From contig JACRHB010000220.1 of the NCBI GenBank assembly GCA_016217725.1, positions 11,970 through 75,969 of the forward strand: a stretch of DNA of 64,000 nt. Direction: 5' to 3'. Below the pieces are notes generated by a model, which had not been told where the DNA came from, did not search any database, and saw only the letters and a program-made list of their open reading frames with translations. Shown here piece by piece: positions 1 through 64,000 of the stretch. The position numbers and the translations under genes were made by a program. This DNA is from Nitrospirota bacterium. Lineage in GTDB: Bacteria > Nitrospirota > Thermodesulfovibrionia > UBA6902. Within the stretch, counting starts at the first letter, position 1. Every line of letters begins with the position of its first letter.

Positions 1-184
1 GGTGAGCTTTTAATTCTTCTGCCGTATTTATTACTGGATGTTTATTGTCTTTGACTTATTGTTATTAGTCTCGTTTGTCTCAGCAATTACATTGTTTGCA
101 TCAGCCACGGCTATGATGTAGTAGACGCCGGGAGTTAACCACGGAGACACGGAGAAAAAACACTTTAATGTTATTTGAGGCGTT

Positions 185-403
185 TTATGATGGGAATTTT
201 ACTTTTCTTCTTTTATATCCGACAGGGATGAAGTCGTCCTTTTCCTTTTCTTCCATCTTCTTTAATCCGACGTCCATAAGGACTCGTTTCTTCTCCTCGT
301 CTCTTTTAACGCTCTTTCTATACCTTTTAAAGCCGAGTTTGTCCTGCAAGACAAGCGATTCTACAGGCGATATATCTTCAAATTTCTTTATCCCCGGCTT
401 CAT
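185..403 (-). CDS. hypothetical small basic protein (72 aa), 4-nt overlap with the upstream nucleotidyltransferase-fold gene
   Basis: ORF overlaps the stop of 400..966 by 4 nt (ATGA-style coupling); Lys/Arg/Glu-rich; no recognisable motif. Confidence 0.3.
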   Translation of the reverse strand: MKPGIKKFEDISPVESLVLQDKLGFKRYRKSVKRDEEKKRVLMDVGLKKMEEKEKDDFIPVGYKRRKVKFPS

Positions 404-966
404 CGCTCCGCCTTCTTCTTCAATTCCAGAAGCTCGGACAGAGTATTGTTATCCGGCAGGGCTGCTTTTTTCTCCAGATAAGTCCAGTCCAATTCTTTTG
501 AATACCGCCGAACAAGCAGCTCCGCCATCTCACAGTCCATCTCTGATTTCCAATGCTTGCATGCATTCAAACGGTCTATTATCAAATCCTCTATCCCTAT
601 AATCGTGCATTGAAGGCCTTCCGTAAGCTCAACAATTTCAATCGGGGAATCTTCACCGACAAGCGATGATGCAGGAGCTTCAACAGCCATCTTCAACTCC
701 TCACTCACCCAGTACCTTCCCTCTTTCCGAAATCCGAGCTCCTTTAACACTGCGTCCAACGCCTCTCTGTCGGCATAAGCCAGATCCAGATCCGCAGTAA
801 AATAAACCTCTCTTGAGTAATACGACAAAGCACAGCCGCCTATAACTATCGGCGCAGGCTTGCCCTGCCGCTCAAGCAGGCTTGTAATCAATGCCGCCGT
901 GAGCAACTGCCTCTTTAAAGGAGACTCCGTCCGTTTTATTTTTTCGAGCGCTTCATTCGTATTCAT
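400..966 (-). CDS. minimal nucleotidyltransferase (MNT)-fold protein
   Basis: hG[GS]-x(9-13)-DhDh nucleotidyltransferase signature in 'IVIGGCALSYYSREVYFTADLDLAYA'; 188 aa; paired with a small downstream ORF. Confidence 0.5.
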   Translation of the reverse strand: MNTNEALEKIKRTESPLKRQLLTAALITSLLERQGKPAPIVIGGCALSYYSREVYFTADLDLAYADREALDAVLKELGFRKEGRYWVSEELKMAVEAPASSLVGEDSPIEIVELTEGLQCTIIGIEDLIIDRLNACKHWKSEMDCEMAELLVRRYSKELDWTYLEKKAALPDNNTLSELLELKKKAER

Positions 967-1104
967 TTCTTAATAATAGCAACTCCACGCCGTTACTACA
1001 AGTTATTCAAAGAAAAAGGCGGGGTTTACTTTTTAGACCGATTTTGATAATTTACATGCTTGATGCAACAGGGACTATTTAATTTTTTTAAGGAGGGTTC
1101 ATCT

Positions 1105-1374
1105 GTGGAAAAGATACAGATGCTTGAGGAGAAAATAACTAAAGTTATCGGCAAGATCAAAGCGCTCACGGAAGAAAATGAGCAATTAAACGTAAAGATA
1201 AACAAACTCCAGGATGAGTTGGCGGAGAAGGATGACGAGATGGCGGCGCTCAAGCGCGACCTGAGGAGCGCCGAGACCTGGAAGACGGATATAGAAAAGC
1301 TTAACAGCGAGCGTGAGGCGGTGAAGTCTCAGCTGGAGAATTTGATCAGAGAGCTTGAGTCGGTGGAGCTGTAA
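1105..1374 (+). CDS. zapB: ZapB-like coiled-coil cell-division protein (probable GTG start; ORF-track ATG at 1060)
   Basis: About 90 aa, entirely heptad-repeat coiled coil (LEEKI..KINKLQDELAEKDDEMAALKRDL..); AGGAGG 8 nt upstream of GTG at 1105; directly upstream of zapA. Confidence 0.5.
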   Translation: MEKIQMLEEKITKVIGKIKALTEENEQLNVKINKLQDELAEKDDEMAALKRDLRSAETWKTDIEKLNSEREAVKSQLENLIRELESVEL

Positions 1375-1379
1375 TATAA

Positions 1380-1646
1380 ATGCATTCCGTGGAAGTCCAG
1401 ATACTCGGCCAGAGCTATTCGATAAAAACCGACGAGGATGAGGCTTACATAAAGTCTCTGGCTAAATACATTGACGAAAAATTAAAAGAGATTTACAGCG
1501 TCGCCCCGAATATAAACCAGTCGAGGGCGATGGTCATGGCCGCCTTCGGTATAGCCGACGAGCTTTTCAAGCTTAGAGCGGAGCTTCAGCATCTGGATAG
1601 GATTATTGAGGAGAAGACGAAGATTTTATCGGGGTTCCTTGAATAG
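1380..1646 (+). CDS. zapA: cell division protein ZapA
   Basis: 88 aa; 'VEVQILGQSYSIKTDEDEAYIKSLAKYIDEKLKEI' matches the ZapA family N-terminal beta-strand plus coiled coil. Confidence 0.75.
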   Translation: MHSVEVQILGQSYSIKTDEDEAYIKSLAKYIDEKLKEIYSVAPNINQSRAMVMAAFGIADELFKLRAELQHLDRIIEEKTKILSGFLE

Positions 1647-1649
1647 GTT

Positions 1650-3152
1650 TTGAAGGATGAAGGCATAATGGAAGATTTAAACGACTTAATACAAGAGAGA
1701 CTCAAAAAGCTCAACAGGCTCCGTGAAGCGGGGATTGAGCCTTACGGGATGCCTTTTGCCGTCAAAGACAAGGCTGCGGAGGTAGCGAATAAGTTCGGCG
1801 GATTAAGCAAGGAAGAGCTTGAGGCCAAGAATGAAAGATGCACCCTTGCGGGACGCATGATCTCGTTCAGGGATTTCGGCAAGACCGCTTTCGCCCACAT
1901 ACAGGACGCCTCAGGAAAAATACAGGTCTATTTCTCAAAGGACGTTATCACGGGCAAACAGGATATTTTCAAAAACCTCGACATAGGAGACATAGTCGGG
2001 ATACACGGGCAGTTGTTCAGGACCAGGACGAATGAGCTTACCGTCCATGTAAATGATCTTACGATGCTCTGCAAATCCCTGAGACCCCTGCCGGAAAAAT
2101 GGCACGGCCTGAAAGACCTCGAGATCCGCTGCAGGCAGAGGTACGTCGACCTGATCGTCAATCCGCACGTTAAGGAGCTTTTTATCAAGCGGAGCAGGCT
2201 GGTAAAGGCGATCAGGAGCTATTTCGACGACCGGGGATTCATTGAAGTAGAGACCCCGATGATGCACCGAATCCCCGGAGGCGCGACCGCGCGGCCGTTT
2301 AAAACCCACCACAATGCATTGGGGATGGACCTTTATTTGAGGATAGCCCCCGAGCTTTATCTGAAAAAGCTCCTTGTCGGCGGTTTTGAAAGGGTCTATG
2401 AGCTCAACAGGAATTTCAGAAATGAAGGCATATCGGCAAAGCACAACCCTGAATTCACCATGCTCGAGTTCTACGTCGCTTACGAGGATTACAATTATCT
2501 GATGAGTTTTACGGAAGAGCTTATTCCTTATCTCTGCAAAGAAATAAACGGCGGCCTCCGCGTCCCATTCGGTGAGGAGAGCGGCGAATTCATTGATTTT
2601 ACACCTCCCTGGCCGCGTATAAGCATGATGGATGCGATGGCAAAGGAAGGCGTAGCCCCCGCTGTTTTCAAGGAGATGGATAAGGCGAGACAGTTCGCCC
2701 TTGACAACAAGATCGACGTCGACAGAAAAACCGTTCACGGCAAGCTACTCGATGAGATATTCAAAAAGAAGGTTGAGCCGAAGCTCATACAACCGACCTT
2801 TATAACGGACTATCCCGTAGAGCTTTCCCCTCTGGCAAAGAGGAAAAAAGACCACCCGGAGATGGCGGAGAGGTTTGAGCTTTTTATCGGCGGCAGGGAA
2901 GTCGCCAACGCCTTTTCAGAGCTGAACGACCCTGCGGACCAGCGGGAAAGATTTCAGGAGCAGGTGGAAGCGAGAAAACAGGGAGACGAAGAGGCGGGTT
3001 TTATGGACGAGGATTTTGTCAGGGCGCTGGAATACTGCATGCCCCCTGCCGCGGGCGAAGGGATAGGCATCGACAGGCTGATTATGCTGTTGACGAATAC
3101 TTTTTCCATACGCGACGTAATACTGTTCCCGCAGTTGAAGCCGGAACAGTAA
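1650..3152 (+). CDS. lysS: lysine--tRNA ligase, class II
   Basis: 500 aa; N-terminal OB anticodon-binding region and class II motifs (FRNEG, GGIGIDRL, ELFIGGREVANAFSELNDP). Confidence 0.95.
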   Translation: MKDEGIMEDLNDLIQERLKKLNRLREAGIEPYGMPFAVKDKAAEVANKFGGLSKEELEAKNERCTLAGRMISFRDFGKTAFAHIQDASGKIQVYFSKDVITGKQDIFKNLDIGDIVGIHGQLFRTRTNELTVHVNDLTMLCKSLRPLPEKWHGLKDLEIRCRQRYVDLIVNPHVKELFIKRSRLVKAIRSYFDDRGFIEVETPMMHRIPGGATARPFKTHHNALGMDLYLRIAPELYLKKLLVGGFERVYELNRNFRNEGISAKHNPEFTMLEFYVAYEDYNYLMSFTEELIPYLCKEINGGLRVPFGEESGEFIDFTPPWPRISMMDAMAKEGVAPAVFKEMDKARQFALDNKIDVDRKTVHGKLLDEIFKKKVEPKLIQPTFITDYPVELSPLAKRKKDHPEMAERFELFIGGREVANAFSELNDPADQRERFQEQVEARKQGDEEAGFMDEDFVRALEYCMPPAAGEGIGIDRLIMLLTNTFSIRDVILFPQLKPEQ

Positions 3153-3161
3153 CAAATAAAT

Positions 3162-3213
3162 AAAGTTGTTAGTTGTTAGTTTTTAGTCTAACAACTAACA
3201 ACTAACAACTTTA
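3162..3213. terminator. perfect palindrome (GTTGTTAG)n / (CTAACAAC)n between lysS and lolC; terminator-like hairpin
   Basis: aaagttgttagttgttagtttttagtctaacaactaacaactaacaacttt; the same word-palindrome recurs at 11652-11710. Confidence 0.6.
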
Positions 3214-3217
3214 CGAT

Positions 3218-4450
3218 ATGAATTTCCCCTATCATATTTTCATAGCCCTTCGTTATTTTAAATCAAAAAAGAAGCACCGGGGCATCTCCATCAACACGGT
3301 TATTTCCATAGCCGGGGTCGCGCTCGGGGTGATGACCCTCTTAACCGTGCTTTCCGTAATGAGCGGGTTTCATGAAGACCTGCAGGAGAAGATCCTCGGA
3401 GTTAATTCGCATGTCATAGTGCAGAGCTTTGACGGCAATATAAAGGATTATGAAGCGCTGAGAGAAAAGATCAACGGGCTCGAAGGCGTTGTCGGCTCCT
3501 CGCCGGTCGTATACGGGCAGGTTATGCTGCGGTTCGGCGGCAGGGCGTCGGGAGTCGTTGTAAGGGGCATTGACCCGGATATTGAGAAGGGCACGACCGA
3601 GATCCTTAACAAACTCAAAGCCGGCAGCGTTGACGGCCTGAAAGACGATACGGCAGGGACGCCGGGAATAATAATCGGCAGGGAATTAATGAGGAACCTG
3701 GGGTTATTCGTCGGAGACGATATAGAGATGATATCGCCGGTAGGCGAGCTCGGGCCGCTGGGCATGATCCCGAAGATGAAGAGGTTCAGGATAGCCGGCT
3801 ATTTTGAGGCGGGGATGTACGAATATGATTCGAGCCTCGCTTTTCTGAACTTGCACGTCGCCCAGGATTTTTTCGCATTGCGCGACGCGGTCACTACCAT
3901 TGAGGTAAAAATAAACAACCCGTATGACGCAAAGAGGACGGCGGAGAAAATCGACAAGCTTATCGGTCTTCCTTACATTGCAAGGGACTGGATGCAGATG
4001 AACAGGAACCTCTTCTCCGCGCTCAAACTCGAAAAGATCGTGATGTTCATAATCCTCACGCTGATAATACTTGTGGCTTCCTTCAACATTGTAAGCAATC
4101 TCATCATGATCGTCATTGAAAAGGCGAAGGAGATAGCCATTATGAAGGCTATGGGGGCGACCGGCAAGGGCGTCATGTCCATTTTTATGATACACGGCCT
4201 TATCATAGGCGTTTTGGGCACTGTAATCGGCGTTGTCGGCGGTTATACGCTCTGCCGGCTTTTGAAGACGTATAAATTTATAAATCTCCCTGCGGACGTG
4301 TACTACCTGAGTTATCTCCCCGTCAAGATAAATCCGTTTGATTTTTTGGTAGTCCCGGCAGCGGCGATTTTAATAAGCTTCCTGGCGACCGTATATCCGT
4401 CATGGCAGGCTTCAAAGCTCGACCCCGTGGAGTCGTTGAGGTATGAATGA
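3218..4450 (+). CDS. lolC: lipoprotein-releasing system permease, LolC/LolE (FtsX-like) family
   Basis: 410 aa; N-terminal TM, large periplasmic domain, three C-terminal TMs; FtsX/MacB-type permease motifs; followed by lolD. Confidence 0.85.
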   Translation: MNFPYHIFIALRYFKSKKKHRGISINTVISIAGVALGVMTLLTVLSVMSGFHEDLQEKILGVNSHVIVQSFDGNIKDYEALREKINGLEGVVGSSPVVYGQVMLRFGGRASGVVVRGIDPDIEKGTTEILNKLKAGSVDGLKDDTAGTPGIIIGRELMRNLGLFVGDDIEMISPVGELGPLGMIPKMKRFRIAGYFEAGMYEYDSSLAFLNLHVAQDFFALRDAVTTIEVKINNPYDAKRTAEKIDKLIGLPYIARDWMQMNRNLFSALKLEKIVMFIILTLIILVASFNIVSNLIMIVIEKAKEIAIMKAMGATGKGVMSIFMIHGLIIGVLGTVIGVVGGYTLCRLLKTYKFINLPADVYYLSYLPVKINPFDFLVVPAAAILISFLATVYPSWQASKLDPVESLRYE

Positions 4451-4463
4451 GTTTTTAAAAATA

Positions 4464-4560
4464 CACCCTCCCCTTCATCCCCTCCCATCAAGGGAGGGGA
4501 GATTAAAAAGTCTCCTCTCTCCTTGTGGGAGAGGGTTAGGGTGAGGGGGATTTGAGAGGG
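4464..4560. repeat. CCCCTC/GAGGGG hairpin-cluster repeat (family also at 39626-39731, 47556-47660, 60065-60165, 61576-61619)
   Basis: caccctccccttcatcccctcccatcaagggagggga...ctctctccttgtgggagagggttagggtgaggggga; arms of nested GC-rich stem-loops. Confidence 0.7.
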
Positions 4561-4564
4561 CTTT

Positions 4565-4822
4565 ATGCTTAAATTCTTTTTCAGGTCGATAATAGTTATT
4601 TTGATTGTAATATTTTTGTCGGCAGGGCTTGCCGTATGGAAAGGCGGGGAACCTTTCAGATGGCTCGGGGAAAGTATTGTAAGCGCGGGAGAGTCCATAC
4701 AGAGGCTCGGCGATTTTGTAGACAAGGTGAAAGAAGAAACCCCGAAGGCGAAGAAGACATATGATTTACTCAAAGAAATCTTCACTTCTGAAAAGGAGGA
4801 GGAGCAGGAAAGCAAAAAATAA
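4565..4822 (+). CDS. hypothetical small membrane protein (85 aa)
   Basis: One N-terminal TM helix (IIVILIVIFLSAGLAVW); stop abuts the lolD start (4822/4823), suggesting translational coupling. Confidence 0.4.
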   Translation: MLKFFFRSIIVILIVIFLSAGLAVWKGGEPFRWLGESIVSAGESIQRLGDFVDKVKEETPKAKKTYDLLKEIFTSEKEEEQESKK

Positions 4823-5494
4823 ATGGAGCCTTTGATAAGCGTCAGGGATTTAAATAAAATATTCATCACCCCGGGCAGCAGGATTCACGTGCTGAAAGAC
4901 ATTTCACTTGATATTCCCGGAGGAGGCTTGACCGCGCTCATGGGGCCTTCGGGGGTCGGCAAGAGCACGCTCCTTCATATACTCGGCACGCTCGACAGAC
5001 CTACGTCGGGCCATGTGCTTTATGAAGACAGGGATGTATTTGCGTTTAAGGACGACGAGCTGGCTGATTTCAGGAGCAGGGCGATAGGGTTTGTCTTTCA
5101 GTTCCATCATCTCCTGCCGGAATTCAATACCCTTGAAAACACGACAATGCCGGCGCTTATTACAGGCATGAGCTTCAGGGACGCAAGCGAAAAGGCAAGG
5201 CGTCTGCTTTCCGACGTCGGACTTTCGGAAAGACTGCTGCACAGGCCCGGTGAGCTTTCAGGAGGCGAGCAGCAGAGGGCCGCGGTTGCAAGGGCGTTAA
5301 TGCTCGACCCGAAAGTCGTGCTTGCCGATGAGCCTACGGGAAATCTCGACACCCAAACCGGCGAGGAATTATTCGGTCTCCTGATTGAGTTAAACAAGAA
5401 AGGCATAACCTTTATCATCGTTACCCATAATGAAAGCCTTGCAGCGCGGTGCGGCAGGATATTGCGAATGAAGGATGGGAGAATAATGGAGTGA
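4823..5494 (+). CDS. lolD: lipoprotein-releasing system ATP-binding protein LolD (ABC ATPase)
   Basis: Walker A GPSGVGKST, ABC signature LSGGEQQR, Walker B VVLADEPTGNLD; 223 aa. Confidence 0.9.
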   Translation: MEPLISVRDLNKIFITPGSRIHVLKDISLDIPGGGLTALMGPSGVGKSTLLHILGTLDRPTSGHVLYEDRDVFAFKDDELADFRSRAIGFVFQFHHLLPEFNTLENTTMPALITGMSFRDASEKARRLLSDVGLSERLLHRPGELSGGEQQRAAVARALMLDPKVVLADEPTGNLDTQTGEELFGLLIELNKKGITFIIVTHNESLAARCGRILRMKDGRIME

Positions 5495-5530
5495 AGGAGT
5501 TAAGAAGTCAAGGAGTGATGGAGTTTTTTA

Positions 5531-5570
5531 CTTCTGCACTTCTGCACTTTTGCACTTTTGCACTTCTTCG
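5531..5570. repeat. CTGCAC/TTTTGCAC word-repeat (half copy of the GTGCAGAAG-TGCAAAAG hairpin family; full copies at 50048-50212 and 51407-51517)
   Basis: cttctgcacttctgcacttttgcacttttgcacttcttc immediately downstream of the lolD stop. Confidence 0.6.
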
Positions 5571-5576
5571 CTTTTT

Positions 5577-6419
5577 ATGACTCACCTGTCTGACGACACT
5601 TTTGAGGCATTTCTGCCGATAATTTTAAATAGAGACACAATCGACTTGCGGGAGGTTGCTTTTATCGACCCTTTCGGAATGGTCGGTTTGCTTGAGACCG
5701 GAAGATATTTTACATTAACCCGAAAAAAACAAACCTTGCTGCTTCCCGGATCCGCAGAACTGCTCAAGTATCTTGAACGGATGGACTTCTTCAAGTTTGC
5801 GGGAAGATATTTCGAGCTTGTCCCGGAAGCGCCGGATCTCTCCGGCAAATATCTGAGAAGCGCCGTTACGGACGTTCTTCTTGAGATCACCCCGATAGAA
5901 AAATCGGACGACATCCATTACATAGTCGGAAAAGTTAAACAGCGCGCGCAGGCGATCCTTGCAAGGCACCTCCATTATAATGAAAGGGCGATAGATATTT
6001 TTATCGTCGCCCTTTCGGAAGTGTGTCAGAACATTCTCGAGCATAGTGAAAATACCGGCTTCGTAGGCATCCAGAAATATTTTTTCCAAAAACAGGAGAA
6101 GAACGTGGTGAAGATAGCGGTCATGGATCCGGGGCTGGGCTTCAGAAAAACCATCTCGGAGAGAATAGCCGTAAAAAACGATCTTGAGGCGATTGAGAAG
6201 GCTCTGCTTCACGGCGTGTCGAGATATGAAGACGCGGGAAGGGGGCACGGCCTTGCCGCGGTAAGGAGATTCGTGAGAGAATGGAATGGAAAAATCTCGA
6301 TACGGTCAGGGACGGCAAAATTGTCGATAATTCCGGATTGGGCCCGGGGGAGGGAGAAAGAAATCAATCTGACATATTTCCCCGGGGCGCAGATCAACAT
6401 AATGCTGCCGGAGGTATAA
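5577..6419 (+). CDS. GHKL-type ATPase domain protein (anti-sigma regulatory factor / Ser kinase-like); start uncertain (ORF-track start 5550 lies in the repeat)
   Basis: C-terminal region with ...NILEHSENTGFVGI...VMDPGLGF...GRGHGLAAVRRF resembling the HATPase_c N, G1 and G2 boxes; N-terminal about 100 aa unassigned. Confidence 0.5.
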   Translation: MTHLSDDTFEAFLPIILNRDTIDLREVAFIDPFGMVGLLETGRYFTLTRKKQTLLLPGSAELLKYLERMDFFKFAGRYFELVPEAPDLSGKYLRSAVTDVLLEITPIEKSDDIHYIVGKVKQRAQAILARHLHYNERAIDIFIVALSEVCQNILEHSENTGFVGIQKYFFQKQEKNVVKIAVMDPGLGFRKTISERIAVKNDLEAIEKALLHGVSRYEDAGRGHGLAAVRRFVREWNGKISIRSGTAKLSIIPDWARGREKEINLTYFPGAQINIMLPEV

Positions 6420-6424
6420 AGAAT

Positions 6425-6479
6425 GTAGCACCCCCGTTAACCGGGGGCGGTTATCGCCGGGGATAAACCCCGACGCTGC
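6425..6479. repeat. twin-hairpin element (family of 3 GC-stem/AT-loop twin-hairpin elements; the other two share a GTAGCG...CGCTAC frame, at 10500-10555 and 35205-35260)
   Basis: gtagcacccccgttaaccgggggcggttatcgccggggataaaccccgacgctgc: two adjacent G/C stems with 4-nt AT loops. Confidence 0.55.
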
Positions 6480-6605
6480 CGAAAGCAAGGTTATTGTGAT
6501 TGATATGGACAAAGAAGGCGTTCCGAATAGTCGCAACGCCTTCTTTTAAGCAATCTGTTCTGCTGCTGAATTAATTAGAGTCTATCCATAAACTCAAACA
6601 TTAAG

Positions 6606-6690
6606 CCGTCATTCCCGCAGTCTTTTGAGCGGGAATCCAGTCTTTTAAATAAGCTCTGGCTGCCCGATTACTGACTTCGGGCATGACGAA
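6606..6690. mobile_element. ~85-bp MITE-like element with GTCATTCCCG terminal inverted repeats and two internal hairpins (copies at 19926-20004 and 41897-41977)
   Basis: ccgtcattcccgcagtcttttgagcgggaatccag...gcccgattactgacttcgggcatgacg; the TIR cgtcat(t/g)cccg is shared by all three copies. Confidence 0.55.
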
Positions 6691-6732
6691 ATTGAAAATC
6701 TGTAATTTATAAACAGACTCTATTTAAGCTTG

Positions 6733-6984
6733 TTACGGCTTCTGGATAAAGATCTCCCAGTAGCCTTTGTCTTCGATTTTGATCAGCTCGAACGGAAAAC
6801 CCTGTTTCTCGCAGTATTTCGGTATGGTGTCTTCGGCGGACGCAGGCGCGTCGCAAAGCACTTTTAACAGGGTGCCGTTCGGCGCTTTCTCCATCGTCTT
6901 TTTTGTTATTACGAGCGGGTAAGGACAAACCCTTCCCAATACGTCCAGGGTCTGTGTCGGTGTTAGCGCTTTTAAGTCTGCCAT
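6733..6984 (-). CDS. tusA: TusA-family sulfurtransferase
   Basis: 83 aa; conserved CPxP active-site motif (LDVLGRVCPYPLV). Confidence 0.8.
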   Translation of the reverse strand: MADLKALTPTQTLDVLGRVCPYPLVITKKTMEKAPNGTLLKVLCDAPASAEDTIPKYCEKQGFPFELIKIEDKGYWEIFIQKP

Positions 6985-7020
6985 TATATGCCTCCTATTT
7001 TTATTTTAATTTTTAGCTTC

Positions 7021-7434
7021 TTAAAAGAAAAGCAGATGGTTCACTTCTTCCATCATCTTTGTTATGTCTGTAAAGGGAACGACTTTTACCGTTACTTCCG
7101 CGCCGAATTCTTCTGCATCGATCACAATGTCGTTCTCTGTTAAACCGAACCTGTCGAGGTCTTCTTTGCATACAAGAACGTTCAGATCGAGAAGGAGCGA
7201 CATCTTGATATGTGTTTCGGTGCTTGTAAGTTTATACAGATCCATCGCCTTCTGATCTTTTTTGCAGTTTAGAACGCCGTCGCCAATAAACGCAATGTCC
7301 GCCGTGACGACGTCGCCTTCATTCAGATAAACCTCAACGCTCTGGGACGCTATGGCATGAGTAATGGCCAGTTTTGGATTTTCACTCTTGTACCCCGGTC
7401 TTTGAACGATAAATCCGAGTTTAGTCGTTGCCAT
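7021..7434 (-). CDS. DsrE/DsrF (TusC/TusD)-family sulfur relay protein
   Basis: 137 aa; N-terminal KLGFIVQRPGY and ...VLVCKEDLDRFGL resemble the TusC/DsrF pattern; lies between dsrE-like and tusA. Confidence 0.6.
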   Translation of the reverse strand: MATTKLGFIVQRPGYKSENPKLAITHAIASQSVEVYLNEGDVVTADIAFIGDGVLNCKKDQKAMDLYKLTSTETHIKMSLLLDLNVLVCKEDLDRFGLTENDIVIDAEEFGAEVTVKVVPFTDITKMMEEVNHLLFF

Positions 7435-7436
7435 TG

Positions 7437-7796
7437 TTATTCACCTCCTATATGCAAAACCCTGTCGGCATCAAATGTGCTTGCAAGGTACCAGTCCATG
7501 CTGTGTCTCTTAAAACCTTCCATTGTATTTTCCTTGTGATAACCCCTGGCTTCAGCGCAGGCCTCACAGGCTGTCACGTTAAGGCCTTTTGCCATTAACT
7601 CTTTCAAGGGACCTTCAAGAAAAGAATAGTCTTTAAAAGCCCTCTGTCCCTTTATTGAAAGCATCGTCCCATTGCCTGAGACCCATAGATCAACTTTATG
7701 GCCTTTTTCCATGGCCGTACCTGCAAGCTTTACTGCAAAATCAAGGCTCATCGAGCCGACTAGTGAAGCAAAACAACCGATAGTAAGCTTTCCCAT
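7437..7796 (-). CDS. DsrE/TusD-like sulfur relay protein (start at internal MGKLTIG; ORF-track start 7820)
   Basis: Conserved Cys in ...NVTACEACAEARGY, comparable to the TusD/DsrE active-site region ICVAAALRRG. Confidence 0.6.
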   Translation of the reverse strand: MGKLTIGCFASLVGSMSLDFAVKLAGTAMEKGHKVDLWVSGNGTMLSIKGQRAFKDYSFLEGPLKELMAKGLNVTACEACAEARGYHKENTMEGFKRHSMDWYLASTFDADRVLHIGGE

Positions 7797-7810
7797 TGGT
7801 TCAATTCCTC

Positions 7811-8107
7811 CTATAACCAAGCAGTTTTATCGTATTCGTTGAAGATCAAATCTACTATATCGCTGTAACTTATAACCTTAACGTTGTCGGCGACGTCTGC
7901 ATTGCCCAGGCCCCTTGTCTGCAGGTCGTCTATCAGGACATAAAAGTCGGCTGTTTTTTGCAGCAGGGATGAGGGACTTCCTTTCTCTTTGGTTGTGGCA
8001 TGGTAAACGCCGTTTTGAACAAGTATAATGCAGAGCTTTTCAGGATTTAACCGGTCAAGAGTGTCTACATTAAGCCTGTAATCACTTACAAAAGCAGCTA
8101 ATTTCAT
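7811..8107 (-). CDS. DsrH/TusB-like protein (start at MKLAAF with AGGAGG RBS; ORF-track start 8188)
   Basis: 99 aa; ...LCIILVQNGVYHA... matches the DsrH/TusB LLLQDGV motif; GGAGG 7 nt upstream of ATG 8107. Confidence 0.6.
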   Translation of the reverse strand: MKLAAFVSDYRLNVDTLDRLNPEKLCIILVQNGVYHATTKEKGSPSSLLQKTADFYVLIDDLQTRGLGNADVADNVKVISYSDIVDLIFNEYDKTAWL

Positions 8108-8299
8108 ATGTACCTCCTGAATGGAAAATATGTTGGAAGTTTCTAAAAAAAGATGAATAATTTTATCCGGTAACCAGTTTTTTGTCAAGAAAGAATGAGG
8201 GTATAAAAATTCTTTATAAAAAAGCTTTGACGTAAGCCGTATCCGGTTAACGTGACCGTAAGAAACCGGACACGGACAACGGTCACGATCAACGTTTTT

Positions 8300-9640
8300 T
8301 CATCCTTCCAGCTTTCTCATTATCTCCATAAATCCCGGGAAAGACGTATTAATGCAATCCGTGTCGGAGACCACCGTCTCTCCGTCAGCCAAAAGCCCGG
8401 CGACAGCCAGCGACATTGCGATCCTGTGGTCGCCATAGCTTTGGACCACGGCGGATCTTAACTTTTCCCTACCTTCAATGATAAGGCCGTCTTCAAGCTC
8501 CGCAACATTGACCCCCATCTTCCGCAGCTCCGAAGCAACGGTCGCTATTCTGTCCGATTCCTTCACCCTCAATTCCTTTGCCCCGGTTATCTTTGTTTTT
8601 CCCTGAGCCAATGCCGCAGCTACGCAAAGAATCGGGAATTCGTCTATGGTCTTTGGAACCATCTCGCCGCCGAGATCTATCCCCGAAAGAGTTGAGTGTT
8701 TAACATAAATATCCGCAACGGGCTCTCCGGAGACTTCTCTCTCATTTTCGAGTCTGATGTCGGCGCCCATTGTCTGAAGTATCTCAAGCAACCCCGTTCT
8801 TGTCGGATTGACCCCGGTGTTTTTTATCAATATCTCCGAGCCGGGGACCAATATGCCGGCAGCGATGAAAAAAGCAGCCGATGAGAAATCCGCCGGCACG
8901 GTTAAATCCTGAGGACTTAATACAGTCCTCCCTTTAACGCGTGCCGTTGAACCCTCGACTTTTATCTCTGCTCCTGCCGCTTTCAACATGCGTTCGGTAT
9001 GGTCACGAGACTTTTCAGGCTCAGTTACGGTTGTAACGCCGTCGCAGTAAAGACCGGCAAGCAGAATGGCTGATTTAACCTGTGCGCTTGCAACGGGAGA
9101 TTTATAAGTTATCGGCTTGAGCTCCCCGCCCGTTACACTTAAAGGGGGATAACCGTTTTCCGATTTAAACACCGCGCCCATCTGAGTCAGAGGCTCCATT
9201 ACCCTTCTCATAGGCCTGCGTGTTAATGAGGCGTCGCCTTTCAACATTGCAGAGAACGGCTGACCCGCAAGGACGCCGCAGAGAAGTCTCATCGTTGTTC
9301 CTGAATTCCCGCAGTCTATGTCGCCTTGCGGCTTTCGCAAGCCCGATAGCCCGTTACCGTTGATTATTACTACCCCCCCTTGTTCCCCCCTTAGCAAGGG
9401 GGGGATGGGGGGGTGACTTCTGACTTCTGACTTCTGACTTCTGACTTCTATCTCCACCCCCATCTGTCTGAACGCCCCGACGGTGCTGAGGGGGTCTTCC
9501 GCGTGCAGGAAATTCCTTATAACGCTTTTGCCTTCTGCAAGGGCTGAAAGTATAACGGCGCGATGGGAGATCGATTTGTCCGGCGGGGGGATGAGCTCAC
9601 CGCGCAGAGGGTTTGTGAATTTAATTCTAATCTGATCCAA
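8300..9640 (-). CDS. aroA: 3-phosphoshikimate 1-carboxyvinyltransferase (EPSP synthase), with an in-frame ~23-aa repeat-derived insertion
   Basis: 446 aa; class II EPSPS motifs (ISHRAVILSAL, DCGNSGTTMRLL, RVKESDR); the extra loop VRSQKSEVRSHPPIPPLLRGEQG is encoded by the palindromic/tandem repeat at 9373-9448. Confidence 0.95.
   Translation of the reverse strand: MDQIRIKFTNPLRGELIPPPDKSISHRAVILSALAEGKSVIRNFLHAEDPLSTVGAFRQMGVEIEVRSQKSEVRSHPPIPPLLRGEQGGVVIINGNGLSGLRKPQGDIDCGNSGTTMRLLCGVLAGQPFSAMLKGDASLTRRPMRRVMEPLTQMGAVFKSENGYPPLSVTGGELKPITYKSPVASAQVKSAILLAGLYCDGVTTVTEPEKSRDHTERMLKAAGAEIKVEGSTARVKGRTVLSPQDLTVPADFSSAAFFIAAGILVPGSEILIKNTGVNPTRTGLLEILQTMGADIRLENEREVSGEPVADIYVKHSTLSGIDLGGEMVPKTIDEFPILCVAAALAQGKTKITGAKELRVKESDRIATVASELRKMGVNVAELEDGLIIEGREKLRSAVVQSYGDHRIAMSLAVAGLLADGETVVSDTDCINTSFPGFMEIMRKLEG
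9373..9448. repeat. G-rich palindrome plus (TTCTGAC)n tandem repeat embedded in-frame in aroA
   Basis: cccccccttgttccccccttagcaagggggggatgggggggtgacttctgacttctgacttctgacttc; the same style as the intergenic hairpin repeats. Confidence 0.7.
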
Positions 9641-10487
9641 GGAGTTTTCTTGCCTCTTGGGCCCTTATAAATTCTTTTTCAAGGCCGTCCCAGTCCGATC
9701 TTTCAATAAGCCCTGTTACGTGAGAGATGGAAGAGGAGAATTTTTTTAGACTCTTTAATATATTCTTTTTGTTGCAGGCGCATATATCCCGCCAGAGGCC
9801 CGGGGGGCTTAATGCGATCCTCGTCATGTCCCTCAATCCTCTGCCGCCGTAAGGGAGAATCTTGCCGTCAGCCTTCATGATGCCGTTTACCAATGCATAG
9901 GCGGCCACGTGCGGCATGTGGCTTACCGAGGCATAGATCATGTCATGCGCTTCAGGTTTCATAAGCAATGTTTTTGAGCCGACTGCCTTCCAGAGGGCAA
10001 TAATCGTTTTGAGCGCGTTTTTGTTCGTATTCGGACCGGGGGTAATGATGCAGCGAGCATTCCGATAAAGATCGGCAGAGGCGCAGCTTATGCCGGAGCA
10101 TTCCTTCCCCGCAATTGGATGCGCTCCCACAAAGTGCACGCCTTCCGGCATCAGAGGCTCAATCTTTTTAACTATCAGGGCCTTTACGCTGCCCACGTCG
10201 GTGACTATTGCGCCTTTCTTTATGCCGCCTCTTATATTTCCGACAATCGCTTCAAACTGCCCGACGGGGACCGCAAGTAAAATCAGGTCGGCGTCCTTTA
10301 TACCTTCCGCGTGAGAAGTGGAATAATTGTCTATGATCCCAAGCCTTTTTGCCTTGATTAAATTTTTCTTATTCCTTCCGATGCCGGTTATCCGGCCCTT
10401 GAACCCTTTCTTTTTAAGGGCCAGGGCGAATGAGCTGCCCATAAGTCCGACGCCGATTATTGCAATGTGTTTAAAATGTATGGTCAT
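9627..10487 (-). CDS. tyrA: prephenate (arogenate) dehydrogenase
   Basis: 286 aa; N-terminal Rossmann fold GVGLMGSSFA; TyrA-family core; located within the aromatic amino-acid operon. Confidence 0.85.
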   Translation of the reverse strand: MTIHFKHIAIIGVGLMGSSFALALKKKGFKGRITGIGRNKKNLIKAKRLGIIDNYSTSHAEGIKDADLILLAVPVGQFEAIVGNIRGGIKKGAIVTDVGSVKALIVKKIEPLMPEGVHFVGAHPIAGKECSGISCASADLYRNARCIITPGPNTNKNALKTIIALWKAVGSKTLLMKPEAHDMIYASVSHMPHVAAYALVNGIMKADGKILPYGGRGLRDMTRIALSPPGLWRDICACNKKNILKSLKKFSSSISHVTGLIERSDWDGLEKEFIRAQEARKLLGSD

Positions 10488-10499
10488 AAGTTGTTTTTT

Positions 10500-10555
10500 G
10501 TAGCGTCGGGGTTAATCCCCGACGATGAACGCCCCCGATAAACGAGGGCGCTACG
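10500..10555. repeat. GTAGCG...CGCTAC twin-hairpin element between tyrA and hisC
   Basis: gtagcgtcggggttaatccccgacgatgaacgcccccgataaacgagggcgctac. Confidence 0.55.
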
Positions 10556-11648
10556 TACGGGCGGGTTTTAAACCCGCCCCTTCTTCCTTCAACGCTTCCA
10601 TAAATCTCTTATTCTCCTCAGGGAGTCCTATTGTAACACGGACTGCGCCGGCTCCCATCGGTCTTATGATGACCCCCTTTTGAAGAAGGTCGTTGTACAG
10701 TTTGAAAGCCGTATCTTTTTTCAAAGGGATATAAATGAAATTTGCCTCTGTCGGAACGTAATCCATACCCAAAGCTTCAAGCTCCTTGTAAAGATATTTT
10801 TTGCCTCTTTCGTTTATCCTTTTGGTCTTTGCAAGGTGCTTCTCGTCTTTCAATGCCGCAAGGGCGGCCTTCTGCGCCGGAGAGTTTATGTTGAACGGCT
10901 GCCGCACCTTGTTCATTTCTGTAATTATGGATGCCTTTGCAATTGCATACCCTATCCTGAGACCGGCAAGACCGTATATTTTAGAAAAGGTCCTAAGGAT
11001 AAGTATATCCCTGTCCTGCCTGAAATACTTCATGCCGTCCGCATAATCCGGCGCAGAGACATATTCATAGTATGCTTCATCAACGACCACGAGTACCCCT
11101 TCGGGAATCTTCTCCATAAAGGCGTCCATTTCATCCTTTGTATTTATCGTTCCCGTAGGGTTATTGGGATTTGCAATAAAAATTATCTTTGTCTTTTCCG
11201 TTATCCTTGAAGCCATCTCCTGAAGGTCATGCCGCTGCCCTTTAAGCGGCACAATTATATTGTTGCCGTGCGCCGCCTGAGCAATCGAGGAGTATACGAC
11301 AAAAGAGGGGTGCGCCATTAACGCCTCGTCTCCGGGAGCGAGGAACGTCCTCACCGCCAATTCTATAATCTCATTAGAGCCGTTGCCGAATATTATCTCA
11401 TCCGGGCTGACCCGCAATTTCTCCGACAAGGCCTGACGGAGATAATGGCAGCTTCCGTCAGGATATCTGTTCAGGTCTTTTAAACCCTTGCGAAGCGCCT
11501 GGATTGCGAGAGGCGACGGGCCGAGAGGGTTTTCATTCGATGCAAGCTTTATCGAGCCTTTAATCCCCAGCTCCCGCTCAAGCTCTTCCAACGGCTTGCC
11601 CGGGACGTAAGGCGTTAAGGTTTTTATGTGTTCGGGGGCGTATATCAT
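10551..11648 (-). CDS. hisC: histidinol-phosphate / aromatic aminotransferase (class II PLP aminotransferase); the C-terminal 9 aa are encoded by a palindromic repeat
   Basis: 365 aa; ...KLASNENPLGPSP..., ...TFSKIYGLAGLRIGY (PLP lysine region); the C-terminus ...EEGAGLKPART comes from the gggcgggttttaaacccgccc element. Confidence 0.9.
   Translation of the reverse strand: MIYAPEHIKTLTPYVPGKPLEELERELGIKGSIKLASNENPLGPSPLAIQALRKGLKDLNRYPDGSCHYLRQALSEKLRVSPDEIIFGNGSNEIIELAVRTFLAPGDEALMAHPSFVVYSSIAQAAHGNNIIVPLKGQRHDLQEMASRITEKTKIIFIANPNNPTGTINTKDEMDAFMEKIPEGVLVVVDEAYYEYVSAPDYADGMKYFRQDRDILILRTFSKIYGLAGLRIGYAIAKASIITEMNKVRQPFNINSPAQKAALAALKDEKHLAKTKRINERGKKYLYKELEALGMDYVPTEANFIYIPLKKDTAFKLYNDLLQKGVIIRPMGAGAVRVTIGLPEENKRFMEALKEEGAGLKPART
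10558..10595. repeat. palindrome GGGCGGGTTTTAAACCCGCCC(CTTCTTCCTTCA), copy 1 (the hisC 3' end is encoded inside it); copy 2 at 14257-14294 lies in-frame inside the Mo-enzyme gene
   Basis: A ~35-nt block shared with 14257-14294; both encode ..EGAGLKPA.. on the minus strand. Confidence 0.7.
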
Positions 11649-11651
11649 GAG

Positions 11652-11710
11652 GAAGTTGTTAGTTGTTAGTTGTTAGTCCAAAAACTAAAAACTAACAACT
11701 AACAACTTTT
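11652..11710. repeat. (GTTGTTAG)n/(CTAACAAC)n palindrome between pheA and hisC (same family as 3162-3213)
   Basis: gaagttgttagttgttagttgttagtccaaaaactaaaaactaacaactaacaactttt. Confidence 0.65.
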
Positions 11711-11713
11711 TGT

Positions 11714-12781
11714 TCATTCCGCCGACGGGTAGGAACCCAGAACCTTCAGATAAAGACATTCCTTTTTTACTTCATTAAGCGCCTTCTTGACCCCTTTGTC
11801 TTCCATATGGCCTTCCATGTCTATGAAGAAGATGTATTCCCATGCCTTTCTCCTCGAAGGCCTGGATTCGATCTTTGTGAGGCTGATTTTGTTTCTCGCA
11901 AACGGCCTCAATATTGAATAAAGGGCGCCGGCTCTGTCTTTTATGGACAGCATGACCGACGTCTTGTCCTTGCCCGTCACGAGCGGCGATTCTTTTGCAA
12001 TCACCAGGAAGCGGGTGAAATTGTTTTTGTAGTCCTCTATTCCCTTTTCAACGAATTTGAGATTATAAACCGAGGCGGCAAGCTCGCTTGCAACCGCAGC
12101 CGCAGAGGGGTCTTTTGAGACGCGCTTGGCAGCAGCGGCGGTGCTCAGCTCCTCAACGACCGGCGTGCCCGGGAAATTCTTTTCGAGCCAGCCCTTGCAC
12201 TGCGCCGTCGCCTGCGGATAGGAATAGATCTTGTTTATGTCCGACCTTACGCCTGTTTTTGACAGGAGGTTGTGCCTTATCTCAAGCATTATCTCAAAGG
12301 CGATCTTTAAATCCGAATCGATAAATACGTCGAGGGTTGAATTGACCACCCCTTCGGTTGAATTTTCGATCGGCACCACTCCGTACTGCGCCTTCCCCCT
12401 CGCCACCGCTTCAAAGACGCCCTTTATGGTGCTTTCGGGCAGGTATTCCGCAGAGGAGCCGAATTTCCTGATCGATGCAAGATGCGTGAAAGTTGCGGTC
12501 GGCCCGAGATAGGCGACCTTTAAAGGCTGCTGCAGGGAGAGCGACGCGGAGAGGATTTCTTCATAGATCAGCTTTAGGGCATTGTCGGGAAACGGCCCCG
12601 GGTTGTTTCCCGAAAGTCTTCTCAGTACCTCTCTCTCTCTTTCGGGTGAATGGATGTTTAAATTCTTATCCTGTTTTGCCTTGCCGATCTCTATCGCGAT
12701 CTCCGCCCTCCTGTTCAGTAATTCGAGGATGCGGAGGTCGAGCTCGTCGATCTTTTTCCGGAGCTTATCGAGTTCAGACAT
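11714..12781 (-). CDS. pheA: bifunctional chorismate mutase / prephenate dehydratase (P-protein); start at MSELDKLRK (ORF-track start 12934)
   Basis: CM domain (LDKLRKKIDELDLRILELLNRRAEIAIEIG), PDT domain (VAYLGPTATFTHLA...) and C-terminal ACT domain. Confidence 0.9.
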   Translation of the reverse strand: MSELDKLRKKIDELDLRILELLNRRAEIAIEIGKAKQDKNLNIHSPEREREVLRRLSGNNPGPFPDNALKLIYEEILSASLSLQQPLKVAYLGPTATFTHLASIRKFGSSAEYLPESTIKGVFEAVARGKAQYGVVPIENSTEGVVNSTLDVFIDSDLKIAFEIMLEIRHNLLSKTGVRSDINKIYSYPQATAQCKGWLEKNFPGTPVVEELSTAAAAKRVSKDPSAAAVASELAASVYNLKFVEKGIEDYKNNFTRFLVIAKESPLVTGKDKTSVMLSIKDRAGALYSILRPFARNKISLTKIESRPSRRKAWEYIFFIDMEGHMEDKGVKKALNEVKKECLYLKVLGSYPSAE

Positions 12782-13047
12782 GATGAAGGTTAATTTAGCA
12801 ATTACCCCCGGATTTTTCAAGGGATGGGCTTTTAACTTAAGAACGGCAGTTATATCCACAGATTTCACAGATAAAGACAATGACATAAATGAGATAGTCA
12901 CATATTGTATATTCACCCAAAAGGTGAAAGGCAAAAGTCAGTTAAGCTTTTAATAACTCTGTGATAATCTGCGTTAATCTGTGGATAAATGCTTTTTTTA
13001 GGTTTAAGGATTTGTAGAAGCAAAAAACCGGCCTTGGCAGGAGTCAG

Positions 13048-13126
13048 GAGTTAAGAGTTAAGAGTTAAGAGTTAAGAGTTGAGAGTTAACGGGCTCTAAA
13101 ACTTTTAACTTTTAACTTTCAACTTC
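13048..13126. repeat. (GAGTTA)n ... (AACTTTTA)n imperfect palindromic word-repeat; overlaps the stop of the Mo-oxidoreductase gene
   Basis: gagttaagagttaagagttaagagttaagagttgagagttaacgggctctaaaacttttaacttttaactttcaacttc. Confidence 0.6.
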
Positions 13127-16100
13127 TTTAATCATCCTCACCATCACGTCCCCGAACCCGGGCATGCCGGTGAAAGGGGAAAGGTTATCCGGATCGAGGC
13201 ATTCATTGATATTCGGAATGTATTCGGAGACATTATTTATAAAACCCGGGCCGGAAGCCTTTTGTCCGCCGGGACCGAATGCGGTCTTGATGACGCCCGG
13301 CATTACTTCTTCCGTCAGAAAAACTTTCCCGCTCACCCGCTTTTTGAAGGGCGTTTCGAGCGCTATGACGTCTCCGTTTTTAACACCCAGCCGCTCGCCG
13401 TCGGAATTATTCACGGCTAAGACGGGAATGGAGCCCCCTTCATCCAGCCGCTTCATGCACTCCGTCTCCGTTTCCGCAAGATACGGGCAGACCGCCGTCA
13501 TCGTCATTGAATGATGGACCCTGCCTGTAATCAACTGGAACGGATACTCCCTGCTTATCTGTTTGTATTGTGAATTCTTCGGATTCCATTTGCAGTCTCT
13601 CCAGTAAAAGGTCGTCGGGAAACCGGTCCCGAGCCTTCTGTTGCTGTTTTCGAGGTAACCGAACTTGAATTCAAATTTCCCTGAGCCGGTCTTCGGATAT
13701 ACGCCGGATGAGGCGCCGGTTGACTTTCTGTGCCTGTAATAGCTTGCAGGCCATACCGCTGCGCCGTTATGTTTTCTGAGCCAGTCCACTGTGAGCGGTT
13801 CGCCCTGTTTGAGGAGCTTCTTTCCCCAGACGGCGGTCGGATTATCCGGTGCGCCGGTTATCAAACAGCCTTCCGGCAGATCCGGGTAAGGGAGCGGTTC
13901 TCCGACATTGTAATACCCCGGCGTTTCGGCAAGGAGCTCATTTATAAAATCCTCTTCTTCGTTATATCTCCGCCCGAAATCTTCCGCCCTGACGTCGGGA
14001 TCGCCGTTTCTTACTAATGCTTCGGAAAGGGTAAGCATAATTTCAAAGGGAGTCCTTGCTTCATAAAGAGGCTTGATTACCTGATCCCTGATCGCTATTT
14101 CCGGGCTCATTGTGTAAACGTCGCTGACTCCCATCCTTTCGAGATAACCGGCTTCGGGCAGAATTATGTCCGCATATTTCCCGGTTTCAGAAATGTGCGT
14201 GTCGATAAAGACTATAAGCTCAAGCTGGTATCTGCTTAAGGATTCCCCTTCATCCGTAGGGGCGGGTTTTAAACCCGCCCCTTCTCCTTCATCAAAAGGA
14301 AGGGGCAGGAGATCGTTTTTCAAGGTCAAGGCGTCAATCCAGTCCGGGGTGCTGCCTGCCGTCATGACGGGATTGCCCGCCCTTGTTATAAAGGCCTTTA
14401 CCGGGTAGGAATAGTCTTTAAAGACCCCGTGCTTTAGCTTTATCCCGTCCCTTATTTTTTGCGGCAGATCGGCCAACACGCCTTTCCATGCAGCCGGGAA
14501 ATCGCCGAAAAGATCTTTATGAAGCCCGGAAAGCTTGTCCGAAACCTCGCTCCCGTCAATATTTCTGCCGACGACCTTTTCCAGAAAATCTTTTCCTGCG
14601 GCTTTATCCCCCCTCCGGGGCTTTTGTGAATCGATGAATACAAGCCCTCCCGGCGTATCGATATTGCCCGTTATCAAGCAGAGCGCCGTCATGAGTATCG
14701 ATGAAACGTCGCCGTTTGCATGGTGTGAAACGCCGTGCATCCCCAGCTCGATCGAGGCGGGCTTTGTGCTGCCGAAAAGGTGCGATATCCTGATGATGTT
14801 TTCCGCGGATATCCCCGTCTTCTCCGCCGCCCATTCAAGGGTGAAAAATTTCATATCGTTTGAAGGGTCTCTCTTTTCCGAGTATGAAAGGAGCGCGTCT
14901 TTGAATTCCTCCCAGCCGTTTGTGTAATTTTTTATGAAATCGTGATCTATATATTTCTGCTCCGGATCATTCTGGATGATGTAATGGAGCATTGCCGCAA
15001 GCAGCGCCGCATCCGTCCCCGGTGTTATGGGAAGCCATATGTCCGCATGAGCGGCGGAATTGGTATATGCGGGGTCAATCACAATATACATGCATCCGTT
15101 TTCTTTTGCCGCAGGTATCCCCCGGGACATGTAATTGAATCTCGTCGCCACAAACGGGTTGGCCCCGAGATTCAGGATGAGCTTTGCGTCATGCTCCCTT
15201 TTGAGATGCAGCCCGCCGTCGTCATCTCTGATCAATAAAGGCCGTTGAACGTCGGGCAGCGGTCTTTCATCGCCTAACATAAGGCCCTGTCCCCATCTGC
15301 GGTTGGGATCGCAAATGCTGCCGTGGTTGTATGTGTTCGGAGTGCCGAAGGCATGAAACAGCCTGTAATACGCCTCTCTGTCGGTCACGTCGCCGCAGTC
15401 TAAAAAAACGGATTCCGCCCCGTATCTGTTTTTTATCTCGAGCAGCTTCTTTGCAATATAATCGGAAGCCTCCTCCCACGTGATTTCCTTCCATTTATCC
15501 TCGCCCCTTTCCCCGGTCCTTATCAGAGGGGTTTTTATCCTGTGAGGAGAGTATGTAAGCTGCAGCCCGGAAGCGCCCTTTGCGCAGAAGGCCCCGTTGT
15601 TTACAAGTGTATGCGGACTGCCGTATATTTTTTTGGCAATGCCGTTGTCAACAAGCACGGATATCCCGCATTCGGAAGGGCACATGGCGCATGATGAATA
15701 TCTTGATTTTAATGTGCCTTCTGTCTGTTCAGGAGATTTCTTTACCTTAATGCGTCGGGTAGATTTTGTGTCTGAGGGGATCGTATAATCCTTCAGCGGA
15801 GCATTGCAGACGTCACCTTTAAAGATGTAAAAGACCGAGGGGTTGGTCCCGAGCTCGGGATTGAGGACTTTTAACTGATGCTTGGAAAGCTCAGCCGATA
15901 TTTCACTTTTGGGGTCGTTTATGTCGCCGAAAAGCATCGCCCTCCCCATGCAGCTCTGCGCACAGACTGGCTGAAGACCCCTTGTAATTCTTTCATAGCA
16001 GAAATCGCATTTCTCGGCCTGTCCCGTGCTCGGGCTTATCTCGATCGCGTTATAAGGGCATTTATCCTCGCACATCTTGCAGCCGATACAGCCGCTCCCA

Positions 16101-16369
16101 TTCAAGATGACGACGCCGTCCTGATTTTTATAAAGGGCTTTCTCCTTGCATTCTTCAATGCACGGTGCAGTATCGCAGTGATTGCAGAGACGGGGAAGGA
16201 AAACTTTTTTGATTTGCGGATAACCGCCGGACCGATAAGTCTCAACCCTGCAGCGGAAAGCTCCAAACGGGATATTATATTCAGCCTTGCACGTTACCTG
16301 ACAGGCGTGGCATCCGATGCACCTGTCGAGGTCGATCAACATTCCGTATCTCTTTTGATGTTTCGCCAT
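13112..16369 (-). CDS. molybdopterin (MopB-family) oxidoreductase fused to an N-terminal 4x[4Fe-4S] ferredoxin module (PsrB/PsrA-like fusion); no Tat signal
   Basis: 1085 aa; the N-terminal ~190 aa carry four CxxCxxCxxxCP ferredoxin motifs (CIGCHACQVTC...CNHCDTAPCIEEC...CIGCKMCEDKCP...); then the MopB CxxCxxxC (CAMCPSECG) and Molybdop_Fe4S4, Molybdopterin and Molydop_binding regions. Confidence 0.85.
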   Translation of the reverse strand: MAKHQKRYGMLIDLDRCIGCHACQVTCKAEYNIPFGAFRCRVETYRSGGYPQIKKVFLPRLCNHCDTAPCIEECKEKALYKNQDGVVILNGSGCIGCKMCEDKCPYNAIEISPSTGQAEKCDFCYERITRGLQPVCAQSCMGRAMLFGDINDPKSEISAELSKHQLKVLNPELGTNPSVFYIFKGDVCNAPLKDYTIPSDTKSTRRIKVKKSPEQTEGTLKSRYSSCAMCPSECGISVLVDNGIAKKIYGSPHTLVNNGAFCAKGASGLQLTYSPHRIKTPLIRTGERGEDKWKEITWEEASDYIAKKLLEIKNRYGAESVFLDCGDVTDREAYYRLFHAFGTPNTYNHGSICDPNRRWGQGLMLGDERPLPDVQRPLLIRDDDGGLHLKREHDAKLILNLGANPFVATRFNYMSRGIPAAKENGCMYIVIDPAYTNSAAHADIWLPITPGTDAALLAAMLHYIIQNDPEQKYIDHDFIKNYTNGWEEFKDALLSYSEKRDPSNDMKFFTLEWAAEKTGISAENIIRISHLFGSTKPASIELGMHGVSHHANGDVSSILMTALCLITGNIDTPGGLVFIDSQKPRRGDKAAGKDFLEKVVGRNIDGSEVSDKLSGLHKDLFGDFPAAWKGVLADLPQKIRDGIKLKHGVFKDYSYPVKAFITRAGNPVMTAGSTPDWIDALTLKNDLLPLPFDEGEGAGLKPAPTDEGESLSRYQLELIVFIDTHISETGKYADIILPEAGYLERMGVSDVYTMSPEIAIRDQVIKPLYEARTPFEIMLTLSEALVRNGDPDVRAEDFGRRYNEEEDFINELLAETPGYYNVGEPLPYPDLPEGCLITGAPDNPTAVWGKKLLKQGEPLTVDWLRKHNGAAVWPASYYRHRKSTGASSGVYPKTGSGKFEFKFGYLENSNRRLGTGFPTTFYWRDCKWNPKNSQYKQISREYPFQLITGRVHHSMTMTAVCPYLAETETECMKRLDEGGSIPVLAVNNSDGERLGVKNGDVIALETPFKKRVSGKVFLTEEVMPGVIKTAFGPGGQKASGPGFINNVSEYIPNINECLDPDNLSPFTGMPGFGDVMVRMIKEVES

Positions 16370-16572
16370 CAGTTTTATATTACTAAACAGACCGTCTTTT
16401 TGTGAACTTTGGAACGTAATGAACAGCGTATGCAGAAAAAAATAAGTGAAAAAAATGACGCTGCAGAAAATTGAGAAGATGTTAAATCAAGCTTACTTGA
16501 CTTCCCATCTTCTCATTTAATGACATTTAAAAATAGGAGGGAGACATGATTGTAAATACGCTGCTTGCGTGG

Positions 16573-16947
16573 TCATTCAACAATCAACTTCCCTACCATT
16601 CCTCCCCAAAAGTAATGAAAACCTTTTTCGATATAACAGCCGTACTCAAATTCGCCTGTCTGAGAGGCGTAAAATTCGCCGGTTACTTTTTGACCTTTCG
16701 GAATCTTAAAGCGCAGATCATAGCCAACGAGTCTGAAATTGTAATCCCAGTCAACGCTTTCAACTTCAAGTATCACGTGGGAGCCTTTTTTAACCCTCAC
16801 AAGGTCGGGAATCCATTTGCAGTTATCACCTTTTATCTTGACTGTTTCAGTTGGAACTCCCGAGGGCATACCCTCCAGGGACATTAGTCTCTGCCCGGCA
16901 CATCCTATTAATAATATCAAAAGAATTGCCGTAAATATTTTTTTCAT
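16573..16947 (-). CDS. lipoprotein, possible cupredoxin-like fold (start at MKKIF; ORF-track start 16989)
   Basis: Signal peptide with lipobox LLIGC; C-terminal C-x6-H-x5-M spacing resembles type-1 copper ligand geometry, but weakly. Confidence 0.4.
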   Translation of the reverse strand: MKKIFTAILLILLIGCAGQRLMSLEGMPSGVPTETVKIKGDNCKWIPDLVRVKKGSHVILEVESVDWDYNFRLVGYDLRFKIPKGQKVTGEFYASQTGEFEYGCYIEKGFHYFWGGMVGKLIVE

Positions 16948-17229
16948 CACTGCCTCCTTTCCGCCTGTTTGTCTCCGTTTCTCACTCAATGCGAGGGGAG
17001 AAATCTCAAATATCTTTAGCTTTTATATATCATGTCAAACCTATATTGTCAACTCACCCCAATCAATCAAATGATTAAAAACTTTAATCTGACGCTTTTC
17101 GCGGAATGAATGTAATTGAATTATAAAAATTTCTAATTGTTCCTAAAATAAAATAGTATGTTATAATTTTTCGACGAAATTTCTTTTTCTAAAGGTTAAT
17201 CTGAATTACATCAGAGGATTTATTCTAAT

Positions 17230-18750
17230 ATGCTGCTTTATCTATTTCTAATAATATATTTTTTCGTCCTGATTACTGTTTTCATTTACGCGTCACACCG
17301 CTATTACATGGTTTATCTGTACTTCAAACATCAGAAAAACAAGCCTGTTCTTAAAAAAAAGCTGGAGCGCCTGCCGAGGGTGACCATCCAGCTTCCTATA
17401 TTTAATGAGATGTACGTCGTAAGGCGTTTGATCACAGCGTCATGCGGGATAGATTATCCGAGAGAGCTTCTCGACATACAGGTTCTTGATGATTCTACGG
17501 ATGAAACAGCGGCAGTTGCACAAAAATGCGTAAAGGAATTCAGGGAAAAAGGATTTGATATACACTATATCCATCGTGAAAACAGGGAAGGTTTTAAAGG
17601 AGGTGCCTTAGCTAACGGTCTCAAGTCTGCCCAGGGTGAATTCGTTGCAGTTTTTGACGCGGATTTTGTCCCGGGAAAAGATATATTGCAAAAGACCATT
17701 CATTATTTTGCCGACAAATCCGTCGGGATGGTGCAGACCAGGTGGACTTATTTGAACAGGGACTATTCGCTTTTAACCAGGATACAGGCCATCATGCTGG
17801 ACGGGCATTTTGTTATAGAGCATACTGCGAGGAACTGGTCCGGACGCTTTTTTAATTTTAACGGCACGGCCGGGGTCTGGAGAAAAGAGGCCATAGAGAC
17901 GGCAGGCGGCTGGCAAAATGATACGCTTACAGAAGACCTCGATTTGAGCTACAGGTCGCAATTGAAAGGCTGGAAGTTCGTCTTCCTGAAAGATGAGATT
18001 GCGCCTTCTGAGATCCCCGTGGACATCAATGCATTCAAGACCCAGCAGAACAGATGGGCCAAAGGCTCCATTCAAACGGCCAGGAAGCTCCTTTCACAAA
18101 TTTTCAAGAGCAAGCTCCCTCTGAAGGTTAAAATAGAGGCCTTCTTCCACCTGACAAACAATATGTCTTATCTTCTCATGCTGCTGCTTTCTTTACTAAT
18201 GTATCCTTCAATGGTTGCAAGGATCAACCTGGGATGGTTCCAGATGATAGTCACCGATGTGCCGTTTTTGCTTGTTGCGACCGTAGGGATATCGTTCTTT
18301 TACCTTTGCTCGCAGAAAGCGGCGTATAAGGACTGGAAATCGAGATTGATCTATATGCCCATGCTTATGTCCCTGGGCATAGGGCTTTCTGTCAACAATT
18401 CAAAGGCGGTCTTAGAGGCGTTGTTCAATATAAAGACGGAATTCAAGCGGACCCCGAAATACAAGATTGAAAAGAAAAGGGACCGATGGTTCGGCAAGAA
18501 ATACAGGGGAGAGATAAACCTTTCGGTCCTGATTGAGCTGCTCCTCGGGATTTATTTCACGTTCAATGTTTATTTTGCGTATATAAATAAAATATACGTC
18601 TCGATACCGTTTCTCATGATCTTCCAGATCGGTTTCTTTTATATTGCTTTTTTATCGCTCTATCAAGTAATATTGACAGGCATAGCTTCAAACCGATTTG
18701 CACGCCACTTTATTTCAAAAAGAGAAACGGAAGACGTAATGGCTGCATAA
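17230..18750 (+). CDS. processive family-2 glycosyltransferase (cellulose/chitin/NodC-like synthase) with C-terminal TM helices
   Basis: DDS...DAD (DxD) motifs and Q(Q/R)xRW motif (QQNRWAKG); multiple TM helices at both ends. Confidence 0.8.
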   Translation: MLLYLFLIIYFFVLITVFIYASHRYYMVYLYFKHQKNKPVLKKKLERLPRVTIQLPIFNEMYVVRRLITASCGIDYPRELLDIQVLDDSTDETAAVAQKCVKEFREKGFDIHYIHRENREGFKGGALANGLKSAQGEFVAVFDADFVPGKDILQKTIHYFADKSVGMVQTRWTYLNRDYSLLTRIQAIMLDGHFVIEHTARNWSGRFFNFNGTAGVWRKEAIETAGGWQNDTLTEDLDLSYRSQLKGWKFVFLKDEIAPSEIPVDINAFKTQQNRWAKGSIQTARKLLSQIFKSKLPLKVKIEAFFHLTNNMSYLLMLLLSLLMYPSMVARINLGWFQMIVTDVPFLLVATVGISFFYLCSQKAAYKDWKSRLIYMPMLMSLGIGLSVNNSKAVLEALFNIKTEFKRTPKYKIEKKRDRWFGKKYRGEINLSVLIELLLGIYFTFNVYFAYINKIYVSIPFLMIFQIGFFYIAFLSLYQVILTGIASNRFARHFISKRETEDVMAA

Positions 18751-18805
18751 AATGGTTTAATTTTTTAAATTAAAAAAATAAATTCTAAAACAAAGGAGCT
18801 ACACC

Positions 18806-19816
18806 ATGAAAAAGAAAATGACGATAATTTTCTTGTCCCTGGCAGCAAGTATTTTTCTTTGCAGTGAGGCTTTCTCGGCATGGACACAGGCAAAAGGGCA
18901 TTCGTACAATTCGCTCGGCTTCAGTTATTACAAGACCACGAAAAAATTTACCACTATGGAGAAAACGCCAAAATTTAACGATGAGATAATGCAATATGAA
19001 GAAGGCGACGTAGCATCCACGCACGGAGAGCTTATCAGAAGGGAAGAAGAGGAATTTACGTCTAAAAAGATTACGTATTACGGAGAGTACGGCATTATAG
19101 ATACGCTTACGGTTATTGCATCCATTCCATGGGACTGGCAGAAGTCCAATGATGCGGAGAAATACGGTGACAATGACGGACCCAGCGGGATCGGAGATAT
19201 AAATCTGGGTCTAAGGTATAATCTCACACAGAGCCTTCTCGGCTCCGGCACCGTTATGTCCGTCCAGGGAGAAGTAAAAATCCCGGAGGCCTATAAGTAT
19301 GAAAACCCCCTTACGCATTTAAGTCTCGGAGACGGACAATATGACGCCTCGCTGCTCCTTCAATTAGGCAGAGGGATCGGAAAAGGATACGCCGTATTCA
19401 GCGGAGGATATAAGTACAGATTTGAAAATGAAAAGATCCAAGACCATGAATTCAAACCATCCGACCAGTTTAAGGCCTCAATCAGCGGAGGATATGCTCT
19501 TACGCCCAAAATTTCGTTATTGGCTTCTTTAGACTGGTTCAGGTCCGTAGGAAACGCAAAGGTTTCCAACGAGCTCATAGCGAATGCTCCCGAGGCGGGC
19601 ATTAAGGCCGAGCACGCGGAAGGAGAGCTTATAAAAGATTCTCTGGGACTTGAGCCGTATGATTTAAACTGGTTTATCGGGGTGCAATATAGTATAACAG
19701 ATACGGTGCAAGTCGTAGCTTCCTACAACACGGACCTCGACGGTATCGGTCCTTTTAAGACGGAAAACTACGGACTCGGCGAAACCTTCGGCTTGTCCCT
19801 GGTTTATATACATTAA
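18806..19816 (+). CDS. secreted protein, possible outer-membrane beta-barrel (downstream of the GT2 synthase)
   Basis: Signal peptide (MKKKMTIIFLSLAASIFLCSEAFSA); alternating-hydrophobic beta-strand-like segments; Gly/Tyr-rich. Confidence 0.4.
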   Translation: MKKKMTIIFLSLAASIFLCSEAFSAWTQAKGHSYNSLGFSYYKTTKKFTTMEKTPKFNDEIMQYEEGDVASTHGELIRREEEEFTSKKITYYGEYGIIDTLTVIASIPWDWQKSNDAEKYGDNDGPSGIGDINLGLRYNLTQSLLGSGTVMSVQGEVKIPEAYKYENPLTHLSLGDGQYDASLLLQLGRGIGKGYAVFSGGYKYRFENEKIQDHEFKPSDQFKASISGGYALTPKISLLASLDWFRSVGNAKVSNELIANAPEAGIKAEHAEGELIKDSLGLEPYDLNWFIGVQYSITDTVQVVASYNTDLDGIGPFKTENYGLGETFGLSLVYIH

Positions 19817-19925
19817 GAACGCATTAAAAAATACCTTGCTGTATAATAAAGGCTGTTTTCTTCTTCAGGTTTCCTGGAAGAAAGCAGCCTTTTAATTTCA
19901 TGAAATTAATAAGCCGGCAATTAAT

Positions 19926-20004
19926 CCGTCATTCCCGCTTGTCGGGAATCGAACGACTTATCACGCTGAAAGTAAAGAAAGATTCCGGACAAGCCGGAAT
20001 GACA
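19926..20004. mobile_element. MITE-like GTCATTCCCG element, copy 2
   Basis: ccgtcattcccgcttgtcgggaatcg...gattccggacaagccggaatgacag. Confidence 0.55.
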
Positions 20005-20039
20005 GAATTCAAATATTTGCATGCCGGGTTAATAATAAT

Positions 20040-20654
20040 ATGAGGAATAAAAATAAATTTTTATTCCTCATATTATCATGCTCCCTTCTGGCGGTGTTAT
20101 CCTTCTACGTTATCGAAAACAGGCATACCCTCCTGGCAATTTTTTATCAGACTTTAAAGCTGCAGGACAAGGCGGTTGAGGAATTTACAAAAGCCGTAGA
20201 ATCAAGTCAAAGCAACGCATATGCATATTACCAGTTAGGCTTGATATACAAAGACCGGAATGATTTTGACAAGGCTGAGGACATATATTTAAAATTATTA
20301 AAGCTCTTTCCGGGTCATCCTTACGCCAACTATGATTTAGGTTTTGTATACAGAGAAAAACGCATGTACGATAAAGCGATGGAGCAGTATAAAAAGGCTC
20401 TGGGAATTAATCCGAAGAACGTTTTTGCCCTTTCCGATATAGCTTATATCTACAAGGAAAGCGGCCGATATGAAGAGGCGTTGTCGCAATACAGGAAGGT
20501 CCTCGAAATAGACCCGTCCCAGCGTTATGCCTTGTGGGACCTCGGCGTGGTTTATGAGAAGATGGGGATGAAAGACAAGGCTGAAGCGCAGCTCAAATAC
20601 TACCATGAAATGACGGACTGCAGTCTCAGGAGATTCTGGAATTGCCTTGACTGA
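20040..20654 (+). CDS. tetratricopeptide repeat (TPR) protein
   Basis: 204 aa; N-terminal signal/TM, then 5 TPR units (AYYQLGLIYKDRNDFDKAEDIY..., ANYDLGFVYREKRMYDKAMEQY...). Confidence 0.8.
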   Translation: MRNKNKFLFLILSCSLLAVLSFYVIENRHTLLAIFYQTLKLQDKAVEEFTKAVESSQSNAYAYYQLGLIYKDRNDFDKAEDIYLKLLKLFPGHPYANYDLGFVYREKRMYDKAMEQYKKALGINPKNVFALSDIAYIYKESGRYEEALSQYRKVLEIDPSQRYALWDLGVVYEKMGMKDKAEAQLKYYHEMTDCSLRRFWNCLD

Positions 20655-20725
20655 TGAACAATGAGCAACGAAGAAAAAGACACGTTCATTGTTCATCGTT
20701 CACCGTTCATTGTTGATTGTTGATT
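20650..20725. repeat. TGTTCATTG word-repeat hairpin overlapping the TPR stop codon and the GT-C start
   Basis: ctgatgaacaatgagcaacgaagaaaaagacacgttcattgttcatcgttcaccgttcattgttgattgttg. Confidence 0.55.
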
Positions 20726-22719
20726 TGAATATAGCGGCTTACATAATAATAAACCTGCTCTTATTTTCTTCCTGGCACGTCATCCTTTTCAGGCACAGAG
20801 AGACCTTATCGTTCGCCGACAGGATAATAGGCGTTTTTGTCTTAGGGCTGGCGCAGATAATAGCTACCGAGCTGCTGTTAGGCGTAGTGTTTAAAAGGCT
20901 TTTTGCGGCGCCGCTTTTTGGGGTGAACGCGGCAATCTCTTCTGCCGTCCTGATTTATTCCGCTGCCGCTTTCAAGACACAAAAAACCCGGGCCAGCGTC
21001 CTAACCGAGGTCGCCGACAACGTCGTCCGGTTTTTTAATATCTTAAAGACCAATCCGATATTGCTCTCTATTTTTATAATTTTTTCCATTTCGATCTGCT
21101 GGATAATTTTCTTGGGATATTTATTCCCTTCATACACGTGGGATGCCCTGTGGTATCATCTCCCCATAGTCGGCTATATAATGCAGAGCGGCGCCATCCG
21201 CGAGATACCGAACGATTTTATCATCTCTCAGTTTATAAACATCTTTCCAAAAAACATCGAGCTTTTTTTCGTCTGGAACATTATTTTCTTAAAAAGCGAA
21301 GTCCTGGCGGATCTGAGCCAACTCGCTTTTACGATTATCGGCCTCTTCACAATATACAGCATGTCGCTCAAATTGCAGCTCAAAGAGAAAAACGCCGTAT
21401 TCGCCGCGCTTCTATTCTTCTTTGCGCCGATAATAATTCTCCAGTCCACGACGAATTACGTTGACATCACCGTGTCCGTGCTGTTCCTTATCGCGGTGAA
21501 TTTTCTTATTAAGAACAACCCCGGAAATATAAAGGACCGTGCGCATGAACCCGGAGGGGGTATCCCCGTTGTTTTATCAGGACTGGCGGCGGGAATCTTA
21601 CTCGGGTCCAAAGGCTCCGGCCCTTTATTTATCATCGTATTGTCGGCCGCAATTGTAATTCAAGAAACAATTAAGTGTCTTTCCGAACGGAAGACCCCGG
21701 CCGTGCAAAAAAGGCGCGGCTTCGGAGCGAGCTCAAGGCTCCTTCTAATTTACTTTGCAACTCCGGTCCTTATCATGGGAGGTTACTGGTATTTTAAAAA
21801 TTGGGCGCTTTATAACAACCCTGTCTATCCGATGGAGGTTTCCATATTCAATATTACGCTCTTCAAAGGACTATACAAAGAGTTCCTTGAACCGGCTCCC
21901 GCGGTATTCAAAGATCTCTCGCCGCTGAAAAAACTTTTGTACGTCTGGATGGAAAGAGACGAATATTATTTCTACGATTCAAGGCGGAGCGGGTTCGGCC
22001 CTTTATGGTTTATTCTTTTCTTGCCCGCCCTCATATTTTCGCTGATACACGCCGCAATAAAGAAAAGGTACGGCTTCCTTGCCGTAAGCGCAATCCTTGT
22101 CTGCGCGTTTTTGTTATATCCGAGGAATTGGAACACGAGGTACGTTATATTCCTCTTCGGATTAGGCGCGCTGGCATATGGATATATACTTGACTATTCC
22201 AATGACAAAGGGAAGGCATTGGAAGTCATCGCCGTGCTGCTAGCAGGATATACCGCTCTTGCATCCAATTCACCGTGCGTAACGCCGTCGCAAATAAAAA
22301 AATTCCTAAGGCTGCCCGCAGGCGAACGGACCATAGCAAGGCACGCCCCGTTCAGCATTGATCTGCACGCGAGGCAGGAATACGGACACTGGATATGGAT
22401 AAGCAATAATATTTCAAAAGGAGACACCCTGGCCTATACCTTTGAGCCGCTGTTCCTCGCCCCTTTGTGGAATAGTGCATTTTCCAATAAGGTGGCTTAT
22501 ATTAAATCCGACAGTTATAATAACTGGTTAAAAAAGCTTGATGAAAATAACGCGGGATACGCCTTAATAAGACGGAATTCCGAAGAGGACAAGTGGATTG
22601 ACAGGGAGAGGGAGATATTCTCTTCCGCCGGATGGCTGGGCGGCTTGAAAGAGAGGTTCAAGATCGTATATTCCGATGAAAATTATAAGATAGCAAGATA
22701 TGAAAAGAATGAAGATTAA
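20689..22719 (+). CDS. GT-C fold membrane glycosyltransferase (ArnT/PMT-like, family 39/83-like); start uncertain
   Basis: 676 aa; ~11 predicted TM helices in the N-terminal two-thirds and a soluble C-terminal domain; followed by a DPM1-like GT2. Confidence 0.6.
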   Translation: MFIVHRSLLIVDLNIAAYIIINLLLFSSWHVILFRHRETLSFADRIIGVFVLGLAQIIATELLLGVVFKRLFAAPLFGVNAAISSAVLIYSAAAFKTQKTRASVLTEVADNVVRFFNILKTNPILLSIFIIFSISICWIIFLGYLFPSYTWDALWYHLPIVGYIMQSGAIREIPNDFIISQFINIFPKNIELFFVWNIIFLKSEVLADLSQLAFTIIGLFTIYSMSLKLQLKEKNAVFAALLFFFAPIIILQSTTNYVDITVSVLFLIAVNFLIKNNPGNIKDRAHEPGGGIPVVLSGLAAGILLGSKGSGPLFIIVLSAAIVIQETIKCLSERKTPAVQKRRGFGASSRLLLIYFATPVLIMGGYWYFKNWALYNNPVYPMEVSIFNITLFKGLYKEFLEPAPAVFKDLSPLKKLLYVWMERDEYYFYDSRRSGFGPLWFILFLPALIFSLIHAAIKKRYGFLAVSAILVCAFLLYPRNWNTRYVIFLFGLGALAYGYILDYSNDKGKALEVIAVLLAGYTALASNSPCVTPSQIKKFLRLPAGERTIARHAPFSIDLHARQEYGHWIWISNNISKGDTLAYTFEPLFLAPLWNSAFSNKVAYIKSDSYNNWLKKLDENNAGYALIRRNSEEDKWIDREREIFSSAGWLGGLKERFKIVYSDENYKIARYEKNED

Positions 22720-22847
22720 GGGCCGCGAAAACACTTTGCAGATATTGTTCATGCTTATCATCCTTGTATTAGCTGTCGTGTATTTTACGTTGCCTGAAAG
22801 AACGCTGTTTATCGAGAATCAGATGAAGTGGTGGGGAGAGTTTTGGG

Positions 22848-23558
22848 ATGTATTCGGAAAGTAAGAAGGTTACTGTAATAATACCGGCGTTGAATGAGGA
22901 GGAGTCTCTGCCCCTTGTTCTTAGAGACATCCCAAGAGACCTAGTTGGCGAAATCGTTGTTGTCGACAACGGCAGCACGGACAATACCTTCTCTGTCGCA
23001 AGGGACCACGGAGCAACGGTCTTAAAAGAGGATAAAAGAGGATACGGCTCCGCGTGCTGGAGAGGAATAGAATATATTAAAGAGCAGCCCCGGCGCCCGG
23101 AGATAATAGTCTTCCTTGACGCCGACTACAGCGATTATCCCGAAGAAATATCCCTGCTTGTAAAACCTATTCTGGAGGAAGGCTATGACATGGTGTTGGG
23201 TTCGAGGATCACGGGACGACGGGAGAAAGGCTCCATGACTCCGCAATCTTTTTACGGCAACAAGCTCGGAACTTTCCTCATGAAGCTGTTCTTCGGATTC
23301 CCTTATACGGACCTCGGCCCTTTCCGGGCGATTAAATACGATAAGCTTATGGACCTGAATATGCAGGACAGGACCTACGGCTGGACCGTAGAGATGCAGA
23401 TCAAGGCTGCAAAAAAGAAATATAAGATCAAAGAAGCTCCCGTCAACTACCGGGTAAGGATAGGCAAATCAAAAGTCTCCGGCACCGTAAAAGGCACATT
23501 GATGGCAAGCTATAAAATTTTATTGACCATATTCAAATACCTGTTTTCCCCGCCGTAA
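22848..23558 (+). CDS. polyprenyl-phosphate glycosyltransferase (GT2, DPM1/ArnC/GtrB-like)
   Basis: 236 aa; VTVIIPALNEEESLPLVLRDIP...VVVDNGSTDNT and DAD motifs typical of Dol-P/Und-P sugar transferases. Confidence 0.85.
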   Translation: MYSESKKVTVIIPALNEEESLPLVLRDIPRDLVGEIVVVDNGSTDNTFSVARDHGATVLKEDKRGYGSACWRGIEYIKEQPRRPEIIVFLDADYSDYPEEISLLVKPILEEGYDMVLGSRITGRREKGSMTPQSFYGNKLGTFLMKLFFGFPYTDLGPFRAIKYDKLMDLNMQDRTYGWTVEMQIKAAKKKYKIKEAPVNYRVRIGKSKVSGTVKGTLMASYKILLTIFKYLFSPP

Positions 23559-23581
23559 CGCTTCCCCGACGGCCTATCAGC

Positions 23582-23959
23582 TCATTCATATTCCCTCAAA
23601 TCCCTCTCGGAAAGTCCGAAATAATGGCCGACTTCATGGATGAGCGTTTTTCGTATCTGCTCGACAAGCTCCTTTTCGTTTGAACAAATGCTTTCAATGT
23701 TTTTCTGAAAGAGCATTATCCTGTCGGGTAATGGATAAGGGACATCAAAAAAACCCCTTTTATGCGGATACGGCACGCCGCTGAAAAGTCCGAGAAGGTG
23801 TTCTTTCTTCGTATTCATACGTCTTAAATCTTCCTTGTCCGGATAATCCTCCACGATAATAGTGATGTTCTCAAAATACGTTTTGTACTCATCCGGCAAT
23901 AATTCCAAAGCGTCCCCGGCAAGTCTTTCAAAACGCTCTCTGCTTACCCTGAAGGCCAT
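23582..23959 (-). CDS. zincin-like metallopeptidase family protein (HExxH)
   Basis: 125 aa; C-terminal HEVGHYFGLSERDL zinc-binding motif characteristic of the small Zincin_1-type proteins. Confidence 0.7.
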   Translation of the reverse strand: MAFRVSRERFERLAGDALELLPDEYKTYFENITIIVEDYPDKEDLRRMNTKKEHLLGLFSGVPYPHKRGFFDVPYPLPDRIMLFQKNIESICSNEKELVEQIRKTLIHEVGHYFGLSERDLREYE

Positions 23960-24041
23960 GAGTTTATTTTACCTTTTATTTCGTTGATTTCTACCATAAA
24001 AATCCTTATCCTTAATGAAACAGTAAATTATGGAAAGATCC

Positions 24042-25115
24042 ATGCCGAAAACAAATGAAGCGACTGATACGGATTTGAAAGTAATAGAGTGGCTTCAGCA
24101 GGTCGACCGGGAACGAGGGTGACGTCTTTGATAAACGCTGATGACATAAAAATCCTTATCAAAGAAGGGGAAGGGCTTACCGTCGAATTCAAAGAGCGTT
24201 TTACGTCGCGCATTGATGAAGATATTGTTGCATTTGCAAACACCAAGGGCGGGATAATTATTCTGGGCGTCAGAGATGACCGGACTGTAAGCGGCGAGAA
24301 ACTGACAAATGATCTTAAAGCCCGCATCAATTCCGTTGCAAGGAACTGTAATCCCCCGGTTCAGGTAAAGATAAAACAATTACAGAACATCATAGCCATA
24401 GAAGCGCCTCAGGGGGAGGAGAAACCGTATAGTTGCAGTTCCGGTTAATGCCGCCGTACTTTTCCTGATGAAGCATTTAAACCGCCGCAGCGAAATAAAA
24501 GGCATAAATCGTAACGACGTCTATGAGATACCTTTTGAGGCCTTGCGCGAGGCAATCGCCAACGCAATAATTCATCGGGACTACAGCGTGCGCGGCACAA
24601 GTCTTATGGTTGAAGTATATGACGACAGAGTTGAGATAATAAATCCGGGCATATTCCCGGGACGTCAAATGAAAGATTTCGGCAAGATTTCCGTTCGGAG
24701 AAACGAACGTATTGCCGACCTCTTTTTCCGTATGGATAAGGTGGAGCGCGCAGGTACGGGAATAAGGCGGATGAAAGAGGCAATGGCGGAGGCCGGCTTG
24801 CCTGTGCCGGACATTAGACAGACGGATTTTTATACAATTATATTTAAACGGCCAATTGAACGGGCCGGGGTAAAGGTCGGAAGAAAGTCGGAGAGAAAGT
24901 TGGGTGAAAAGTTGGGTGAAAAGTTGGGTGAAAATGAAAAAAGAGTTTTAGAAATTATTGTAAAAAATAAGTTCGCAACAATAACTGAGCTTTCCAGGTC
25001 ATTGGGAATAAGCACGACCGCTGTAGAAAATAATCTTGCAAAACTGAAAGCAAAAGAGATCATCAAACGCATAGGCCCTGATAAGGGAGGACATTGGGAG
25101 ATTATCGACTGCTAA
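24042..25115 (+). pseudogene. AlbA_2 (Schlafen-like) plus HATPase_c_4 plus HTH transcriptional-regulator-family gene, disrupted by frameshifts (fragments 24042-24122, 24089-24448, 24468-25115 in three frames)
   Basis: N-terminal AlbA_2 signature (GEGLTVEFKERFTSRIDEDIVAFANTKGGIIILGV), then a RecG-C-terminal-like ATPase domain (NAIIHRDYSVRGTSLMVEVYDDRVEIINPG) and a wHTH; homologues are single ~450-aa ORFs. Also contains a (GGGTGAAAAGTT)x3 tandem repeat at 24895-24936. Confidence 0.6.
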
Positions 25116-25284
25116 ATTTCAAAAACGATTTGATATTGTGTCGAAGGCAAATGAAGCGGCTGATGCGGATTTGGAAGCTGTTGAGAGGCAAAAGAGGGTT
25201 AGCAAGGCTTTCGTCTTTTTCAGAACTTTAAACTTTTATCAATTTTAAAGTAAAATTATCGAAGACAATTTTCAAGAGGAGATT

Positions 25285-26304
25285 ATGGATAACATAACTG
25301 TTAACCTTGATGGCATTCCAACTGAAATCAAACGATTAAAAATTCCCCTTAAGAAACTTATCCTCGATATAGAAAACCCCCGCATACAATATTTTCTTGA
25401 TACTCGCTTGAATGATGATGTAACTCAAGAGAAAATCAAGTTTGCTTTGGCTGAAGGCAATGACCAATACGAAAAGCTGAAAGAGCATATAGAAAGAAAT
25501 GGCGGCATTTACGATCCGATATGGGTTGTGCCCAAAGACGAATATTTTGTTGTCATCGAAGGCAACACAAGAGCTTTCATCTATGAGGAGTTGTCTGAAA
25601 AATATGTTAATGATGAGAAGTGGCATTCTATTGATGTATATCTTTTGCCATATAAGATCAATCGAAACGTTATTAATTTTATTCGATTGGAAAAGCACCT
25701 CTTTGGGCCTACACCGTGGGATGCTTATGAGAAGGCAAGAGAACTTTATCGACTAAATACAGATGAAGATTACTCACTGAAGCGACTCGAGCAACTAACG
25801 AAATTAAAAGCATCTGACATCAGAAATAATATTCAGGCTTTTATGGATATGGAGAAACAATATCTCCCTAAATACAATAAACCGGCTGAAAGACTCAAGT
25901 TCAGTTACTTTGTTGAATTCAGGAAAAATAAAGAACTGAAACGTATGGTCAAAGAGGGAAAAGTTTCACTTATGGATTTTTGTGATTGGGTTGGCGAAGG
26001 GAAGTTCAGACGCGGTGAAGATATACGTAAACTTCCATTAGTGCTTAAAGATGAACAATCAAGGCAAGCGCTTATTGATGATAGTTTTCAGGCAGCTCTT
26101 GATCAGTTGGAACAAAAGAACCCGGCGGCGAAATCAAAGCTTTTTGAGAAGATAGAGGATGTAGTTGAAGGACTTGAAGGTCTTCCTTTTGGCGAATTGG
26201 ACGAAATTAAAAGAGGACAACAACCGGCTAAGGTTGATTCCCTAAAAAGACTGCATTATGTGACAAAAAATCTTTTGGAAGATATAGGCACTCTTACTCA
26301 ATAG
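25285..26304 (+). CDS. ParB/Srx-fold (ParB N-terminal nuclease-like) domain protein, island gene 1
   Basis: ParB box-like LILDIENPRIQYF and arginine-finger-like VVIEGNTRAFIY; paralogous to 28124..29170 (shared ENPRI, V(I/V)EGNTR, WDAYEKA); ~33% GC. Confidence 0.55.
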   Translation: MDNITVNLDGIPTEIKRLKIPLKKLILDIENPRIQYFLDTRLNDDVTQEKIKFALAEGNDQYEKLKEHIERNGGIYDPIWVVPKDEYFVVIEGNTRAFIYEELSEKYVNDEKWHSIDVYLLPYKINRNVINFIRLEKHLFGPTPWDAYEKARELYRLNTDEDYSLKRLEQLTKLKASDIRNNIQAFMDMEKQYLPKYNKPAERLKFSYFVEFRKNKELKRMVKEGKVSLMDFCDWVGEGKFRRGEDIRKLPLVLKDEQSRQALIDDSFQAALDQLEQKNPAAKSKLFEKIEDVVEGLEGLPFGELDEIKRGQQPAKVDSLKRLHYVTKNLLEDIGTLTQ

Positions 26305-26711
26305 TGGCTGGGAACAGACATCAATTTATTCTTGGTTTGGTTGTTAAGAAGATGCGGGAAGAAGGGGCGGAGCTTTACGGCATTGATGGTAACTATCCAG
26401 GGCTCTTCGGCGAAAAAGTGCCATTGCCGCCTCAAATATTAAGACACCGCCCCGATGCGATAGGAATAAAAAGTAATGGGCAATTATGCATAGGGGAAGC
26501 AAAAACAGAGGGGGATATTCTCAATACAAGGACATATGAGCAGTTGCAGGACTTCACCAGTGTTGAAATAAACGGCTCAAAGTGCGAAGTATTTGTTGGC
26601 GCACCGCAATCCAGTGAAAATAATTTTGGAAAAAGTCTGGAGAAAACCGGATTGAAAGGATGTGATAATCTCCATGTACTTTATATTCCAGACGAAATAA
26701 TCAATGATTAA
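26304..26711 (+). CDS. small PD-(D/E)xK nuclease-fold-like protein, island gene 2
   Basis: 135 aa; ...HRPDAIGIKSNGQLCIGEAKTEGD gives the D...(E)xK spacing typical of restriction-endonuclease-like folds; start overlaps the stop of gene 1. Confidence 0.4.
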   Translation: MAGNRHQFILGLVVKKMREEGAELYGIDGNYPGLFGEKVPLPPQILRHRPDAIGIKSNGQLCIGEAKTEGDILNTRTYEQLQDFTSVEINGSKCEVFVGAPQSSENNFGKSLEKTGLKGCDNLHVLYIPDEIIND

Positions 26712-28134
26712 AGAGAAACAGCTTTTTGAACCAAAGACACAAGCCCTTCCACATCAAATAGAAGCTACTAATTATATTAATAATCACCAGGAGGTAGCTT
26801 TATTTGATGAGCAGGGATTGGGAAAAACAAAGATCGTCATTGATTCATTATGCTGTTCAATGAAGCACGGTGAAATTGAAGGGGTGCTTGTGGTATGTCC
26901 CATGTCTCTTATATACAATTGGGAGCAGGAGGTGCATAAACATTCTTTTCTTATTCCGGTTGTGCTTAAGGGCAGTGATAGAGAAAAAAGATATAAATTC
27001 ATGACAGGCGCAAACTTTTATATCACCAATTATGAAGCTGTTGTTGCTGAGACAAACAGAATAAAACGGTTTTGTAAGAGCCGCAAGGTTGCAATTGTGC
27101 TCGACGAATCTGCCCGCATAAAAGACCCTGCTACAAAAACCGCACAAGCGCTATTTGATTTGAGACCATTTTCAACAAAGAGAATAATCATTACCGGAAC
27201 CCCTGTTGCGAATAAGCCGATTGATCTATGGTCACAGTTTTATTTCCTTGATGGCGGGAAACTGTTCAGTGAAGACTTTAATGATTTCAAGGCAGAATTC
27301 AATGAGCGGCATACCTTATACAAGGATAATCTCGCTGAATTAAACACCATTGTTTCAGCCAACTCTCTCCGTCGCTGCAAAGACGATGTACTTGAACTTC
27401 CTGATAAGAGATTCATCAACGTATATGTCCGTCTTAAAGGGAAGCAGCTTGAACTCTACAATCAACTTCGCGAGGAATTAAAAATTGAAGTGCAGGACAT
27501 GGAGGGGAATGTTTTTGTTGATGAGGCCGAAAATATTCTCAAGAAATTACTCAGACTGACACAGATTGCAAGCAATCCTCTTTTAATTGATAAGGGGTAT
27601 GATGAGACTCCTTCCAAATTTATTATGCTTGATGACTTGCTCAACGATATTGCAGCAAGAAAGGAAAAGGCTATAATTTGGACAGGCTTTGTTGAAAATA
27701 TAATTATTTTAAAAAACAGGTTCAAACAATATAAGCCATTAATCATTCATGGTGATATTCCGGTTAAGGAACGGGCAGAAGCGGTCAAGGTCTTTCAGGA
27801 GTCAGAGAACAATATTATAATGATTGCAAATCCTTCTGCTGCACGTGAAGGGCTTACACTTACGAAGGCGAATAATGCGATTTACGTAGACAGAAATTTC
27901 AATCTTGTAGATTATTTGCAATCACAGGATAGAATACATAGAATATCTCAGACAAAAGAGTGTAATATATTCAAAATTCTTGCAAAAGATACAATTGATG
28001 AATATATTGATAGGGTCATTGATGTAAAAAAAGAAATAGCTGGTTATGTTCAAGGCGATTTAAAGAAAGTAAAAGTTGAAAGCCTTAATTTTCTTTTAAA
28101 CAAAACTGAACTCTTATGTATTCTTGGGGGGTAA
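26704..28134 (+). CDS. SNF2-family DEAD/DEAH-box helicase (compact, 476 aa), island gene 3
   Basis: Walker A DEQGLGKT, DExH VLDESARIKD, SNF2 motif TGTPVANKPIDLW, helicase-C motif VI QSQDRIHRISQ; 8-nt overlap with gene 2. Confidence 0.85.
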   Translation: MIKEKQLFEPKTQALPHQIEATNYINNHQEVALFDEQGLGKTKIVIDSLCCSMKHGEIEGVLVVCPMSLIYNWEQEVHKHSFLIPVVLKGSDREKRYKFMTGANFYITNYEAVVAETNRIKRFCKSRKVAIVLDESARIKDPATKTAQALFDLRPFSTKRIIITGTPVANKPIDLWSQFYFLDGGKLFSEDFNDFKAEFNERHTLYKDNLAELNTIVSANSLRRCKDDVLELPDKRFINVYVRLKGKQLELYNQLREELKIEVQDMEGNVFVDEAENILKKLLRLTQIASNPLLIDKGYDETPSKFIMLDDLLNDIAARKEKAIIWTGFVENIIILKNRFKQYKPLIIHGDIPVKERAEAVKVFQESENNIIMIANPSAAREGLTLTKANNAIYVDRNFNLVDYLQSQDRIHRISQTKECNIFKILAKDTIDEYIDRVIDVKKEIAGYVQGDLKKVKVESLNFLLNKTELLCILGG

Positions 28135-29170
28135 TGTGCCTGTAGAAACAATCACCGTATTAGGCAGAGATATAACTTATGAAATAAAAAATGTTGATAT
28201 ACACAACCTTGAATACTATCCGGAAAACCCTCGAATCAACTATATAATCAGCAGATATCCTCGTGGGAAAGTCACGCAGGATTTCATTGAACAAGAACTC
28301 TTAAAGTTAGATTCAACAAAGGAAAGGATAAAAGACCTCGAAGAAAATAAAGGTCTTTTAGATGAAGTCTATGTCGTTGAAAATAAAGTGGTCGAGGGAA
28401 ATACGCGGCTCTGTGCTTACAGAAGGTTGAGTCGAAAATATCCTGATGACACGCGATGGAAACGCATCAAATCCCGTATTCTTAAAGGTAAGATCAAAGA
28501 TGAAGAGCTTTTCTATATACTTGGCACTTTTCATATTAAAGGAAAGACAGAATGGGATGCATATGAAAAGGCCGCATATATACACAAAATGATCAGGATC
28601 CTCAATAAAAATCCTGAAGACATTGCAAAGCAATTAGGGAAACAGAAAAAGTCTATAGAAGCCATGCTAAGGGCATATGACGTTATGTCGAAAAAATACC
28701 TTACATCCTCTAATGAACCATCACTTGTAAACGGTGCGAGAGATGAACTTAAGAAATACAGTTACTTTGAGGCATTTTTTCTCCAAAAAGAACTGGCAAA
28801 AAAATCAGAGGATACTCCTGACTTTATCGATCAGTTTGTTGAATGGGTAAAGGAAGATAGGTTCAAGAAGGCGCAGAATGTTCGAGAGTTGCCAAAGATA
28901 TTAAGTCATAAGAAGGCGACGAAGGCTTTTTATGAAGGGGATGCTGAGGATGCATTTGATGAAGCCAAGCATATTCTTTATGAGCATAAGCCGGAGAAGG
29001 TTGACAGATTCTATAAAAAGGTAAGAGAATTTCGAGAGTTGATCCACGAGGCTGAGGCGTTTAAAATAAGAGATGAAATTGAGAGCAACAAGAATAAGAA
29101 AAATGAGTTAAGAGAGTGTTATAAAGATTTAAAGAGGTTTTGTAAGGAAGTGGGATTGGATGCTCAATAA
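28124..29170 (+). CDS. ParB/Srx-fold domain protein, paralog 2, island gene 4
   Basis: LEYYPENPRINYI and VVEGNTRLCAYRRL motifs; 11-nt overlap with the SNF2 gene. Confidence 0.55.
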   Translation: MGGNVPVETITVLGRDITYEIKNVDIHNLEYYPENPRINYIISRYPRGKVTQDFIEQELLKLDSTKERIKDLEENKGLLDEVYVVENKVVEGNTRLCAYRRLSRKYPDDTRWKRIKSRILKGKIKDEELFYILGTFHIKGKTEWDAYEKAAYIHKMIRILNKNPEDIAKQLGKQKKSIEAMLRAYDVMSKKYLTSSNEPSLVNGARDELKKYSYFEAFFLQKELAKKSEDTPDFIDQFVEWVKEDRFKKAQNVRELPKILSHKKATKAFYEGDAEDAFDEAKHILYEHKPEKVDRFYKKVREFRELIHEAEAFKIRDEIESNKNKKNELRECYKDLKRFCKEVGLDAQ

Positions 29171-30185
29171 GCCAAAGGAGAGGATCATGAAAAGAACATT
29201 TAAGGCGATTGAAATGGTACAAAATAAATGGAAGTTTTATGTGTTTAGTATAAAATCCGACTTGTTATACAAAATAGCTTATATCAGTAGGAGACACGAG
29301 AATAAGGAAGAAGGATATCAGCGAAATCTGTCAAAAAAACGCGCAAGAGAAATATATGATTATATTTTTACCTTACACGGTGTTATCCCCAATAATATTA
29401 TTCTGAACTTTGATACGAATCTAAATTATGATACAAAAAGTCAGACAATTTCCTTTAAAGATGATGAAAATATTGCGTGGATTATTGATGGTCAACATAG
29501 GCTGTATGGCTTGTCTTTAAGCAAAAAACCCATTGATGTTATGGTGGTAGCTTTTGAGAAATTAGATATACAAAATCAAGCAAAAATATTTAGGGTAATT
29601 AACTCCACCCAAAAAGGTGTTAATGCGTCACTTATCTATGATCTTATTGACTTGGTTAAAGATGCGAGTTTTCTTGAGGAACGTGCTCATGAACTTGCAA
29701 AAAAACTCAATAGCGACCCGGAGTCACCATGGTATATGCAAATAAAAATGTTGGGGATAGGGGCTGGCCTGATTTCTCAAAGCGCATTTGTAAATAACTT
29801 AATACTTTTGTTGGATGAAGAAAGACGGGCACCATTGCAGGTATATACAGAAGAAGAGCAATATGGCATATTAAAAAATTATTTCAATGCAGTCAAATAC
29901 TCATTCCCAAATGACTGGGGACAGGCGAATTCCTTACTCACTAAGACAATGGGATTTTACTCATTAATAGCCGTACTGCCAACTGTTTTACAAATGTGCT
30001 CAGGCAACTTTACGACTGATTCGGTAATTAAAATACTTGAACCAATAAAGGATTATAATTTTGCAAGTAGTGGACCATTGAAAGGCGTTTCCGGCAAGGC
30101 TGGGGTTGAGAGAATCACATCTGAAATAAACTCTCTTTTAACAGCAACAAGGAAATCAAAGAAGACGCCGATAATAAAGCTTTAA
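29160..30185 (+). CDS. DGQHR-domain protein (DndB/DpdB-like ParB-superfamily), island gene 5
   Basis: GYQRNLSKKRAREIYDYI ... WIIDGQHRLYGL: the diagnostic DGQHR motif, plus an FxxxN motif (FRVINSTQ); 11-nt overlap with gene 4. Confidence 0.8.
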   Translation: MLNKPKERIMKRTFKAIEMVQNKWKFYVFSIKSDLLYKIAYISRRHENKEEGYQRNLSKKRAREIYDYIFTLHGVIPNNIILNFDTNLNYDTKSQTISFKDDENIAWIIDGQHRLYGLSLSKKPIDVMVVAFEKLDIQNQAKIFRVINSTQKGVNASLIYDLIDLVKDASFLEERAHELAKKLNSDPESPWYMQIKMLGIGAGLISQSAFVNNLILLLDEERRAPLQVYTEEEQYGILKNYFNAVKYSFPNDWGQANSLLTKTMGFYSLIAVLPTVLQMCSGNFTTDSVIKILEPIKDYNFASSGPLKGVSGKAGVERITSEINSLLTATRKSKKTPIIKL

Positions 30186-30187
30186 TC

Positions 30188-31021
30188 ATGTTCCATAAAA
30201 TCGTTGCTAATTTTAGAGAAGTTAGTGGAGTGTGTGAAGGGTTTGTAAAAGATGCTGTCAGAACAAATCCTGCATTACCGTTATCTTTAATTACACATAA
30301 ATTCCAACCGTTTTATTCTAATGAGTTGAAAAATAAATTTTTCAAAGAAGTTAACCTTTATTTAGACAAGGCCATGTATCAATACATAATAAGTCGTTCC
30401 CTGTTGCATGAAGGTATTTTTTCTTGGGGAGCAGTAACACAATATTATGCCAATTTCTTTGCAATTTCTGGATTAATAAGGCTACATGAAAATGGATTTT
30501 CAAGGATAGGCAATTTAGATGTAGAGGTTCAACAGCAATCTGATATATATGAAATTAGAAAAACTAAAACAGAGGGACTACACAGAATTGTTTGGTCTAA
30601 ATTTTATGCCCTATACAAAGGGTTTGATTATAAGCCTCAGATCTTTTATACAGTCTATTCACCAATTAATAATAACAATTATTTTGAATCAGACAGGCGC
30701 AATGACATTAACTACAATCCAGCATCAGGATATCAAGAAATTTATCAAACGTATAGCACGGTGAAGTCTTTAATAAAAGAGCGCACAAAAGATGCCTATT
30801 CTGCGGACAAGATTGAATTAGCAAATGAATGGATTGATTCAGATACAAGAACTCAATACAGAATCAGATTGCTCGCAAATATTATTTCTGAAATAGACGC
30901 ACTTAGTCATTTCCCTACTCACGTCAAGGAACGATTAATAAATAGAGAGAAATTTATTCAACGATATGAAACGGACAAAAGATATCGGGTTCGTTTCTTA
31001 GGCTGGTTAACAGGTGAATAG
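30188..31021 (+). CDS. hypothetical protein (277 aa), island gene 6
   Basis: No recognisable motif; AT-rich codon usage as in the rest of the operon; 3-nt gap from gene 5 and 8-nt overlap with gene 7. Confidence 0.5.
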   Translation: MFHKIVANFREVSGVCEGFVKDAVRTNPALPLSLITHKFQPFYSNELKNKFFKEVNLYLDKAMYQYIISRSLLHEGIFSWGAVTQYYANFFAISGLIRLHENGFSRIGNLDVEVQQQSDIYEIRKTKTEGLHRIVWSKFYALYKGFDYKPQIFYTVYSPINNNNYFESDRRNDINYNPASGYQEIYQTYSTVKSLIKERTKDAYSADKIELANEWIDSDTRTQYRIRLLANIISEIDALSHFPTHVKERLINREKFIQRYETDKRYRVRFLGWLTGE

Positions 31022-32396
31022 AATGAATATACTTCTTGTTGAACCAGGTTACAAAAATAAATATCCACCTCTTGGTCTTATGAAAATATCTGCATTCCAC
31101 AAACAGCGCGGTGATAACGTACGTTTTATAAAGGGACTAAACAAAGAGGTCAAAGCACAAATGTGGGATAGAATTTATATAACCACCCTGTTTAGTTTTT
31201 ATTGGAATGAAACTATTAATACTATCAGATACTATGAATACAGCATACAAGACCCTCAGAATCTTTTTATAGGCGGGCCGATGGCAACGCTTATGTCAGA
31301 CGAAATAGAGAAAGAAACAGGATATAGGCCGGTAAAGGGATTACTGAATGAAAAAAGAAAATTGAGGTTGCCGAATGATTATAAAGTTGACAGCCTGGTT
31401 CCCGACTACAGCATCCTTGAACAAATAGAGTACAAGTATCCGGCATCAAACGCCTATTTTGCTCATGCAACAAGAGGCTGTATAAGAAAATGCCCGTTCT
31501 GCGCTGTTCCCAAAATTGAACCTTTTTATACAGATTATATCCCCTTAAAGAAACAGATAATAATGATTAATGAAAAATATGGAGAAAAGAAAGACCTTCT
31601 ATTGCTGGATAACAATGTCCTTGCATCTTCACAATTTGACAAAATAATTGATGAAATCAAAGAAGCGGGGTTTTATAGGGGAGCTAAATTAAATAACAGG
31701 AACAGATACGTAGACTTTAATCAGGGAATAGATCTGAGACTCCTTACGAAAGAGAAAATGAGGCTGTTGGCTGAACTTTCCATAAAGCCTTTGCGAATTG
31801 CCTTTGACCACATTAAATTGGAGAAGGAATACGTTAAAAGAGTAGAGTGGGCTTCTGAATTCGGAATAAACAATTTATCAAATTATATCCTATATAACTT
31901 TCATGACACTCCAGAAGATTTTTATAGACGGTTAGAAATAAACATTGAACTGAATGAAAGATTAGGGACTAAAATATTTTCATTTCCGATGAAATATATC
32001 CCCATAGATAATAGGGATCGAAAGCATAAAGGCAAGTATTGGAATCTTCGATACTTGAGAGGTATTCAATGTATTTTACAAGCCACACACGGAGTCGTAA
32101 GTCCCCAAAGAGAATTTTTTCATGCAGCATTCGGGAGAAACGTCGAAGCTTTCAAAAAGCTTCTTTTAATGCCTGATAACTATATTATCTTTCGCGAAAA
32201 TCACAAGAATAATGGTACTGCTGATTGGGCTAAGATATACGATTCCTTATCTAATGAGCAACAAAAGGAATTTCACGACATAGTTTTTGAGAATCAATTC
32301 AATAATGGATTGCTGTCGAAATATTCAAAGATAAATATTCTCTTAGCTCACTATAAGGTGCCGAAACAACAAGTTTCTCTAAAAGAGCTTTCTTAG
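31014..32396 (+). CDS. radical SAM enzyme with an N-terminal B12-binding-like (Rossmann) domain, island gene 7
   Basis: Canonical CxxxCxxC (ATRGCIRKCPFCAV); the N-terminus MNILLVEPGYKNKYPPLGLMKISAFHKQRGDNVRFI resembles the N-terminal domain of class-B radical SAM enzymes; ~34% GC. Confidence 0.7.
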   Translation: MNRMNILLVEPGYKNKYPPLGLMKISAFHKQRGDNVRFIKGLNKEVKAQMWDRIYITTLFSFYWNETINTIRYYEYSIQDPQNLFIGGPMATLMSDEIEKETGYRPVKGLLNEKRKLRLPNDYKVDSLVPDYSILEQIEYKYPASNAYFAHATRGCIRKCPFCAVPKIEPFYTDYIPLKKQIIMINEKYGEKKDLLLLDNNVLASSQFDKIIDEIKEAGFYRGAKLNNRNRYVDFNQGIDLRLLTKEKMRLLAELSIKPLRIAFDHIKLEKEYVKRVEWASEFGINNLSNYILYNFHDTPEDFYRRLEINIELNERLGTKIFSFPMKYIPIDNRDRKHKGKYWNLRYLRGIQCILQATHGVVSPQREFFHAAFGRNVEAFKKLLLMPDNYIIFRENHKNNGTADWAKIYDSLSNEQQKEFHDIVFENQFNNGLLSKYSKINILLAHYKVPKQQVSLKELS

Positions 32397-32604
32397 TGTA
32401 GAAAGATTTCCAACCTGACAACTATGGCAAGCCATAACACAGAATACAATCCACCCGGAGAAATAATGCAGGAGGAAAATCTTGACTAGGCAGGTAACCC
32501 CGAACAGATACGCCACCCTTATTGAACGTCTTGCGGACATTATCCATTTCGCATGGACAACCGCGCCCGCTTCTTGATATTTTCGTCGTCAAATAGCATG
32601 ATAT

Positions 32605-33777
32605 ATGACGACGATGGCGACAAAGGCGAAAAATCACGATGATATTTATATCGATAGAATATTGAGCCTGCCGGGGCTGTTGGAGAAAAAATCCTATTTC
32701 CTTTTCGGGCCCCGCCAGACGGGGAAATCGTCCCTTATCCGGCATACCCTGAAGGGCGCAAAGGTCTACGACCTCCTGGACACATCGATATTTCTGGCTC
32801 TGAGTCAAAACCCAGGCCGTCTGTCCCAGGAATTGAGCGCCGGAGACCGGATCGTGGTAATCGATGAAATACAGCGCCTGCCCATTCTGCTCAATGAGGT
32901 TCACCGGCTGATTGAAGAGAGAGGCCTTCGTTTTTTGCTCACCGGCTCGAGTGCCCGGAAGCTCCGCGGCGGCGGCGTGAACCTGCTTGGCGGGAGGGCG
33001 CGTACGAAAAATCTGCATCCTCTCACCTGCCGGGAGCTCGGGCGGCATTTCGACCTGTTCCGTGCAATCGAACGCGGCTTGCTGCCGTCCATATATTTTT
33101 CGGATGATCCACGCGCGGATCTTCGCGCCTATGCAGGCTCTTACCTGCAGCAGGAGATTATTGCCGAAGGGGCCGCCCGCAATGTGCCTGCCTTCAGCCG
33201 TTTCCTGAAGGTTGCCGCATTATGCAACGGCACGATCGTCAATTTTACTAATATAGCCAATGATGCCCAGGTGCCCCGCACGACAGTGTACGAGTATTTC
33301 GAGATCCTCAAAGACACTCTTATCCTCCACGAGCTTCCTGCCTGGCGCCGGTCATTAAGGCGCAAGCCTTTGGCCTCCTCGAAGTACTATTTTTTTGATA
33401 TCGGCATAGTGTCGGAGCTGCAGGGTCGAAGATTCAGGCCCGGCACGCCTGAATTCGGAGAGGCCTTTGAGACATATATTATGCATGAGCTCCGAAGCTA
33501 TATCGATTATATTTCTGCCGAGCCTCTCAGCTACTGGCGGTCGACGTCAGGTTTTGAGGTGGATTTCATCCTGGGCGATCATACGGCCATTGAGGTGAAG
33601 GCAAAAGAGAATGTATCGGTACAGGAGCTTAAATCGCTGCGTGCCCTTAAGGAAGAAAAGATATTGAAGCGCTACCTTTGTGTAAGTCTCGAATCCCGTA
33701 CAAGAACGGTCGACGGAATTATTATTCTGCCATACCGGAAATTTCTCGACGGCTTATGGAGCGGAGAGTATTCATGA
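32605..33777 (+). CDS. AAA-family ATPase (AAA_14 plus DUF4143 architecture)
   Basis: Walker A GPRQTGKS, Walker B VVIDEIQ; C-terminal DUF4143-like region; GC-rich (~60%). Confidence 0.85.
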   Translation: MTTMATKAKNHDDIYIDRILSLPGLLEKKSYFLFGPRQTGKSSLIRHTLKGAKVYDLLDTSIFLALSQNPGRLSQELSAGDRIVVIDEIQRLPILLNEVHRLIEERGLRFLLTGSSARKLRGGGVNLLGGRARTKNLHPLTCRELGRHFDLFRAIERGLLPSIYFSDDPRADLRAYAGSYLQQEIIAEGAARNVPAFSRFLKVAALCNGTIVNFTNIANDAQVPRTTVYEYFEILKDTLILHELPAWRRSLRRKPLASSKYYFFDIGIVSELQGRRFRPGTPEFGEAFETYIMHELRSYIDYISAEPLSYWRSTSGFEVDFILGDHTAIEVKAKENVSVQELKSLRALKEEKILKRYLCVSLESRTRTVDGIIILPYRKFLDGLWSGEYS

Positions 33778-33836
33778 TCCTGGGCAAGCTGTGGTAAAAT
33801 CGCTTTGTCCGGTTAAGCCCGGAGAGAGGAGGGCGT

Positions 33837-34367
33837 ATGGAAATCAAAATCAACAAAAGCACATTGTCACTGGTTGAAGGCGATATTACAAAACAGGACA
33901 CGGACGCAATAGTGAATGCGGCGAATAAAACCCTTCGCGGCGGAGGCGGCGTTGACGGGGCGATCCACAGGGCGGGCGGCCCGAAGATCCTTGAGGAATG
34001 TATAAAGATTGGCGGCTGCGAGACCGGCGAGGCTGTGATAACCACGGGCGGGAATCTCAAGGCCAAATATGTAATCCATACGGTCGGTCCGGTTTACAGG
34101 GACGGCCTGCACAATGAGCCGAAGCTTCTTGAGAACGCTTATAGAAACAGTCTGAAACTTGCTTCGTCGAAGGGTATAAAAAGCATCGCCTTCCCGTCAA
34201 TAAGCACGGGAGCTTACGGTTATCCATTGGAAGATGCAGCGGAGATCGCATTAAAGACCGCGATTAATTATCTCTGGGAGCATCCCGACATAGAACTGGT
34301 CCGTTTTGTCCTTTTCGGACAGAAGACGCTTGAGGTTTATGAGAAGAAACTGAAGCCACTGGTTTAG
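33837..34367 (+). CDS. macro-domain protein (O-acetyl-ADP-ribose deacetylase, YmdB/MacroD-like)
   Basis: 176 aa; DIT..DAIVNAAN..L.GGGGVDGAIHRAAG and ...AFPSISTGAYGYP motifs. Confidence 0.9.
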   Translation: MEIKINKSTLSLVEGDITKQDTDAIVNAANKTLRGGGGVDGAIHRAGGPKILEECIKIGGCETGEAVITTGGNLKAKYVIHTVGPVYRDGLHNEPKLLENAYRNSLKLASSKGIKSIAFPSISTGAYGYPLEDAAEIALKTAINYLWEHPDIELVRFVLFGQKTLEVYEKKLKPLV

Positions 34368-34451
34368 CAGGAAACTCAAAGTGTCATGCTGAACTTGTTT
34401 CAGCATCTAAAGACCCTGAACCAAGTTCAGGGTGACAAAATGGGACAAGAT

Positions 34452-35111
34452 TTAGATACCCAGATTGACGTACATGACGTTTTTTGGGCCTTCCGCCTGT
34501 CCCGTCAATTTGCGGTATGCATAAGCGTAAGCCGTCAGTGAGGTCGGGATCGTTGCGAACAGTCCGACAAGCAGGAACAGGGCGCCTGCCAGATTGATGA
34601 GTCCCAGCAGCCCCCCGAGTAAAAACAAATCCCATTTTGCGCCTTCAGTCGCTTTGCCGCTCGCCTTAAGCGCCTCAAGCGGGCCGAGGCCTTTATCGAC
34701 GATGAAGTAAGAGTAAAGACTGAACTTAACTCCCCATATGACGCCGGGGACAATGAATAGGATAAATCCCCCGAGCATAATAAGGGCATAAACCAAAGAG
34801 CTTGCGATAAACGTTAGTAGAAGGTTGAAAGAGGACAGGAGGTCGTCAAGCTGTCCCTTTATGCCGTCGCAAAACTTAAGGCCGATCTTGATAAGGCCCA
34901 TCTGCACGACAAAGCCCAGGACCCAGCTTGCAAAATACAGCGTAACACTTATAAAGGGGAGCGCTTCACGCACGAAGTTCGCTATTATCGCGGGAAGGTT
35001 CTCAATGAGAAAGGCGACGGTAAGAAGCCCGAGGAAGAACCCGATATGGTCCTTCATTATTGCCCATCCGAACTTTACGGCCTCGCCGATTGAAAGCTTT
35101 TTCCCGTCCAT
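34452..35111 (-). CDS. integral membrane protein (6 TM, DUF975-like)
   Basis: 219 aa; six hydrophobic helices; no catalytic motif. Confidence 0.55.
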   Translation of the reverse strand: MDGKKLSIGEAVKFGWAIMKDHIGFFLGLLTVAFLIENLPAIIANFVREALPFISVTLYFASWVLGFVVQMGLIKIGLKFCDGIKGQLDDLLSSFNLLLTFIASSLVYALIMLGGFILFIVPGVIWGVKFSLYSYFIVDKGLGPLEALKASGKATEGAKWDLFLLGGLLGLINLAGALFLLVGLFATIPTSLTAYAYAYRKLTGQAEGPKNVMYVNLGI

Positions 35112-35204
35112 TCCGTCTCTCCTTTATAAAAGCTGTAAGACTTTATCAATATAAGCTGATTATGTCAATGAATAAGAAAAGTTAAAAGTTAAAAGTTGAA
35201 AGTG

Positions 35205-35260
35205 TAGCGTTGGGGTTTATCCCCAACGAAAAAATCGCCCCCAATAAATGAGGGCGCTAC
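35205..35260. repeat. GTAGCG...CGCTAC twin-hairpin element, copy 3, flanked by (AAAAGTT)n words
   Basis: gtagcgttggggtttatccccaacgaaaaaatcgcccccaataaatgagggcgctac, preceded by aaaagttaaaagttaaaagttgaaagt. Confidence 0.55.
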
Positions 35261-35388
35261 TTAACTTTTGATATTCGTGGCTAAACGCCGTTTTCAGGCT
35301 TGTTGAATTGTGTGTTCGGAGGGGAGTGTGAGAGACCGGAGGGAGGCTGTCCCTCCGGTCTGTTCGATTGTTTTATGATCGGAAGCCG

Positions 35389-36873
35389 TCAGCCTATTCC
35401 TTCGTACTTCTTCATCCTCCAGTATTCCGCATTGAGGGTCTCCACGATATAGTCAACCCTGCGCGTTCTTATCAGCTTTCCGAGCGCGTCAAGAAAGACC
35501 TTCGGGTGTCTGAAGAGTATGGTGAACAGTATGGAGTAGAAGCTTATGTTGGTCTTCTGTGTGAAATAATTCTTCACAAAGAAGGCGTTCTGCAATTTTC
35601 TTCGGATGTCCCTGAGCTCCTCTTTCTTGAACGTTATCGCCATGAGGGGAAGCTCGGGCTGTCTGTGCGCCCATATTTCGGAGAACGGCAGATTGGGATC
35701 CAGCCAGCCGTTTTTAATAGCCATGTCATAAATGTCGGTTCCGGGATAGGGCGTCAGGAAATAAAAGGCGGTATAGTCCGCCTGGATATCTTTTGCCACC
35801 TGGAAGCTCTGCTCTATATCGTCTCTGGTTTCTTCAGGGTTTCCGATAATAAAGGTTGCCAGGGTCCTGATGTCGAGGTCCTTGCAGAGTTTGAAGGAAT
35901 GTCTTATCTGCGCGGTCCTGTCTCCGGCGCCTCCTTTACCGAGCACCCTGAGGATCTTTTCGGAGCCGCTTTCAACGCCGAAATCAAGCTGCACGAGACC
36001 GCTGTCTTTCATCATTTTCATCAAACCCATGTCCGTCTGGTCCACCCTGGACTGGCAGCCCCACTTGATGTTCAGGTTTCTACGCTTTAATTCCTCGCAA
36101 TATTCTTTCACCCATTTGGGACTCAGCGTAAAGGTGTCGTCGCAGTAATATATTCCCTTTATGTCGTAATTTTTATAGAGATATTCTATTTCATCAACTA
36201 CGTTCTTCACCGAGCGTCTTCTTGTTTTTCTGCCGAAGATGTTATGGCTGCCGCAATAGATGCATTTGAAAGGGCAGCCCCTGCTTGTAACAATGGTGGT
36301 CTGGTTCTTGGTTGCGTAGCCTCTTATTATTCCGGGCGGCTTGAGGTACGGCTTCATGTCGATAAGGTGCCGCGCAGGGAAAGGGATGGTATCCAGGTCT
36401 TGTATCATTTCGCGCCTGCCGTTATCTACGATGCCGACGTTGTCGCGGTACATGACGCCTTTGACGCCTGCAAGGCTTTGGTTGTTTCCCAGCTTCTCGC
36501 ATACCTCGACAATTGTGTCTTCGCCTTCGCCGACCACTATAAAATCAACGCCGAACTCTTCCATGGTCTCTTTCGGCTTTACGGTCGTATGAACTCCGCC
36601 GGAGCAGAATATTTTGCCGGGCAATTCCTTTTTCAGGTTTTGCATCAGATGCAGCGCCCTCTGGTATCCTACCGTCAGGAAGCTGAGGCCTATCAAGTCA
36701 GGGTTGAAATCCTTTATCTCATTCAGCATGCTTGCCTGATATTCGGGGTCTGAATCATAAATCTGAACGGCGTGTCCCGCCTTTTCAAGGACTGCGGCGA
36801 TATACATCAGTCCCAACGGCGGCACAACGTTGTTGCCGTCTAACACTTGAGCATTAACCAATGTTACTCTCAT
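35389..36873 (-). CDS. B12-binding domain radical SAM protein (class B)
   Basis: N-terminal B12-binding Rossmann fold (VTLVNAQ...VVPPLGLMYIAAVLEKAGHAVQIYD) and CxxxCxxC (SRGCPFKCIYCGS). Confidence 0.85.
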   Translation of the reverse strand: MRVTLVNAQVLDGNNVVPPLGLMYIAAVLEKAGHAVQIYDSDPEYQASMLNEIKDFNPDLIGLSFLTVGYQRALHLMQNLKKELPGKIFCSGGVHTTVKPKETMEEFGVDFIVVGEGEDTIVEVCEKLGNNQSLAGVKGVMYRDNVGIVDNGRREMIQDLDTIPFPARHLIDMKPYLKPPGIIRGYATKNQTTIVTSRGCPFKCIYCGSHNIFGRKTRRRSVKNVVDEIEYLYKNYDIKGIYYCDDTFTLSPKWVKEYCEELKRRNLNIKWGCQSRVDQTDMGLMKMMKDSGLVQLDFGVESGSEKILRVLGKGGAGDRTAQIRHSFKLCKDLDIRTLATFIIGNPEETRDDIEQSFQVAKDIQADYTAFYFLTPYPGTDIYDMAIKNGWLDPNLPFSEIWAHRQPELPLMAITFKKEELRDIRRKLQNAFFVKNYFTQKTNISFYSILFTILFRHPKVFLDALGKLIRTRRVDYIVETLNAEYWRMKKYEGIG

Positions 36874-36904
36874 AATTCCCTTCCCCTTTTCTTATTCAAA
36901 AATT

Positions 36905-39313
36905 TTAACCGCAGGCGCAGCACCCGCATTCCACCTTAGGTTTTGAGCCTTTCATGGTTACTGAATAAAACTGTATAAACTGAACTTTCTTATAGAGATA
37001 ATTCTTCGTCAATTGGACGTCGGGGAAGCCTGCGTTTTCAGCGGCGTCTTTGAACCTCTTATCCGTGAGGGCTCCCGACAGGCAGGCGTTCCACAGCTCT
37101 TTGTCCCTTTTCAGATATCCGGGGACGGGCTTGTCCGAGACAATATCCGAGATGATAAATCTGCCGCCGGGCTTTAAAATCCTGTAGATCTCATCAAGAA
37201 CCTTTGTCTTGTCTTCCGTAAGGTTGATGACGCAATTGGAGATGACGAGGTCGACCGTATTGCTCTCAACCGGCAGCTCCATTATGTTCCCGCTTTTGAA
37301 TTCGACGACGTTGTAACCCAGAACCTTTGCGACTTTCTCAGCGCTTACCGTCGCCTTTCCCACCATTTCATCGGTCATGTCTATCCCGATTACTTTACCT
37401 TTAGGCCCCAGCTTTTTTGCGGCTATGAAGCAGTCTATGCCTCCGCCCGCGCCCAAATCCACGATAGTCTCTCCTTCTTTTATATCCGCAAGGGCGGCGG
37501 GATTTCCGCAGCCGTAAGACACGTCAAGGACTTCGTTCGGAATATGCTCCAGGTCTTTCGGGCTGTACCCGGTAGGGCAGTAATAATCGGCAACCGGCAT
37601 ATTGGCGGCCTTTGAAAATTTTTTCTTCACGGTCTTTGTAACGTGGCCTTTTATCTCGGGCTTGCATACTTCCTCGTCGTCTTCAACGTCTACAGACAGG
37701 ACGCAGGAGCAGTGGTAGCATCCGACCTCGAATTTCTTATCGAGCGGCTTGATCCCCGCGCCGAGATGCGACGGCAGCTTTGAGTCCATTGCGTTATAGA
37801 CAAGCGGCGCAGAGTATCCTTTACCGTCTTGTGCCGGAACCCCTTCTGAGGCCAGCTCCCAGATTATATCTTCAAACAGCGCCTTGTATGTCAAACAATA
37901 AGGGTCCCGCGCGGTTACGGAGCCTTTGCCGGTGTCAACCTCGCTTGCGTAATAACTGTGCGAGGTGCAGCCTCCCCCGCAAAAGAACTCAAGATAGCAA
38001 TCCCTGCATGCCGGTTTGTTGTGCACGCTGTTGGCCCTGCCCCTTGCCATGACCTTTGAATTCAGCCAGATGTCCTTCAGGGATTTCTTTCTTACCGAAC
38101 CGGCGTCAAAATAAGGGTCGCCGTTCAAGGATGCGCACGGATAAACATGGCCATCCGAGTTTACGCAGACTTTTTCAAAGCAGTTATTGCAAAGGTCGTT
38201 CTTCCGGCCTCTTTTTGTGCGCACGCGCACTTTCAGGGATTCTATATTATCGAGGATGAGATCCTGCTCCTTGTATGACTTTTTAAGGTTTTTCATGGCA
38301 AGGGCGATGCGCTCCGAAGGCACGAATAATTCATTAACGTTATTTGCGCCCCGGCCCTTTGCGTGCATCCAGAGGATGTTATGCTCTTTAATTCCCAGCT
38401 TTGATAAAAACCGGGAAGTCTTTAATATCTCTTTCTCGTTATATTTATTGATCGCCGTTGAGATGATAGGGGTTATTCCGATGCCGACAAGTTTTTTAAT
38501 ACCGTTCACGGCGGCGTCAAAGCTGCCTTTGCCGCGCAGCTTGTCATGGATCCCGGCATTCGGGCCTTCCAGGCTTACCTGGAGGAGGAGTTTCGGACCC
38601 ATCACCTTTTTCAACTCGGCAATCCTCCTGTCGTCAAAGAGGGTGGCGTTTGTGAGGACGATGAGCTCGCGCTTCTTTATTTTTGTAATATATTTTATGA
38701 GCTCAAATATCCCTTCTTTAATAAACGGCTCCCCCCCCGTAATATAAAACCGTTTAACGCCGAGCTTTATCGCTTCATCTACGACGCCTTTGATCTCTTC
38801 CGTAGTTAATTCCTTTTTCAGGCTGCTCCCTGCGCTGACAAGACAGTGCTTGCACCTGAGATTGCAGGCGAGGGTGTAGTATATCCACAACTCGTCCAAT
38901 TTATAAGGCGCGATCGCATTGCTTCTGCCGGGATATTCAGGTCGTTCGAGCTTTTTATTGGATACGAACTCAAGCAGTCCGGCGGCGCTGAGAAAATCGG
39001 CGACCTCTTTTCCGGCCTGTGCGGTGTCCGGGACGTTATATTTTTTACGGACGGCTTCCTGTATCTCTGAAACCGTGTGTCTGCCGTCACACAGCTTGAT
39101 GATCTCCGCCCCCGTATTATTCACGCTGATCCAGTTGGGCGCCTTGGGATCAATGAAAAGGGCTATCCCGTCTCTTTGTTTTTTAACGTATTCAGGAGCG
39201 TACAGGACGTCGTCGGGACGGAATTCCTTGAGCTCGGGATTTGTGACCCTCCAGTAATCCAGACTGTATTTTTTTATCCGATCTTCTCTTGTATCGCAGC
39301 AGCCTTGCGCCAT
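36905..39313 (-). CDS. fusion protein: PqqD-like RRE domain, radical SAM/SPASM domain and a C-terminal class I SAM-dependent (ArsM-like) methyltransferase
   Basis: 802 aa; N-terminus matches the PqqD pattern (RPDDVLYAPEYV...DGIALFIDPKAPNWISVNNTGAEIIKLCDGRHTVSEIQEAV); radical SAM CNLRCKHC; SPASM CRDCYLEFFCGGGC; MT motif I VLDVSYGCGNP...IVDLGAGGGIDCF; Cys-rich C-terminus CGCCACG. Confidence 0.8.
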   Translation of the reverse strand: MAQGCCDTREDRIKKYSLDYWRVTNPELKEFRPDDVLYAPEYVKKQRDGIALFIDPKAPNWISVNNTGAEIIKLCDGRHTVSEIQEAVRKKYNVPDTAQAGKEVADFLSAAGLLEFVSNKKLERPEYPGRSNAIAPYKLDELWIYYTLACNLRCKHCLVSAGSSLKKELTTEEIKGVVDEAIKLGVKRFYITGGEPFIKEGIFELIKYITKIKKRELIVLTNATLFDDRRIAELKKVMGPKLLLQVSLEGPNAGIHDKLRGKGSFDAAVNGIKKLVGIGITPIISTAINKYNEKEILKTSRFLSKLGIKEHNILWMHAKGRGANNVNELFVPSERIALAMKNLKKSYKEQDLILDNIESLKVRVRTKRGRKNDLCNNCFEKVCVNSDGHVYPCASLNGDPYFDAGSVRKKSLKDIWLNSKVMARGRANSVHNKPACRDCYLEFFCGGGCTSHSYYASEVDTGKGSVTARDPYCLTYKALFEDIIWELASEGVPAQDGKGYSAPLVYNAMDSKLPSHLGAGIKPLDKKFEVGCYHCSCVLSVDVEDDEEVCKPEIKGHVTKTVKKKFSKAANMPVADYYCPTGYSPKDLEHIPNEVLDVSYGCGNPAALADIKEGETIVDLGAGGGIDCFIAAKKLGPKGKVIGIDMTDEMVGKATVSAEKVAKVLGYNVVEFKSGNIMELPVESNTVDLVISNCVINLTEDKTKVLDEIYRILKPGGRFIISDIVSDKPVPGYLKRDKELWNACLSGALTDKRFKDAAENAGFPDVQLTKNYLYKKVQFIQFYSVTMKGSKPKVECGCCACG

Positions 39314-39625
39314 TTGCTGAAAAAACCTTTTATAGTAAGATTAAATTAATTTAAGAGTTACCGCCGCCTTATGTCAAGCATTTTAGAATCCATTGCCTCG
39401 ATTCCCTGAATGAGAACGGGAATGTTGATGGTTAATTCAAAGCGTCATTTTACTTTGTGTTTTATACGGAAAATCATCCGAAAAACTTGAGTAAAGCAAC
39501 TATGAATGAAGGATTTGAAAAAACCGGAACATATAAAGCGTCACGTTTAATTATAAACATTTAACCATAAATTAACAACAGTGAATTTGCTCGTATCCCT
39601 TCAGTGGAGCGTAGGGTGTTTAATT

Positions 39626-39731
39626 CCCCTCTTTGACAAAGAGGGGTTAGGGGAGATTTTTAAATAATTTAATCTAAAAATCCCCCTACATCCCCAAATC
39701 CCCCTACATCCCCCTTTTCCAAAGGGGGATT
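39626..39731. repeat. CCCCTC/GAGGGG hairpin-cluster repeat, copy 2
   Basis: cccctctttgacaaagaggggttaggggagatttttaaat...aaaaatccccctacatccccaaatccccctacatcccccttttccaaagggggatt. Confidence 0.7.
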
Positions 39732-39837
39732 AATTTCTTCCAGTCTAATATAGGGTAACCACCACTCTTCACTGAGTTATCTTTGTTCGGCAAGCGGACT
39801 TATGGCTTTTGTTATGTTTCTTTTGTAATAATATTGA

Positions 39838-40692
39838 ATGATTGAGTCAAAGGTCATGAAAAAATACGACGAAGGATTAGGCACGGTTTATGAGAGGTTT
39901 ATGCTTAATGATTATTTCGAGCGCTTAATGAATTCCCACGACATAAAAAACATTCTTGAAGTTCCCTTTTACGGCATGACGGGTTTGACGGGCATCAACA
40001 GTGTCTATTTTGCCGGGAAGGGTTGCAGCATAGTATTAGTGGATACAAAAAAAGAAAACGTCTCGGAAGCGGAGAAGCTTTTGGGAGAGCTGCCTATCAA
40101 AGGGAAGTATGATGTTTTACTGCATGAAGAGCTTTCAAAGCTGCCTTTCGGCGACGACAGTTTTGATCTTGTATGGAACTTTGCTGCAATCTGGCATGTG
40201 AAGGACGCCGATCTATTACTGAAAGAGATGGCAAGGGTTTCATCCAATCTCTTATTGATCTTTATTCCAAATAAAAAACAAATAGGATATACTTTAAGGA
40301 AATATCTTATCGACAGGAAATTCTTTGATACGGTTGACGAATCGTGGATCAACCTTGATCGAATTACCGCTCATCTGAAGAAGCAGGGGATGAAGATAGT
40401 CGAAGAGGGGCTGATAGACATCCCTTTTTGGCCGGATACCGCGATCCCCGTTAAAAATATTTTTAAAAGGAATATTAAGAAAAGCACTGAATCTGACGAT
40501 AATAAGTCTACTGAAACAAAAAAGATATTTGACGGATTCTGGAATTGGGATATAATGAGCTATTATATGGGAAACAACCCCCGTCTGAAAGATAAGATGG
40601 AGAAATTGTCTTTTCTCGAAAAGATGCCGCTGCCTAAGAAAGTAAAGACTTTTTGGGCCCATCACTTGTACATTTTATGTTCAAAGCAATGA
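39838..40692 (+). CDS. class I SAM-dependent methyltransferase (Methyltransf_11/25-like)
   Basis: ...SIVLVDTKKENVSEAEKLL... and ...LPFGDDSFDLVWNFAAIWHV... pattern (motifs I-III); 284 aa. Confidence 0.55.
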   Translation: MIESKVMKKYDEGLGTVYERFMLNDYFERLMNSHDIKNILEVPFYGMTGLTGINSVYFAGKGCSIVLVDTKKENVSEAEKLLGELPIKGKYDVLLHEELSKLPFGDDSFDLVWNFAAIWHVKDADLLLKEMARVSSNLLLIFIPNKKQIGYTLRKYLIDRKFFDTVDESWINLDRITAHLKKQGMKIVEEGLIDIPFWPDTAIPVKNIFKRNIKKSTESDDNKSTETKKIFDGFWNWDIMSYYMGNNPRLKDKMEKLSFLEKMPLPKKVKTFWAHHLYILCSKQ

Positions 40693-40704
40693 GGAGGTAA
40701 AAAT

Positions 40705-41526
40705 ATGTCGGACCATACCAACCATGAGCATGATCACCATCATGACCACCACCAGGAACACGAGCATCACCATGAGCATGAGCACCAGCACGATCATCAT
40801 CATGACCATGATCATAAACCCGTAAAGGTTAAATTCAGAAGCTTCAAGATGGACAGGGCTTTTGCCTTTGACCCTAAGAAGGGCGAGAAGGGAATAATAA
40901 CCTATACTATAACGGAGCCTGCGAGGATAAGCATAAAGGTAATTAAAAAAGGGACGAGAGAGCTGTACCTTTCGACTATATTAAACTGGGAAATGCGCGA
41001 TGCGGGGACGCATACCGAGTACTGGGACGGTAAGGATTACAGCGGTAATATCATTGAAGACCTGTCTTCGGTTTTAATGGTGATGGAAGGAGAGCCGATG
41101 TCTACGTTCAAACCCGGCGCTTATTCCGTCGAAGGCCTGTCGGACGAAGAGATCATACACGGCCATAAATGGGGACATCCTCATAATTACTATCAGGAAG
41201 GCACAAATGTAATACCGGTGATCTCGATAACTTCCGTCAAAGACGGAGACGTTCTTTCAGGTATTGTGAAAGTTGAATCAAGGCTTGAAACGAGCGAAAG
41301 AGGCTACGGTGAAAAAGTCGGCTACGGCGTCAGGTACTATTTAAATAATATTCTTGTGACCGAAGAATTTTATGACTCAAAGAGCGACGGTAAATTTTCG
41401 TATGACATCGATACGACCGCCTTCCCCGACGGGGAATATATGCTGTACGTAGGGATGTGCGATCATCATCAGCACACAACCTCAAGGGGCTGCAAGGTTA
41501 AGATAAACAACAATTCCGGGAATTGA
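40705..41526 (+). CDS. His-rich (N-terminal HDHHHDHH..HEHEH..) Ig-like/FlgD-like beta-sandwich protein
   Basis: The N-terminal 37 aa are >60% His/Asp/Glu; the rest is paralogous to 42027..42737 (FDPKKGEKGIITYTITEPARISIKV / FDPALGKPATISYKLTKAGTIRLRI; YWDGKDYSGNIIED / QWDGRDASGNIIDN). Confidence 0.6.
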   Translation: MSDHTNHEHDHHHDHHQEHEHHHEHEHQHDHHHDHDHKPVKVKFRSFKMDRAFAFDPKKGEKGIITYTITEPARISIKVIKKGTRELYLSTILNWEMRDAGTHTEYWDGKDYSGNIIEDLSSVLMVMEGEPMSTFKPGAYSVEGLSDEEIIHGHKWGHPHNYYQEGTNVIPVISITSVKDGDVLSGIVKVESRLETSERGYGEKVGYGVRYYLNNILVTEEFYDSKSDGKFSYDIDTTAFPDGEYMLYVGMCDHHQHTTSRGCKVKINNNSGN

Positions 41527-41582
41527 GCGGGGGTTAAAGCCTGCGCGTTGATGCAATTGATTTTTTTAAAAGGAGACAACCG

Positions 41583-41861
41583 ATGAGCAATAACGTCATA
41601 CTTGCAAATAATGAATGGATTGAGGTCACGCCGAGGGTAAAGGTTTCAGGCCCCCACCATGAGATTTTTTTAGAAGGGGTTGTCAGCACCCAGCCGGAGA
41701 ATGACGACGAAGACATCAGATACGAAAACGGCAGGATCTTTGTAAGGCGCAGAAACGACAAGGACGACGACAGACACTTTGTCATAACTTACAGGGTCAG
41801 CGTTTACGGGCAGGAGACTTTCACGAACACACGGGTTATCGTGAGAAAGCCGTCTAAATAG
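41583..41861 (+). CDS. hypothetical protein (92 aa)
   Basis: ORF with a plausible RBS (aaggagacaaccgATG) between the two His-rich/Ig-like paralogs. Confidence 0.4.
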   Translation: MSNNVILANNEWIEVTPRVKVSGPHHEIFLEGVVSTQPENDDEDIRYENGRIFVRRRNDKDDDRHFVITYRVSVYGQETFTNTRVIVRKPSK

Positions 41862-41896
41862 AGTCTGTTTATAAATGGCATAAAACGTTCAACAAG

Positions 41897-41977
41897 GTGT
41901 CATTCCCGCAGTCTGTTGAGCGGGAATCCAGAGAATACAAAGATAGATTCCGGCTTAAGGACTGCCGGAATGACAGA
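41897..41977. mobile_element. MITE-like GTCATTCCCG element, copy 3
   Basis: ggtgtcattcccgcagtctgttgagcgggaatccag...gattccggcttaaggactgccggaatgacagac. Confidence 0.55.
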
Positions 41978-42026
41978 CACGCAAATTGAATTAATACACA
42001 GACACTAATCAAGGAGAGATTTATCT

Positions 42027-42737
42027 ATGAGCATAGATTCAAAAGAAAAAAATGAAGGGACGAATAAGCTGCATAAGATAAAGATAAATACGCCGGATAC
42101 GGGATATGAGCCTTTCCCGGTATATATAATCAACAGGTCTACATATGAAGCGCTGAATTTCGATCCGGCGCTCGGCAAGCCTGCGACCATCTCGTATAAG
42201 CTGACTAAGGCCGGCACGATACGACTGAGAATTGCAAGAAGGGATAACCCCGGGCTGATACTCTTAACCCTTCTGGACTGGACCGAACAGCCGTTCGGTG
42301 AACATAAAGTCCAATGGGACGGCCGTGACGCGTCGGGGAATATCATCGACAACAAAAAAATATTGATACACTTTGACGCCAAAGACCAGGCCTTAGGCGG
42401 GAAACATCGGGAGCATGACAAACTCAACTGCGGTGATCCGAAGCTTATTATCAAGACAAATCCGGAGACGCTCCGGAACATTAAAGGTAATTTAGAGCTC
42501 AGGGCTTCTTTTTCCGACGGACCGGACCGGATAAAATGGAGCTCCGGCTGCGAGGTCAAATATTTTATTGATTACGGTCTGATTAAAAAGGAAGTCTTTC
42601 AGAAAGTTCAAAACGAGTTCTCTCTTGTAATAGACACTTCAAAGTTAAGCGCCGGCGAGCATCTCATCACTGTTAATATCAGCGACATGAACGATCACGT
42701 GGGAACCGCCGGTTTAAGAATTACCGTCGCCGGTTAA
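42027..42737 (+). CDS. Ig-like/FlgD-like beta-sandwich protein, paralog of 40705..41526, lacking the His-rich N-terminus
   Basis: Shared blocks as listed for 40705..41526. Confidence 0.6.
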   Translation: MSIDSKEKNEGTNKLHKIKINTPDTGYEPFPVYIINRSTYEALNFDPALGKPATISYKLTKAGTIRLRIARRDNPGLILLTLLDWTEQPFGEHKVQWDGRDASGNIIDNKKILIHFDAKDQALGGKHREHDKLNCGDPKLIIKTNPETLRNIKGNLELRASFSDGPDRIKWSSGCEVKYFIDYGLIKKEVFQKVQNEFSLVIDTSKLSAGEHLITVNISDMNDHVGTAGLRITVAG

Positions 42738-42943
42738 AAAATTACGTATGCCTAAGAACGGGCACATGATCAGATTTGGAGCTGGAGCACCATAAGCATA
42801 CTCATATAATCTCGTCGCTTCACATGTGACGCTGCCTGAAATATCAGGAAGCGGCTTGAGCTAACGCCGTAAAAGAAATTGCACATATCCTTCCCGGCTG
42901 CAGATATGTATATGTGACCGAGAGGGCGAAGCATTGCCGATTA

Positions 42944-43099
42944 CCGTGATCCGTGTCCGTTTAACGTGACCGTAAAAGAGGAAGGATCAATGAACAATGT
43001 GCAATTAACAATTAAAATCTCGCTTCCGCAATTGCTCATTGATAATTGTTCATTGTTAATTGTTTTTACGGACACGTTAACCGGACACGGTTCACAAGA
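42944..43099. repeat. ~155-bp long hairpin element (GTGTCCG / CAATGAACAATTG words) immediately upstream of cbiM; partner copy at 46001-46165 downstream of cbiO
   Basis: Outer arms cgtgatccgtgtccgtttaacgtgaccgtaaaa / ttttacggacacgttaaccggacacggttcac; inner palindromes caattaacaatt and caatgaacaat/attgttcattg. Confidence 0.7.
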
Positions 43100-43111
43100 A
43101 AGGAATACCCC

Positions 43112-44134
43112 ATGCATATCCCCGACGGTTATCTGAGTCCGCAAACGTATATACCTCTTTACGGGATAATGCTCCCGGTCTGGTACTGGGGCTCCAGGAT
43201 ATTAAAGAAGACTTTAAATGCGCGGCAGATACCTTTTTTGGCCCTCGGCGCCGCTTTTTCATTCGTCATCATGATGTTCAATATCCCGATACCCGGCGGC
43301 TCGACGGGGCATGCAGTCGGCGCTGCATTGATCGCAATTCTGTTAGGACCGTGGGCGGCGCTTATGGCCGTATCCATGGCGCTCATAATACAGGCGCTGC
43401 TTTTCGGCGACGGAGGGATTACCGCAATAGCGGCGAACTGTTTTAATATGGCTTTTATAATGTCTTTTTCAGGATATTATATTTATAAGCTTCTGAGTTT
43501 AAATTCCGGCTCCAATATCGCCCGAAGGGTCTTTGCTGCAAGTGTGGCGGCGTATATATCTATAAACCTGTCCGCCTTTTTTACCGCTGTAGAATTTGGA
43601 ATTCAACCGTACATTGCGCACAAGCCGGACGGCACTCCTTTGTACGGGCCTTACGGCTTGAACGTAGCGGTCCCGATAATGACGATTGAGCACCTTGCAT
43701 TTTTTGGATTTGTAGAGGCGCTGGTGACGGGATTGGTAGTCGCTTACATTGCGAAGACCGAGCCGGAGATGCTGAACATCTCCACTCCTGCGTTACAGAC
43801 GGCAGCAGACCGGCCGGCTTTTTCAAAGACGGCGAAAAGGCTCTGGATCGGACTCGCCGTACTTATTATTCTGACGCCCCTCGGGCTTATCGCCTCAGGA
43901 ACCGCATGGGGAGAATGGGGAGCGGAGGATCTGCTCGCAATATTCGGCTTTGTGCCTCAGGGGTTGAAAGGGCTTTCTAACGTTTGGCATTCTTTTTTCC
44001 CGGATTACTCGGTTCCGGGGATGGAGGGTCCCTTAATGCTTGCAGCGGGATATATCCTCTCCGCGCTTATCGCTACGGGTTTGATAGTGTTGACGGCCTT
44101 CGTCATCAGCAGGATAATGTTCAGAGGAAGATAG
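43112..44134 (+). CDS. cbiM: ECF-type cobalt/nickel transporter substrate-capture component CbiM/NikM with an extra C-terminal 2-TM (CbiN/PDGLE-like) extension; start at MHIPDGYLS
   Basis: Hallmark N-terminus MHIPDGYLS; ~7 TM in the first 245 aa; additional ~95 aa with 2 TM. Confidence 0.85.
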   Translation: MHIPDGYLSPQTYIPLYGIMLPVWYWGSRILKKTLNARQIPFLALGAAFSFVIMMFNIPIPGGSTGHAVGAALIAILLGPWAALMAVSMALIIQALLFGDGGITAIAANCFNMAFIMSFSGYYIYKLLSLNSGSNIARRVFAASVAAYISINLSAFFTAVEFGIQPYIAHKPDGTPLYGPYGLNVAVPIMTIEHLAFFGFVEALVTGLVVAYIAKTEPEMLNISTPALQTAADRPAFSKTAKRLWIGLAVLIILTPLGLIASGTAWGEWGAEDLLAIFGFVPQGLKGLSNVWHSFFPDYSVPGMEGPLMLAAGYILSALIATGLIVLTAFVISRIMFRGR

Positions 44135-44135
44135 A

Positions 44136-45065
44136 TTGTCTTTCCATTGGCTTAAAACAGACCACAGCCTTCCACCGGCTCCTCAGTCAAACGGAGCTCC
44201 AAATAAGAAGGGATACCTCGAGAAGACCCTCAGGGAGATCACGTCGTTTTTTGTCAACGGGATATTCTCGGAGGAGACAACCGCAAAGGCGGGATTTCTT
44301 CAGGCGCTGGACCCCAGGGCCAAGGTTTTTACCCTGGGGATTTTCGTTATAGCGGTCACCCTGTATAAAAACATCTACATCCTACTCGGCGCATACGCAT
44401 TTACTATTTTATTAGCGCATCTTTCAAAAATCGGCATCGGATTTTTTCTGATCCGAGTCTGGCTTTTTATCCCGCTGTTTTCAGGGATCATAGCCCTTCC
44501 GGCGGTGCTTAATATCTTTGTCCCGGGGGATCCGCTTGTTGACCTTGTTACATTAGAAAAAGAGATTATGCTTGGCCCGCTGAAAATTCCTCAGACCGTC
44601 TCGGTGACGAAACAGGGACTTTTATCGGCGTCCGTATTTGTTATGAGAGTTGCAACGTCGGTATCCCTTGTAGTGCTTCTGACCCTCACGACAAAGTGGC
44701 CTCATATTCTGAAGTCGCTGAGCGTATTCAGGGTGCCCCAGTTCTTCACCTTTATTCTCGGCATGACGTACAGGTACATACATCTGCTATTGCGGCTTAT
44801 TGAAGACGTGCATCTTGCGCGGCGAAGCAGGACTATTGGAAAGGAGAAGGCGAGCTCGGGACGGAAATGGATCATATCACAGATAAGGTTTGTCATGAAG
44901 AAGTCGCTCAGCACGGGGGAGCAGGTTTATTCGGCTATGGTTTCAAGGGGATTTATGTATGAGCTGAAGACAGCCGATAATTTCAAGATAAAGCCTATTG
45001 ATTATGCCTGGTCGGCGTTTGCCGTCACTGTAACGGCTGTCACACTGGTGTTAAATTGGATATAG
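44136..45065 (+). CDS. cbiQ: ECF transporter transmembrane (T) component CbiQ
   Basis: 309 aa; 5-6 TM; Arg-rich cytoplasmic loop (...HLARRSRTIG...) typical of EcfT/CbiQ coupling helices. Confidence 0.8.
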   Translation: MSFHWLKTDHSLPPAPQSNGAPNKKGYLEKTLREITSFFVNGIFSEETTAKAGFLQALDPRAKVFTLGIFVIAVTLYKNIYILLGAYAFTILLAHLSKIGIGFFLIRVWLFIPLFSGIIALPAVLNIFVPGDPLVDLVTLEKEIMLGPLKIPQTVSVTKQGLLSASVFVMRVATSVSLVVLLTLTTKWPHILKSLSVFRVPQFFTFILGMTYRYIHLLLRLIEDVHLARRSRTIGKEKASSGRKWIISQIRFVMKKSLSTGEQVYSAMVSRGFMYELKTADNFKIKPIDYAWSAFAVTVTAVTLVLNWI

Positions 45066-45117
45066 ATTCAAATAAGGAGGCTGAACGCCTCCTTGAATTA
45101 TCTTTGGGAAGTTTGAT

Positions 45118-45999
45118 ATGGACATAGACATCAAATTAGATTCGGAGCTCGACAATATCTTTGAAGTCAGAAACCTTCATTACTCTTTCCTGGGAAGATA
45201 TCCGGCGCTGTGCGACGTTTCCTTCGATGTTAAAAGAGGAGAAAGGGTGGTCGTGCTCGGGGCCAACGGCTCCGGGAAGTCAAGCCTCATGAACCTCCTT
45301 GACGGACTGGTTTTCCCACAGAAGGGCGAGATCAGATTCATGGGGCGGGAGATAAGCGAGCAAAATCTGAAGGATGAGAATTTCAACAGGTTCTTCAGGA
45401 ACAAGGTGGGTTTTGTATTCCAGAATTCCGACGTCCAGCTCTTTTCGAGCACTGTTTGGGATGAAATCGCGTTCGGCCCTTTGCACCTCGAGCTGCCTCA
45501 CGATGAGGTGAAAGCGAGGGTTGAAGATATATCGGGCCTGTTAGGGATAAAGAAATTGTGGGAAAGGGCGCCGTACCAATTGAGCGGCGGCGAGAAGAAA
45601 AAGGTAGCCATTGCATCCACGGTCGTCGTCAATCCGGACGTCCTTTTATTGGACGAGCCGACAAACGGCCTGGACCCGAGGAGCCAGGCCGAGCTTGTCG
45701 ATTTCCTGCAGGAGCTGTATCAGGCGGGCAAGACGATAATAATCTCCACTCATGACCTGAACATCGCCAAAATGATCTCGGACCGCGCGATAGTCCTGAA
45801 TGAATCCCATACCGTTGAGGCTGAAGGAGCCACCCGCGACATCCTTGAAAACACCGAGCTCCTTCTGAAAGCCAATCTCATCCATGAGCATATACATTGC
45901 CACGACGGCGAGATCCACAGGCACCCTCACGGCCACGTCGGAGAGCACGACCACGAGCACGGCCGCGGCCATGCGCACAAACACAGTCATAAGCATTAA
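45118..45999 (+). CDS. cbiO: ECF transporter ATPase CbiO with a C-terminal His-rich tail
   Basis: Walker A GANGSGKSS, signature LSGGEKKKVAIA, Walker B LLLDEPTNGLD; the C-terminal ~40 aa HEHIHCHDGEIHRHPHGHVGEHDHEHGRGHAHKHSHKH. Confidence 0.9.
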   Translation: MDIDIKLDSELDNIFEVRNLHYSFLGRYPALCDVSFDVKRGERVVVLGANGSGKSSLMNLLDGLVFPQKGEIRFMGREISEQNLKDENFNRFFRNKVGFVFQNSDVQLFSSTVWDEIAFGPLHLELPHDEVKARVEDISGLLGIKKLWERAPYQLSGGEKKKVAIASTVVVNPDVLLLDEPTNGLDPRSQAELVDFLQELYQAGKTIIISTHDLNIAKMISDRAIVLNESHTVEAEGATRDILENTELLLKANLIHEHIHCHDGEIHRHPHGHVGEHDHEHGRGHAHKHSHKH

Positions 46000-46000
46000 A

Positions 46001-46165
46001 ACTCATACGTGTCCGGTTAGCGTGTCCGTGTCCGTAAAACAATTATCAATGAACAATTACCAATGAGCAATTGCGGCAATAGTTTTTTAATTGTTAATTG
46101 CACATTGTTCATTGATCATTCCTCTTTTACGGTCACGAAAAACGGACACGGATCACGAAATCGGT
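46001..46165. repeat. ~160-bp long hairpin element downstream of cbiO (partner of 42944-43099)
   Basis: acgtgtccggttagcgtgtccgtgtccgtaaaacaattatcaatgaacaatt...aattgttaattgcacattgttcattgatcattcctcttttacggtcacgaaaaacggacacggatcacg. Confidence 0.7.
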
Positions 46166-46169
46166 TGAT

Positions 46170-46889
46170 ATGCCTTCCGTTGCCGGAATAAAAGCGAGAG
46201 ACGGTTATCTGTTTTTCGTCAACGCCTTGACCGAAGATCCCAGGAACACATCGGCAGTCGTCGAATTGAGCGACCGCTGCGGGGCCTTGGTCCTTACGAG
46301 CAATGAGAAGCAATTGCAGAGATTAAATAACGTCCTCAATAAGTGCGTATCCTGTACACTGAATAAGACGGATGACTTAAGCGATGACCTCGTCAACAAG
46401 GCCGTCTCTTTTCTGAAGAAAGAATTTCATGAGGAGCCGTCGTATAAGACCAAACCTCTGACCTTCCTCCTTCTCGTGGTCGGGACGAACAGTGGCGCGC
46501 AGGGGCGACTTGAATACATCTATATAAGGCACAGGGTTTCGGAAAGGCTTGAAAAAGAGGGCGCGCGGGAGTTCGTGACAACGTTTGACGTAGAGCCTCC
46601 CGTGCCTGCGCATAATGTCTTTTACGGCGATTCGGACATTATCCAGTATCTTGCGCAGCAGGCGGACGGAGAGAATATCCCGATGAATGCCGTCAAGATC
46701 CTGGCCTGTCTTTCAATCCCCGAAGCTTACTATAAGGATAGCGCATTACAGTCAGGCGTCAGCATGGCGTTGCTCTCTGCTGAAAACGGTTTCGAATGGG
46801 TCAGGACGGATGAAGTTCTTTCATTGGCCGACAAAGCTGAAAAAGTTAATTCAATGCTTGTCGAAGGGCTGAATGATATATGGACATAA
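46170..46889 (+). CDS. hypothetical protein, weak proteasome alpha/beta-fold-like N-terminus
   Basis: VAGIKARDGYLFFVNALTED...VVELSDRCGALVLTSNEKQ loosely resembles the proteasome-subunit pattern TAVGIKGKDGVVLAVEK...KIFKIDDHIGCAFAGL; no Thr1. Confidence 0.35.
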   Translation: MPSVAGIKARDGYLFFVNALTEDPRNTSAVVELSDRCGALVLTSNEKQLQRLNNVLNKCVSCTLNKTDDLSDDLVNKAVSFLKKEFHEEPSYKTKPLTFLLLVVGTNSGAQGRLEYIYIRHRVSERLEKEGAREFVTTFDVEPPVPAHNVFYGDSDIIQYLAQQADGENIPMNAVKILACLSIPEAYYKDSALQSGVSMALLSAENGFEWVRTDEVLSLADKAEKVNSMLVEGLNDIWT

Positions 46890-47557
46890 TCGAAGGCATA
46901 GAAAAAAGAAAGAGCATCAGGGCCTTCAAGCCTGATCCGGTGCCGAGGAAAGCCCTTGAAAAAGTCTTGCAAGCCGCTGTTGCCGCGCCTTCCAAAGGCA
47001 ATTCGCAGATATGGGAGTTCGTCGCCATTACCGGTAATGAGCTGAAAGATATCAAGGTGATGCTCGGGGAGCTGCTTAAAACCGACTTTATCCCTTTAAT
47101 GAAGCTAACGGATGAAGAAGCGCCAAGCCCCGCCCTTGAAAAGGCAAAGATCAGGAGCAGCCGGAATAAAGAAGAGATGTCAAAGATATTAAATCCGATG
47201 GGCCTTGATTTTGATGACTTTATGCTTGAAGGGACTTTCAGATTCTTCGATGCCCCCGCAGCCGTTATGGTTTTCATAGAGGATATTTATTTGAAAAACC
47301 TTCCCCATCTTTTAAGTGTCGGGGCGGCGGTCCAAAATATGCTGTTGTCCGCGCAGACGCTCGGGTTAGGCACGTGCTGGATAGGAGGCGTATGGAGATA
47401 TACAAAGCAGATAAGAAAGATCCTTGGAATACCTGATAACAAGATGCTGGTCTCATCGGTAGCCATAGGATATCCTGATAACGACTCTCCGATAAACAAA
47501 TATAAATCAGGCAGGGACTCTATCGACGATTTGGTTCAATGGAAGGGATTTGAATAA
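46880..47557 (+). CDS. nitroreductase-family (FMN-dependent) oxidoreductase
   Basis: N-terminal RKSIRAFKPDPVP...L..AAVAAPSKGNSQIWEFV and C-terminal CWIGG nitroreductase signatures. Confidence 0.85.
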   Translation: MDIIEGIEKRKSIRAFKPDPVPRKALEKVLQAAVAAPSKGNSQIWEFVAITGNELKDIKVMLGELLKTDFIPLMKLTDEEAPSPALEKAKIRSSRNKEEMSKILNPMGLDFDDFMLEGTFRFFDAPAAVMVFIEDIYLKNLPHLLSVGAAVQNMLLSAQTLGLGTCWIGGVWRYTKQIRKILGIPDNKMLVSSVAIGYPDNDSPINKYKSGRDSIDDLVQWKGFE

Positions 47558-47660
47558 ATCCCCCTACATCCCCCTTTTTCAAAGGGGGACCTTCCCCTCT
47601 AACAAGAGGGGTTAGGGGTGTGTTCCCCTCTTTTGCAAAGAGGGGTGAGGGGAGATTTTC
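47556..47660. repeat. CCCCTC/GAGGGG hairpin-cluster repeat, copy 3 (starts inside the nitroreductase stop codon)
   Basis: aaatccccctacatccccctttttcaaagggggaccttcccctctaacaagaggggttaggggtgtgttcccctcttttgcaaagaggggtgaggggagattttc. Confidence 0.7.
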
Positions 47661-47683
47661 AGATCAAATAAAGGAGCAGTATT

Positions 47684-48400
47684 TTGTCTCTGACAATATT
47701 ATTAAGATCGCCTGACGGCATCGTCATGGCGGCTGACAGCAGGGTGACGGAGGGCTATACTCTGCAGGGACCGAAGACCAAGGACGACTCCGTTAAGTTC
47801 ATTCGGTTGAGTGATGATTTCGGGGTCATGACGCACGGTCTTTACGACATAGGCACTGACGGGATCAATGCATTAAAAGAGAAGGTCGGCGGAAGCGGGA
47901 ATGGGATTTCATCTTTAGCAGAGCTTATCGGCAATGCGAAGAAAATCTTTGCAGAGGTAAATAATGAATGGTCCGTGAAGAACCCGGAAGTAAAACGAAG
48001 GGACAAAGATACCGGTTTCATAATTGGCGGGTTCGACAGACGGGAAGCGGCGTTTAAAGTCTATAACTTTGAAAGCCCTGAATTTGCTCCGAAACCGGTG
48101 GCCGGCAATTTCTTCATCGCAGGCCAGTGGCAGATAGCCAGGTTTTTGCTGATGAAATTGAACGGCGGTAAAAAGAATATCAATTCCCTTAAAAAGCTGT
48201 CAGCCGTTCTGCTTACGGCAACGGCTTCGGTCGACAAAACAGTCGGCGGCCCCATGCGTATTGCCTCCATTACGGCATCAGAAGGATTTCGATGGGTCGA
48301 TGACGAGGAGATGAAAAAGCTGGCGGACTTTAATGCGTCGTTCCGCAGGGTATTTCAGGAGACCCTCGAAGCGTCTCTGAACGCAGTTTCAAAAAATTAG
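47684..48400 (+). CDS. proteasome beta-subunit-like Ntn-hydrolase fold protein (HslV/20S-beta/Anbu-like)
   Basis: N-terminus MSLTILLRSPDGIVMAADSRVTEGY matches the proteasome-type consensus T-[IL]-h-h-x-x-x-DG-hhhAAD-[ST]-R-x-T; 238 aa. Confidence 0.6.
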   Translation: MSLTILLRSPDGIVMAADSRVTEGYTLQGPKTKDDSVKFIRLSDDFGVMTHGLYDIGTDGINALKEKVGGSGNGISSLAELIGNAKKIFAEVNNEWSVKNPEVKRRDKDTGFIIGGFDRREAAFKVYNFESPEFAPKPVAGNFFIAGQWQIARFLLMKLNGGKKNINSLKKLSAVLLTATASVDKTVGGPMRIASITASEGFRWVDDEEMKKLADFNASFRRVFQETLEASLNAVSKN

Positions 48401-48567
48401 CCACGAATAAACACGAATGAACACGAAGGAATAAAAAAACAAAAAATGAATTTGGACGCAGATAAACGCAGATTATCAAGATTTAAAGAAACAAACTTAT
48501 CTGCGTATATCCGCGAAAATCTGCGTCCTAATTTTATTCGAGTTAATTCGAGTTAATTCGTGGCTAA
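48397..48567. mobile_element. ~170-bp MITE-like element with 12-bp perfect TIRs TTAGCCACGAAT/ATTCGTGGCTAA; second copy at 63155-63323
   Basis: Perfect TIRs; internal inverted repeats (ggacgcagat...atctgcgtcc) and ACACGAAT word repeats; ~85% identity between copies; the left TIR contains the TAG stop of 47684..48400. Confidence 0.7.
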
Positions 48568-48611
48568 AAAGTTTTTTTAGTATTTAACACATAGTAAAAG
48601 GAATAAAACAT

Positions 48612-50120
48612 ATGAACGTGATCTTGGTTCAACCCGCGACTTCGGACAGGGGATTTATTCATCTGGGATTGGGCTTTATTGCAGCCTCCCTGGAGCAAAG
48701 GGGGCATAAGGTAAGCATCCTCGATCTCGGGATAGAAGGCGAGTCCTCAAAAAAGATAAGAAGGATAATCCAGGAGGCGGCCCCGGAAGTGGCGGGGATA
48801 ACGGCGCTTACCCCTACTTATCCGACGGCGCTCAGGATGGCGCAGTTGATAAGGGAGATAAATCCCCGGTGCATAACCGTCTTCGGAGGGACTCATCCCA
48901 CTATATTGACCGAGGAGGTCCTTAATGAGCCCTTCGTGGACATTGTGGTAAGGGGCGAAGGGGAGATAACCATGTGCGAAATATTGGACGCCCTGAAGGA
49001 CGGAAAAGGCCTTTCGAGTATTTCAGGCATTGTCTATAAGGAAAACGGGAAAACGGTCTATAACCCCGACAGGCCTTTCATAGAAGACCTGGACACTCTC
49101 CCGCCGATACCCTGGCATCTCTTTAAAGTGGAAAAATATACCGGCAACCTGAACGGGAGAAGGGCGGTGGGCCTCTCCGCTGCCAGGGGATGTCCTTTCA
49201 GTTGTGTCTTTTGCTACAGAGGCCCGGCTGCCGGCAAGGTCGTAAGGTACTGGAGCCCTGAAAGGGTCGTAAAGGAGGTCAAGCGCGTTAAGGAAAAATA
49301 TAATATAACGGCCTTCCACTTCTGGAACGACGTATTTACTTACGACAAAAAGTGGGCGATCACCCTGTGCGATATGATCATAAAGGAGAAACTGGACATT
49401 GAATGGGACTGTCAGACCAGGGCGGACCTGATCAATGAGGAAGTATTGAGGAAGATGAAAGAGGCGGGCTGCACCGCGATAATGTTAGGCGTGGAGAGCG
49501 GGAGCAATGAGATCCTGAAGCACGTGAACAAGAAGCTGACCAAAGAGCAGATATATGACTCCTTCCAATTGCTCCATCAGGTGGGTTTTGAGACCACCGC
49601 AACTTTTACAATGGGTCTTCCCTGGGACACCAAAGAGACCATCCAGGAAACCATCGATTTCGCCAAGGCGATAAACCCGAGTTTTGCGATGTTCTACGTA
49701 GCCACTCCGTTCCCCGGCTCCCCCATCTGGGAGATCTGCCTTCAGAAAGGGATACCGCTTTCGAGAGACTGGGAGAATTACAGGATCATTCCTTTTGAGA
49801 TAGACCTCGATAAATTCGCCCCTGTCTTTGATACGTCCAGATTGTCCGTAGAGGATTTAAAGAGGTTCATCAAGACCGCCCAGATAGAATTTCAGGTCGG
49901 CAGATTTAAAAAGGGGCAGAGATTAAGGGGTCTGAAAAATATCTACGAGATCTTCGCCTTGATATTCAGACGGAGCAAATCGGTGACAAAGCTGATGCAA
50001 TTGATTTTCAGGGTGCTCGGGGATACGCTCTATCTCATCAGAATAAAGTGCAGAAGTGCAAAAGTGCAAAAGAGCAATAGCGCAGAAGAGCAGAAGAACA
50101 AAAGTGCAAAAGAGCAATAG
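48612..50120 (+). CDS. B12-binding domain radical SAM protein; the C-terminal tail is encoded by a word-repeat
   Basis: MNVILVQP...HLGLGFIAASLEQRGHKVSILD B12-like domain; CxxxCxxC (ARGCPFSCVFCYR); the last ~25 aa (KCRSAKVQKSNSAEEQKNKSAKEQ) read through the GTGCAGAAG repeat. Confidence 0.85.
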   Translation: MNVILVQPATSDRGFIHLGLGFIAASLEQRGHKVSILDLGIEGESSKKIRRIIQEAAPEVAGITALTPTYPTALRMAQLIREINPRCITVFGGTHPTILTEEVLNEPFVDIVVRGEGEITMCEILDALKDGKGLSSISGIVYKENGKTVYNPDRPFIEDLDTLPPIPWHLFKVEKYTGNLNGRRAVGLSAARGCPFSCVFCYRGPAAGKVVRYWSPERVVKEVKRVKEKYNITAFHFWNDVFTYDKKWAITLCDMIIKEKLDIEWDCQTRADLINEEVLRKMKEAGCTAIMLGVESGSNEILKHVNKKLTKEQIYDSFQLLHQVGFETTATFTMGLPWDTKETIQETIDFAKAINPSFAMFYVATPFPGSPIWEICLQKGIPLSRDWENYRIIPFEIDLDKFAPVFDTSRLSVEDLKRFIKTAQIEFQVGRFKKGQRLRGLKNIYEIFALIFRRSKSVTKLMQLIFRVLGDTLYLIRIKCRSAKVQKSNSAEEQKNKSAKEQ

Positions 50121-50212
50121 TGCAGCGCCGGGAAGACTGACTTTCATTGTTTTCCCTTTTGCACTTCTGCACTTTTGTACTTTTGCACTTCTGCACTTTT
50201 GTACTTTTGCAC
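50048..50212. repeat. long hairpin of GTGCAGAAG/TGCAAAAG words (left arm coding, right arm reverse complement)
   Basis: gtgcagaagtgcaaaagtgcaaaagagcaatagcgcagaagagcagaag... / ...ttttgcacttctgcacttttgtacttttgcacttctgcacttttgtacttttgcac. Confidence 0.7.
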
Positions 50213-50233
50213 TAAAGAATCAAGAAAAATTTA

Positions 50234-51448
50234 ATGGACTACAACAAATTAAAAGAAGCCGTCATCACTGAAATCGATAAGCTGGCGGAAGAGATGAAGG
50301 CCGTTGCAAAGGCCATTCATGAAAAACCCGAAATAGGTTATCAGGAATACGAAGCCTCACGGCTCCTCTGCGGCTTTCTCGAAAAAAACGATTTTAAAGT
50401 GAAGCGCAATATCGCAGGGATGGAGACGGCTTTTGCCGCCTCCTATCCTGAAAAGGCGGACGGTCCGACAATCGCCTTGTTGGCCGAATATGACGCCCTG
50501 CCCGGCCTCGGGCACGGATGCGGACATAACCTCATCGGCACTGCGAGCGTCGGGGCTGCCGTCGGATTAAGTAAGGTTTTACCGAAGCTGAAAGGAAGAA
50601 TAGCTGTAATGGGCTGTCCTGCGGAAGAGGCCGGGATAGACAACGCAGGGGGGAAGGTCCGGCTGATCAAAAAAGGATCATTCAAAGATATCGACGCCGC
50701 GTTCATCTTTCATCCCTTCCCCATGACGACGGTCGGGGGAGAGACCACAACGCTGCTCGGGCTTGAATTTAATTTTAAAGGTAACCCCGCACATGCCGCA
50801 GGAAATCCCTGGGACGGGATCAACGCGCTGGACGGTGTATTGCTGACCTTCAACGCGATCAACGCCCTCAGGCAGCATATACGCGACGGCGTGCGCATTC
50901 ACGGCATCATAACCCACGGAGGCGACGCCCCGAATATAGTGCCGGAAAAGGCGTCCGCGCGTTTCTTTCTCCGCACGGAGAATAAAGAGTCTCTGCTCGA
51001 GATAATTCAAAAGGTCAAGGCCTGCGCCGAAGGGGCGGCGACGGCGACGGGGACCAAGCTTGAGGTCAATACTTTCTGCAATCTCTATGACTCAATGAAG
51101 AGCAATTCCGTTCTCGCAAGTATCCTCGAAAAGAACCTGAACGCACTCGGCTTGAGCGTTGAAGGCAGGAAAAAGGGGAAAGGCTCCACGGATTTCGGAA
51201 ACGTGACAAGGGTTGTGCCTGCCTGCGAGCTGGGCCTCAGGCTCGGAAACGGCATCGTCCCGCACACGAGGGAGTTTTTGCACGCGGCGAATTCCGAAGA
51301 GGGCTTCAAGGTAATGATGCAGGGAGCAAAGGTGCTGGCCTTAAGCGCGCTGGACCTTCTCTACTCGGACGGCTTACTTGAGAAGGCGAAAAAGGAATTT
51401 GAAGGAGTGCAGAAGTGCAACAGTACAAAAGTGCAAAAGGAAAAATAA
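50234..51448 (+). CDS. M20-family amidohydrolase (M20D; hippurate hydrolase / aminobenzoyl-glutamate utilisation-like)
   Basis: 404 aa; ...ALLAEYDALPGLGHGCGHNLIGTASVGAA... metal-binding region; the C-terminal tail (VQKCNSTKVQKEK) is encoded by the repeat. Confidence 0.85.
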   Translation: MDYNKLKEAVITEIDKLAEEMKAVAKAIHEKPEIGYQEYEASRLLCGFLEKNDFKVKRNIAGMETAFAASYPEKADGPTIALLAEYDALPGLGHGCGHNLIGTASVGAAVGLSKVLPKLKGRIAVMGCPAEEAGIDNAGGKVRLIKKGSFKDIDAAFIFHPFPMTTVGGETTTLLGLEFNFKGNPAHAAGNPWDGINALDGVLLTFNAINALRQHIRDGVRIHGIITHGGDAPNIVPEKASARFFLRTENKESLLEIIQKVKACAEGAATATGTKLEVNTFCNLYDSMKSNSVLASILEKNLNALGLSVEGRKKGKGSTDFGNVTRVVPACELGLRLGNGIVPHTREFLHAANSEEGFKVMMQGAKVLALSALDLLYSDGLLEKAKKEFEGVQKCNSTKVQKEK

Positions 51449-51517
51449 AGAAGGACCATCTTCCGGAAGCCGGTCTTCTGAACTTTTGATCTTCTGCTCT
51501 TTTGCTCTTTTGCACTG
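51407..51517. repeat. GTGCAGAAG/TGCAAAAG word-repeat hairpin, copy 3
   Basis: gtgcagaagtgcaacagtacaaaagtgcaaaagg...tcttctgctcttttgctcttttgcac. Confidence 0.65.
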
Positions 51518-51526
51518 TTTGAAAAA

Positions 51527-52711
51527 TTGATAAAAATTTTTCTAATTGGCTGGTTCGGCGCGGGGAACGTCGGGGATGAGGCGATACTCCTTACGGAATT
51601 GTTGGCGATAAGAAACAGGATAAAGGGAGCAAGGTTTTATATTTTATCTTTTGATAAAGAGAAGACCAAAAAACTTACCGGCGAAATTTCCGAAGTCGAA
51701 AGGATCATTGAGCTCGGCGCCAAAAAGAGATTTTTTAGATCGGATTTCAGGGGGTTGCTGAGCGCGTTCAAAAATTCCGATGCGGTCGTAATAGGCGGTG
51801 GCGGCATTTTTCAGGACCTTTACAATTACTATCCGGTCCCGTTTTTTACCTTAATGGCCCTTATGGCGAGACTATTCAGGAAGCTGCTTGTGCTTCACGC
51901 CGTCGGGATAGGCCCCCTTAACAAGCTTATCAGCAGGAGATTGTGCAGGACGGCCGCCGGGCTCGCGCACATGATCTCTGTAAGGGACTTTGAATCAAAA
52001 GAGCTTTTAAAAGAAATCGGGGTAAACAAAGAGATACACGCAGCGGCGGACCCTGTCTTTTTGCTCAGGGACCTGCTCGGGGAAAAGATCGAAAGACTTA
52101 TGGACAGGCATAAAACCGGCAAAGAACGGCCCACAGTCGGGATCTGCATCCAGAACCTCCTTTCCTGGAGCCGGGATAATAAGCAGGCGCTTGCCGCTGC
52201 GCTCGACGCACTTGCAAGAGAAAGAAATACGCGCCTCGTGTTTATACCTTTCGGCGTTTACCCGGACGGATGGTTCCGAAAAGAAGATACCGAGCCTATA
52301 GACGTTATCGCCTCCAAGGAGCTGGCAGGCCTGCTGAAAAGCGAGCATTCCATTATGACGTCGCATACGACCCCCGAAGAGACCATGGCCGTTATCGGGG
52401 GGCTGGACCTTGTGATCAGCATGAGACTTCACGGAATAATCATGGGCCTCAGTATGGGTGTGCCGGTCCTCGCGCTTACATACGCCGACGAGTCAAAGAT
52501 AAGCAACCTCATGAAGCGGGTAGGGCGTGAAGAAGACGTCTTCCATGTAAACGATCTGGATGCTGAAAAATTACTGAGCAGGCTAAAAGCCGTTCTTGCA
52601 AGAAATGACGAATTCAAGAGGGACCTAAGAGAAAAGGTAATTCATTTAAAGAGGGAAGCTGAAAAAAGTTTTGAGCTATTGTCGGGAAGATTATCGCTGT
52701 CGCCCCATTAG
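51527..52711 (+). CDS. polysaccharide pyruvyl transferase family protein (CsaB/WcaK-like)
   Basis: IFLIGWFGAGNVGDEAIL...AVVIGGGGIFQD... and ...LVISMRLHGIIMGLSMGVPVLAL matching the PS_pyruv_trans family. Confidence 0.8.
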   Translation: MIKIFLIGWFGAGNVGDEAILLTELLAIRNRIKGARFYILSFDKEKTKKLTGEISEVERIIELGAKKRFFRSDFRGLLSAFKNSDAVVIGGGGIFQDLYNYYPVPFFTLMALMARLFRKLLVLHAVGIGPLNKLISRRLCRTAAGLAHMISVRDFESKELLKEIGVNKEIHAAADPVFLLRDLLGEKIERLMDRHKTGKERPTVGICIQNLLSWSRDNKQALAAALDALARERNTRLVFIPFGVYPDGWFRKEDTEPIDVIASKELAGLLKSEHSIMTSHTTPEETMAVIGGLDLVISMRLHGIIMGLSMGVPVLALTYADESKISNLMKRVGREEDVFHVNDLDAEKLLSRLKAVLARNDEFKRDLREKVIHLKREAEKSFELLSGRLSLSPH

Positions 52712-54236
52712 CCGGGACCTTCCGGGTAATTATCTGCGCGTCGGCGTAATGGTGTTTTTTTTCCCCATCGCCCTGTATCTGTTTACCCTCGCGCCGACCG
52801 TGATCTGGGGGGACAGCGCAAGGTTCGCGCTGGAAGTCAAAAACCTGTATCTCGGCTACAGCGCGGACAGCCACCCGCTTTTCATTGTGCTGGGAAAGGC
52901 CTTCTCTTTCCTGCCGTTTGAATTGGCATACAGCCTCAATCTGCTCGCAGCGGTATCGGCCTCCGCAGCGGTATTTCTCGTCTATCTTATTCTCATTGAG
53001 ATAACGCGATCTAAAATATCCGCCGTTGTCGGCGCCCTCGCCTTATGCGTATCGCATGCCTTCTGGCTCCATGCGGTAACGGCTGAAGTCTATGACCTGA
53101 ACGCGGCGTTTGTCGCGGCAGTGATATTATGCCTGCTGAAGTGGAGGAAAGACCCGGACCGCCGCGCTCCGTTATATGCTGCCGCTTTGTTATTCGGACT
53201 GGGTATGACCAACCATCGGATCATCCTGATCGATCTGATAGGCATAGTAATATTCGTGCTTGTCACAGACTTTAAAATTATCAAAAGGGGCAGGGCGCTG
53301 CTGTCGGTCTTTATTTCATTCTTCGCCGGCAGCCTTTTACTTGTCTACGTCATAATTCAGAAGATGCTTGATAAGCCCGTTACGGTAGTAGCCGACACGT
53401 TCTCCGCAGAGGGATACAAAGACGCCGTCGTCAAATATTCTCCGAAAATTCTTGAAGAGATAGGAATGTATCTTTCATACCTTTTTTATCAGTTCCCCCT
53501 TGCCGGGTTCATCCTCGGCCTTGCAGGGATTGTCGCTCTTTTCAGAAAAGATAAAAAACTCGCCCTGCTCTTTTGCCTGCTGATAATTATGAACTGGCTT
53601 CTATTATTCAAGCTCGGCCCGAGTTACGGTCATTCAAAATACACCTTCTATATCTCGGCATATACGGTCTTCTCGATATTGATCGGCTACGGTTTCTTCT
53701 CACTGAAAAATTACCTGGAGGACAAAGGGCGCTCCGTTGAGAAGCTCTCTCTTATAACGGCCGCATCAGTTGTTCTGCTGCCTGCGCTTCTTTATAATGT
53801 CACTCCGCACCTGACAAAAAGGCTCGGCATCGACCTTCTTCACGCAAGGCCGGTCCCCTACAGGGATAATGATGAATTTTTCCTGAACCCCTCAAAAAGA
53901 GGCTACACCGGGGCGGAGAGGTATGCCAAAGAAGCCTTTGAGACGGCCTCGGCAGGCTCGGTAATAATCTCGGATTATACGCCTTATACGGTGCTTAAAT
54001 ACCTGCAGGATGTAAAGGGCGTAAGGACCGACGTCCTTCTCATCAGGATCGCGGGCCACGGCGGCGTCATCCCGAAGATTTTATCCGAATACTCCGGTAA
54101 GAGAGACATATATTTGGCCGATACGGGCATTCCAAAGTCTTACAAAATGCGCTACCTGGCAAAAAAGTACGCCATCGTCCGGCAGGGCGTATTGCACAAG
54201 CTCATCCAAAAGGAAGTCCCTCCAGCTACCAATTAA
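52671..54236 (+). CDS. DUF2723/TMEM260-like GT-C fold membrane protein (probable start at MVFFF, 52749)
   Basis: ~11 TM helices; the conserved acidic first loop (VIWGDSARF) is typical of PMT/ArnT-like GT-C enzymes. Confidence 0.55.
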   Translation: MSYCREDYRCRPISRDLPGNYLRVGVMVFFFPIALYLFTLAPTVIWGDSARFALEVKNLYLGYSADSHPLFIVLGKAFSFLPFELAYSLNLLAAVSASAAVFLVYLILIEITRSKISAVVGALALCVSHAFWLHAVTAEVYDLNAAFVAAVILCLLKWRKDPDRRAPLYAAALLFGLGMTNHRIILIDLIGIVIFVLVTDFKIIKRGRALLSVFISFFAGSLLLVYVIIQKMLDKPVTVVADTFSAEGYKDAVVKYSPKILEEIGMYLSYLFYQFPLAGFILGLAGIVALFRKDKKLALLFCLLIIMNWLLLFKLGPSYGHSKYTFYISAYTVFSILIGYGFFSLKNYLEDKGRSVEKLSLITAASVVLLPALLYNVTPHLTKRLGIDLLHARPVPYRDNDEFFLNPSKRGYTGAERYAKEAFETASAGSVIISDYTPYTVLKYLQDVKGVRTDVLLIRIAGHGGVIPKILSEYSGKRDIYLADTGIPKSYKMRYLAKKYAIVRQGVLHKLIQKEVPPATN

Positions 54237-55517
54237 ATGCTGAGATCTTTATTTTTACTCAGGGAGCTTCAGAGCAATCTAAAGCTTAAAAGAGACGAAC
54301 TGGAGCGGATACAGCTCGGGAAGCTTAAGGCCTTGCTCAGGCACGCATACGAAAACGTCCGCTATTACAGAGGGCTTCTTGATTCCGCCGGTATTAAGCC
54401 CGACGACGTTCAGACCTTAAGCGACCTCCGTCTAATTCCCGTAACGGAGAAGGCCGCGTTGCGAAAGCTGGACTTGCAGGAGAAGACCGCAGGGAACATA
54501 GACGTCAAAGCTTGTGTGAAAGTCTTTACAAGCGGCTCCACCGGCATGCCGACACATATCTATTTCACCCGTTATGACCATCTCATGATCGATATGGTGT
54601 ATTTAAGGTCTTTCCTTGTAAACGGGCTCCGGTTCAGGGACAAGAGGGCGTTCATACTCGACCCCCACAGCTTCGAGACAAAAAAATGCTGGTACCACCG
54701 CCTGGGATTGGCCGCATACGAAAACATCTCCTGTTTTACCGACGCCGGGGAGCAGCTGGAGAGGCTGAGGCGCATTCAGCCTGATTTTATCCACGGATAC
54801 CCGTCAAGCCTGGCGCTCATAGCCCGCCTGATGCTTGAAAAAGGGACCAAGGACGTAAGACCGCGCCTGGTCTCGACGTCAGCAGAGCTCCTTCATCAAA
54901 AACAGAGGGAGACGATCAACGCCGCCTTCGGCATAAGTCTCTATGACAGGTACGCCGCAAGGGAATGCGGCAATATCGCATGGGAATGCGACAGGCATGA
55001 CGGATACCATATAAACATCGACACTTCGGTAGTGGAGATCATCAGAGACGACAAGCCCGCCGGATACGGAGAGCCCGGCGACGTAATTGTCACGAACCTC
55101 CATTCATATGCAATGCCTTTTATCAGATATAAGATCGGCGACATAGGCGCTTTGTCCGACCGAACCTGTCCGTGCGGCGTCGAAACGCCTCTGATGCGGA
55201 CCGTCGAAGGAAGGGACGAAGACTTCATCATACTTAAAGACGGGAGGCTCATATCCCCTATGATGGTGACGGGCACCCTCGATTATGTGCCGGGCATACG
55301 ACAGTTCAGAGTGGTTCAGGAAAGCATGGACGTCGTAACTGCGCTCCTTGCAAAAGGCGACGGCTTTGCGCCCGAAACCGTAGATAAGGCGAAGGAGAGC
55401 CTGAGAGAGATATTCGGCAGCGGTATCGAGATAAGGTGCAGCGCGGTCGAAGAGCTCCCGGGAGAGAATAATGGAAAAGTGCGGGCGGTGCTTTCAAAGG
55501 TGCGTGAAACAAATTAG
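54237..55517 (+). CDS. phenylacetate-CoA ligase-like adenylate-forming enzyme (PaaK / CapK / coenzyme F390 synthetase family)
   Basis: 426 aa; P-loop-like FTSGSTGMPT; N-terminal YENVRYYRGLLDSAGIKPDDVQTLSDLRLIPVTEK matches the PaaK-family N-terminus; paralog at 60206..61510. Confidence 0.8.
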   Translation: MLRSLFLLRELQSNLKLKRDELERIQLGKLKALLRHAYENVRYYRGLLDSAGIKPDDVQTLSDLRLIPVTEKAALRKLDLQEKTAGNIDVKACVKVFTSGSTGMPTHIYFTRYDHLMIDMVYLRSFLVNGLRFRDKRAFILDPHSFETKKCWYHRLGLAAYENISCFTDAGEQLERLRRIQPDFIHGYPSSLALIARLMLEKGTKDVRPRLVSTSAELLHQKQRETINAAFGISLYDRYAARECGNIAWECDRHDGYHINIDTSVVEIIRDDKPAGYGEPGDVIVTNLHSYAMPFIRYKIGDIGALSDRTCPCGVETPLMRTVEGRDEDFIILKDGRLISPMMVTGTLDYVPGIRQFRVVQESMDVVTALLAKGDGFAPETVDKAKESLREIFGSGIEIRCSAVEELPGENNGKVRAVLSKVRETN

Positions 55518-55579
55518 CTGCATCCGGCAACGGAGCTGTTTTTATGATAATAAAATCAAGCTGAACAAATAACCGCGAT

Positions 55580-56863
55580 ATGAAAATTCTATTAATAAAA
55601 CCCGATCAATTAAATGCAAACGGAGATAAACTGGGAATGAAGACGCCCATGAGGACCCTGAACCTTCCTTATCTGGCTGCTTTGACACCCCGTGAAATTA
55701 CCGTTGAAATAGTCGATGACAGCATGGAGGAAATAAATTTCACCGGCGCTTATGACTTCATAGGCATAACGGCAATGACAGGTCAGGCGACCAGGGCCTA
55801 TCAAATAGCCGATAAATTCAGAGAGAAAGGCCGGAAAGTCATAATGGGCGGCATTCACGCCACCGCGCTTCCGGAGGAGGCGCTTCAACACTGCGATTCC
55901 GTTGTTATCGGGGAAGTGGAGAATTTATGGAAAGACATTCTTGAAGATTTCAGATCGGGAAAACCTGAACAGATTTATAAAGCGGAACAGTTGGCCGATC
56001 TCAGGAGCTTGCCGATGCCGAGGTATGAGCTCCTCAAACAGAAGAAATTCTTTTCTCCTTTTGTCCCGATCCAGGCGACCAGGGGATGTCCTCATAATTG
56101 CAATTTCTGCGCTGTAAGCACATATTACGGCAATAAATACCGGTTCCGGCCGGTAGAAGACGTGGTAAAAGAAATAGTCGGCTCCGGTTATAAAAAATTT
56201 TATTTTTGCGATGACAATATTACGGCGAATAGAAAATATTCGCGCGAATTATTTAAGGCCCTGATACCTCTCAAGATAAACTGGGTGGGCCAGTCTACGG
56301 TAAACCTGGGGAGGGACGAGGAGCTTTGTAAATTGGCGGCGGCGAGCGGCTGCCACTTCATGTGTCTCGGGATAGAGAGCGTGGATCAGGATAATCTCAT
56401 ATCCATGAACAAGGGATGGAGCAAGGTTTCGGATTTCCACGTCTTATTGAACAACATGCGCAGAAACGGCTTGAGCTTTGTCCTGAACATGATCGTAGGG
56501 TTTGATAAGGACGACAACAAGGTGTTCTCAAAGATATATGATTTTTCAATGGAGTGCAAGACATTTTTTCTTGCATTGAATACCCCGATCCCGTATCCCG
56601 GGACGAAATTTGCGCAGGAGCTGGAGGATAACGGGAGGCTTTTACATAAAGACTGGTCGAAATACGTGCAGGGCGGCATAGTCTACAAATTGCAAAACAT
56701 GGATCCTGAGGAGCTGAGAGACGGTTATTGGAGGCTTCTGCGGAAATTCTTCTCTATAAGATCCATCTTGATAAGAGCGGGCGGACAGCCTCTGCATAAT
56801 CTGGCTTTTTATTTTGACAGGAATATCGGCACATACCTGTCTGTGAAGAAAGGGCGGTATTAG
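55580..56863 (+). CDS. B12-binding domain radical SAM protein
   Basis: KILLIKP...LNLPYLAAL...; CxxxCxxC (TRGCPHNCNFCAV). Confidence 0.85.
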   Translation: MKILLIKPDQLNANGDKLGMKTPMRTLNLPYLAALTPREITVEIVDDSMEEINFTGAYDFIGITAMTGQATRAYQIADKFREKGRKVIMGGIHATALPEEALQHCDSVVIGEVENLWKDILEDFRSGKPEQIYKAEQLADLRSLPMPRYELLKQKKFFSPFVPIQATRGCPHNCNFCAVSTYYGNKYRFRPVEDVVKEIVGSGYKKFYFCDDNITANRKYSRELFKALIPLKINWVGQSTVNLGRDEELCKLAAASGCHFMCLGIESVDQDNLISMNKGWSKVSDFHVLLNNMRRNGLSFVLNMIVGFDKDDNKVFSKIYDFSMECKTFFLALNTPIPYPGTKFAQELEDNGRLLHKDWSKYVQGGIVYKLQNMDPEELRDGYWRLLRKFFSIRSILIRAGGQPLHNLAFYFDRNIGTYLSVKKGRY

Positions 56864-57023
56864 AGCCAATTTGTAGAAATTTGCGGCTGATATCTTTTCC
56901 TCCTGCTGGTTCAATCTTGTAGATTGAACCAACCGTTTAACAGACATTAAATATAAAGGTTCAAACTACAAGCCTGAACCAGCAGAGTCGGCTGTTAGCT
57001 GATAGCTGTCAGCTTTTTACATC

Positions 57024-58637
57024 ATGAGCATATTCTCCAACATCCCTGTCTTATACAAACACTACAAGGCCACCTCCGCCATATTGAGGAAGGTCTTTAA
57101 ATATCCTTTAACGCCCGACAAGAGCGGGCAGATAATTGCGGACAGGCTCAGCAGGCGGAATGAAAATTTTCTTGAGACCGTGGAGAAGACGATATATGCT
57201 TTCCCCTCGAGTCCGTACAGGCTGCTCCTGGAGCGCGCCGGGTATGGGTTTCAGGACATATATAAGCTCGTGATGACGAAAGGGCTCGAAGACACCCTCG
57301 GGGATTTATATTCAAAAGGGGTCTACATCGACATATTGGAATTCAAGGGCAAGAAAACAGCGGTGAGAGGTGATTCGAGCTTCAATTTCAAAGAGAAGGA
57401 TTTCTCCAACCCTCTGCTTACAACGGGACTGGACACAAAGAGCGGCGGCACGAGGAGCGCGGGCACGAGCATTGTGGTTCCCCTTGAGTACATTGAGCAG
57501 CATAACGCTTACGGCGTATTTGCCGCCCGTGAAAACAATATGATGAAGAACCCGGCCGTCATCTGGCTTCCCATCCTGCCTGCCGGTGAAGGCCTGTTCT
57601 TCAACCTGAGGTTTGCGGCAATGGGCAACCCGCCCGTGAAATGGTTTTCACAGGTCGACGAAAAATACATAAAGCCCTCCATGACCGACAAGCTGAAGAC
57701 AAAGACCTCGATATGGACTGCTGCGTTTTACGGCAAAAAGATACCGGCGCCGGAGTTCGTAGACATGAGGAAGACGGTGAGCATTGCGCGATGGATGAAC
57801 GGGAATCTCGGTAAGGCAGCCGGCTTCTCGGTGGTGACATATGCAAGCTCCGCGCTCCGGCTGATAACCGAGGCGAAGAAACATGATCTCAGGCTCGGGG
57901 AAACGGCCTTCTGGCTGATGGGCGAGCCGCTGACCGATAAAATATCGGATGAGATCAGGGATTTCGGGTGCAGGGCGTATTCGCTTTACGGCTGCAACGA
58001 GCTGATGATAATAGGGCAGGGCTGCGCAAACCCTCGCGAGCCCGACGACATGCATTTCTGCAAGGACAAGCTCGCGGTCCTTCAGCGCAAAACAGAAGTA
58101 GAGCATTCCGACGTCTCCGTCGATGCGTTTTACTTCTCGACGATATTGAAATCCAGCCCGAAGATATTCCTCAACACCCAGACCGGAGATTATGGAGTGA
58201 TCGAAAAAAGGAGCTGCGGCTGCGGCTTTGAAAAGCTCGGTTTCACCGAGCACATACACACCGTGAGGAGCTTTGAAAAACTCACTGCGGAGGGCGCGAC
58301 CTTTATCGGCAGCGACCTTATCCCGCTCGTGCAAAAGATCCTGCCTTCGGAATTCGGCGGCGACGCAACGGACTATCAATTCGTGGAGGAGCCGGATGAA
58401 AGCGGCTTCCCCAGGCTCTTCATACTGGTAAACCCCGACCTGGGCGAGCTTGACGATACCAAAATGAAAGCGCTGGTGTTTGAGACCATGGGCGCGGGGG
58501 AATATTCGCATGCGTACTCAAGGTCCTACTGGAGCCAGGCGGACACTGTCCGGATAAAAAGGGAGCATCCGATACCGACCGCGCGCGGGAAGATAGTCCC
58601 GCTGCACATAAGAAAAAAAACTGGAGGGAATTCTTGA
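57024..58637 (+). CDS. hypothetical protein, possibly a divergent adenylate-forming enzyme (PaaK/LuxE/GH3-like)
   Basis: 537 aa; ...DTKSGGTRSAGTSIVVP... resembles the Ser/Thr/Gly-rich AMP-binding P-loop; otherwise unassigned. Confidence 0.4.
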   Translation: MSIFSNIPVLYKHYKATSAILRKVFKYPLTPDKSGQIIADRLSRRNENFLETVEKTIYAFPSSPYRLLLERAGYGFQDIYKLVMTKGLEDTLGDLYSKGVYIDILEFKGKKTAVRGDSSFNFKEKDFSNPLLTTGLDTKSGGTRSAGTSIVVPLEYIEQHNAYGVFAARENNMMKNPAVIWLPILPAGEGLFFNLRFAAMGNPPVKWFSQVDEKYIKPSMTDKLKTKTSIWTAAFYGKKIPAPEFVDMRKTVSIARWMNGNLGKAAGFSVVTYASSALRLITEAKKHDLRLGETAFWLMGEPLTDKISDEIRDFGCRAYSLYGCNELMIIGQGCANPREPDDMHFCKDKLAVLQRKTEVEHSDVSVDAFYFSTILKSSPKIFLNTQTGDYGVIEKRSCGCGFEKLGFTEHIHTVRSFEKLTAEGATFIGSDLIPLVQKILPSEFGGDATDYQFVEEPDESGFPRLFILVNPDLGELDDTKMKALVFETMGAGEYSHAYSRSYWSQADTVRIKREHPIPTARGKIVPLHIRKKTGGNS

Positions 58638-58638
58638 C

Positions 58639-60057
58639 ATGAAGATAACGTTGGTATATCCGGGGATCGCGCAGATCGGCTTCGGCAGCTTCGGCCGTGG
58701 CACGCCGACTACGAACCTTATGAGCCTCGGCCTCGGCTATCTCGGGGCGTCTATAAAAAAGAATACAAAACACGAAGTAGACGTCCTAGACCTGAGGAAG
58801 ATGAAGGGATGGGATGACTTCGGCAGGGAGCTGAAAGAGAGGTCGTGCGACATTGCCGGCATTTACACGAATACGGTTAACTTCGAATATGCGATGAAGT
58901 GCGCGGAAATCACCCATAAGATGGGCAAGACGGTAATTGCCGGAGGCCCCCACGCAACGCTCGCCCCTCAGGAGCTTCTCGATACGGGCCACGTCGACCA
59001 CGTCATCACGGGTGAAGCCGAGTTTACCATCGTTGACGTGCTTGAAAAATTTGACAGGGGTCTCGGGATGGAAAAAATTATCCAGGGTCAGCCCGTGGAA
59101 AACCTTGACGAGCTGCCGTTTCCGGACAGGGACCTGTTCAATCTGGACAAACGTCTCAAATACCTTCCGGGCATATTCCCCTTCCCTCCGAGATACGCGG
59201 GCGTGCTTGCGAGCAGGGGCTGCGGCTTCAACTGCAAGTTCTGTCAGCCCCTTGAAAGGAAGATTTTCGGCAAGAGGCTTAAATTTCGCTCTGTAGACAA
59301 CATCATAAAGGAAGTCGCGCAGTTGAAAGAGCGCTACGGCGTCGAGTTCATCATGTTCCAGGACGACCAGCTTACGCAGAACAGGGAATGGGTGCTCGAC
59401 CTGAGCGCCGAGATGAAAAAAGTAGGCATAGACTGGGGCGCGCTCGCAAGGGTGGATACGATAAACGAGCACGTGGTCAAGAGCATGAAGGAGGCGGGAT
59501 GTCTCGTGCTCCAGTTCGGCTTTGAAAGCGGCTCGCAGAAGATACTCGACTTCCTGAGGAAGAGGGCCGGGGTCGAGCAGGCGGTAGAGGCGGCAAGGCT
59601 CTGCCATGAAAACGGCGTGCTCATCTTTGCGAATTATATGATGGGCATCCCGACCGAGACAGAGGAAGACGTTGAAGCGACTTACGAGCTTATGAAAAAA
59701 ATTAACCCTGAGATCCATGCGCTGAGCTATTTCTCACCGATACCTGGAAGCGACCTCTACGATTACTGCAAGGAAAGAGACCTGATAAACGTGACTTCTT
59801 ACGACATGTATGCGCGGGGCGCCGTCGAGAACAAGCTGAAAGGGATAGATTACAAGGCGCTCGACCGTATGAAGAAGAAGATCGAAAAATGCACCCCCGC
59901 ATGGTATCAGGAGAGCTATTACGCCTCATGCGTTATGAAACGGTGGAGGAAGCTCGCAAAACAGGGGCATACCGTACACATGATAAAGGAGCTCGTGACC
60001 CACACGCCTATGCTCGACAGTACGGTGGGGGCGGTCTACAGGATGGTGAAAAGATAG
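58639..60057 (+). CDS. B12-binding domain radical SAM protein
   Basis: ITLVYPGIAQIG...LMSLGLGYLGASIKK...; CxxxCxxC (SRGCGFNCKFCQP). Confidence 0.85.
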   Translation: MKITLVYPGIAQIGFGSFGRGTPTTNLMSLGLGYLGASIKKNTKHEVDVLDLRKMKGWDDFGRELKERSCDIAGIYTNTVNFEYAMKCAEITHKMGKTVIAGGPHATLAPQELLDTGHVDHVITGEAEFTIVDVLEKFDRGLGMEKIIQGQPVENLDELPFPDRDLFNLDKRLKYLPGIFPFPPRYAGVLASRGCGFNCKFCQPLERKIFGKRLKFRSVDNIIKEVAQLKERYGVEFIMFQDDQLTQNREWVLDLSAEMKKVGIDWGALARVDTINEHVVKSMKEAGCLVLQFGFESGSQKILDFLRKRAGVEQAVEAARLCHENGVLIFANYMMGIPTETEEDVEATYELMKKINPEIHALSYFSPIPGSDLYDYCKERDLINVTSYDMYARGAVENKLKGIDYKALDRMKKKIEKCTPAWYQESYYASCVMKRWRKLAKQGHTVHMIKELVTHTPMLDSTVGAVYRMVKR

Positions 60058-60064
60058 AGTTGTT

Positions 60065-60165
60065 ATCCCCTCTCCCTTGATGGGAGAGGGTTAGGGGGAG
60101 GGTGAATCAACAGAATGTCTGAATCACCCTCCCCTTAATCCCCTCCCATCAAGGGAGGGGAAAAG
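60065..60165. repeat. CCCCTC/GAGGGG hairpin-cluster repeat, copy 4 (~45-bp arms)
   Basis: cccctctcccttgatgggagagggttagggggagggtgaatcaacagaatgtctgaatcaccctccccttaatcccctcccatcaagggagggga. Confidence 0.7.
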
Positions 60166-60205
60166 ATAAGAGACACATAGGAACGTCTGCGGAATTGAAG
60201 TTAAA

Positions 60206-61510
60206 ATGATCCTCAACTCCCTCCGACAGTTAAAGCATTTGAAAAAGAATCAGTACCTCTCCACATCGGAGCTAAGGTCGCTTCAGGAAGAGAAGCTGAG
60301 GAATATCGTCGCGCATGCTTACAAAAACGTCCGCTACTACCGGAGGCTTTTTGACGGCGCGGGGATCAGGCCGGACGATATCAGGACGCTCGACGACCTA
60401 TGCAAAATTCCCATCACGACAAAAAAAGACCTGCAGGGTTTGAAGCAGGAGGAGATAGTCTCCGGAGGCGCTGATATGGATAAATGCGTGGTCAAATACA
60501 CGAGCGGCTCCACGGGGCAGCCGTTAAAAATATTCCTGAGCCCCGGAGAGAGGGATTACCAAATCTTGCTTAACCTCCGCATACTCATGGAGAACGGCCT
60601 GCGCCTGACGGACAAGGTGGCTTATCTCATCAACCCTTACAGGTTCCCCAAATCGAAATTCTGGTTTCAGCGCTCGGGTATACTGAGGCGTGAATATCTC
60701 TCCGTATTCGATTACCCTGAAAAACACGCGGCGCTTCTTATGAGAATGAAGCCGGACGTGCTTTACGGTTATCCTTCAAACCTGACGCTTCTGGCGCTGC
60801 ATATAAAGGAAAATGCAATTAACGAGATCCGTCCCAGGCTCGTCTTTTCCGTCGCAGAGGCGCTTGAGCCGAATGCGAGGAAGGCGATAGACTCGATAAT
60901 GAACGTCAGTACCTGTGATATTCTCGGGACCATAGAAATCGGAGACATCGCATGGCAATGCGAAGCGCGCAGCGGCTATCACGTCAGCGCGGATGCGGCG
61001 CTTGTCGAATTCCTGAAAGACGACGGCAGGCCTGCGGGTCCGGGCGAAGAAGGCAAGCTGATCTGCACAAGCCTTTACGGTTACACCATGCCCCTTATAC
61101 GCTATGCCGTCAACGACATATGCGTGCCGTCAGACAGGACCTGCTCCTGCGGGAGGACGCTGCCTATGATGGAGAGTATAAAGGGACGCGCCAACGACTT
61201 CATCATACTGCCCGACGGGAAGGTGATCGCCTCGTGCTTCCTTGTAATAATCATGCAGGCCTTTCACGACGTGGCGCAGTACCGGATAGTGCAGGAAGAT
61301 AAGGCGAGGCTGATCGTGAGCCTTGTGAAGGGAAAGGATTTCAACGCGCGCACGCCGGACCTGATACGGAAGGAGATCGACAGGATCACCGGAAACGCGC
61401 TCAGGGTGGATATGGAGATATTGGATGAATTGCCGAGAGACAAGAGCGGGAAGATAAGGACGGTCGTTTCGAAGGTCATCCCCGGCATGCAGGAGAAGAT
61501 CAGCGTTTAA
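60206..61510 (+). CDS. phenylacetate-CoA ligase-like adenylate-forming enzyme (PaaK/CapK family), paralog 2
   Basis: YTSGSTGQPLK P-loop; N-terminal YKNVRYYRRLFDGAGIRPDDIRTLDDLCKIPITTKKDL, parallel to 54237..55517. Confidence 0.8.
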   Translation: MILNSLRQLKHLKKNQYLSTSELRSLQEEKLRNIVAHAYKNVRYYRRLFDGAGIRPDDIRTLDDLCKIPITTKKDLQGLKQEEIVSGGADMDKCVVKYTSGSTGQPLKIFLSPGERDYQILLNLRILMENGLRLTDKVAYLINPYRFPKSKFWFQRSGILRREYLSVFDYPEKHAALLMRMKPDVLYGYPSNLTLLALHIKENAINEIRPRLVFSVAEALEPNARKAIDSIMNVSTCDILGTIEIGDIAWQCEARSGYHVSADAALVEFLKDDGRPAGPGEEGKLICTSLYGYTMPLIRYAVNDICVPSDRTCSCGRTLPMMESIKGRANDFIILPDGKVIASCFLVIIMQAFHDVAQYRIVQEDKARLIVSLVKGKDFNARTPDLIRKEIDRITGNALRVDMEILDELPRDKSGKIRTVVSKVIPGMQEKISV

Positions 61511-61575
61511 TTGATTATTTGCCACAGAGAACACAGAGGACACAGAGGAAAATAGAAGATGAGCGCGTGCAGAGA

Positions 61576-61619
61576 TACCCTCTCCCTTGACGGGAGAGGG
61601 TTAGGGAGAGGGTGAATCA
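61576..61619. repeat. CCCTCTCCC/GGGAGAGGG hairpin (single arm of the family) plus upstream (ACAGAGGA)n tandem words at 61522-61550
   Basis: accctctcccttgacgggagagggttagggagagggtgaatcat. Confidence 0.6.
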
Positions 61620-63138
61620 TTGGTGGGCATCAGGAAAAATGAATAGAGGCATATTATTCGGCGGTGTTGCCGTATTGGTCCTTGCGGTCTTCTATCCCGT
61701 CATCGACAGTTTTTTTGTCACCGACGACATGCGGTTGATATATATCTCTTCCCCGATTTCATCGCAAGGCATAACGGATTTCTTTTCTTCCTCCGGAGGA
61801 TGGTTCGCAGGGTTTTACAGGCCGCTCATAAGGACGGCCTTCTTCGTCGATTATTCGTTATATAACTTGAACCCGGCCGGTTATCACATAACCAACCTGC
61901 TGTTTCATATCGCCTCTGCAATAATCGTATTTTACCTTGCAAGGCTTTTGACGGGCAGTGAAAAGACGGGGGCCTTCGCAGCCTTCATCTTCGCCGTGCA
62001 GCCGCTTCACACAGAGGCGGTGTCATGGATTTCGGGCCGGGGGGACGTGATGTTTACTTTTTTTTACCTCGCCGCTCTGTTAAGCTTTCTCAAGTTCAAA
62101 TCGGACGAAGACGGGGAAAAGCCTTATCTTGTCTTATCCGTTATCTGTTTTATACTTTCTTTACTGGCAAAAGAATCGGCGGTTACCCTGCCCGTCATGC
62201 TCTTTCTGACAGAATGGCTCTACAACCGCCGGGCCCCGGATAATACACGTCACGGGATAAAATTCGCGCATCACGCGCCTTTTGTTTTTGTTCTCATCCT
62301 CTACGCCCTCTTTAAATATTTTTTTATCGGGGGCGGCATGTATGACCATGGGATCGGGACCATTACGTTTCTGAGAACGGTATATCATTTCTTTCAACTG
62401 TTCGCGCCGGTAAATATCGACACCTTTAGATTCGGCAACATGCCCGGCTTTATCCTTAATTCAATAATTGTATTGAACCTCGCAGTCCTGCTGTTTGCAT
62501 ATCTGTATTTATGCCGCAATAAAAAAGGGGCGCTGCCTCTCTTTGCATACTGCGCCCTATGGCTGGTGATAACGTCCTTCCCTCTGTACTTTGTGCCGGG
62601 AGTAAGGTTCCTGTATGTTTCATCGGTCGCATCTTCCATTCTCATGGGCGTTATCCTGACCGGGCTAGCGGGCGCCGTGAAAGAGCGGCGCACGAAGGTC
62701 CCGGCGGTTTTAGTCCCCCTGCTGATTCTCAGCATAATTCTCACCTCTTCCGTCAGGACCTTTCAGAGGAACGGCATCTATGATTACGCCGGCGGCATTG
62801 CGGAAAGGGCGCTGGCTCAATTGAAAGATAAACATCCGGAATTCCCCGCGGGCTCCGTTCTTTATTGCATAAATTTCCCGCAGGACTGGGTGCGGGATAC
62901 CGAGGCGTGGGTCAAGCCCATCCCGGTAATGAGCATGGCGGTCAAGGTGAAATACGCGAATGATTCCCTGATCGTGCACGGCGCAATAAAAGGGCTCTCA
63001 ACTTTTGAAGAGAAGCTGGAGTTCCTCGAGAAAAATTCCCTGCGCAAGCACGTAGAGGAAGGCAGGAGCATATACGTTTTCGAGTACAAGGACGGCAGCG
63101 TAATCGAGACGACGGGGCTTTTCAGAAAAGAGATATGA
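61612..63138 (+). CDS. GT-C fold membrane protein (PMT/ArnT-like) with a soluble C-terminal domain
   Basis: 508 aa; ~10 TM; acidic first-loop motif (FFVTDDMRL) characteristic of GT-C family 39/83 enzymes. Confidence 0.55.
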   Translation: MNHWWASGKMNRGILFGGVAVLVLAVFYPVIDSFFVTDDMRLIYISSPISSQGITDFFSSSGGWFAGFYRPLIRTAFFVDYSLYNLNPAGYHITNLLFHIASAIIVFYLARLLTGSEKTGAFAAFIFAVQPLHTEAVSWISGRGDVMFTFFYLAALLSFLKFKSDEDGEKPYLVLSVICFILSLLAKESAVTLPVMLFLTEWLYNRRAPDNTRHGIKFAHHAPFVFVLILYALFKYFFIGGGMYDHGIGTITFLRTVYHFFQLFAPVNIDTFRFGNMPGFILNSIIVLNLAVLLFAYLYLCRNKKGALPLFAYCALWLVITSFPLYFVPGVRFLYVSSVASSILMGVILTGLAGAVKERRTKVPAVLVPLLILSIILTSSVRTFQRNGIYDYAGGIAERALAQLKDKHPEFPAGSVLYCINFPQDWVRDTEAWVKPIPVMSMAVKVKYANDSLIVHGAIKGLSTFEEKLEFLEKNSLRKHVEEGRSIYVFEYKDGSVIETTGLFRKEI

Positions 63139-63154
63139 TCCTAAAAAACGGGAA

Positions 63155-63323
63155 TAGCCACGAATGAGCACGAATAAACACGAAGGAATAAAAAACAAAA
63201 AATAAATTTGGACGCGGATGAACGCAGATTATCAGGATTTAAAAAACCAAACTCATCTGCGTATATCTGCGAAAATCTGCGTCCTGATTTTATTCGTGAT
63301 AATTTGTGAAAATTCGTGGCTAA
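63155..63323. mobile_element. MITE-like element with TAGCCACGAAT TIRs, copy 2
   Basis: atagccacgaatgagcacgaataaacacgaagg...ggacgcggatgaacgcagatt...atctgcgtatatctgcgaaaatctgcgtcc...aattcgtggctaat. Confidence 0.7.
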
Positions 63324-63368
63324 TAAGGTTGTTAGGGTAATCACAGTATGAAAGGAGATTTCAACAAC

Positions 63369-64000
63369 ATGCCGATTGACCAAAAAGACGGCGGGAGGAA
63401 GTATTCCGTCCTGCTCGCAATATTGATATTGTTTCACGTGACAAGCAATTTGATAATCGTGACCGCAGACAATACTCCGCTGCTCTGGGACGGGGGCGAT
63501 TACTTTTACAAGAGCCTGAAATATTATGACGTCTTTAGAAACTTCGACTCCGGCTTCTTTTCGAGGTTCAATGACGTAAGCCATTACAGACCGCCTCTGC
63601 TTATGCTTACGTCGCTGCCTCTTTATGCCGTATTCGGCAGGTCGGTCGACACGGCTATCATGACCAACACGCTTTATCTCATAATCCTCGTGCTTTCGGT
63701 TTACGGGCTCGGCAGGAGGCTGTATAGCAATGAGGTCGGCTTTTTGTCCGCCGTCCTGGTCATGTTTTTCCCCATCATCTTCGGCTTGAGCAGGTCGTAC
63801 TGGCAGGATTTCCCTGTTACCGCGATGGTCTCACTCAGTGTGTATCTGCTCCTGAGGACCGATTATTTCAGATGCAGAAAATACTCCCTGCTCTTCGGCA
63901 TATCGTTAGGCCTCGGCATGCTTACGAAGTGGATCCATTTTGTATTTCTGACAGGCCCTTTCCTTTACATTTTATTTCTGTCGTTGAAGCAGGACGTAAA
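63369..64000 (+). CDS. GT-C fold membrane glycosyltransferase (ArnT/PMT_2-like), 5' partial (runs off the window)
   Basis: AAAGGAG RBS 11 nt upstream of ATG 63369; open frame to the window end; TM helices and a ...WDGGDYFY... first-loop acidic motif. Confidence 0.55.
   Translation, partial: MPIDQKDGGRKYSVLLAILILFHVTSNLIIVTADNTPLLWDGGDYFYKSLKYYDVFRNFDSGFFSRFNDVSHYRPPLLMLTSLPLYAVFGRSVDTAIMTNTLYLIILVLSVYGLGRRLYSNEVGFLSAVLVMFFPIIFGLSRSYWQDFPVTAMVSLSVYLLLRTDYFRCRKYSLLFGISLGLGMLTKWIHFVFLTGPFLYILFLSLKQDV

Follow-up and report, generated by a model that had tools for sequence, protein, structure and literature searches.

A mobile operon of ParB-like, nuclease, SNF2, and radical SAM genes as a candidate two-module restriction-modification-like system

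Analyzing a 64,000-nucleotide stretch of a Nitrospirota contig (JACRHB010000220.1; hereafter, the window), we found that the seven-gene operon at 25285–32396 contains what appears, from comparison with related loci (labeled L), to be a conserved five-gene core of ParB-like, nuclease, SNF2, ParB-like, and radical SAM (rSAM) genes. Across phyla, these genes fall into two modules: M1, with the ParB-like, nuclease, SNF2, and second ParB-like genes, and M2, with the rSAM gene and, optionally, genes for a DGQHR protein and a GHKL ATPase. The original prediction of a seven-gene operon thus stands for the window, but the widespread unit is the five-gene core, to which g5 and g6 are added as a cassette. 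We propose, with about even confidence, that the operon is a restriction-modification-like two-module defense system using a new kind of DNA mark. To our knowledge, no radical SAM enzyme is known that installs a self-mark on DNA.

All seven genes are intact forward-strand open reading frames at the predicted positions. Paralogs A and B of a ParB/Srx-superfamily protein are encoded by g1 (25285–26304, 339 aa) and g4 (28124–29170, 348 aa), a small PD-(D/E)xK protein of the restriction-endonuclease fold by g2 (26304–26711, 135 aa), a stand-alone SNF2-family ATPase/translocase by g3 (26704–28134, 476 aa), a DGQHR-domain protein (DndB/DpdB-like, ParB superfamily) by g5 (29160–30185, 341 aa), a protein of unknown function by g6 (30188–31021, 277 aa), and the radical SAM enzyme by g7 (31014–32396, 460 aa). 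An alternative g7 start is possible at the ATG at 31023. The predicted tight packing is borne out, with junction distances of -1, -8, -11, -11, +2, and -8 nt from g1 to g7, although the supposed 3-nt gap at 30185/30188 is a 2-nt gap. Upstream of g1 are a weak promoter-like site on the forward strand, TTTAAA-18-TAAAAT (25227–25256; 9/12 matches in a consensus scan), and, read from the upstream sequence, an AGGAG ribosome-binding site immediately 5' of the ATG. The operon is AT-rich relative to its surroundings, but with a GC content of 0.364 versus 0.441 and 0.475 in two 10-kb flanks, the contrast is smaller than the 33–35% versus about 50% first claimed; GC3 is 0.27–0.39 for operon genes versus 0.56–0.61 for flanking genes. 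As predicted, a decayed AlbA_2/Schlafen-like gene (split SLFN_AlbA_2/HATPase_c_4/wHTH, 24089–25115) lies on one side and an AAA-ATPase/macro-domain segment (AAA_14+DUF4143 ATPase, 32605–33777; macro-domain gene, 33837–34367) on the other.

Judged by comparative evidence, the open reading frames are genuine genes and not chance ORFs: their counterparts are found in many genomes, comparison with L006, the closest relative, gives a low dN/dS (0.08–0.13), indicating purifying selection, and DNA homology to relatives begins at about 25273 and stops at about 32427, the edges of the operon. All seven are full-length against their homologues, and the identical seven-gene arrangement occurs in other phyla at about 70% DNA identity. 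The operon has been horizontally acquired: insertion sites of its relatives vary from genome to genome, with toxin-antitoxin (TA) pairs, an OLD-family nuclease, an MmeI-type enzyme, and IS elements as neighbors, and copies are present on plasmids and proviral contigs.

The domain assignments of M1 agree with those predicted. The N terminus of g1 forms a ParB-like domain in which the motifs NPR (aa 31–33) and EGNTR (aa 92–96) are invariant, and an HTH-like region follows it; g4 has the same motifs at aa 35–37 and 91–95, and the two proteins are paralogous (about 28–31% identity, E about 1e-28). A g1/g4 family profile of 21 homologues matches Noc (7ng0/7nfu, E 2.6e-5) and ParB (7o0n, E 0.077), supporting both ParB-like calls. 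Moreover, g4 has a weak HTH_ParB match (E 0.013), and its orthologue in R. leguminosarum WSM1325 carries the RefSeq name "ParB N-terminal domain-containing protein." A partition-locus reading was rejected: the operon has no ParA partner, and with the ParB partition model the score is 16.8 bits, short of the 58.45 required. The catalytic-type residues of g2 (D51, E65, and K67) are conserved, leaving the D-ExK signature intact. The SNF2 protein g3 matches PF00176 (E 2.7e-40) and Helicase_C (PF00271, E 2.5e-14), has intact GLGKT, DESA, and QSQDRIHR motifs, and aligns with the helicase parts of the ZorD and DpdE models, far under their equivalog cutoffs.

In M2, g7 narrowly exceeds the PF04055 cutoff (29.8 versus 29.5 bits) and has one CxxxCxxC cluster (CIRKCPFC; C156/C160/C163), a Rossmann/flavodoxin-like, B12-domain-like N-terminal domain, and a family-specific C-terminal region. 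Its fold is nearest to class B and AprD4-type enzymes, in line with the class-B-like N-terminal domain originally assigned, with about equal matches to cobalamin (Cbl)-dependent TsrM and MgmA, Cbl-free AprD4, and MiaB/RimO. Cobalamin is at most a possible cofactor of g7; a Pfam search gave no PF02310 match for g7, whereas an unrelated neighboring gene (35392–36873) scores 88 bits. Identity to class B enzymes and relatives (TsrM, MgmA, TokK, CysS, and AprD4) is only 10–16%, and the substrates of these known enzymes are small molecules, peptides, and proteins, in contrast to the DNA-modifying role that we propose for g7. The DGQHR call for g5 is well founded, with a TIGR03187 score of 181.2 bits (cutoff, 58.85) and the DGQHR motif at aa 110–114, but g5 is below the cutoffs for DpdB (NF041060, 118.9 versus 300 bits) and DndB (TIGR03233, 14 versus 328 bits). 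For g6, profile searches of Pfam, NCBIfam, PADLOC, and PDB gave no match, and only 22 clusters occur in a set of 5.8 billion proteins; it has invariant GLHR, RRNxxNY, and RIRLL motifs and lies between the DGQHR and rSAM genes in every locus examined.

Together, g5 and g6 represent one of several swappable accessory cassettes in a variable slot that extends from the g4 stop codon to the g7 start codon (29171–31013). In L006, with DNA identities of 91% over g1–g4 and 87% over g7, the slot region is exchanged and holds another DGQHR gene and one for a 762-aa metallo-beta-lactamase-fold protein. The slot is empty in L002–L005, L125, L126, and L132, the five-gene form without g5, and contains other cargo in L001, L122, L124, L127, and L130. 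A DGQHR gene lies directly 5' of the rSAM gene, often with overlapping stop and start codons, in L008, L009, L013, L015, L031, L036, and L102, and also on rhizobial and Novosphingobium plasmids, a coupling that parallels DpdB-DpdA and DndB-DndCDE. One protein, P0346, looks like a DGQHR-rSAM fusion, but its N terminus is degenerate and it may be an artifact.

Mapping g1–g4 and rSAM genes across genomes, we found that they co-occur, in varied order and orientation, in at least eight phyla by our count, with carriers in Nitrospirota, Thermodesulfobacteriota, Spirochaetota, Alpha-, Beta-, and Gammaproteobacteria, Acidobacteriota, and Nitrospinota. The rSAM gene is present in every nuclease-seeded window-type contig that reaches beyond g4. 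The GHKL ATPase is found in most relatives and is missing from the window form and the minimal five-gene form. Among the carriers of the rSAM gene are R. leguminosarum WSM1325 and N. aromaticivorans DSM 12444.

Partners are also replaced. In two metagenomic contigs (L136 and L138), M1 loci lacking the rSAM gene have unrelated D12-class N6-adenine (Dam-like) DNA methyltransferase genes directly upstream and co-directional, one separated from M1 by 3 nt and encoding a DPPY motif (L136), the other scoring 224 bits (L138). Both methyltransferases match PD-Lambda-5_B, and g1 matches PD-Lambda-5_A; in L137, a close relative of one of these loci, no methyltransferase was seen in the 1.3 kb visible upstream. 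L033 is a single operon of an rSAM-GHKL pair with DrmA (537 bits), DrmB (178 bits), a NERD-UvrD helicase, and an Mrr nuclease, and no methylase was seen in the visible contig, whose upstream part is partly visible, so that one could lie further off. The original prediction left open DNA modification or nucleotide targeting; the swaps and the DrmA/DrmB embedding favor modification over nucleotide targeting and are best read as the rSAM enzyme marking host DNA, with M1 restricting DNA that lacks the mark.

Under this restriction-modification-like reading, M2 (here g7, g5, and g6, with the GHKL ATPase in most relatives) would place a covalent mark on host DNA, the DGQHR/ParB-like partner delivering the rSAM enzyme to its target much as DpdB brings DpdA to DNA. 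The paralogous ParB-like proteins of M1, probably NTP-dependent and DNA binding, would load on DNA, and the SNF2 translocase and small nuclease, recruited by them, would cut phage or plasmid DNA lacking the mark. We infer DNA as the rSAM substrate, the nature of the mark, its reading by M1, and phage defense from gene content and context. Consistent with this, all parts are DNA directed (ParB/Noc-like, DGQHR, SNF2, and restriction-endonuclease-fold D-ExK proteins) and the loci behave as mobile islands. M2 also occurs without M1 (L007, L011, L026, and pNL1), resembling orphan modification modules and favoring a marking role, and in L152 g1 is disrupted by an IS element while the rSAM-GHKL pair is intact, the direction of decay that restriction-modification logic tolerates. 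Against a uniform modification module, the five-gene form lacks both GHKL ATPase and DGQHR genes, and the window form lacks the GHKL gene.

The system is apparently unnamed, as predicted: no system defined in PADLOC or NCBIfam corresponds to the operon, and we found no paper naming it. Domain searches of the operon found no Dnd, Dpd, or TGT genes, also as predicted, and no methyltransferase domain; none of these was found in the neighborhoods of window-type loci L002–L004 and L021–L024, and for L001 the finds were limited to split N6_N4_Mtase fragments lying downstream. The operon shares with Dpd (7-deazaguanine; DpdA/B/C and DpdD-K) a two-module logic, horizontally mobile islands, and a DGQHR/ParB-like protein adjoining the modifying enzyme, and g3 is similar to the C-terminal portion of DpdE (PADLOC E 6e-44). 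However, it lacks TGT-like DpdA, DpdC, and preQ0 synthesis genes, the scores of g5 for DpdB and of g3 for DpdE fall far short of the equivalog cutoffs (300 and 500 bits, respectively), the putative modifier is a radical SAM enzyme, and two ParB-like proteins, a small nuclease, and SNF2 replace DpdD-K. In Dnd/Ssp (DndABCDE and DndFGH), a DndB-type DGQHR protein likewise accompanies modification genes, and the module for modification can be separated from the one for restriction (PMC10853773), as M2 is from M1, but the operon has no DndA, DndC, DndD, or DndE. SMC-like, PAPS-reductase, and cysteine-desulfurase genes were not found in the operon or related loci, the one exception being a sulfur-relay cluster near L002 that is unrelated. 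PD-lambda-5 (Vassallo et al. 2022), a ParB-like-domain protein with a D12-class methyltransferase, is a validated defense system that its authors regard as a compact restriction-modification and Abi system with broad protection (PMC9519451). The g1 N-terminal domain matches its A protein (PADLOC E 4.4e-9), with an alignment confined to the initial ~190 residues of the 473-aa model; PD-lambda-5 has two genes and a conventional methyltransferase, whereas the operon has a pair of ParB-like paralogs and a radical SAM enzyme, with nuclease and SNF2 encoded by genes of their own. DISARM (DrmA, DrmB, DrmC, DrmD/E, and DrmMI/MII) also combines an SNF2 helicase (DrmD class) with a DNA-modifying enzyme, the latter putative here, but the window lacks DrmA, DrmB, and DrmC, a SAM-dependent methylase is absent, and g3 reaches only 31.8 of the 610 bits required by the DrmD model. 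Finally, g3 aligns with the helicase half of Zorya ZorD (PADLOC E 3e-64), an SNF2 and Mrr-like nuclease protein comparable to g2 and g3 as separate genes, but ZorA, ZorB, and ZorC are absent, the NCBIfam ZorD model, whose cutoff is 1500 bits, gives 105.7, and the nuclease is a separate 135-aa protein.

Alternatively, the rSAM enzyme could be an effector or signal generator that makes a modified nucleotide, viperin-like and possibly from ParB-bound NTP, or directly modifies or damages invading DNA, with the ParB-like, SNF2, and nuclease proteins sensing and degrading foreign DNA. Viperins are prokaryotic rSAM defense enzymes, NTP binding is a property of ParB-family proteins, to which the g1/g4 profile points through Noc and ParB, the context is island-like and mobile, and the five-gene core has no recognized DNA-targeting partner dedicated to the rSAM enzyme except g4. 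Ophion is a further prokaryotic rSAM defense enzyme (bioRxiv 2025.09.30.679545). However, no similarity of g7 to viperin or any PADLOC defense rSAM model was found, methyltransferases hold the rSAM position in L136 and L138, the L033 pair stands in the place of the DISARM methylase, which fits modification better, and the rSAM-GHKL(-DGQHR) module also occurs without nuclease and helicase, making this alternative possible but rather unlikely.

Less probable still is a non-immune DNA-transaction or epigenetic module for chromatin organization, lesion repair, or element maintenance/partition that merely travels horizontally. Chromosome organization and repair also involve ParB-like proteins, SNF2 remodelers, and GHKL ATPases, spore photoproduct lyase is an rSAM enzyme repairing DNA, many copies are on large conjugative plasmids, and the L021–L024 operon is flanked by housekeeping genes. 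Yet the partition signature is missing, as noted above, the core includes a nuclease with a conserved active site, and g1 and the variant-locus methyltransferases match both PD-lambda-5 proteins; patchy distribution, atypical GC, variable cargo, and frequent TA, OLD, MmeI, and DISARM neighbors or partners also speak against it. A chance grouping, in which unrelated DGQHR and radical SAM genes merely happen to lie beside a ParB/SNF2 system, or a decayed remnant, is very improbable and largely refuted by the co-occurrence data: g5 and g6 are dispensable and the slot accepts unrelated cargo, but the ORFs are full-length with low dN/dS, the seven-gene arrangement recurs in other phyla, and the association of g1–g4 with rSAM holds over the phyla listed, through rearrangements.

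Seven forward-strand open reading frames (g1 to g7) fill positions 25285-32396 of the window, exactly where the original prediction had placed them: two ParB-like paralogs (g1 and g4), a small PD-(D/E)xK nuclease (g2), an SNF2 ATPase (g3), a DGQHR protein (g5), a protein of no known family (g6) and a radical SAM (rSAM) enzyme (g7). The close packing expected of them holds, with successive junctions of -1, -8, -11, -11, +2 and -8 nt, only the supposed 3-nt gap measuring 2 nt; an ATG at 31023 is an alternative start for g7. GC content is 0.364 in the operon versus 0.441 and 0.475 in its flanks, and GC3 is 0.27-0.39 in its genes versus 0.56-0.61 in neighbouring genes. DNA similarity to related loci starts at 25273-25285 and ends at 32377-32427, that is, at the operon edges, where no direct or inverted repeats of at least 9 nt were found. 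Since similarity is bounded by these edges and dN/dS is 0.08-0.13 for g2, g3, g4 and g7 against the closest relative (L006, from a Nitrospiraceae MAG), g1 to g7 are real genes that are under selection and were taken in as a single unit.

The genes on either side agree with their earlier description. Immediately 5' of the operon lies a forward-strand gene with SLFN_AlbA_2, HATPase_c_4 and winged-HTH domains (24089-25115), which is split in two ORFs (24089-24448 and 24468-25115) and is probably a decayed regulator; on the other side are an AAA_14/DUF4143 ATPase (32605-33777) and a Macro-domain gene. An AAA_14/DUF4143 ATPase stands beside the operon at three independent loci, the window and the related loci L021 (12439-13611) and L123 (9456-10583). 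It was rejected as an eighth component because the window and L021 copies are not homologous (no match at E<1e-5) and their orientation differs, and the adjacency is probably a coincidence or that of an island neighbour.

Among relatives with a window-like gene order and an rSAM enzyme of ~460 aa (window-type loci), we found an invariant set of ParB-like, nuclease, SNF2, ParB-like and rSAM genes, carried by Nitrospirota, Thermodesulfobacteriota, Syntrophaceae and Treponema; names among the matches alone point to anammox Brocadiaceae as further carriers. The rSAM gene is present in every nuclease-seeded window-type contig that extends past g4. What differs by locus is the content of the slot between g4 and the rSAM gene, which is empty in L002-L005, L125, L126 and L132; holds DGQHR and g6 in the window, L021-L024, L119 and L123; another DGQHR protein with a 762-aa MBL-fold protein in L006 and L116; a DndB-like protein with a 200-aa protein in L122 and L152; and an unannotated family, the second recurrent cargo, in L001 (9361-10032), L127 (4511-5134), L130 (4156-4773) and L124 (4846-6291). 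L006 and the window are 91% and 87% identical in the DNA flanking the slot and wholly different within it. Both the modularity and the mobility of the system are observed features of the loci.

Proteobacteria, Acidobacteriota, Nitrospinota and other groups also carry the g1-g4 block (M1), here with a second block (M2) of (DGQHR), rSAM (~525 aa) and GHKL ATPase genes; the two blocks may stand in any order or orientation to each other. M2 is found without M1 as well, with partners that vary by locus: a PIN-like (PIN_8) protein and a second GHKL ATPase in L011, L149 (pNL1) and L151 (Bradyrhizobium p187_1), and MmeI-type enzymes in L016. The same PIN-like/second-GHKL pair accompanies M2 in L150 (WSM1325 pR132505), where M1 is present too, and the larger versions of the system may have a third module in this pair. 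Two cultured strains are carriers, Rhizobium leguminosarum WSM1325 with complete M1 and M2 on pR132505, its gene set there being RLEG_RS34150-34120, and Novosphingobium aromaticivorans DSM 12444 with M2 and the PIN-like module on pNL1. At L152 7101-8990 (on OW818666.1, a chromosome of 4.9 Mb), an IS3-family element interrupts the g1 orthologue, and the nuclease, SNF2, second ParB-like and DndB-like genes and a convergent rSAM-GHKL pair are all intact.

Two distant M1 loci, L136 and L138, have no rSAM gene and carry a D12-class N6-adenine DNA methyltransferase immediately 5' of M1 and in the same direction, separated by a 3-nt gap and bearing a DPPY motif in L136, and scoring 224 bits with Pfam in L138. 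These methyltransferases are not close homologues of one another; both match PADLOC PD-Lambda-5_B, and g1 matches PD-Lambda-5_A. The swap of methyltransferase for rSAM is seen on two contigs only: L137, a relative of L136, has no methyltransferase within its visible 1.3 kb, and IMG/VR scans for further methyltransferase-bearing M1 variants with the L136 and L138 SNF2 proteins gave distant SNF2 proteins only. At L033, DrmA, DrmB, a NERD-UvrD helicase, an rSAM enzyme (698 aa), a GHKL ATPase and an Mrr-type endonuclease form one forward-strand operon (2999-14729) without M1, and the visible DNA of this DISARM-type operon holds no methylase; L033 thus seems to be a DISARM-like system with the rSAM pair in the methylase's stead. 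Together, the methyltransferase swap, the PD-lambda-5 matches and the L033 context indicate, at the level of gene content, that M1 is a putative restriction module and that the rSAM module would take the place of the DNA-modifying enzyme.

The components, their folds and their motifs are likewise observed. In the paralogs g1 and g4, the NPR and EGNxR motifs are invariant (alignment of 21 family members), and a g1/g4 profile matches, over the N-domain and HTH, both ParB and the CTPase Noc (E 2.6e-5), placing EGNxR on GERR. This match upholds the ParB-like call for the two proteins: as in the ParB/Srx superfamily, a ParB-type domain bearing a GxxR-type motif stands at the N-terminus and an HTH comes after it. 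Against g5, the same profile aligns by the motif alone (to DGQHR), without significance. A ParABS partition locus was rejected: the partition model TIGR00180 gives g4 16.8 bits versus a cutoff of 58.45 and does not match g1, and the operon has no ParA-like gene. The nuclease g2 has the fold of restriction endonucleases, its core strands carrying D...(D/E)xK; structure prediction was needed for it because profile searches of the PDB were not significant: a profile of 7 sequences gave Hjc at E=1, and one of 29 gave no relevant match. SNF2_N (PF00176, 138.7 bits) and Helicase_C (PF00271, 53.9 bits) both match g3, whose ATPase motifs GLGKT, DESA and QSQDRIHR are intact, which bears out its SNF2 assignment. 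The DGQHR call on g5 also stands, at 181 bits versus a cutoff of 58.85 on the generic DGQHR domain model, and g5 passes Pfam DndB (PF14072) at domain level only (50.4 bits). Relatives of g6 were detected in 22 clusters only, between DGQHR and rSAM in all loci examined; a profile search of the PDB returned nothing for g6, and hhalign found no relation to the other slot cargos.

The original prediction took g7 for an rSAM enzyme with a class-B-like N-terminal domain. Its rSAM identity is borne out: g7 carries CxxxCxxC as CIRKCPFC at aa 156-163, invariant in 40 homologues, barely passes the PF04055 Radical_SAM threshold (29.8 versus 29.5 bits), and in an AF2 model (pLDDT 86) has structural neighbours that are all rSAM enzymes. 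The modelled fold is nearest to TsrM, AprD4 and MgmA, then to MiaB and RimO, and matches TokK and isolated corrinoid-binding domains as well as the Cbl-free AprD4 and MiaB/RimO. For this candidate cobalamin-binding N-terminal domain, Pfam gives no PF02310 match in g7 and weak ones in its relatives (E 2e-4 to 1e-3). An internal contrast is provided by an unrelated minus-strand gene at 35392-36873 of the window, a canonical class-B rSAM gene with 88 bits for the B12-binding PF02310 and 78 bits for Radical_SAM. MiaB and RimO bind a second [4Fe-4S] cluster through three Cys of the N-terminal domain and have a TRAM domain. Invariant Cys of the g7 family are limited to positions 156, 160, 163 and 353, residues 1-150 having none, and g7 matches neither UPF0004 nor TRAM in Pfam; because the N-terminal Cys triad is missing, a MiaB/RimO-type methylthiotransferase was rejected.

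Comparison with named systems gave likenesses without membership. As had been claimed, DndA, DndC, DndD, DndE and DpdA/TGT are absent from the operon, none of the seven proteins matching them in Pfam, NCBIfam or PADLOC; no DpdA/TGT is listed near L001-L004 or L021-L024 either. For Dpd, g5 reaches 118.9 bits on the DpdB equivalog NF041060 (cutoff 300) and g3 22.5 bits on NF041062 DpdE (cutoff 500), the PADLOC DpdE matches to g3 span the shared SNF2 core only, and the operon has neither the DpdE/DpdJ helicases nor the DpdD-K restriction genes; the close DGQHR-rSAM coupling resembles DpdB-DpdA. For Dnd, g5 reaches 14 bits on the DndB equivalog TIGR03233 (cutoff 328). DISARM consists of a DrmA, DrmB and DrmC core, DrmD/E and a DrmM methylase. 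The window operon matches none of DrmA, DrmB and DrmC and scores 31.8 bits on DrmD (cutoff 610); only the relative L033 joins rSAM-GHKL to DrmA and DrmB. Membership in Dnd, Dpd, Zorya and DISARM was rejected by equivalog cutoffs and absent core genes. PD-lambda-5 is a defence system validated by experiment, seen by its authors as a compact RM+Abi system (PMC9519451). Of its two-protein set (A plus the D12-class methyltransferase B), g1 covers the first ~190 of 473 A-model positions (33.7 bits), the window operon has no methyltransferase, and B-like methyltransferases are confined to the variant loci L136 and L138. Ophion combines OpnA, PHP and PRTase (bioRxiv 2025.09.30.679545), whereas PHP and PRTase genes are missing from the operon and g7 has no viperin-type match; a viperin/Ophion-type rSAM defence was rejected on this composition and the lack of model matches, g7 matching no PADLOC model at E<0.1.

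Dpd and Dnd share with the operon the logic of a DGQHR-assisted modification module combined with a helicase/nuclease restriction module. By analogy, the operon system would work like Dpd, Dnd, PD-lambda-5 and DISARM, yet it falls outside all of them when membership is tested. PADLOC v2.0.0 and NCBIfam r20 hold no model for g1, g2, g6 or g7, and RefSeq names the orthologues 'radical SAM protein', 'DGQHR domain-containing protein', 'ParB N-terminal domain-containing protein' or 'hypothetical protein'. No description of the gene set was found in the literature, with subscription-journal papers mostly outside the scope of the search, and an earlier description is possible.

The interpretation of the operon as a DNA-modification or defence system is thus supported and sharpened. 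We propose a restriction-modification-like defence in which M2 marks host DNA and M1 cuts unmarked DNA, a reading whose chances we hold to be evenly balanced. In the window, g5, and perhaps g4 as well, would bring g7 to DNA to place the mark, and g6 would act as an accessory of M2; the g1/g4 ParB-like pair would load onto DNA and recruit the SNF2 motor together with g2, the nuclease, and these two would cut DNA without the mark. The substrate of the rSAM enzyme, the mark, its read-out and the immunity are what we infer here. Tentatively, and with rather more doubt than confidence, we suggest that the g7 family is the first rSAM enzyme to place a self-identifying covalent mark on genomic DNA, read by a ParB-like/SNF2/nuclease restriction machine; such a mark would be, for instance, a C-methyl or other radical-derived adduct out of reach of the SAM-dependent SN2 methylases. 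We would place the system with modification-restriction immunity, and the chance that its DNA modification chemistry is of a categorically new kind is, in our estimate, substantial though somewhat less than even. The gene content can also be read in other ways. The rSAM enzyme could be an effector or nucleotide-modifying enzyme inside a defence system, which we regard as unlikely; the genes could form a non-immune DNA-transaction module, which is less probable again; and an accidental juxtaposition of genes is hardly credible.

Natural DNA modifications for self/non-self discrimination form a short list of methylation, phosphorothioation and 7-deazaguanines. If the rSAM enzyme marks DNA, a new chemistry would join this list, and the class-B-like radical SAM group, which is large and poorly understood, would gain a nucleic-acid substrate. 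The recurrent, uncharacterised ParB-like/nuclease/SNF2 cassette would, if our proposal is true, acquire a job and a tie to PD-lambda-5, itself validated but mechanistically obscure; both the DNA modification chemistry and the class of R-M-like immunity would then be new, and the protein clusters involved would number in the hundreds, with carriers ranging from anaerobes to rhizobial plasmids. Such an enzyme, modifying DNA in a new and sequence-specific way, could also serve as a tool. The family is widespread (318 clusters), and since it is present in the cultured, tractable hosts WSM1325 and DSM 12444, the question is directly testable.

The g7 family is a discrete one, its 318 clusters being defined at 50% identity and E<=1e-30. 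Gut phage genomes (L053-L104; phage records Bacteroides phage LoVEphage, BKO1-TP3 and Clostridium phage phiCT453B) commonly encode a short rSAM family of ~290-300 aa that shares 24-32% identity with the first two thirds of g7, and the queried partner genes were not found by tblastn in the fetched flanks of these loci. Five rSAM homologues of ~800 aa (P0287, P0294, P0305, P0307 and P0322) have C-terminal extensions of ~380 aa with internal repeats, which match nothing in Pfam and show no relation to g6 or to the other cargo. An apparent DGQHR-rSAM fusion, P0346, has a degenerate N-terminus and is a doubtful hint only. Finally, the 862-aa rSAM homologue P0410 carries an intein (Hint and LAGLIDADG) within its rSAM N-terminal region.

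Follow-up and report, generated by a model that had tools for sequence, protein, structure and literature searches.

Two ParB-like paralogs in a mobile gene cassette with an SNF2 ATPase, a radical SAM enzyme and a small putative nuclease: a candidate DNA-targeting conflict system

The 64,000-nucleotide stretch of Nitrospirota DNA analysed in this study (the window) carries a conserved cassette composed of a ParB-like protein (A), a small putative PD-(D/E)xK nuclease, an SNF2 ATPase, a second ParB-like protein (B) and a radical SAM enzyme that also possesses a B12-binding-like domain. A and B are true paralogs along their full length. In what we consider the best joint reading of the data, to which we assign a probability of about 0.55, they descend from an ancient and fixed duplication that gave rise to two non-redundant lineages of one large uncharacterised family in the ParB/Srx superfamily, and the cassette as a whole is an undescribed, restriction-modification-like system of DNA-targeting conflict (defence), with A and B as its DNA-recognition subunits. 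Neither a published description of this cassette nor an experiment on it was found in the literature, and no defence-database models cover it, PADLOC giving weak partial matches only.

Gene content and order of the cassette

All cassette genes in the window lie on the + strand. The gene for A (25285..26304, 339 aa, ATG start) is followed by one for a putative restriction-endonuclease-fold protein with the PD-(D/E)xK signature (26304..26711, 135 aa). This second gene begins on the final base of A and runs 8 nt into the SNF2 gene. The SNF2-family ATPase/translocase (26704..28134, 476 aa) consists of motor domains only and precedes the gene for B (28124..29170, 348 aa from a TTG start, or 344 aa from the start placed 4 codons later by NCBI). 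The radical SAM enzyme (31014..32396, 460 aa) is the remaining core gene. The way in which the genes overlap or abut suggests translational coupling. A sequence-only reading of this DNA had described the two paralogs, the SNF2 gene and a DGQHR protein as an operon. All of these are present, with the SNF2 gene between the paralogs, but two core components had been overlooked, namely the radical SAM enzyme and the 135-aa nuclease, whose gene also lies between A and B.

Among 78 loci in genomes of many phyla, 42 showed a fixed gene order, 30 of them with A>REase>SNF2>B>rSAM>GHKL and 12 with A>REase>SNF2>B>rSAM, and so did two inspected Rhizobiales/Roseomonas plasmids. A GHKL ATPase stands at the end of the cassette in at least 30 loci (HATPase_c_3, 2e-11); the copy in the window is without it. 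Rhizobium pR132505 and Roseomonas p2-AD3 carry a seven-gene form, and inversion of the DGQHR-rSAM-GHKL block in Roseomonas indicates that two modules are involved. In R. leguminosarum WSM1325 the cassette corresponds to RLEG_RS34150-34120. The copy upstream of SNF2 was A-type in 63/63 loci, and the downstream copy was B-type in 53/54.

Signature residues of the small nuclease are H6, D28, R49-P50-D51 and E65-A-K67-T68; RPD51 was invariant in 29/29 members of its family, with E65 and K67 conserved in at least 90%. Five of these 29 members were matched by the AHJR-like REase model of Pfam (PF18743, best E 3e-4) and one by HSDR_N; no PDB sequence was matched. An ORF of this family was detected in 57 loci, lying between A and SNF2 in those examined, and an SNF2-family ORF in 59. 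In the window, the latter displays the Walker A motif GLGKT and the DExx box DESARIKD, and aligns to the Pfam models SNF2-rel_dom (2.7e-40) and Helicase_C (2.5e-14). The radical SAM enzyme is class B-like, combining the CxxxCxxC motif (C156, C160, C163) and a partial TIM barrel with an N-terminal Rossmann, B12-binding-like domain; enzymes with the nearest folds have proteins, tRNA or small molecules as substrates.

Upstream of A, a consensus scan tentatively placed a promoter-like site at 25227..25256 on the + strand (TTTAAA-18-TAAAAT), with its -10 element TAAAAT inside GTAAAATTATCG. The element GTAAAATTATCG is common to the window and three other loci (L003, L007 and L009). Since the remaining upstream DNA is unrelated, the left edge of the cassette can be set at ~ 40–60 nt before the A start codon.

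Paralogy, motifs and fold of A and B

A and B could be aligned from end to end by BLASTP with 30% identity and 49% positives (E = 1e-35). Both follow the same domain plan, in which a ParB/Srx N-domain with the NPR and EGNTR motifs leads into a ParB-type HTH and, at the C-terminus, a helical domain specific to the family. The three motifs by which the pair had originally been recognised occur in the same order in both proteins, as IENPRIQYF, VVIEGNTRA and PWDAYEKAR in A and as PENPRINYI, KVVEGNTRL and EWDAYEKAA in B. Given the strength and the extent of the pairwise alignment, this sharing goes far beyond compositional coincidence. When 24 A-type and 23 B-type homologs were aligned together with the two window proteins, twelve positions proved invariant (N31, P32, R33, E92, G93, N94, R96, W145, A147, Y148, K150 and A151). 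Across full-length copies from 78 other genomes, NPR, [DE]GN[ST]R and HxxGxxxW were kept in 67–68 of 68 A-type and 52–53 of 53 B-type proteins, and the looser pattern [DE]GN.R was found in 68/68 and 53/53, respectively. This degree of conservation implies that the motifs are under selection. The family is large: clustering at 50% identity left 1929 clusters when the limit was E ≤ 1e-3, and 398 when it was E ≤ 1e-30.

Support for the ParB fold, which had been proposed from the motifs, came from a family-wide profile and from a structure model, and not from direct HMM searches, in which neither window protein taken alone gave a match to a ParB N-domain in Pfam or NCBIfam. The top 33 Foldseek matches of the structure model were all ParB, Noc, KorB, PadC or Spo0J. 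Alignment to pNOB8 ParB-N extended over 188 residues, and to Spo0J over 160. The closest structural relatives possessing both N-domain and HTH were the CTP-switch clamps ParB, Noc and KorB, and not nucleases. The family profile matched Noc (2.6e-6) and Helicobacter pylori ParB (1.4e-5) over both the N-domain and the HTH, the order of domains seen in canonical clamps. A and B thus share with the ParB/Srx superfamily, at fold level, its alpha/beta N-terminal domain. Weaker signals were obtained from 43 divergent family members (Pfam ParB_N in four, HTH_ParB in three and ddrB-ParB in two) and from residues 143–187 of B (HTH_ParB, 0.013; parB_part, 0.0044), and for some plasmid members the PGAP annotation reads ‘ParB N-terminal domain-containing protein’.

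In the profile alignment EGNTR faces the GERR of Noc and ParB; the glycines coincide, and R96 pairs with the second Arg. The GxxR nucleotide-binding box (box II) is therefore present in the form of [DE]GN[ST]R, in place of the full GERRxRA box of canonical CTP-switch ParB proteins (ParB/Spo0J, Noc, KorB, PadC). Box III differs as well: the ENLQRE of Noc faces the family segment H138..G141..W145, so that HxxGxxxW stands where canonical proteins have ENLQR. Box III is required for CTP hydrolysis in canonical ParB, and with this replacement CTPase chemistry of A and B cannot be assumed. The N-domains are predicted to bind nucleotide, and A and B would be nucleotide-gated DNA-binding subunits.

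A and B also differ from canonical ParB in their C-terminal domain, in forming two fixed paralogs within an operon with a nuclease, SNF2 and radical SAM enzyme, and in their lack of partition partners. No ParA-type family was matched among the eight island proteins scanned (24468–32396), as the sequence-only reading had stated. The parS-like palindrome for which it had proposed a search was not found: 23500–33000 contained no inverted repeat of 12 nt or longer with high complementarity, save for AT-rich, chance-like pairs. The region upstream of A was not conserved among 14 loci and offered no conserved operator. At island scale, neither the palindromic loading site nor the ParA/KorA partner of a canonical clamp was seen. 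Together with the linkage to nuclease, SNF2 ATPase and radical SAM enzyme, this bears out the earlier view that we are not dealing with a simple partition system.

Accessory genes, distribution and mobility

Between B and the radical SAM gene lies a variable slot, which in the window is filled by a DGQHR-domain protein of the DndB/DpdB-like kind (29160..30185, + strand, 341 aa). Its scores (TIGR03187, 181 bits against a cutoff of 58.85; NF041060 DpdB, 119 against 300; TIGR04172, 124.5 against 450) identify it as a DGQHR-domain protein, and as neither DpdB nor the dnd-associated equivalog. The gene is a recurrent but dispensable accessory, found in 11 of about 55 loci keeping most of the cassette, and located immediately upstream of the gene for the radical SAM enzyme on the Rhizobium and Roseomonas plasmids. 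The claim that three ParB-superfamily domains share one operon holds as far as the presence of the DGQHR protein goes, but overstates their unity, as the A/B family profile has no detectable similarity to the DGQHR family of the cassette (hhalign probability 1.1%). Nor did Pfam DndB, GmrSD_N or DUF262 match A or B significantly, and we rejected a placement of A and B among DGQHR/DndB/DpdB proteins. Next to the DGQHR gene, a 277-aa protein of unknown function (30188..31021, + strand), with no match in Pfam, NCBIfam or PADLOC, accompanies this DGQHR subtype; it co-occurs with closely related DGQHR proteins only in L003, L005, L011 and L027, the partner in other loci being a metallo-beta-lactamase-fold protein.

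The cassette is present in many bacterial phyla and is horizontally mobile. GC content of the island is 0.35–0.41, against about 0.48 in its flanks, and A is 84–88% identical among Nitrospirota, Brocadia, Thermodesulfobacteriota, Spirochaetota and a Methanosarcinales bin. Most loci are chromosomal and at unrelated sites, the genes flanking the cassette differ at every site, and both decay and IS insertions are frequent. Among 103 flanking ORFs, the immediate neighbours belong for the most part to housekeeping functions; only a few methyltransferases, integrases or Abi genes occur, and hence there is no strong defence-island enrichment. No homolog was found in 50,697 phage records, a result that speaks neither for nor against defence and offers no clue from the phage side. 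In five loci an A remnant and the radical SAM gene were kept after loss of REase-SNF2-B, while REase-SNF2 without a radical SAM gene was never seen on sufficiently long contigs. This asymmetry of loss hints at restriction-modification-like behaviour.

Proposed role, related systems and alternatives

According to the reading that we favour, A and B would bind DNA, perhaps as an A/B heterodimer, with NTP binding and hydrolysis enabling them to close on it, spread along it or release it. They would then recruit or license the SNF2 motor and the separately encoded nuclease, leading to degradation of target DNA. The radical SAM enzyme may supply a covalent mark, or other chemistry, by which self is told from target, and the DGQHR NTPase, where present, may aid it as DpdB aids DpdA. 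Of the DNA-clamping or nicking complex suggested earlier, A and B may account for the clamping; nicking more plausibly belongs to the dedicated small nuclease.

There are precedents in known systems. DpdB, a ParB-like ATPase with a DGQ[HQ]R motif, is required for DNA modification by DpdA, in a system (DpdA/B/C plus DpdD-K) that also has SNF2-type helicases on its restriction side (PMC10164549). The window SNF2 and DGQHR proteins matched the PADLOC models for DpdE (6e-44) and DpdB (1.8e-35), but against NCBIfam cutoffs DpdB fell short as above and DpdE reached 22.5 against 500; the candidate modifier here is a radical SAM enzyme, and A and B are not of DGQHR type. With no match to DpdA/TGT, DpdC or DUF328 models among the eight island proteins, identity with Dpd was discarded. 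ParB-DUF262 domains act as DNA sensors or regulators in defence (GmrSD/BrxU, SspE, Menshen NsnA, DndB; PMC12065111) and their plan, a ParB-superfamily NTPase domain with an acid-Gly-amide-x-Arg box joined to a DNA-binding domain, resembles that predicted for A and B; in A and B the DNA-binding domain is a ParB-type HTH, not ParBDB, and the proteins form a paralog pair.

The best PADLOC match of the window helicase was ZorD of type I Zorya (3e-64), in which an SNF2 motor is fused to an Mrr-like nuclease of the restriction-endonuclease fold. The cassette may contain a split version of this fusion, its nuclease being encoded by the separate 135-aa gene upstream. Only the C-terminal motor half of the ZorD and DpdE models was matched, the ZorD equivalog NF041790 scored 106 bits against a cutoff of 1500, and ZorA, ZorB and ZorC had no match among the eight island proteins, by which Zorya type I was dismissed. 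The GHKL ATPase that stands in at least 30 loci next to an SNF2 helicase and a nuclease reproduces an association described for prokaryotic GHKL/MORC proteins in predicted restriction-modification systems by Iyer, Abhiman and Aravind (2008; PMC2292703). Their paper mentions neither ParB nor radical SAM, and the window cassette has no GHKL gene. PD-lambda-5, a compact restriction-modification plus Abi system (PMC9519451), was set aside, as A matched PADLOC PD-Lambda-5_A (E 4.4e-9) only in its N-domain (profile positions 10–189 of 473) and the cassette yielded no methyltransferase gene. B gave a weak, partial match to PDC-M38A (3e-8).

A more specific form of the favoured reading, which we regard as speculative, is a new class of restriction-modification-type immunity. 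DNA would receive a covalent mark of a kind not known before, made through radical chemistry by the B12-type radical SAM enzyme; the ancient pair of ParB-like clamps, heterodimeric and gated by nucleotide, would read this mark or distribute it, and would license the split SNF2-nuclease to destroy unmarked DNA. If true, these would be the first ParB-type clamp pair and the first radical SAM DNA modifier in self/non-self discrimination.

It is unlikely that A and B only serve, like DpdB or DndB, as accessory NTPases in a pathway that modifies DNA or another substrate, with the cassette being an epigenetic or DNA-repair module without immune function and with SNF2 and nuclease giving the radical SAM enzyme access to DNA. 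Such a role would fit the DpdB precedent, the acid-Gly-amide-x-Arg pattern common to [DE]GN[ST]R and DGQ[HQ]R, the core status of the radical SAM gene and the mostly housekeeping flanks. Against it stand the lack of any profile relation to the DGQHR family, the association of SNF2 with REase and GHKL ATPase, which are classical restriction-type components, and a set of features typical of conflict systems (patchy horizontal distribution, low GC, frequent decay and IS insertion, and plasmid carriage beside TA systems and an integrase).

We consider it improbable that A and B cleave or nick DNA themselves, an activity put forward for Osa, RK2 ParB and ‘ParB-like nuclease’ domains, within a multi-nuclease degradation machine where nucleotide only regulates cleavage. 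The cassette already conserves a dedicated nuclease whose gene overlaps the SNF2 start, the nearest two-domain structural relatives are the CTP-switch clamps, and nuclease activity of ParB domains is weakly documented.

Least probable is that A and B regulate transcription or the nucleoid in the manner of KorB or Noc, or serve the mobile element in partition, and are linked to cargo genes by chance: the two-domain ParB/Noc/KorB architecture, the plasmid location of some copies and about eight loci in long contigs with a solo A-type copy and no other cassette gene called would agree with this, but the paralogs occupy fixed positions around SNF2 in 42 loci, most loci are chromosomal and at unrelated sites, the DNA and the island proteins scanned showed no ParA or KorA-like partner, parS-like palindrome or conserved operator, and separate replication or partition genes lie nearby on the two plasmids inspected (repC on pR132505 and a ParA family gene on p2-AD3).

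Fold and nucleotide pocket of the paired ParB-like proteins

The two ORFs on either side of the SNF2 gene, ParB-A (25285-26304, + strand, 339 aa; NCBI tag HZA14_12810) and ParB-B (28124-29170, + strand, 348 aa with a TTG start and 344 aa in the NCBI call; HZA14_12825), proved to be genuine paralogs, as the sequence-only reading had proposed from the motifs ENPRI(Q/N)Y, V(I/V)EGNTR and WDAYEKA, present in both in identical order. BLASTP aligned the pair colinearly over the full length (E 1e-35, 30% identity), and an alignment of both proteins together with 24 A-type and 23 B-type homologs showed N31, P32, R33, E70, N72, E92, G93, N94, R96, K106, W113, H138, G141, W145, A147, Y148, K150 and A151 to be invariant, so that the likeness is real and not a coincidence of composition. 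NPR, [DE]GN[ST]R and HxxGxxxW were retained in 67-68 of 68 full-length A-type and 52-53 of 53 full-length B-type copies. Because the copy upstream of SNF2 was A-type in 63 of 63 loci and the downstream copy B-type in 53 of 54, the duplication is older than the split of the window's clade from a distant clade, which is composed largely of marine and sponge-associated metagenome bins (identity ~30% for A, ~40% for SNF2 and ~46% for the radical SAM protein).

The ParB fold itself was not recovered by direct searches, an outcome that at face value would have overturned the claim by the refuting test set out in the sequence-only reading. As single queries, neither A nor B gave a ParB N-domain match in Pfam, NCBIfam or PDB sequence searches; the Pfam matches were spurious or weak (TIMELESS_C for A, 0.005; HTH_ParB for B, 0.013), B also displayed a weak parB_part match in NCBIfam, and phmmer searches of PDB with either protein returned nothing relevant. 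A profile of close homologs (A1) likewise had no match in PDB. However, the fold was supported once the wider family was considered. Searched exhaustively with a profile, 1.84 billion representative proteins yielded 1929 clusters (50% identity) at E ≤ 1e-3, with 398 at E ≤ 1e-30, and most of the best 150 members listed were ~330-350 aa long. A second profile (A2), made of 43 divergent members from the 50%-representative search, matched Noc (E 2.6e-6) and H. pylori ParB (1.4e-5) over ~135 residues covering both N-domain and HTH, with 'viEGNtR' of the A/B family aligned to 'iAGERR'. A few family members individually reached Pfam ParB_N, HTH_ParB or ddrB-ParB, and all of the best 33 PDB matches in Foldseek were ParB, Noc, KorB, PadC or Spo0J chains. 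A, and by homology B, is therefore a protein of the canonical two-domain ParB plan, extended by a family-specific helical domain of ~140 aa at the C terminus.

The nucleotide pocket of the family is altered: box II reads [DE]GN[ST]R, and box III carries HxxGxxxW instead of ENLQR. The acid-Gly-amide-x-Arg pattern of box II recalls the DGQ[HQ]R of DndB, DpdB and SspE; DNA sensing in defence is a known role of ParB-superfamily NTPases belonging to the DUF262/DGQHR type. By fold and GxxR motif A and B belong to the ParB/Srx superfamily, but box III, parS and ParA all set them apart from the canonical CTPase ParB family. They also fall outside the cassette's own DGQHR family, which stands for the DndB/DpdB type, and none of the systems Dpd, Zorya and PD-lambda-5 includes them. 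Neither Pfam nor NCBIfam has a model covering A and B of the window, and PADLOC gave only partial matches. The fold assignment is not entirely new, because some plasmid members have already been named 'ParB N-terminal domain-containing protein' by PGAP; what is new is the paired architecture and the cassette, in which a large family combines the canonical ParB N-domain and HTH plan with an altered pocket, as a fixed A/B pair around SNF2 and the candidate nuclease, beside a radical SAM enzyme. Both A and B probably bind DNA and nucleotide.

Gene order and partner genes of the cassette

A total of 78 related loci (numbered with the prefix L below), one genome per species, were fetched and compared by tblastn and ORF clustering. 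Gene order was fixed as ParB-A, a small protein, SNF2, ParB-B and radical SAM, with exactly these five genes in 12 loci and a GHKL ATPase added after the radical SAM gene in 30 more. In the window, successive genes overlap or abut (26304/26304, 26704/26711, 28124/28134, 29160/29170 and 31014/31021). Some loci departed from this arrangement: L031, an Elusimicrobia MAG, carries three tandem ParB-like paralogs (8953-12009) followed by nuclease and SNF2 genes, with GHKL and radical SAM encoded on the other strand; L072 has an additional inverted B-type copy; and in ~8 loci on long contigs an A-type copy stands alone, none of the other cassette genes being called.

The small protein (26304-26711, + strand, 135 aa) had been passed over in the sequence-only reading. 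An ORF of its family was found in 57 loci, between A and SNF2 where examined. H6, D28 and R49-P50-D51 are invariant and E65-A-K67-T68 nearly so, a residue pattern that is a predicted PD-(D/E)xK signature. Five of 29 family members reached the AHJR-like restriction endonuclease model in Pfam, and sequence searches of PDB gave no informative match. Together with the motor-only SNF2 protein, whose best PADLOC match is ZorD (3e-64), it resembles a split version of ZorD.

The radical SAM protein combines a Rossmann, B12-binding-like N-domain with a radical SAM core in which C156, C160 and C163 are invariant; its homologs are named 'cobalamin-binding domain-containing protein' by NCBI, and sequence searches of PDB gave no informative match. 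Its assignment as a methylthiotransferase was rejected, as it is without the conserved N-terminal Cys triad. The GHKL ATPase (HATPase_c_3, 2e-11) is lacking in the window's copy of the cassette. It is a MORC-like protein of ~500 aa with the motifs YREYIQNAxDS, DNGxG and RGxxGIGRL, encoded after the radical SAM gene in the distant clade and on rhizobial plasmids (L032-L078, e.g. L033:15701-17239, and L080:15628-17196).

The ORF at 29160-30185 encodes a bona fide DGQHR-domain protein (TIGR03187, 181 bits) whose scores do not reach the equivalog cutoffs for either DpdB or the dnd-associated family. It had been counted with A and B as a third ParB-superfamily domain, which holds only at the most distant, superfamily level. 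Profile-profile comparison with hhalign detected no relation of the A/B family to the DGQHR protein or its family. DGQHR genes were present in 11 of ~55 loci retaining most of the cassette, were absent from most of the distant clade, and lay between B and the radical SAM gene, in a slot whose content varies. The DGQHR partner was a 277-aa protein in the window (30188-31021, + strand) and in L003, L005, L011 and L027, a metallo-beta-lactamase-fold protein of ~420 or 765 aa in L002, L008, L012 and L015, IS elements in L068 and L069, and other genes or none elsewhere. The 277-aa protein, which had no match in Pfam, NCBIfam or PADLOC, accompanied one DGQHR subtype only. Since the partner varies between loci, DGQHR and its partner look like a nested two-gene module.

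The DGQHR gene lies directly upstream of the radical SAM gene in the Rhizobium leguminosarum WSM1325 plasmid pR132505 and in Roseomonas mucosa p2-AD3. Because the entire DGQHR-radical SAM-GHKL block is inverted relative to A-nuclease-SNF2-B in Roseomonas, the arrangement suggests two modules, one for targeting or restriction (A, nuclease, SNF2 and B) and one for chemistry (radical SAM, optionally joined by DGQHR and GHKL).

Transfer, decay and possible function

The cassette lies in a stretch of low GC content (0.35-0.41 versus ~0.48). DNA 5' of A was unrelated among 14 loci, save for a -10-like GTAAAATTATCG motif, and the transferred unit thus begins just before A. A was 84-88% identical across Nitrospirota, Brocadia, Thermodesulfobacteriota, Spirochaetota and one Methanosarcinales bin, and the family is spread over many phyla and is also found in one archaeal bin and on rhizobial plasmids. 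No match to A was found in a phage collection of 50,697 records, and no tRNA was found. Flanking genes differed at every site and were mostly housekeeping, with a few methyltransferases, integrases, AbiEii or DUF4143 proteins; defence-island enrichment was not demonstrated.

Collectively, A and B are conserved ParB-fold HTH paralogs whose GxxR pockets are intact, and their synteny with a candidate nuclease, SNF2 and a radical SAM protein is fixed; the cassette is horizontally mobile and does not serve partition. We consider this cassette to be a conflict or defence system, with a probability of roughly 0.55-0.6. In Dpd, the ParB-like ATPase DpdB is needed for DpdA to insert preQ0 into DNA, and DpdD-K restrict (PMC10164549); ParB-DUF262 domains are DNA sensors in GmrSD, SspE and Menshen (PMC12065111), and predicted restriction-modification systems contain GHKL/MORC proteins alongside SNF2 helicases and nucleases (PMC2292703). 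A full-text literature search (ParB, radical SAM, SNF2, GHKL, defence; PDC-M38) found no description of this gene combination, the papers on Asgard MGE, Druantia and BREX using ParB in unrelated senses only.

Within a conflict or defence system, the radical SAM enzyme might act on DNA under a logic similar to restriction-modification, a tentative proposal that would imply a novel DNA modification. The best-studied roles of ParB-type CTP switches lie in chromosome and plasmid partition (ParB), in nucleoid occlusion (Noc) and in long-range repression (KorB). It is conceivable, if doubtful, that A and B assemble into a heterodimeric gated clamp, which, if nucleotide-gated, would extend the ParB switch to a new job. 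The combination of both, a DNA mark installed by radical SAM chemistry and read by a pair of ParB-type clamps, is more speculative still and would be of high interest if true.

Decayed copies of the cassette are common. Five loci (L014, L017, L021, L024 and L029) have kept a usually truncated A and the radical SAM gene and have lost nuclease, SNF2 and B, and no nuclease-SNF2 pair without the radical SAM gene was seen among contigs long enough to judge. This asymmetry, based on small numbers, would be expected if protection against the nuclease module came from the radical SAM enzyme. A cassette devoted solely to modification, or to repair, would be a rather unlikely alternative. That A and B are themselves nickases we regard as improbable, in a cassette that encodes a separate candidate nuclease. 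Least of all do we expect A and B to be regulators or partition proteins: the absence of ParA noted from the sequence was borne out by scans of the island proteins, no convincing parS-like palindrome was present in 23500-33000, and the alignment of 14 loci contained no conserved operator upstream of A, only the -10-like motif. Cultured carriers (among them R. leguminosarum WSM1325, Mesorhizobium NZP2077, Roseomonas mucosa AD3 and Geobacter argillaceus) make these hypotheses directly testable.

Surroundings of the cassette in the window

Upstream of A, an AlbA_2-like N-terminal ORF (24089-24448, + strand) and a HATPase_c_4 and winged-HTH ORF (24468-25115, + strand) look like a single Schlafen/AlbA2-type regulator gene split in two; the latter contains three copies of a 12-nt tandem repeat encoding KLGEKLGEKLGE. 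An imperfect 51-nt direct repeat (78% identity; 24043-24093 and 25139-25189) brackets the pair. This regulator gene was rejected as a part of the system, as tblastn with its protein listed no match in the loci shown and DNA upstream of A was unrelated among the 14 loci. A perfect 16-nt direct repeat, CATAAAAATCCTTATC (23995-24010 and 24145-24160, 150 nt apart), is located at the left edge of the low-GC region.

Downstream, a 16+16-nt palindrome (TCGTCGTCAAATAGCA/TGATATATGACGACGA, 88% complementary, 32583-32614) overlaps the start of an AAA_14 and DUF4143 ATPase gene (32605-33777), after which comes a Macro-domain gene (33837-34367). In L054, a homolog of the ATPase (45% identity) is located immediately upstream of the cassette. 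A B12-binding radical SAM protein (35389-36873, - strand) and an 802-aa fusion of PqqD, radical SAM, SPASM and class I methyltransferase (36905-39313, - strand) suggest a peptide-modification (RiPP-like) cluster separate from the cassette. The host flanks (13112-16369, - strand; 17230-23558, + strand) encode a molybdopterin oxidoreductase carrying a 4Fe-4S dicluster domain, glycosyltransferases of family 2, one TPR protein and a 676-aa ORF without Pfam match, and represent ordinary chromosomal context with a GC content of ~0.42-0.50.

Follow-up and report, generated by a model that had tools for sequence, protein, structure and literature searches.

A member of a distinct mobile radical SAM family in a low-GC ParB/SNF2 island of a Nitrospirota bacterium, and its possible role in DNA modification

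The radical SAM gene at 31014-32396 in a 64,000-nucleotide stretch of Nitrospirota DNA, here called the window, lies at the end of a compositionally distinct island, and other radical SAM genes of similar architecture are found elsewhere in the window. This arrangement raises the questions of whether the gene (rSAM below) is a copy of its resident neighbors or came with the island, and what reaction such an enzyme could perform among genes for ParB-like proteins, a helicase-like motor and a predicted nuclease.

The low-GC operon and its genes

The forward-strand reading frame at 31014-32396 encodes 460 amino acids when counted from a GTG codon, in line with the initial annotation; since the homologs start with MKILLVEP, the true start is likely the ATG at 31023. 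The low GC content (about 34%) and AT-biased codon usage reported earlier were confirmed: the gene has 35.3% GC and a GC3 of 34.7%, compared with a GC3 of 56-71% in the four resident class-B paralogs and a host GC content of about 50%. The surrounding block at 25.2-32.4 kb has a GC fraction of 0.34-0.40, and its flanks about 0.45-0.52. The rSAM gene is the last of seven genes in a tightly packed operon (25285-32396, all on the forward strand), in which every gene has low GC and GC3 and starts and stops overlap or abut. A promoter-like site (25227-25256) precedes the first gene. Neither the ORF lists nor the repeat search showed direct repeats, an integrase or a tRNA at the island ends.

The first operon gene (ParB1, 25285-26304) encodes a 339-aa protein of the ParB/Srx superfamily with ENPR...EGNTR motifs, and the fourth (ParB2, 28124-29170, 348 aa) is its paralog, with 30% identity and an E-value of 1e-35. 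ParB1 demonstrates weak N-terminal matches to PD-Lambda-5_A and also matches phrog_3694, whereas ParB2 has weak matches to parB_part and PDC-M38A, and its Rhizobium ortholog is named 'ParB N-terminal domain-containing protein' by PGAP. The start of the second gene (26304-26711) overlaps the ParB1 stop. Its 135-aa product had no match in the family libraries searched and is a predicted PD-(D/E)xK nuclease by motif only, with RPD (positions 49-51) and EAKT (65-68) showing a conservation of 90% or more in an alignment of 23 proteins (that of the window and 22 unique homologs from other loci). The third gene (26704-28134) encodes a 476-aa SNF2-family ATPase/translocase (PF00176, 2.7e-40; Helicase_C, 2.5e-14), which matches the C-terminal motor of the PADLOC proteins ZorD (3e-64) and DpdE (6e-44).

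The two genes between ParB2 and rSAM form an optional module. The first of them (29160-30185) encodes a 341-aa DGQHR-domain protein (TIGR03187, 3.2e-53), a DndB/DpdB-like NTPase of the ParB superfamily that matches DpdB of PADLOC with an E-value of 1.8e-35, and the second (30188-31021), which travels with it, a 277-aa protein with a possibly HEPN-like helical fold. The closest rSAM relative has a cassette without the DGQHR gene, and in the five-gene form of the cassette ParB2 is located directly upstream of rSAM.

Horizontal origin of the cassette

The initial annotation described rSAM as sharing its N-terminal architecture with five other class-B radical SAM genes of the window. Four of them, at 35389 (reverse strand), 48612, 55580 and 58639, are of this type, but the fifth (36905-39313, reverse strand) is a SPASM-type gene encoding a fusion of PqqD, radical SAM, SPASM and methyltransferase domains. 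The common architecture is real but remote: alignment of the rSAM family profile with that of the residents by hhalign gave a probability of 97.8%, an E-value of 1e-12 and 22% identity over 293 columns starting from residue 4, whereas BLASTP comparison of the individual proteins produced E-values of only 3e-5 to 0.1. The proposed end of the common N-terminal motif, G(H/D)xVxxxD, does not hold, as the island protein has GDNVRFIKG with an invariant K40-G41 pair where the residents have G-H-x-V-x-I-L-D. Similarly, where the residents have an invariant GGxHxT, the island family has GGPMAT.

A neighbor-joining tree (Poisson distances, 200 bootstraps) was constructed for the four residents, the island rSAM and its relatives. 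The residents form their own clade, split from the island protein and all its relatives in 200 of 200 bootstraps, and the island protein is sister to a relative with 90% identity (P0001). There is virtually no chance that rSAM is a resident class-B paralog with drifted codon usage, a reading which could draw on the architecture common to the four genes and the weak N-terminal similarity, but against which stand this tree, an identity of 16-20% to the residents versus 60-90% to genes of Nitrospirota, Brocadia, Treponema and others, a score of 16.8 bits with a resident-derived HMM (versus 612-693 bits for its source proteins), and the low GC common to all six co-operonic genes. The complete seven-gene order recurs in three MAGs, one of Nitrospirae and two of Brocadia (loci L005, L009 and L028), and the cassette recurs at 60-90% identity in unrelated phyla. 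Both the phylogeny, which the initial annotation had named as the check, and the gene order found elsewhere thus agree with its proposal that rSAM arrived together with the ParB, SNF2 and DGQHR genes.

Domain architecture and the question of cobalamin

The protein consists of an N-terminal Rossmann-like domain, a partial TIM barrel carrying the CxxxCxxC motif, and a C-terminal helical domain. The [4Fe-4S] cluster-binding motif (31479-31502) comprises C156, C160 and C163, which are invariant in an alignment of 28 family members, so that the cysteines noticed earlier withstand a proper alignment; the only other invariant cysteine is C353. Membership in the radical SAM superfamily is indicated by this motif, the partial TIM-barrel fold and a match to PF04055 that barely passes the gathering score (29.8 bits versus 29.5). 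Residues 156-171 have low pLDDT in the predicted model, which is expected because the cluster loop is modelled without its metal. The family is strongly conserved, with a mean column identity of 69% and more than 100 invariant positions in the alignment, a pattern more readily expected of an enzyme acting on a universal substrate than of a sensor. The invariant residues include E10, Y13, K16, F60, F62, W64 and M90.

The N-terminal domain (approximately residues 4-110; 31023-31343) has a Rossmann/flavodoxin-like fold, such as class-B enzymes use to bind cobalamin, but the fold does not in itself imply ligand binding. Its position before the radical SAM core is one of the features by which class B is recognized, and the two-domain fold matches MgmA and TsrM; the original class-B label, and the methylation deduced from it, thereby receive partial support. 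On the other hand, AprD4, RimO and MiaB match equally well, and the island protein gives no match to PF02310 (B12-binding) at E<=0.01, the four residents scoring 41-88 bits and two distant members of the rSAM family only 19-21 bits. AprD4 has a Rossmann-like domain yet binds no cobalamin (PMC12931638), and its equally good match means that the architecture is no proof of B12 use. Cobalamin is a possible ligand of the domain.

Neither the protein nor the family profile found a meaningful match among PDB sequences. Among the known systems nearest to the island protein are the class-B enzymes MgmA/QCMT (9ccb), TsrM (6wte), OxsB, CysS and TokK. The island protein differs from them in having GGPMAT instead of GGxHxT, an undetected PF02310 domain, no sequence match to solved structures and a C-terminal helical domain of its own; its genomic context is that of DNA handling and defense, whereas theirs is natural-product, cofactor or lipid pathways. 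The radical SAM diol dehydratase AprD4 (6fd2), an antibiotic-pathway enzyme with an aminoglycoside substrate, is only 12% identical to it. The methylthiotransferases MiaB and RimO are recognized by three auxiliary-cluster cysteines in the N-domain together with a C-terminal TRAM domain, and the island protein, which lacks these cysteines, falls outside this group. A CbiMQO cobalt importer is also encoded in the window; it says nothing about the island enzyme.

Gene neighborhoods and a possible role in DNA modification

The island gene is a member of a large, mobile and uncharacterized radical SAM family present in at least 582 species of bacteria and archaea, and also in plasmids and phages. 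No PADLOC or NCBIfam family covers it, and no paper describing it was found in the literature searched, the incomplete coverage of which leaves the absence of such a paper unproven. In the 81 loci examined, rSAM nearly always has as neighbors either ParB/DndB-type NTPases, SNF2/SF2 helicases and nucleases or a cassette resembling PbeA/PbeC/DndE. The order ParB1-nuclease-SNF2-ParB2(-DGQHR)-rSAM, with ParB1 kept upstream, was observed in about 29 loci. About 21 others contain PbeA (HKD nuclease and SF2 helicase), PbeC (CxC ABC ATPase), a small DndE-like gene and a terminal rSAM; a DGQHR fusion followed by rSAM and a PD-Lambda-5_A-like gene adjoining rSAM were found in five loci each. In three loci (L006, L034 and L046) a BglII-like restriction endonuclease is located directly upstream. 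The whole island in L006 lies between housekeeping genes and contains no conventional methyltransferase, making rSAM the sole candidate protector there; the Type E loci already have ordinary methyltransferases, so rSAM is not simply their replacement.

Rhizobium, Mesorhizobium and Novosphingobium carry adjacent DGQHR-rSAM pairs on conjugative plasmids, and in one protein (P0203) the C-terminal half of DGQHR is naturally fused to rSAM. This fusion is the exception among the longer members (P0148, P0164, P0125 and others), whose C-terminal extensions and insertions matched no Pfam family or neighbor cluster. By profile, the closest described family is phrog_9298, annotated as a phage 'radical SAM domain protein' (E-value 1.3e-52, island residues 4-349; examples are gp19 of Clostridium phage phiCT453B and a Bacteroides LoVEphage protein). 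Its members have the same N-domain and core, but are about 290-360 aa long, shorter than the island protein by a linker and its C-terminal helical domain, and are orphans without ParB or SNF2 partners. These compact relatives reside in early/replication regions of temperate phages, the usual place of orphan DNA methyltransferases, beside Dam and PAPS-reductase genes.

The cassette can be compared with two known types of DNA modification systems. As in Dpd (DpdA-DpdB-DpdC with the DpdD-K helicases and nucleases), a DGQHR/DpdB-like ParB-fold NTPase adjoins a putative modifying enzyme, the SNF2 motor resembles the DpdE C-terminus, and the predicted common logic is a mark combined with an ATP-driven restriction module. 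At the same time, Dpd is defined by DpdA and an equivalog-level DpdB, whereas none of the seven island proteins matches the TGT (DpdA) or DpdC families and the DGQHR protein scores 118.9 bits with the NCBIfam DpdB model, under its cut-off of 300. As the candidate modifying enzyme of the island is a radical SAM protein, its chemistry must differ from that of Dpd. The likeness to Dnd and PbeABCD consists of the DndB-like protein of the window and, for PbeABCD, the terminal rSAM of the PbeA-PbeC-DndE-like cassettes; the obligate core, DndD or a CxC ABC ATPase paired with DndE (PMC10853773), is absent from the window cassette, which has no DndA/C/D/E or PbeA/C. The CxC ABC ATPase-DndE cores recruit various modification enzymes, those listed being phosphorothioation enzymes and cytosine methylases but no radical SAM enzyme, and the gene slot taken by rSAM holds DNA methylases in other members (PMC10853773).

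We tentatively favor, with somewhat less than even confidence, the view that rSAM is the DNA-modifying component of a restriction-modification-like defense system. The enzyme would generate a 5'-deoxyadenosyl radical and with it, perhaps aided by methylcobalamin, place a carbon-centered mark on host DNA, most likely C-methylation of a base or sugar. An adjacent ParB-fold NTPase (ParB2 and/or DGQHR) would load it on DNA or open the DNA for it, in parallel with DpdB powering DNA modification by DpdA, and the small nuclease and SNF2 motor would attack unmarked DNA. DpdA indeed needs the ParB-like ATPase DpdB to modify DNA (PMC10164549, PMC12839542), and prophages often fuse ParB folds to DNA methyltransferases (PMC12704722). 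The genes coupled to rSAM, encoding the PD-(D/E)xK motif protein, SNF2, HKD-SF2 and the BglII-like endonuclease, are consistent with this scheme. The DNA or nucleotide substrate suggested by the initial annotation is strengthened by the context in 81 loci, plasmids and phages. We infer it, along with the chemistry, cobalamin use and a defense role, whereas the fold of rSAM, the anatomy of the genes, the horizontal origin of the cassette and its conserved linkage have been demonstrated. As a whole the cassette matches no validated defense system in PADLOC, and no B12-dependent radical SAM enzyme acting on DNA is listed in a 2026 review (PMC12931638).

A bolder and more doubtful proposal is that this would be the first radical SAM enzyme, possibly cobalamin-dependent, to write an epigenetic self-mark on DNA (C-methyl or other carbon-centered, beyond SN2 methyltransferases), as a module shared by ParB/SNF2 cassettes, Pbe/CxC-DndE cassettes and BglII-like endonucleases, with the compact orphan copied by temperate phages to evade them. 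The self-marks of prokaryotic immunity have so far comprised N/C5-methylation, phosphorothioation and 7-deazaguanine. If rSAM modifies DNA, a new chemistry would be added to them, B12-type radical SAM enzymes would gain a nucleic-acid substrate, and the subset of Pbe/CxC-DndE cassettes ending with rSAM would have found its modification partner; confirmation would establish a new way of marking DNA.

Other roles appear less probable. The enzyme might act on a free nucleotide or small molecule, much as viperins make ddh-nucleotides, to yield an antiviral chain terminator or signal, with the ParB-fold NTPases supplying or sensing the nucleotide; we regard this as unlikely. It seems similarly unlikely that the cassette has no immune role and serves mobile elements in their maintenance or competition; the ParB-like and SNF2 proteins, known also from plasmid maintenance, would then handle element DNA and rSAM would modify a protein or RNA partner (e.g. 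a ParB-like protein or tRNA) in the manner of MiaB/RimO. The missing methylthiotransferase cysteines in the N-domain argue against such an activity, and so do the linkage to Pbe/CxC-DndE cassettes, the BglII-like endonuclease and DpdB/DndB-like proteins, and chromosomal neighbors of defense-island type (AlbA_2, a macro domain and AAA_14/DUF4143, which corresponds to PDC-S01, as well as the toxin-antitoxin genes of L001). Less credible still is a radical effector or repair enzyme that breaks strands of invader DNA by hydrogen abstraction or reverses lesions, as spore photoproduct lyase does by radical chemistry, and leaves no self-mark. Separate nucleases (PD-(D/E)xK, HKD, BglII-like or MBL) are nearly always present beside rSAM, which would make a radical effector redundant; defense effectors usually vary, whereas rSAM is the most conserved gene; and the stand-alone copies in temperate phages speak against a DNA-destroying activity.

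The proposed modifying role is directly testable, as family members occur in cultured, tractable strains, namely on plasmid pR132505 of Rhizobium leguminosarum WSM1325 and on pNL1 of Novosphingobium aromaticivorans DSM 12444.

The radical SAM gene and its operon

The radical SAM gene (31014-32396, forward strand; 460 aa counted from a GTG) more likely starts at the ATG at 31023 (MKILLVEP), since its homologs begin at the equivalent position. It is the 3'-most of seven genes transcribed in the same direction, the others encoding ParB1 (25285-26304), a 135-aa protein (26304-26711), an SNF2 protein (26704-28134), ParB2 (28124-29170), a DGQHR protein (29160-30185) and a 277-aa protein (30188-31021). 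The gene ends overlap or abut, GC content is 0.34-0.40 across the block versus ~0.45-0.52 in both flanks, positions 25227-25256 contain a sigma-70-like site, and a search for an internal terminator found no convincing one in the block; thus the seven genes read as one operon. GC3 is 0.27-0.39 in all seven, as opposed to 0.57-0.71 in the four resident class-B radical SAM genes (35389 on the reverse strand, 48612, 55580, and 58639), confirming the AT-biased composition noted initially as shared with the island.

ParB1 and ParB2 are paralogs (E 1e-35) with ParB/Srx-type motifs in both, and PGAP names the Rhizobium ortholog of ParB2 'ParB N-terminal domain-containing protein'. The 135-aa protein, a putative nuclease, carries a PD-(D/E)xK signature, RPD...EAKT, at least 90% conserved in 23 aligned sequences. 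The SNF2 ATPase is similar to the motor of ZorD and DpdE. The DGQHR protein (TIGR03187, 3e-53) resembles DpdB and DndB, yet scores under their equivalog cut-offs.

The island protein belongs to the radical SAM superfamily and has a class-B-like layout. It barely passes the Pfam Radical_SAM threshold (29.8 versus 29.5 bits), and the CxxxCxxC motif reported in the initial annotation was recovered as C156, C160, and C163, invariant in an alignment of 28 family members. The N-terminal architecture said to be shared with the residents stood in part. By profile comparison, the likeness is real yet remote (hhalign probability 97.8%, E 1e-12, 22% identity over 293 columns from residue 4), but the residents' motifs GGxHxT and G-H-x-V-x-I-L-D are not kept, being replaced by GGPMAT in the family and GDNVRFIKG in the island protein, respectively. 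In BLASTP, its best match to a resident has E 3e-5, versus 1e-24 to 1e-73 among the residents themselves. Scoring of the B12-binding motif did not bear out the proposed B12-binding-like N-terminus: PF02310 was not detected in the island protein, whereas the residents score 41-88 bits. The count of five other class-B genes also needs correction, as an HMM built from the residents matches only these four in the window (island gene, 16.8 bits); the extra gene is probably 36905-39313 on the reverse strand, a PqqD, radical SAM, SPASM, and methyltransferase fusion.

The AlphaFold model (pLDDT 81, pTM 0.80) consists of a beta-alpha N-domain (~residues 4-110), a linker, and a radical SAM barrel with a helical C-terminal domain. 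Foldseek matches it to MgmA (1.5e-11), TsrM (1e-9), AprD4 (2e-8), and OxsB (1e-7). In RimO and MiaB the N-domain houses a second Fe-S cluster, which is not possible in this family because the 28-member alignment has no conserved N-terminal cysteines. AprD4 binds no cobalamin despite clustering with B12 enzymes (PMC12931638). The modelled architecture is thus class-B-like, but the layout alone does not fix the cofactor. Strong conservation of N-domain loops in the same alignment (E10, P11, Y13, K16, F60, F62, W64, G87, G88) suggests that this domain binds some ligand.

Origin, distribution and gene context of the family

In a neighbor-joining tree of the four residents, two phage homologs, and the island gene with its relatives, the residents split off on their own in 200 of 200 bootstraps, thus excluding placement within the resident clade and rejecting a resident paralog, as the initial annotation had argued. 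The sister protein, P0001, is 90% identical; the closest 120 of thousands of database relatives (60-90% identity) occur in Nitrospirota, Ca. Wunengus/Brocadia, and Treponema, among others. Joint arrival with the ParB, SNF2, and DGQHR genes, also proposed earlier, agrees with the identical seven-gene order in L005, from a Nitrospirae MAG, and in L009 and L028, each from a Brocadia MAG. At L090-L092, the P0001 cassette has only five genes and lacks both the DGQHR gene and the one for the 277-aa protein; this pair is thus an optional insert, gained or lost between near-identical cassettes.

Searched against 1.84 billion cluster representatives, the family profile matched only 2,478 clusters at E<=1e-3, 427 of them at E<=1e-30. 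The family is discrete and stays separate from class-B enzymes at large. It occurs in at least 582 species (one genome scanned per species); the matches listed include Nitrospirota, Planctomycetota, Thermodesulfobacteriota, Bacillota, Actinomycetota, Bacteroidota, Pseudomonadota, Chloroflexota, Thorarchaeota, and Thermoplasmata. NCBIfam and PADLOC 2.0 contain no model for it, and members bear generic names ('radical SAM protein', 'cobalamin-binding domain-containing protein').

Neighboring genes of 81 loci were clustered and the clusters annotated. About 29 loci have the order ParB1-nuclease-SNF2-ParB2(-DGQHR-X)-radical SAM, where the X position can be occupied by the 277-aa protein, by a protein with a metallo-beta-lactamase fold, by a membrane protein, or by a BglII-like endonuclease; a GHKL-like 'ATP-binding protein' often follows. 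In about 21 loci the gene is preceded by a large protein of no known family, PbeA (7e-213), PbeC/CxC ABC ATPase (7e-158), and a ~147-aa protein in the DndE/PbeD position. The radical SAM gene ends such cassettes at L016-L049 and others (e.g. L025, 2397-11401), and the conserved protein that precedes them, without a family match, has 900-1300 aa. A DGQHR fusion (~760 aa) lies immediately 5' of a shorter radical SAM gene in five loci, and in five more, of Lachnospiraceae type, a PD-Lambda-5_A-like ParB-fold protein adjoins it amid ordinary methyltransferases. P0203 is a natural fusion of a DGQHR C-terminal half with the radical SAM protein.

Sets of DGQHR, radical SAM, and ATP-binding protein genes occur on conjugative plasmids of Rhizobium, Mesorhizobium, Bradyrhizobium, Agrobacterium, and Novosphingobium, and this order was seen in the inspected pNL1 and pR132505 loci; pR132505 has a complete ParB-nuclease-helicase-ParB set ahead of it. 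A PIN-like and ATP-binding protein pair adjoins the DGQHR-radical SAM-GHKL-like set on both plasmids, and pNL1 encodes a second DGQHR protein (770 aa) on the opposite strand. Among phages, phrog_9298 (PHROGs) is a compact relative (E 1.3e-52), found in phiCT453B between the RusA gene and late regulators; its neighbors are PAPS-reductase and Dam genes in LoVEphage and HerA/NurA-type genes in Marinitoga virus 1.

Possible role in DNA modification

The radical SAM protein is the constant, highly conserved member, around which DNA translocases, ParB-fold NTPases, and nucleases vary. Temperate phages carry orphan methyltransferases, and orphan carriage of the radical SAM gene in phages is alike. 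The L006 island (ParB1-nuclease-SNF2-BglII-like endonuclease-radical SAM), which lies between MlaD and SecG/TIM/PGK/GAPDH, contains no conventional methyltransferase, so that its type II-like endonuclease has no other candidate protector. In related systems the corresponding slot is filled by DNA methylases or phosphorothioation enzymes (PMC10853773); precedents for a ParB fold serving DNA modification are DpdB with DpdA (PMC10164549, PMC12839542) and ParB-methyltransferase fusions (PMC12704722).

The simplest reading, to which we give slightly less than an even chance, is that the radical SAM protein would write a self-mark on DNA, and the nuclease and SNF2 proteins would restrict DNA lacking it. 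A nucleotide or small-molecule product is unlikely, and a non-immune role on mobile elements, with protein or RNA as the substrate, seems similarly improbable; a radical effector or repair enzyme is very doubtful, the remaining probability falling to other, unspecified roles. We rate the cassette as a predicted variant of modification-based defence, for which new DNA chemistry is a realistic prospect. No description of a radical SAM-based modification module common to the ParB/SNF2 and Pbe-type cassettes was found in the literature.

Surroundings of the island

Just 5' of the island, a Schlafen/AlbA_2-type gene is apparently split into ORFs 24089-24448, which by sequence reading rather than family scan appears to be the AlbA_2 part, and 24468-25115 (HATPase_c_4 and HTH), and may be a pseudogene. 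It is flanked by a 51-nt direct repeat (24043-24093 and 25139-25189, 78% identical), which may have arisen by duplication of a regulatory sequence or of an insertion site. An intact gene of like architecture lies upstream of a BglII-like endonuclease and radical SAM pair at L046. Directly 3' of the island are two genes of host-like GC, one for an AAA_14/DUF4143 ATPase (32605-33777; 1e-53 to PADLOC candidate PDC-S01), the other for a macro-domain protein (33837-34367). The island seems to have inserted at a small hotspot of defence genes. The 27-nt inverted repeat that follows (34382-34437, 81% complementary, 2-nt loop) is probably a terminator.

Further downstream, the four-domain fusion (802 aa, methyltransferase part class-I) adjoins the resident 35389-36873, on the same reverse strand, in what looks like a peptide-maturase (RiPP-type) pair. 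A cobalt ECF importer, CbiM(N)-CbiQ-CbiO (43046-45999), is consistent with a host making corrinoids for its many B12-type enzymes. The other three residents lie at 48612-63138 amid an M20 peptidase, a polysaccharide pyruvyl transferase, and TMEM260-like and PMT-like glycosyltransferases, which may form a glycan or lipid modification cluster.
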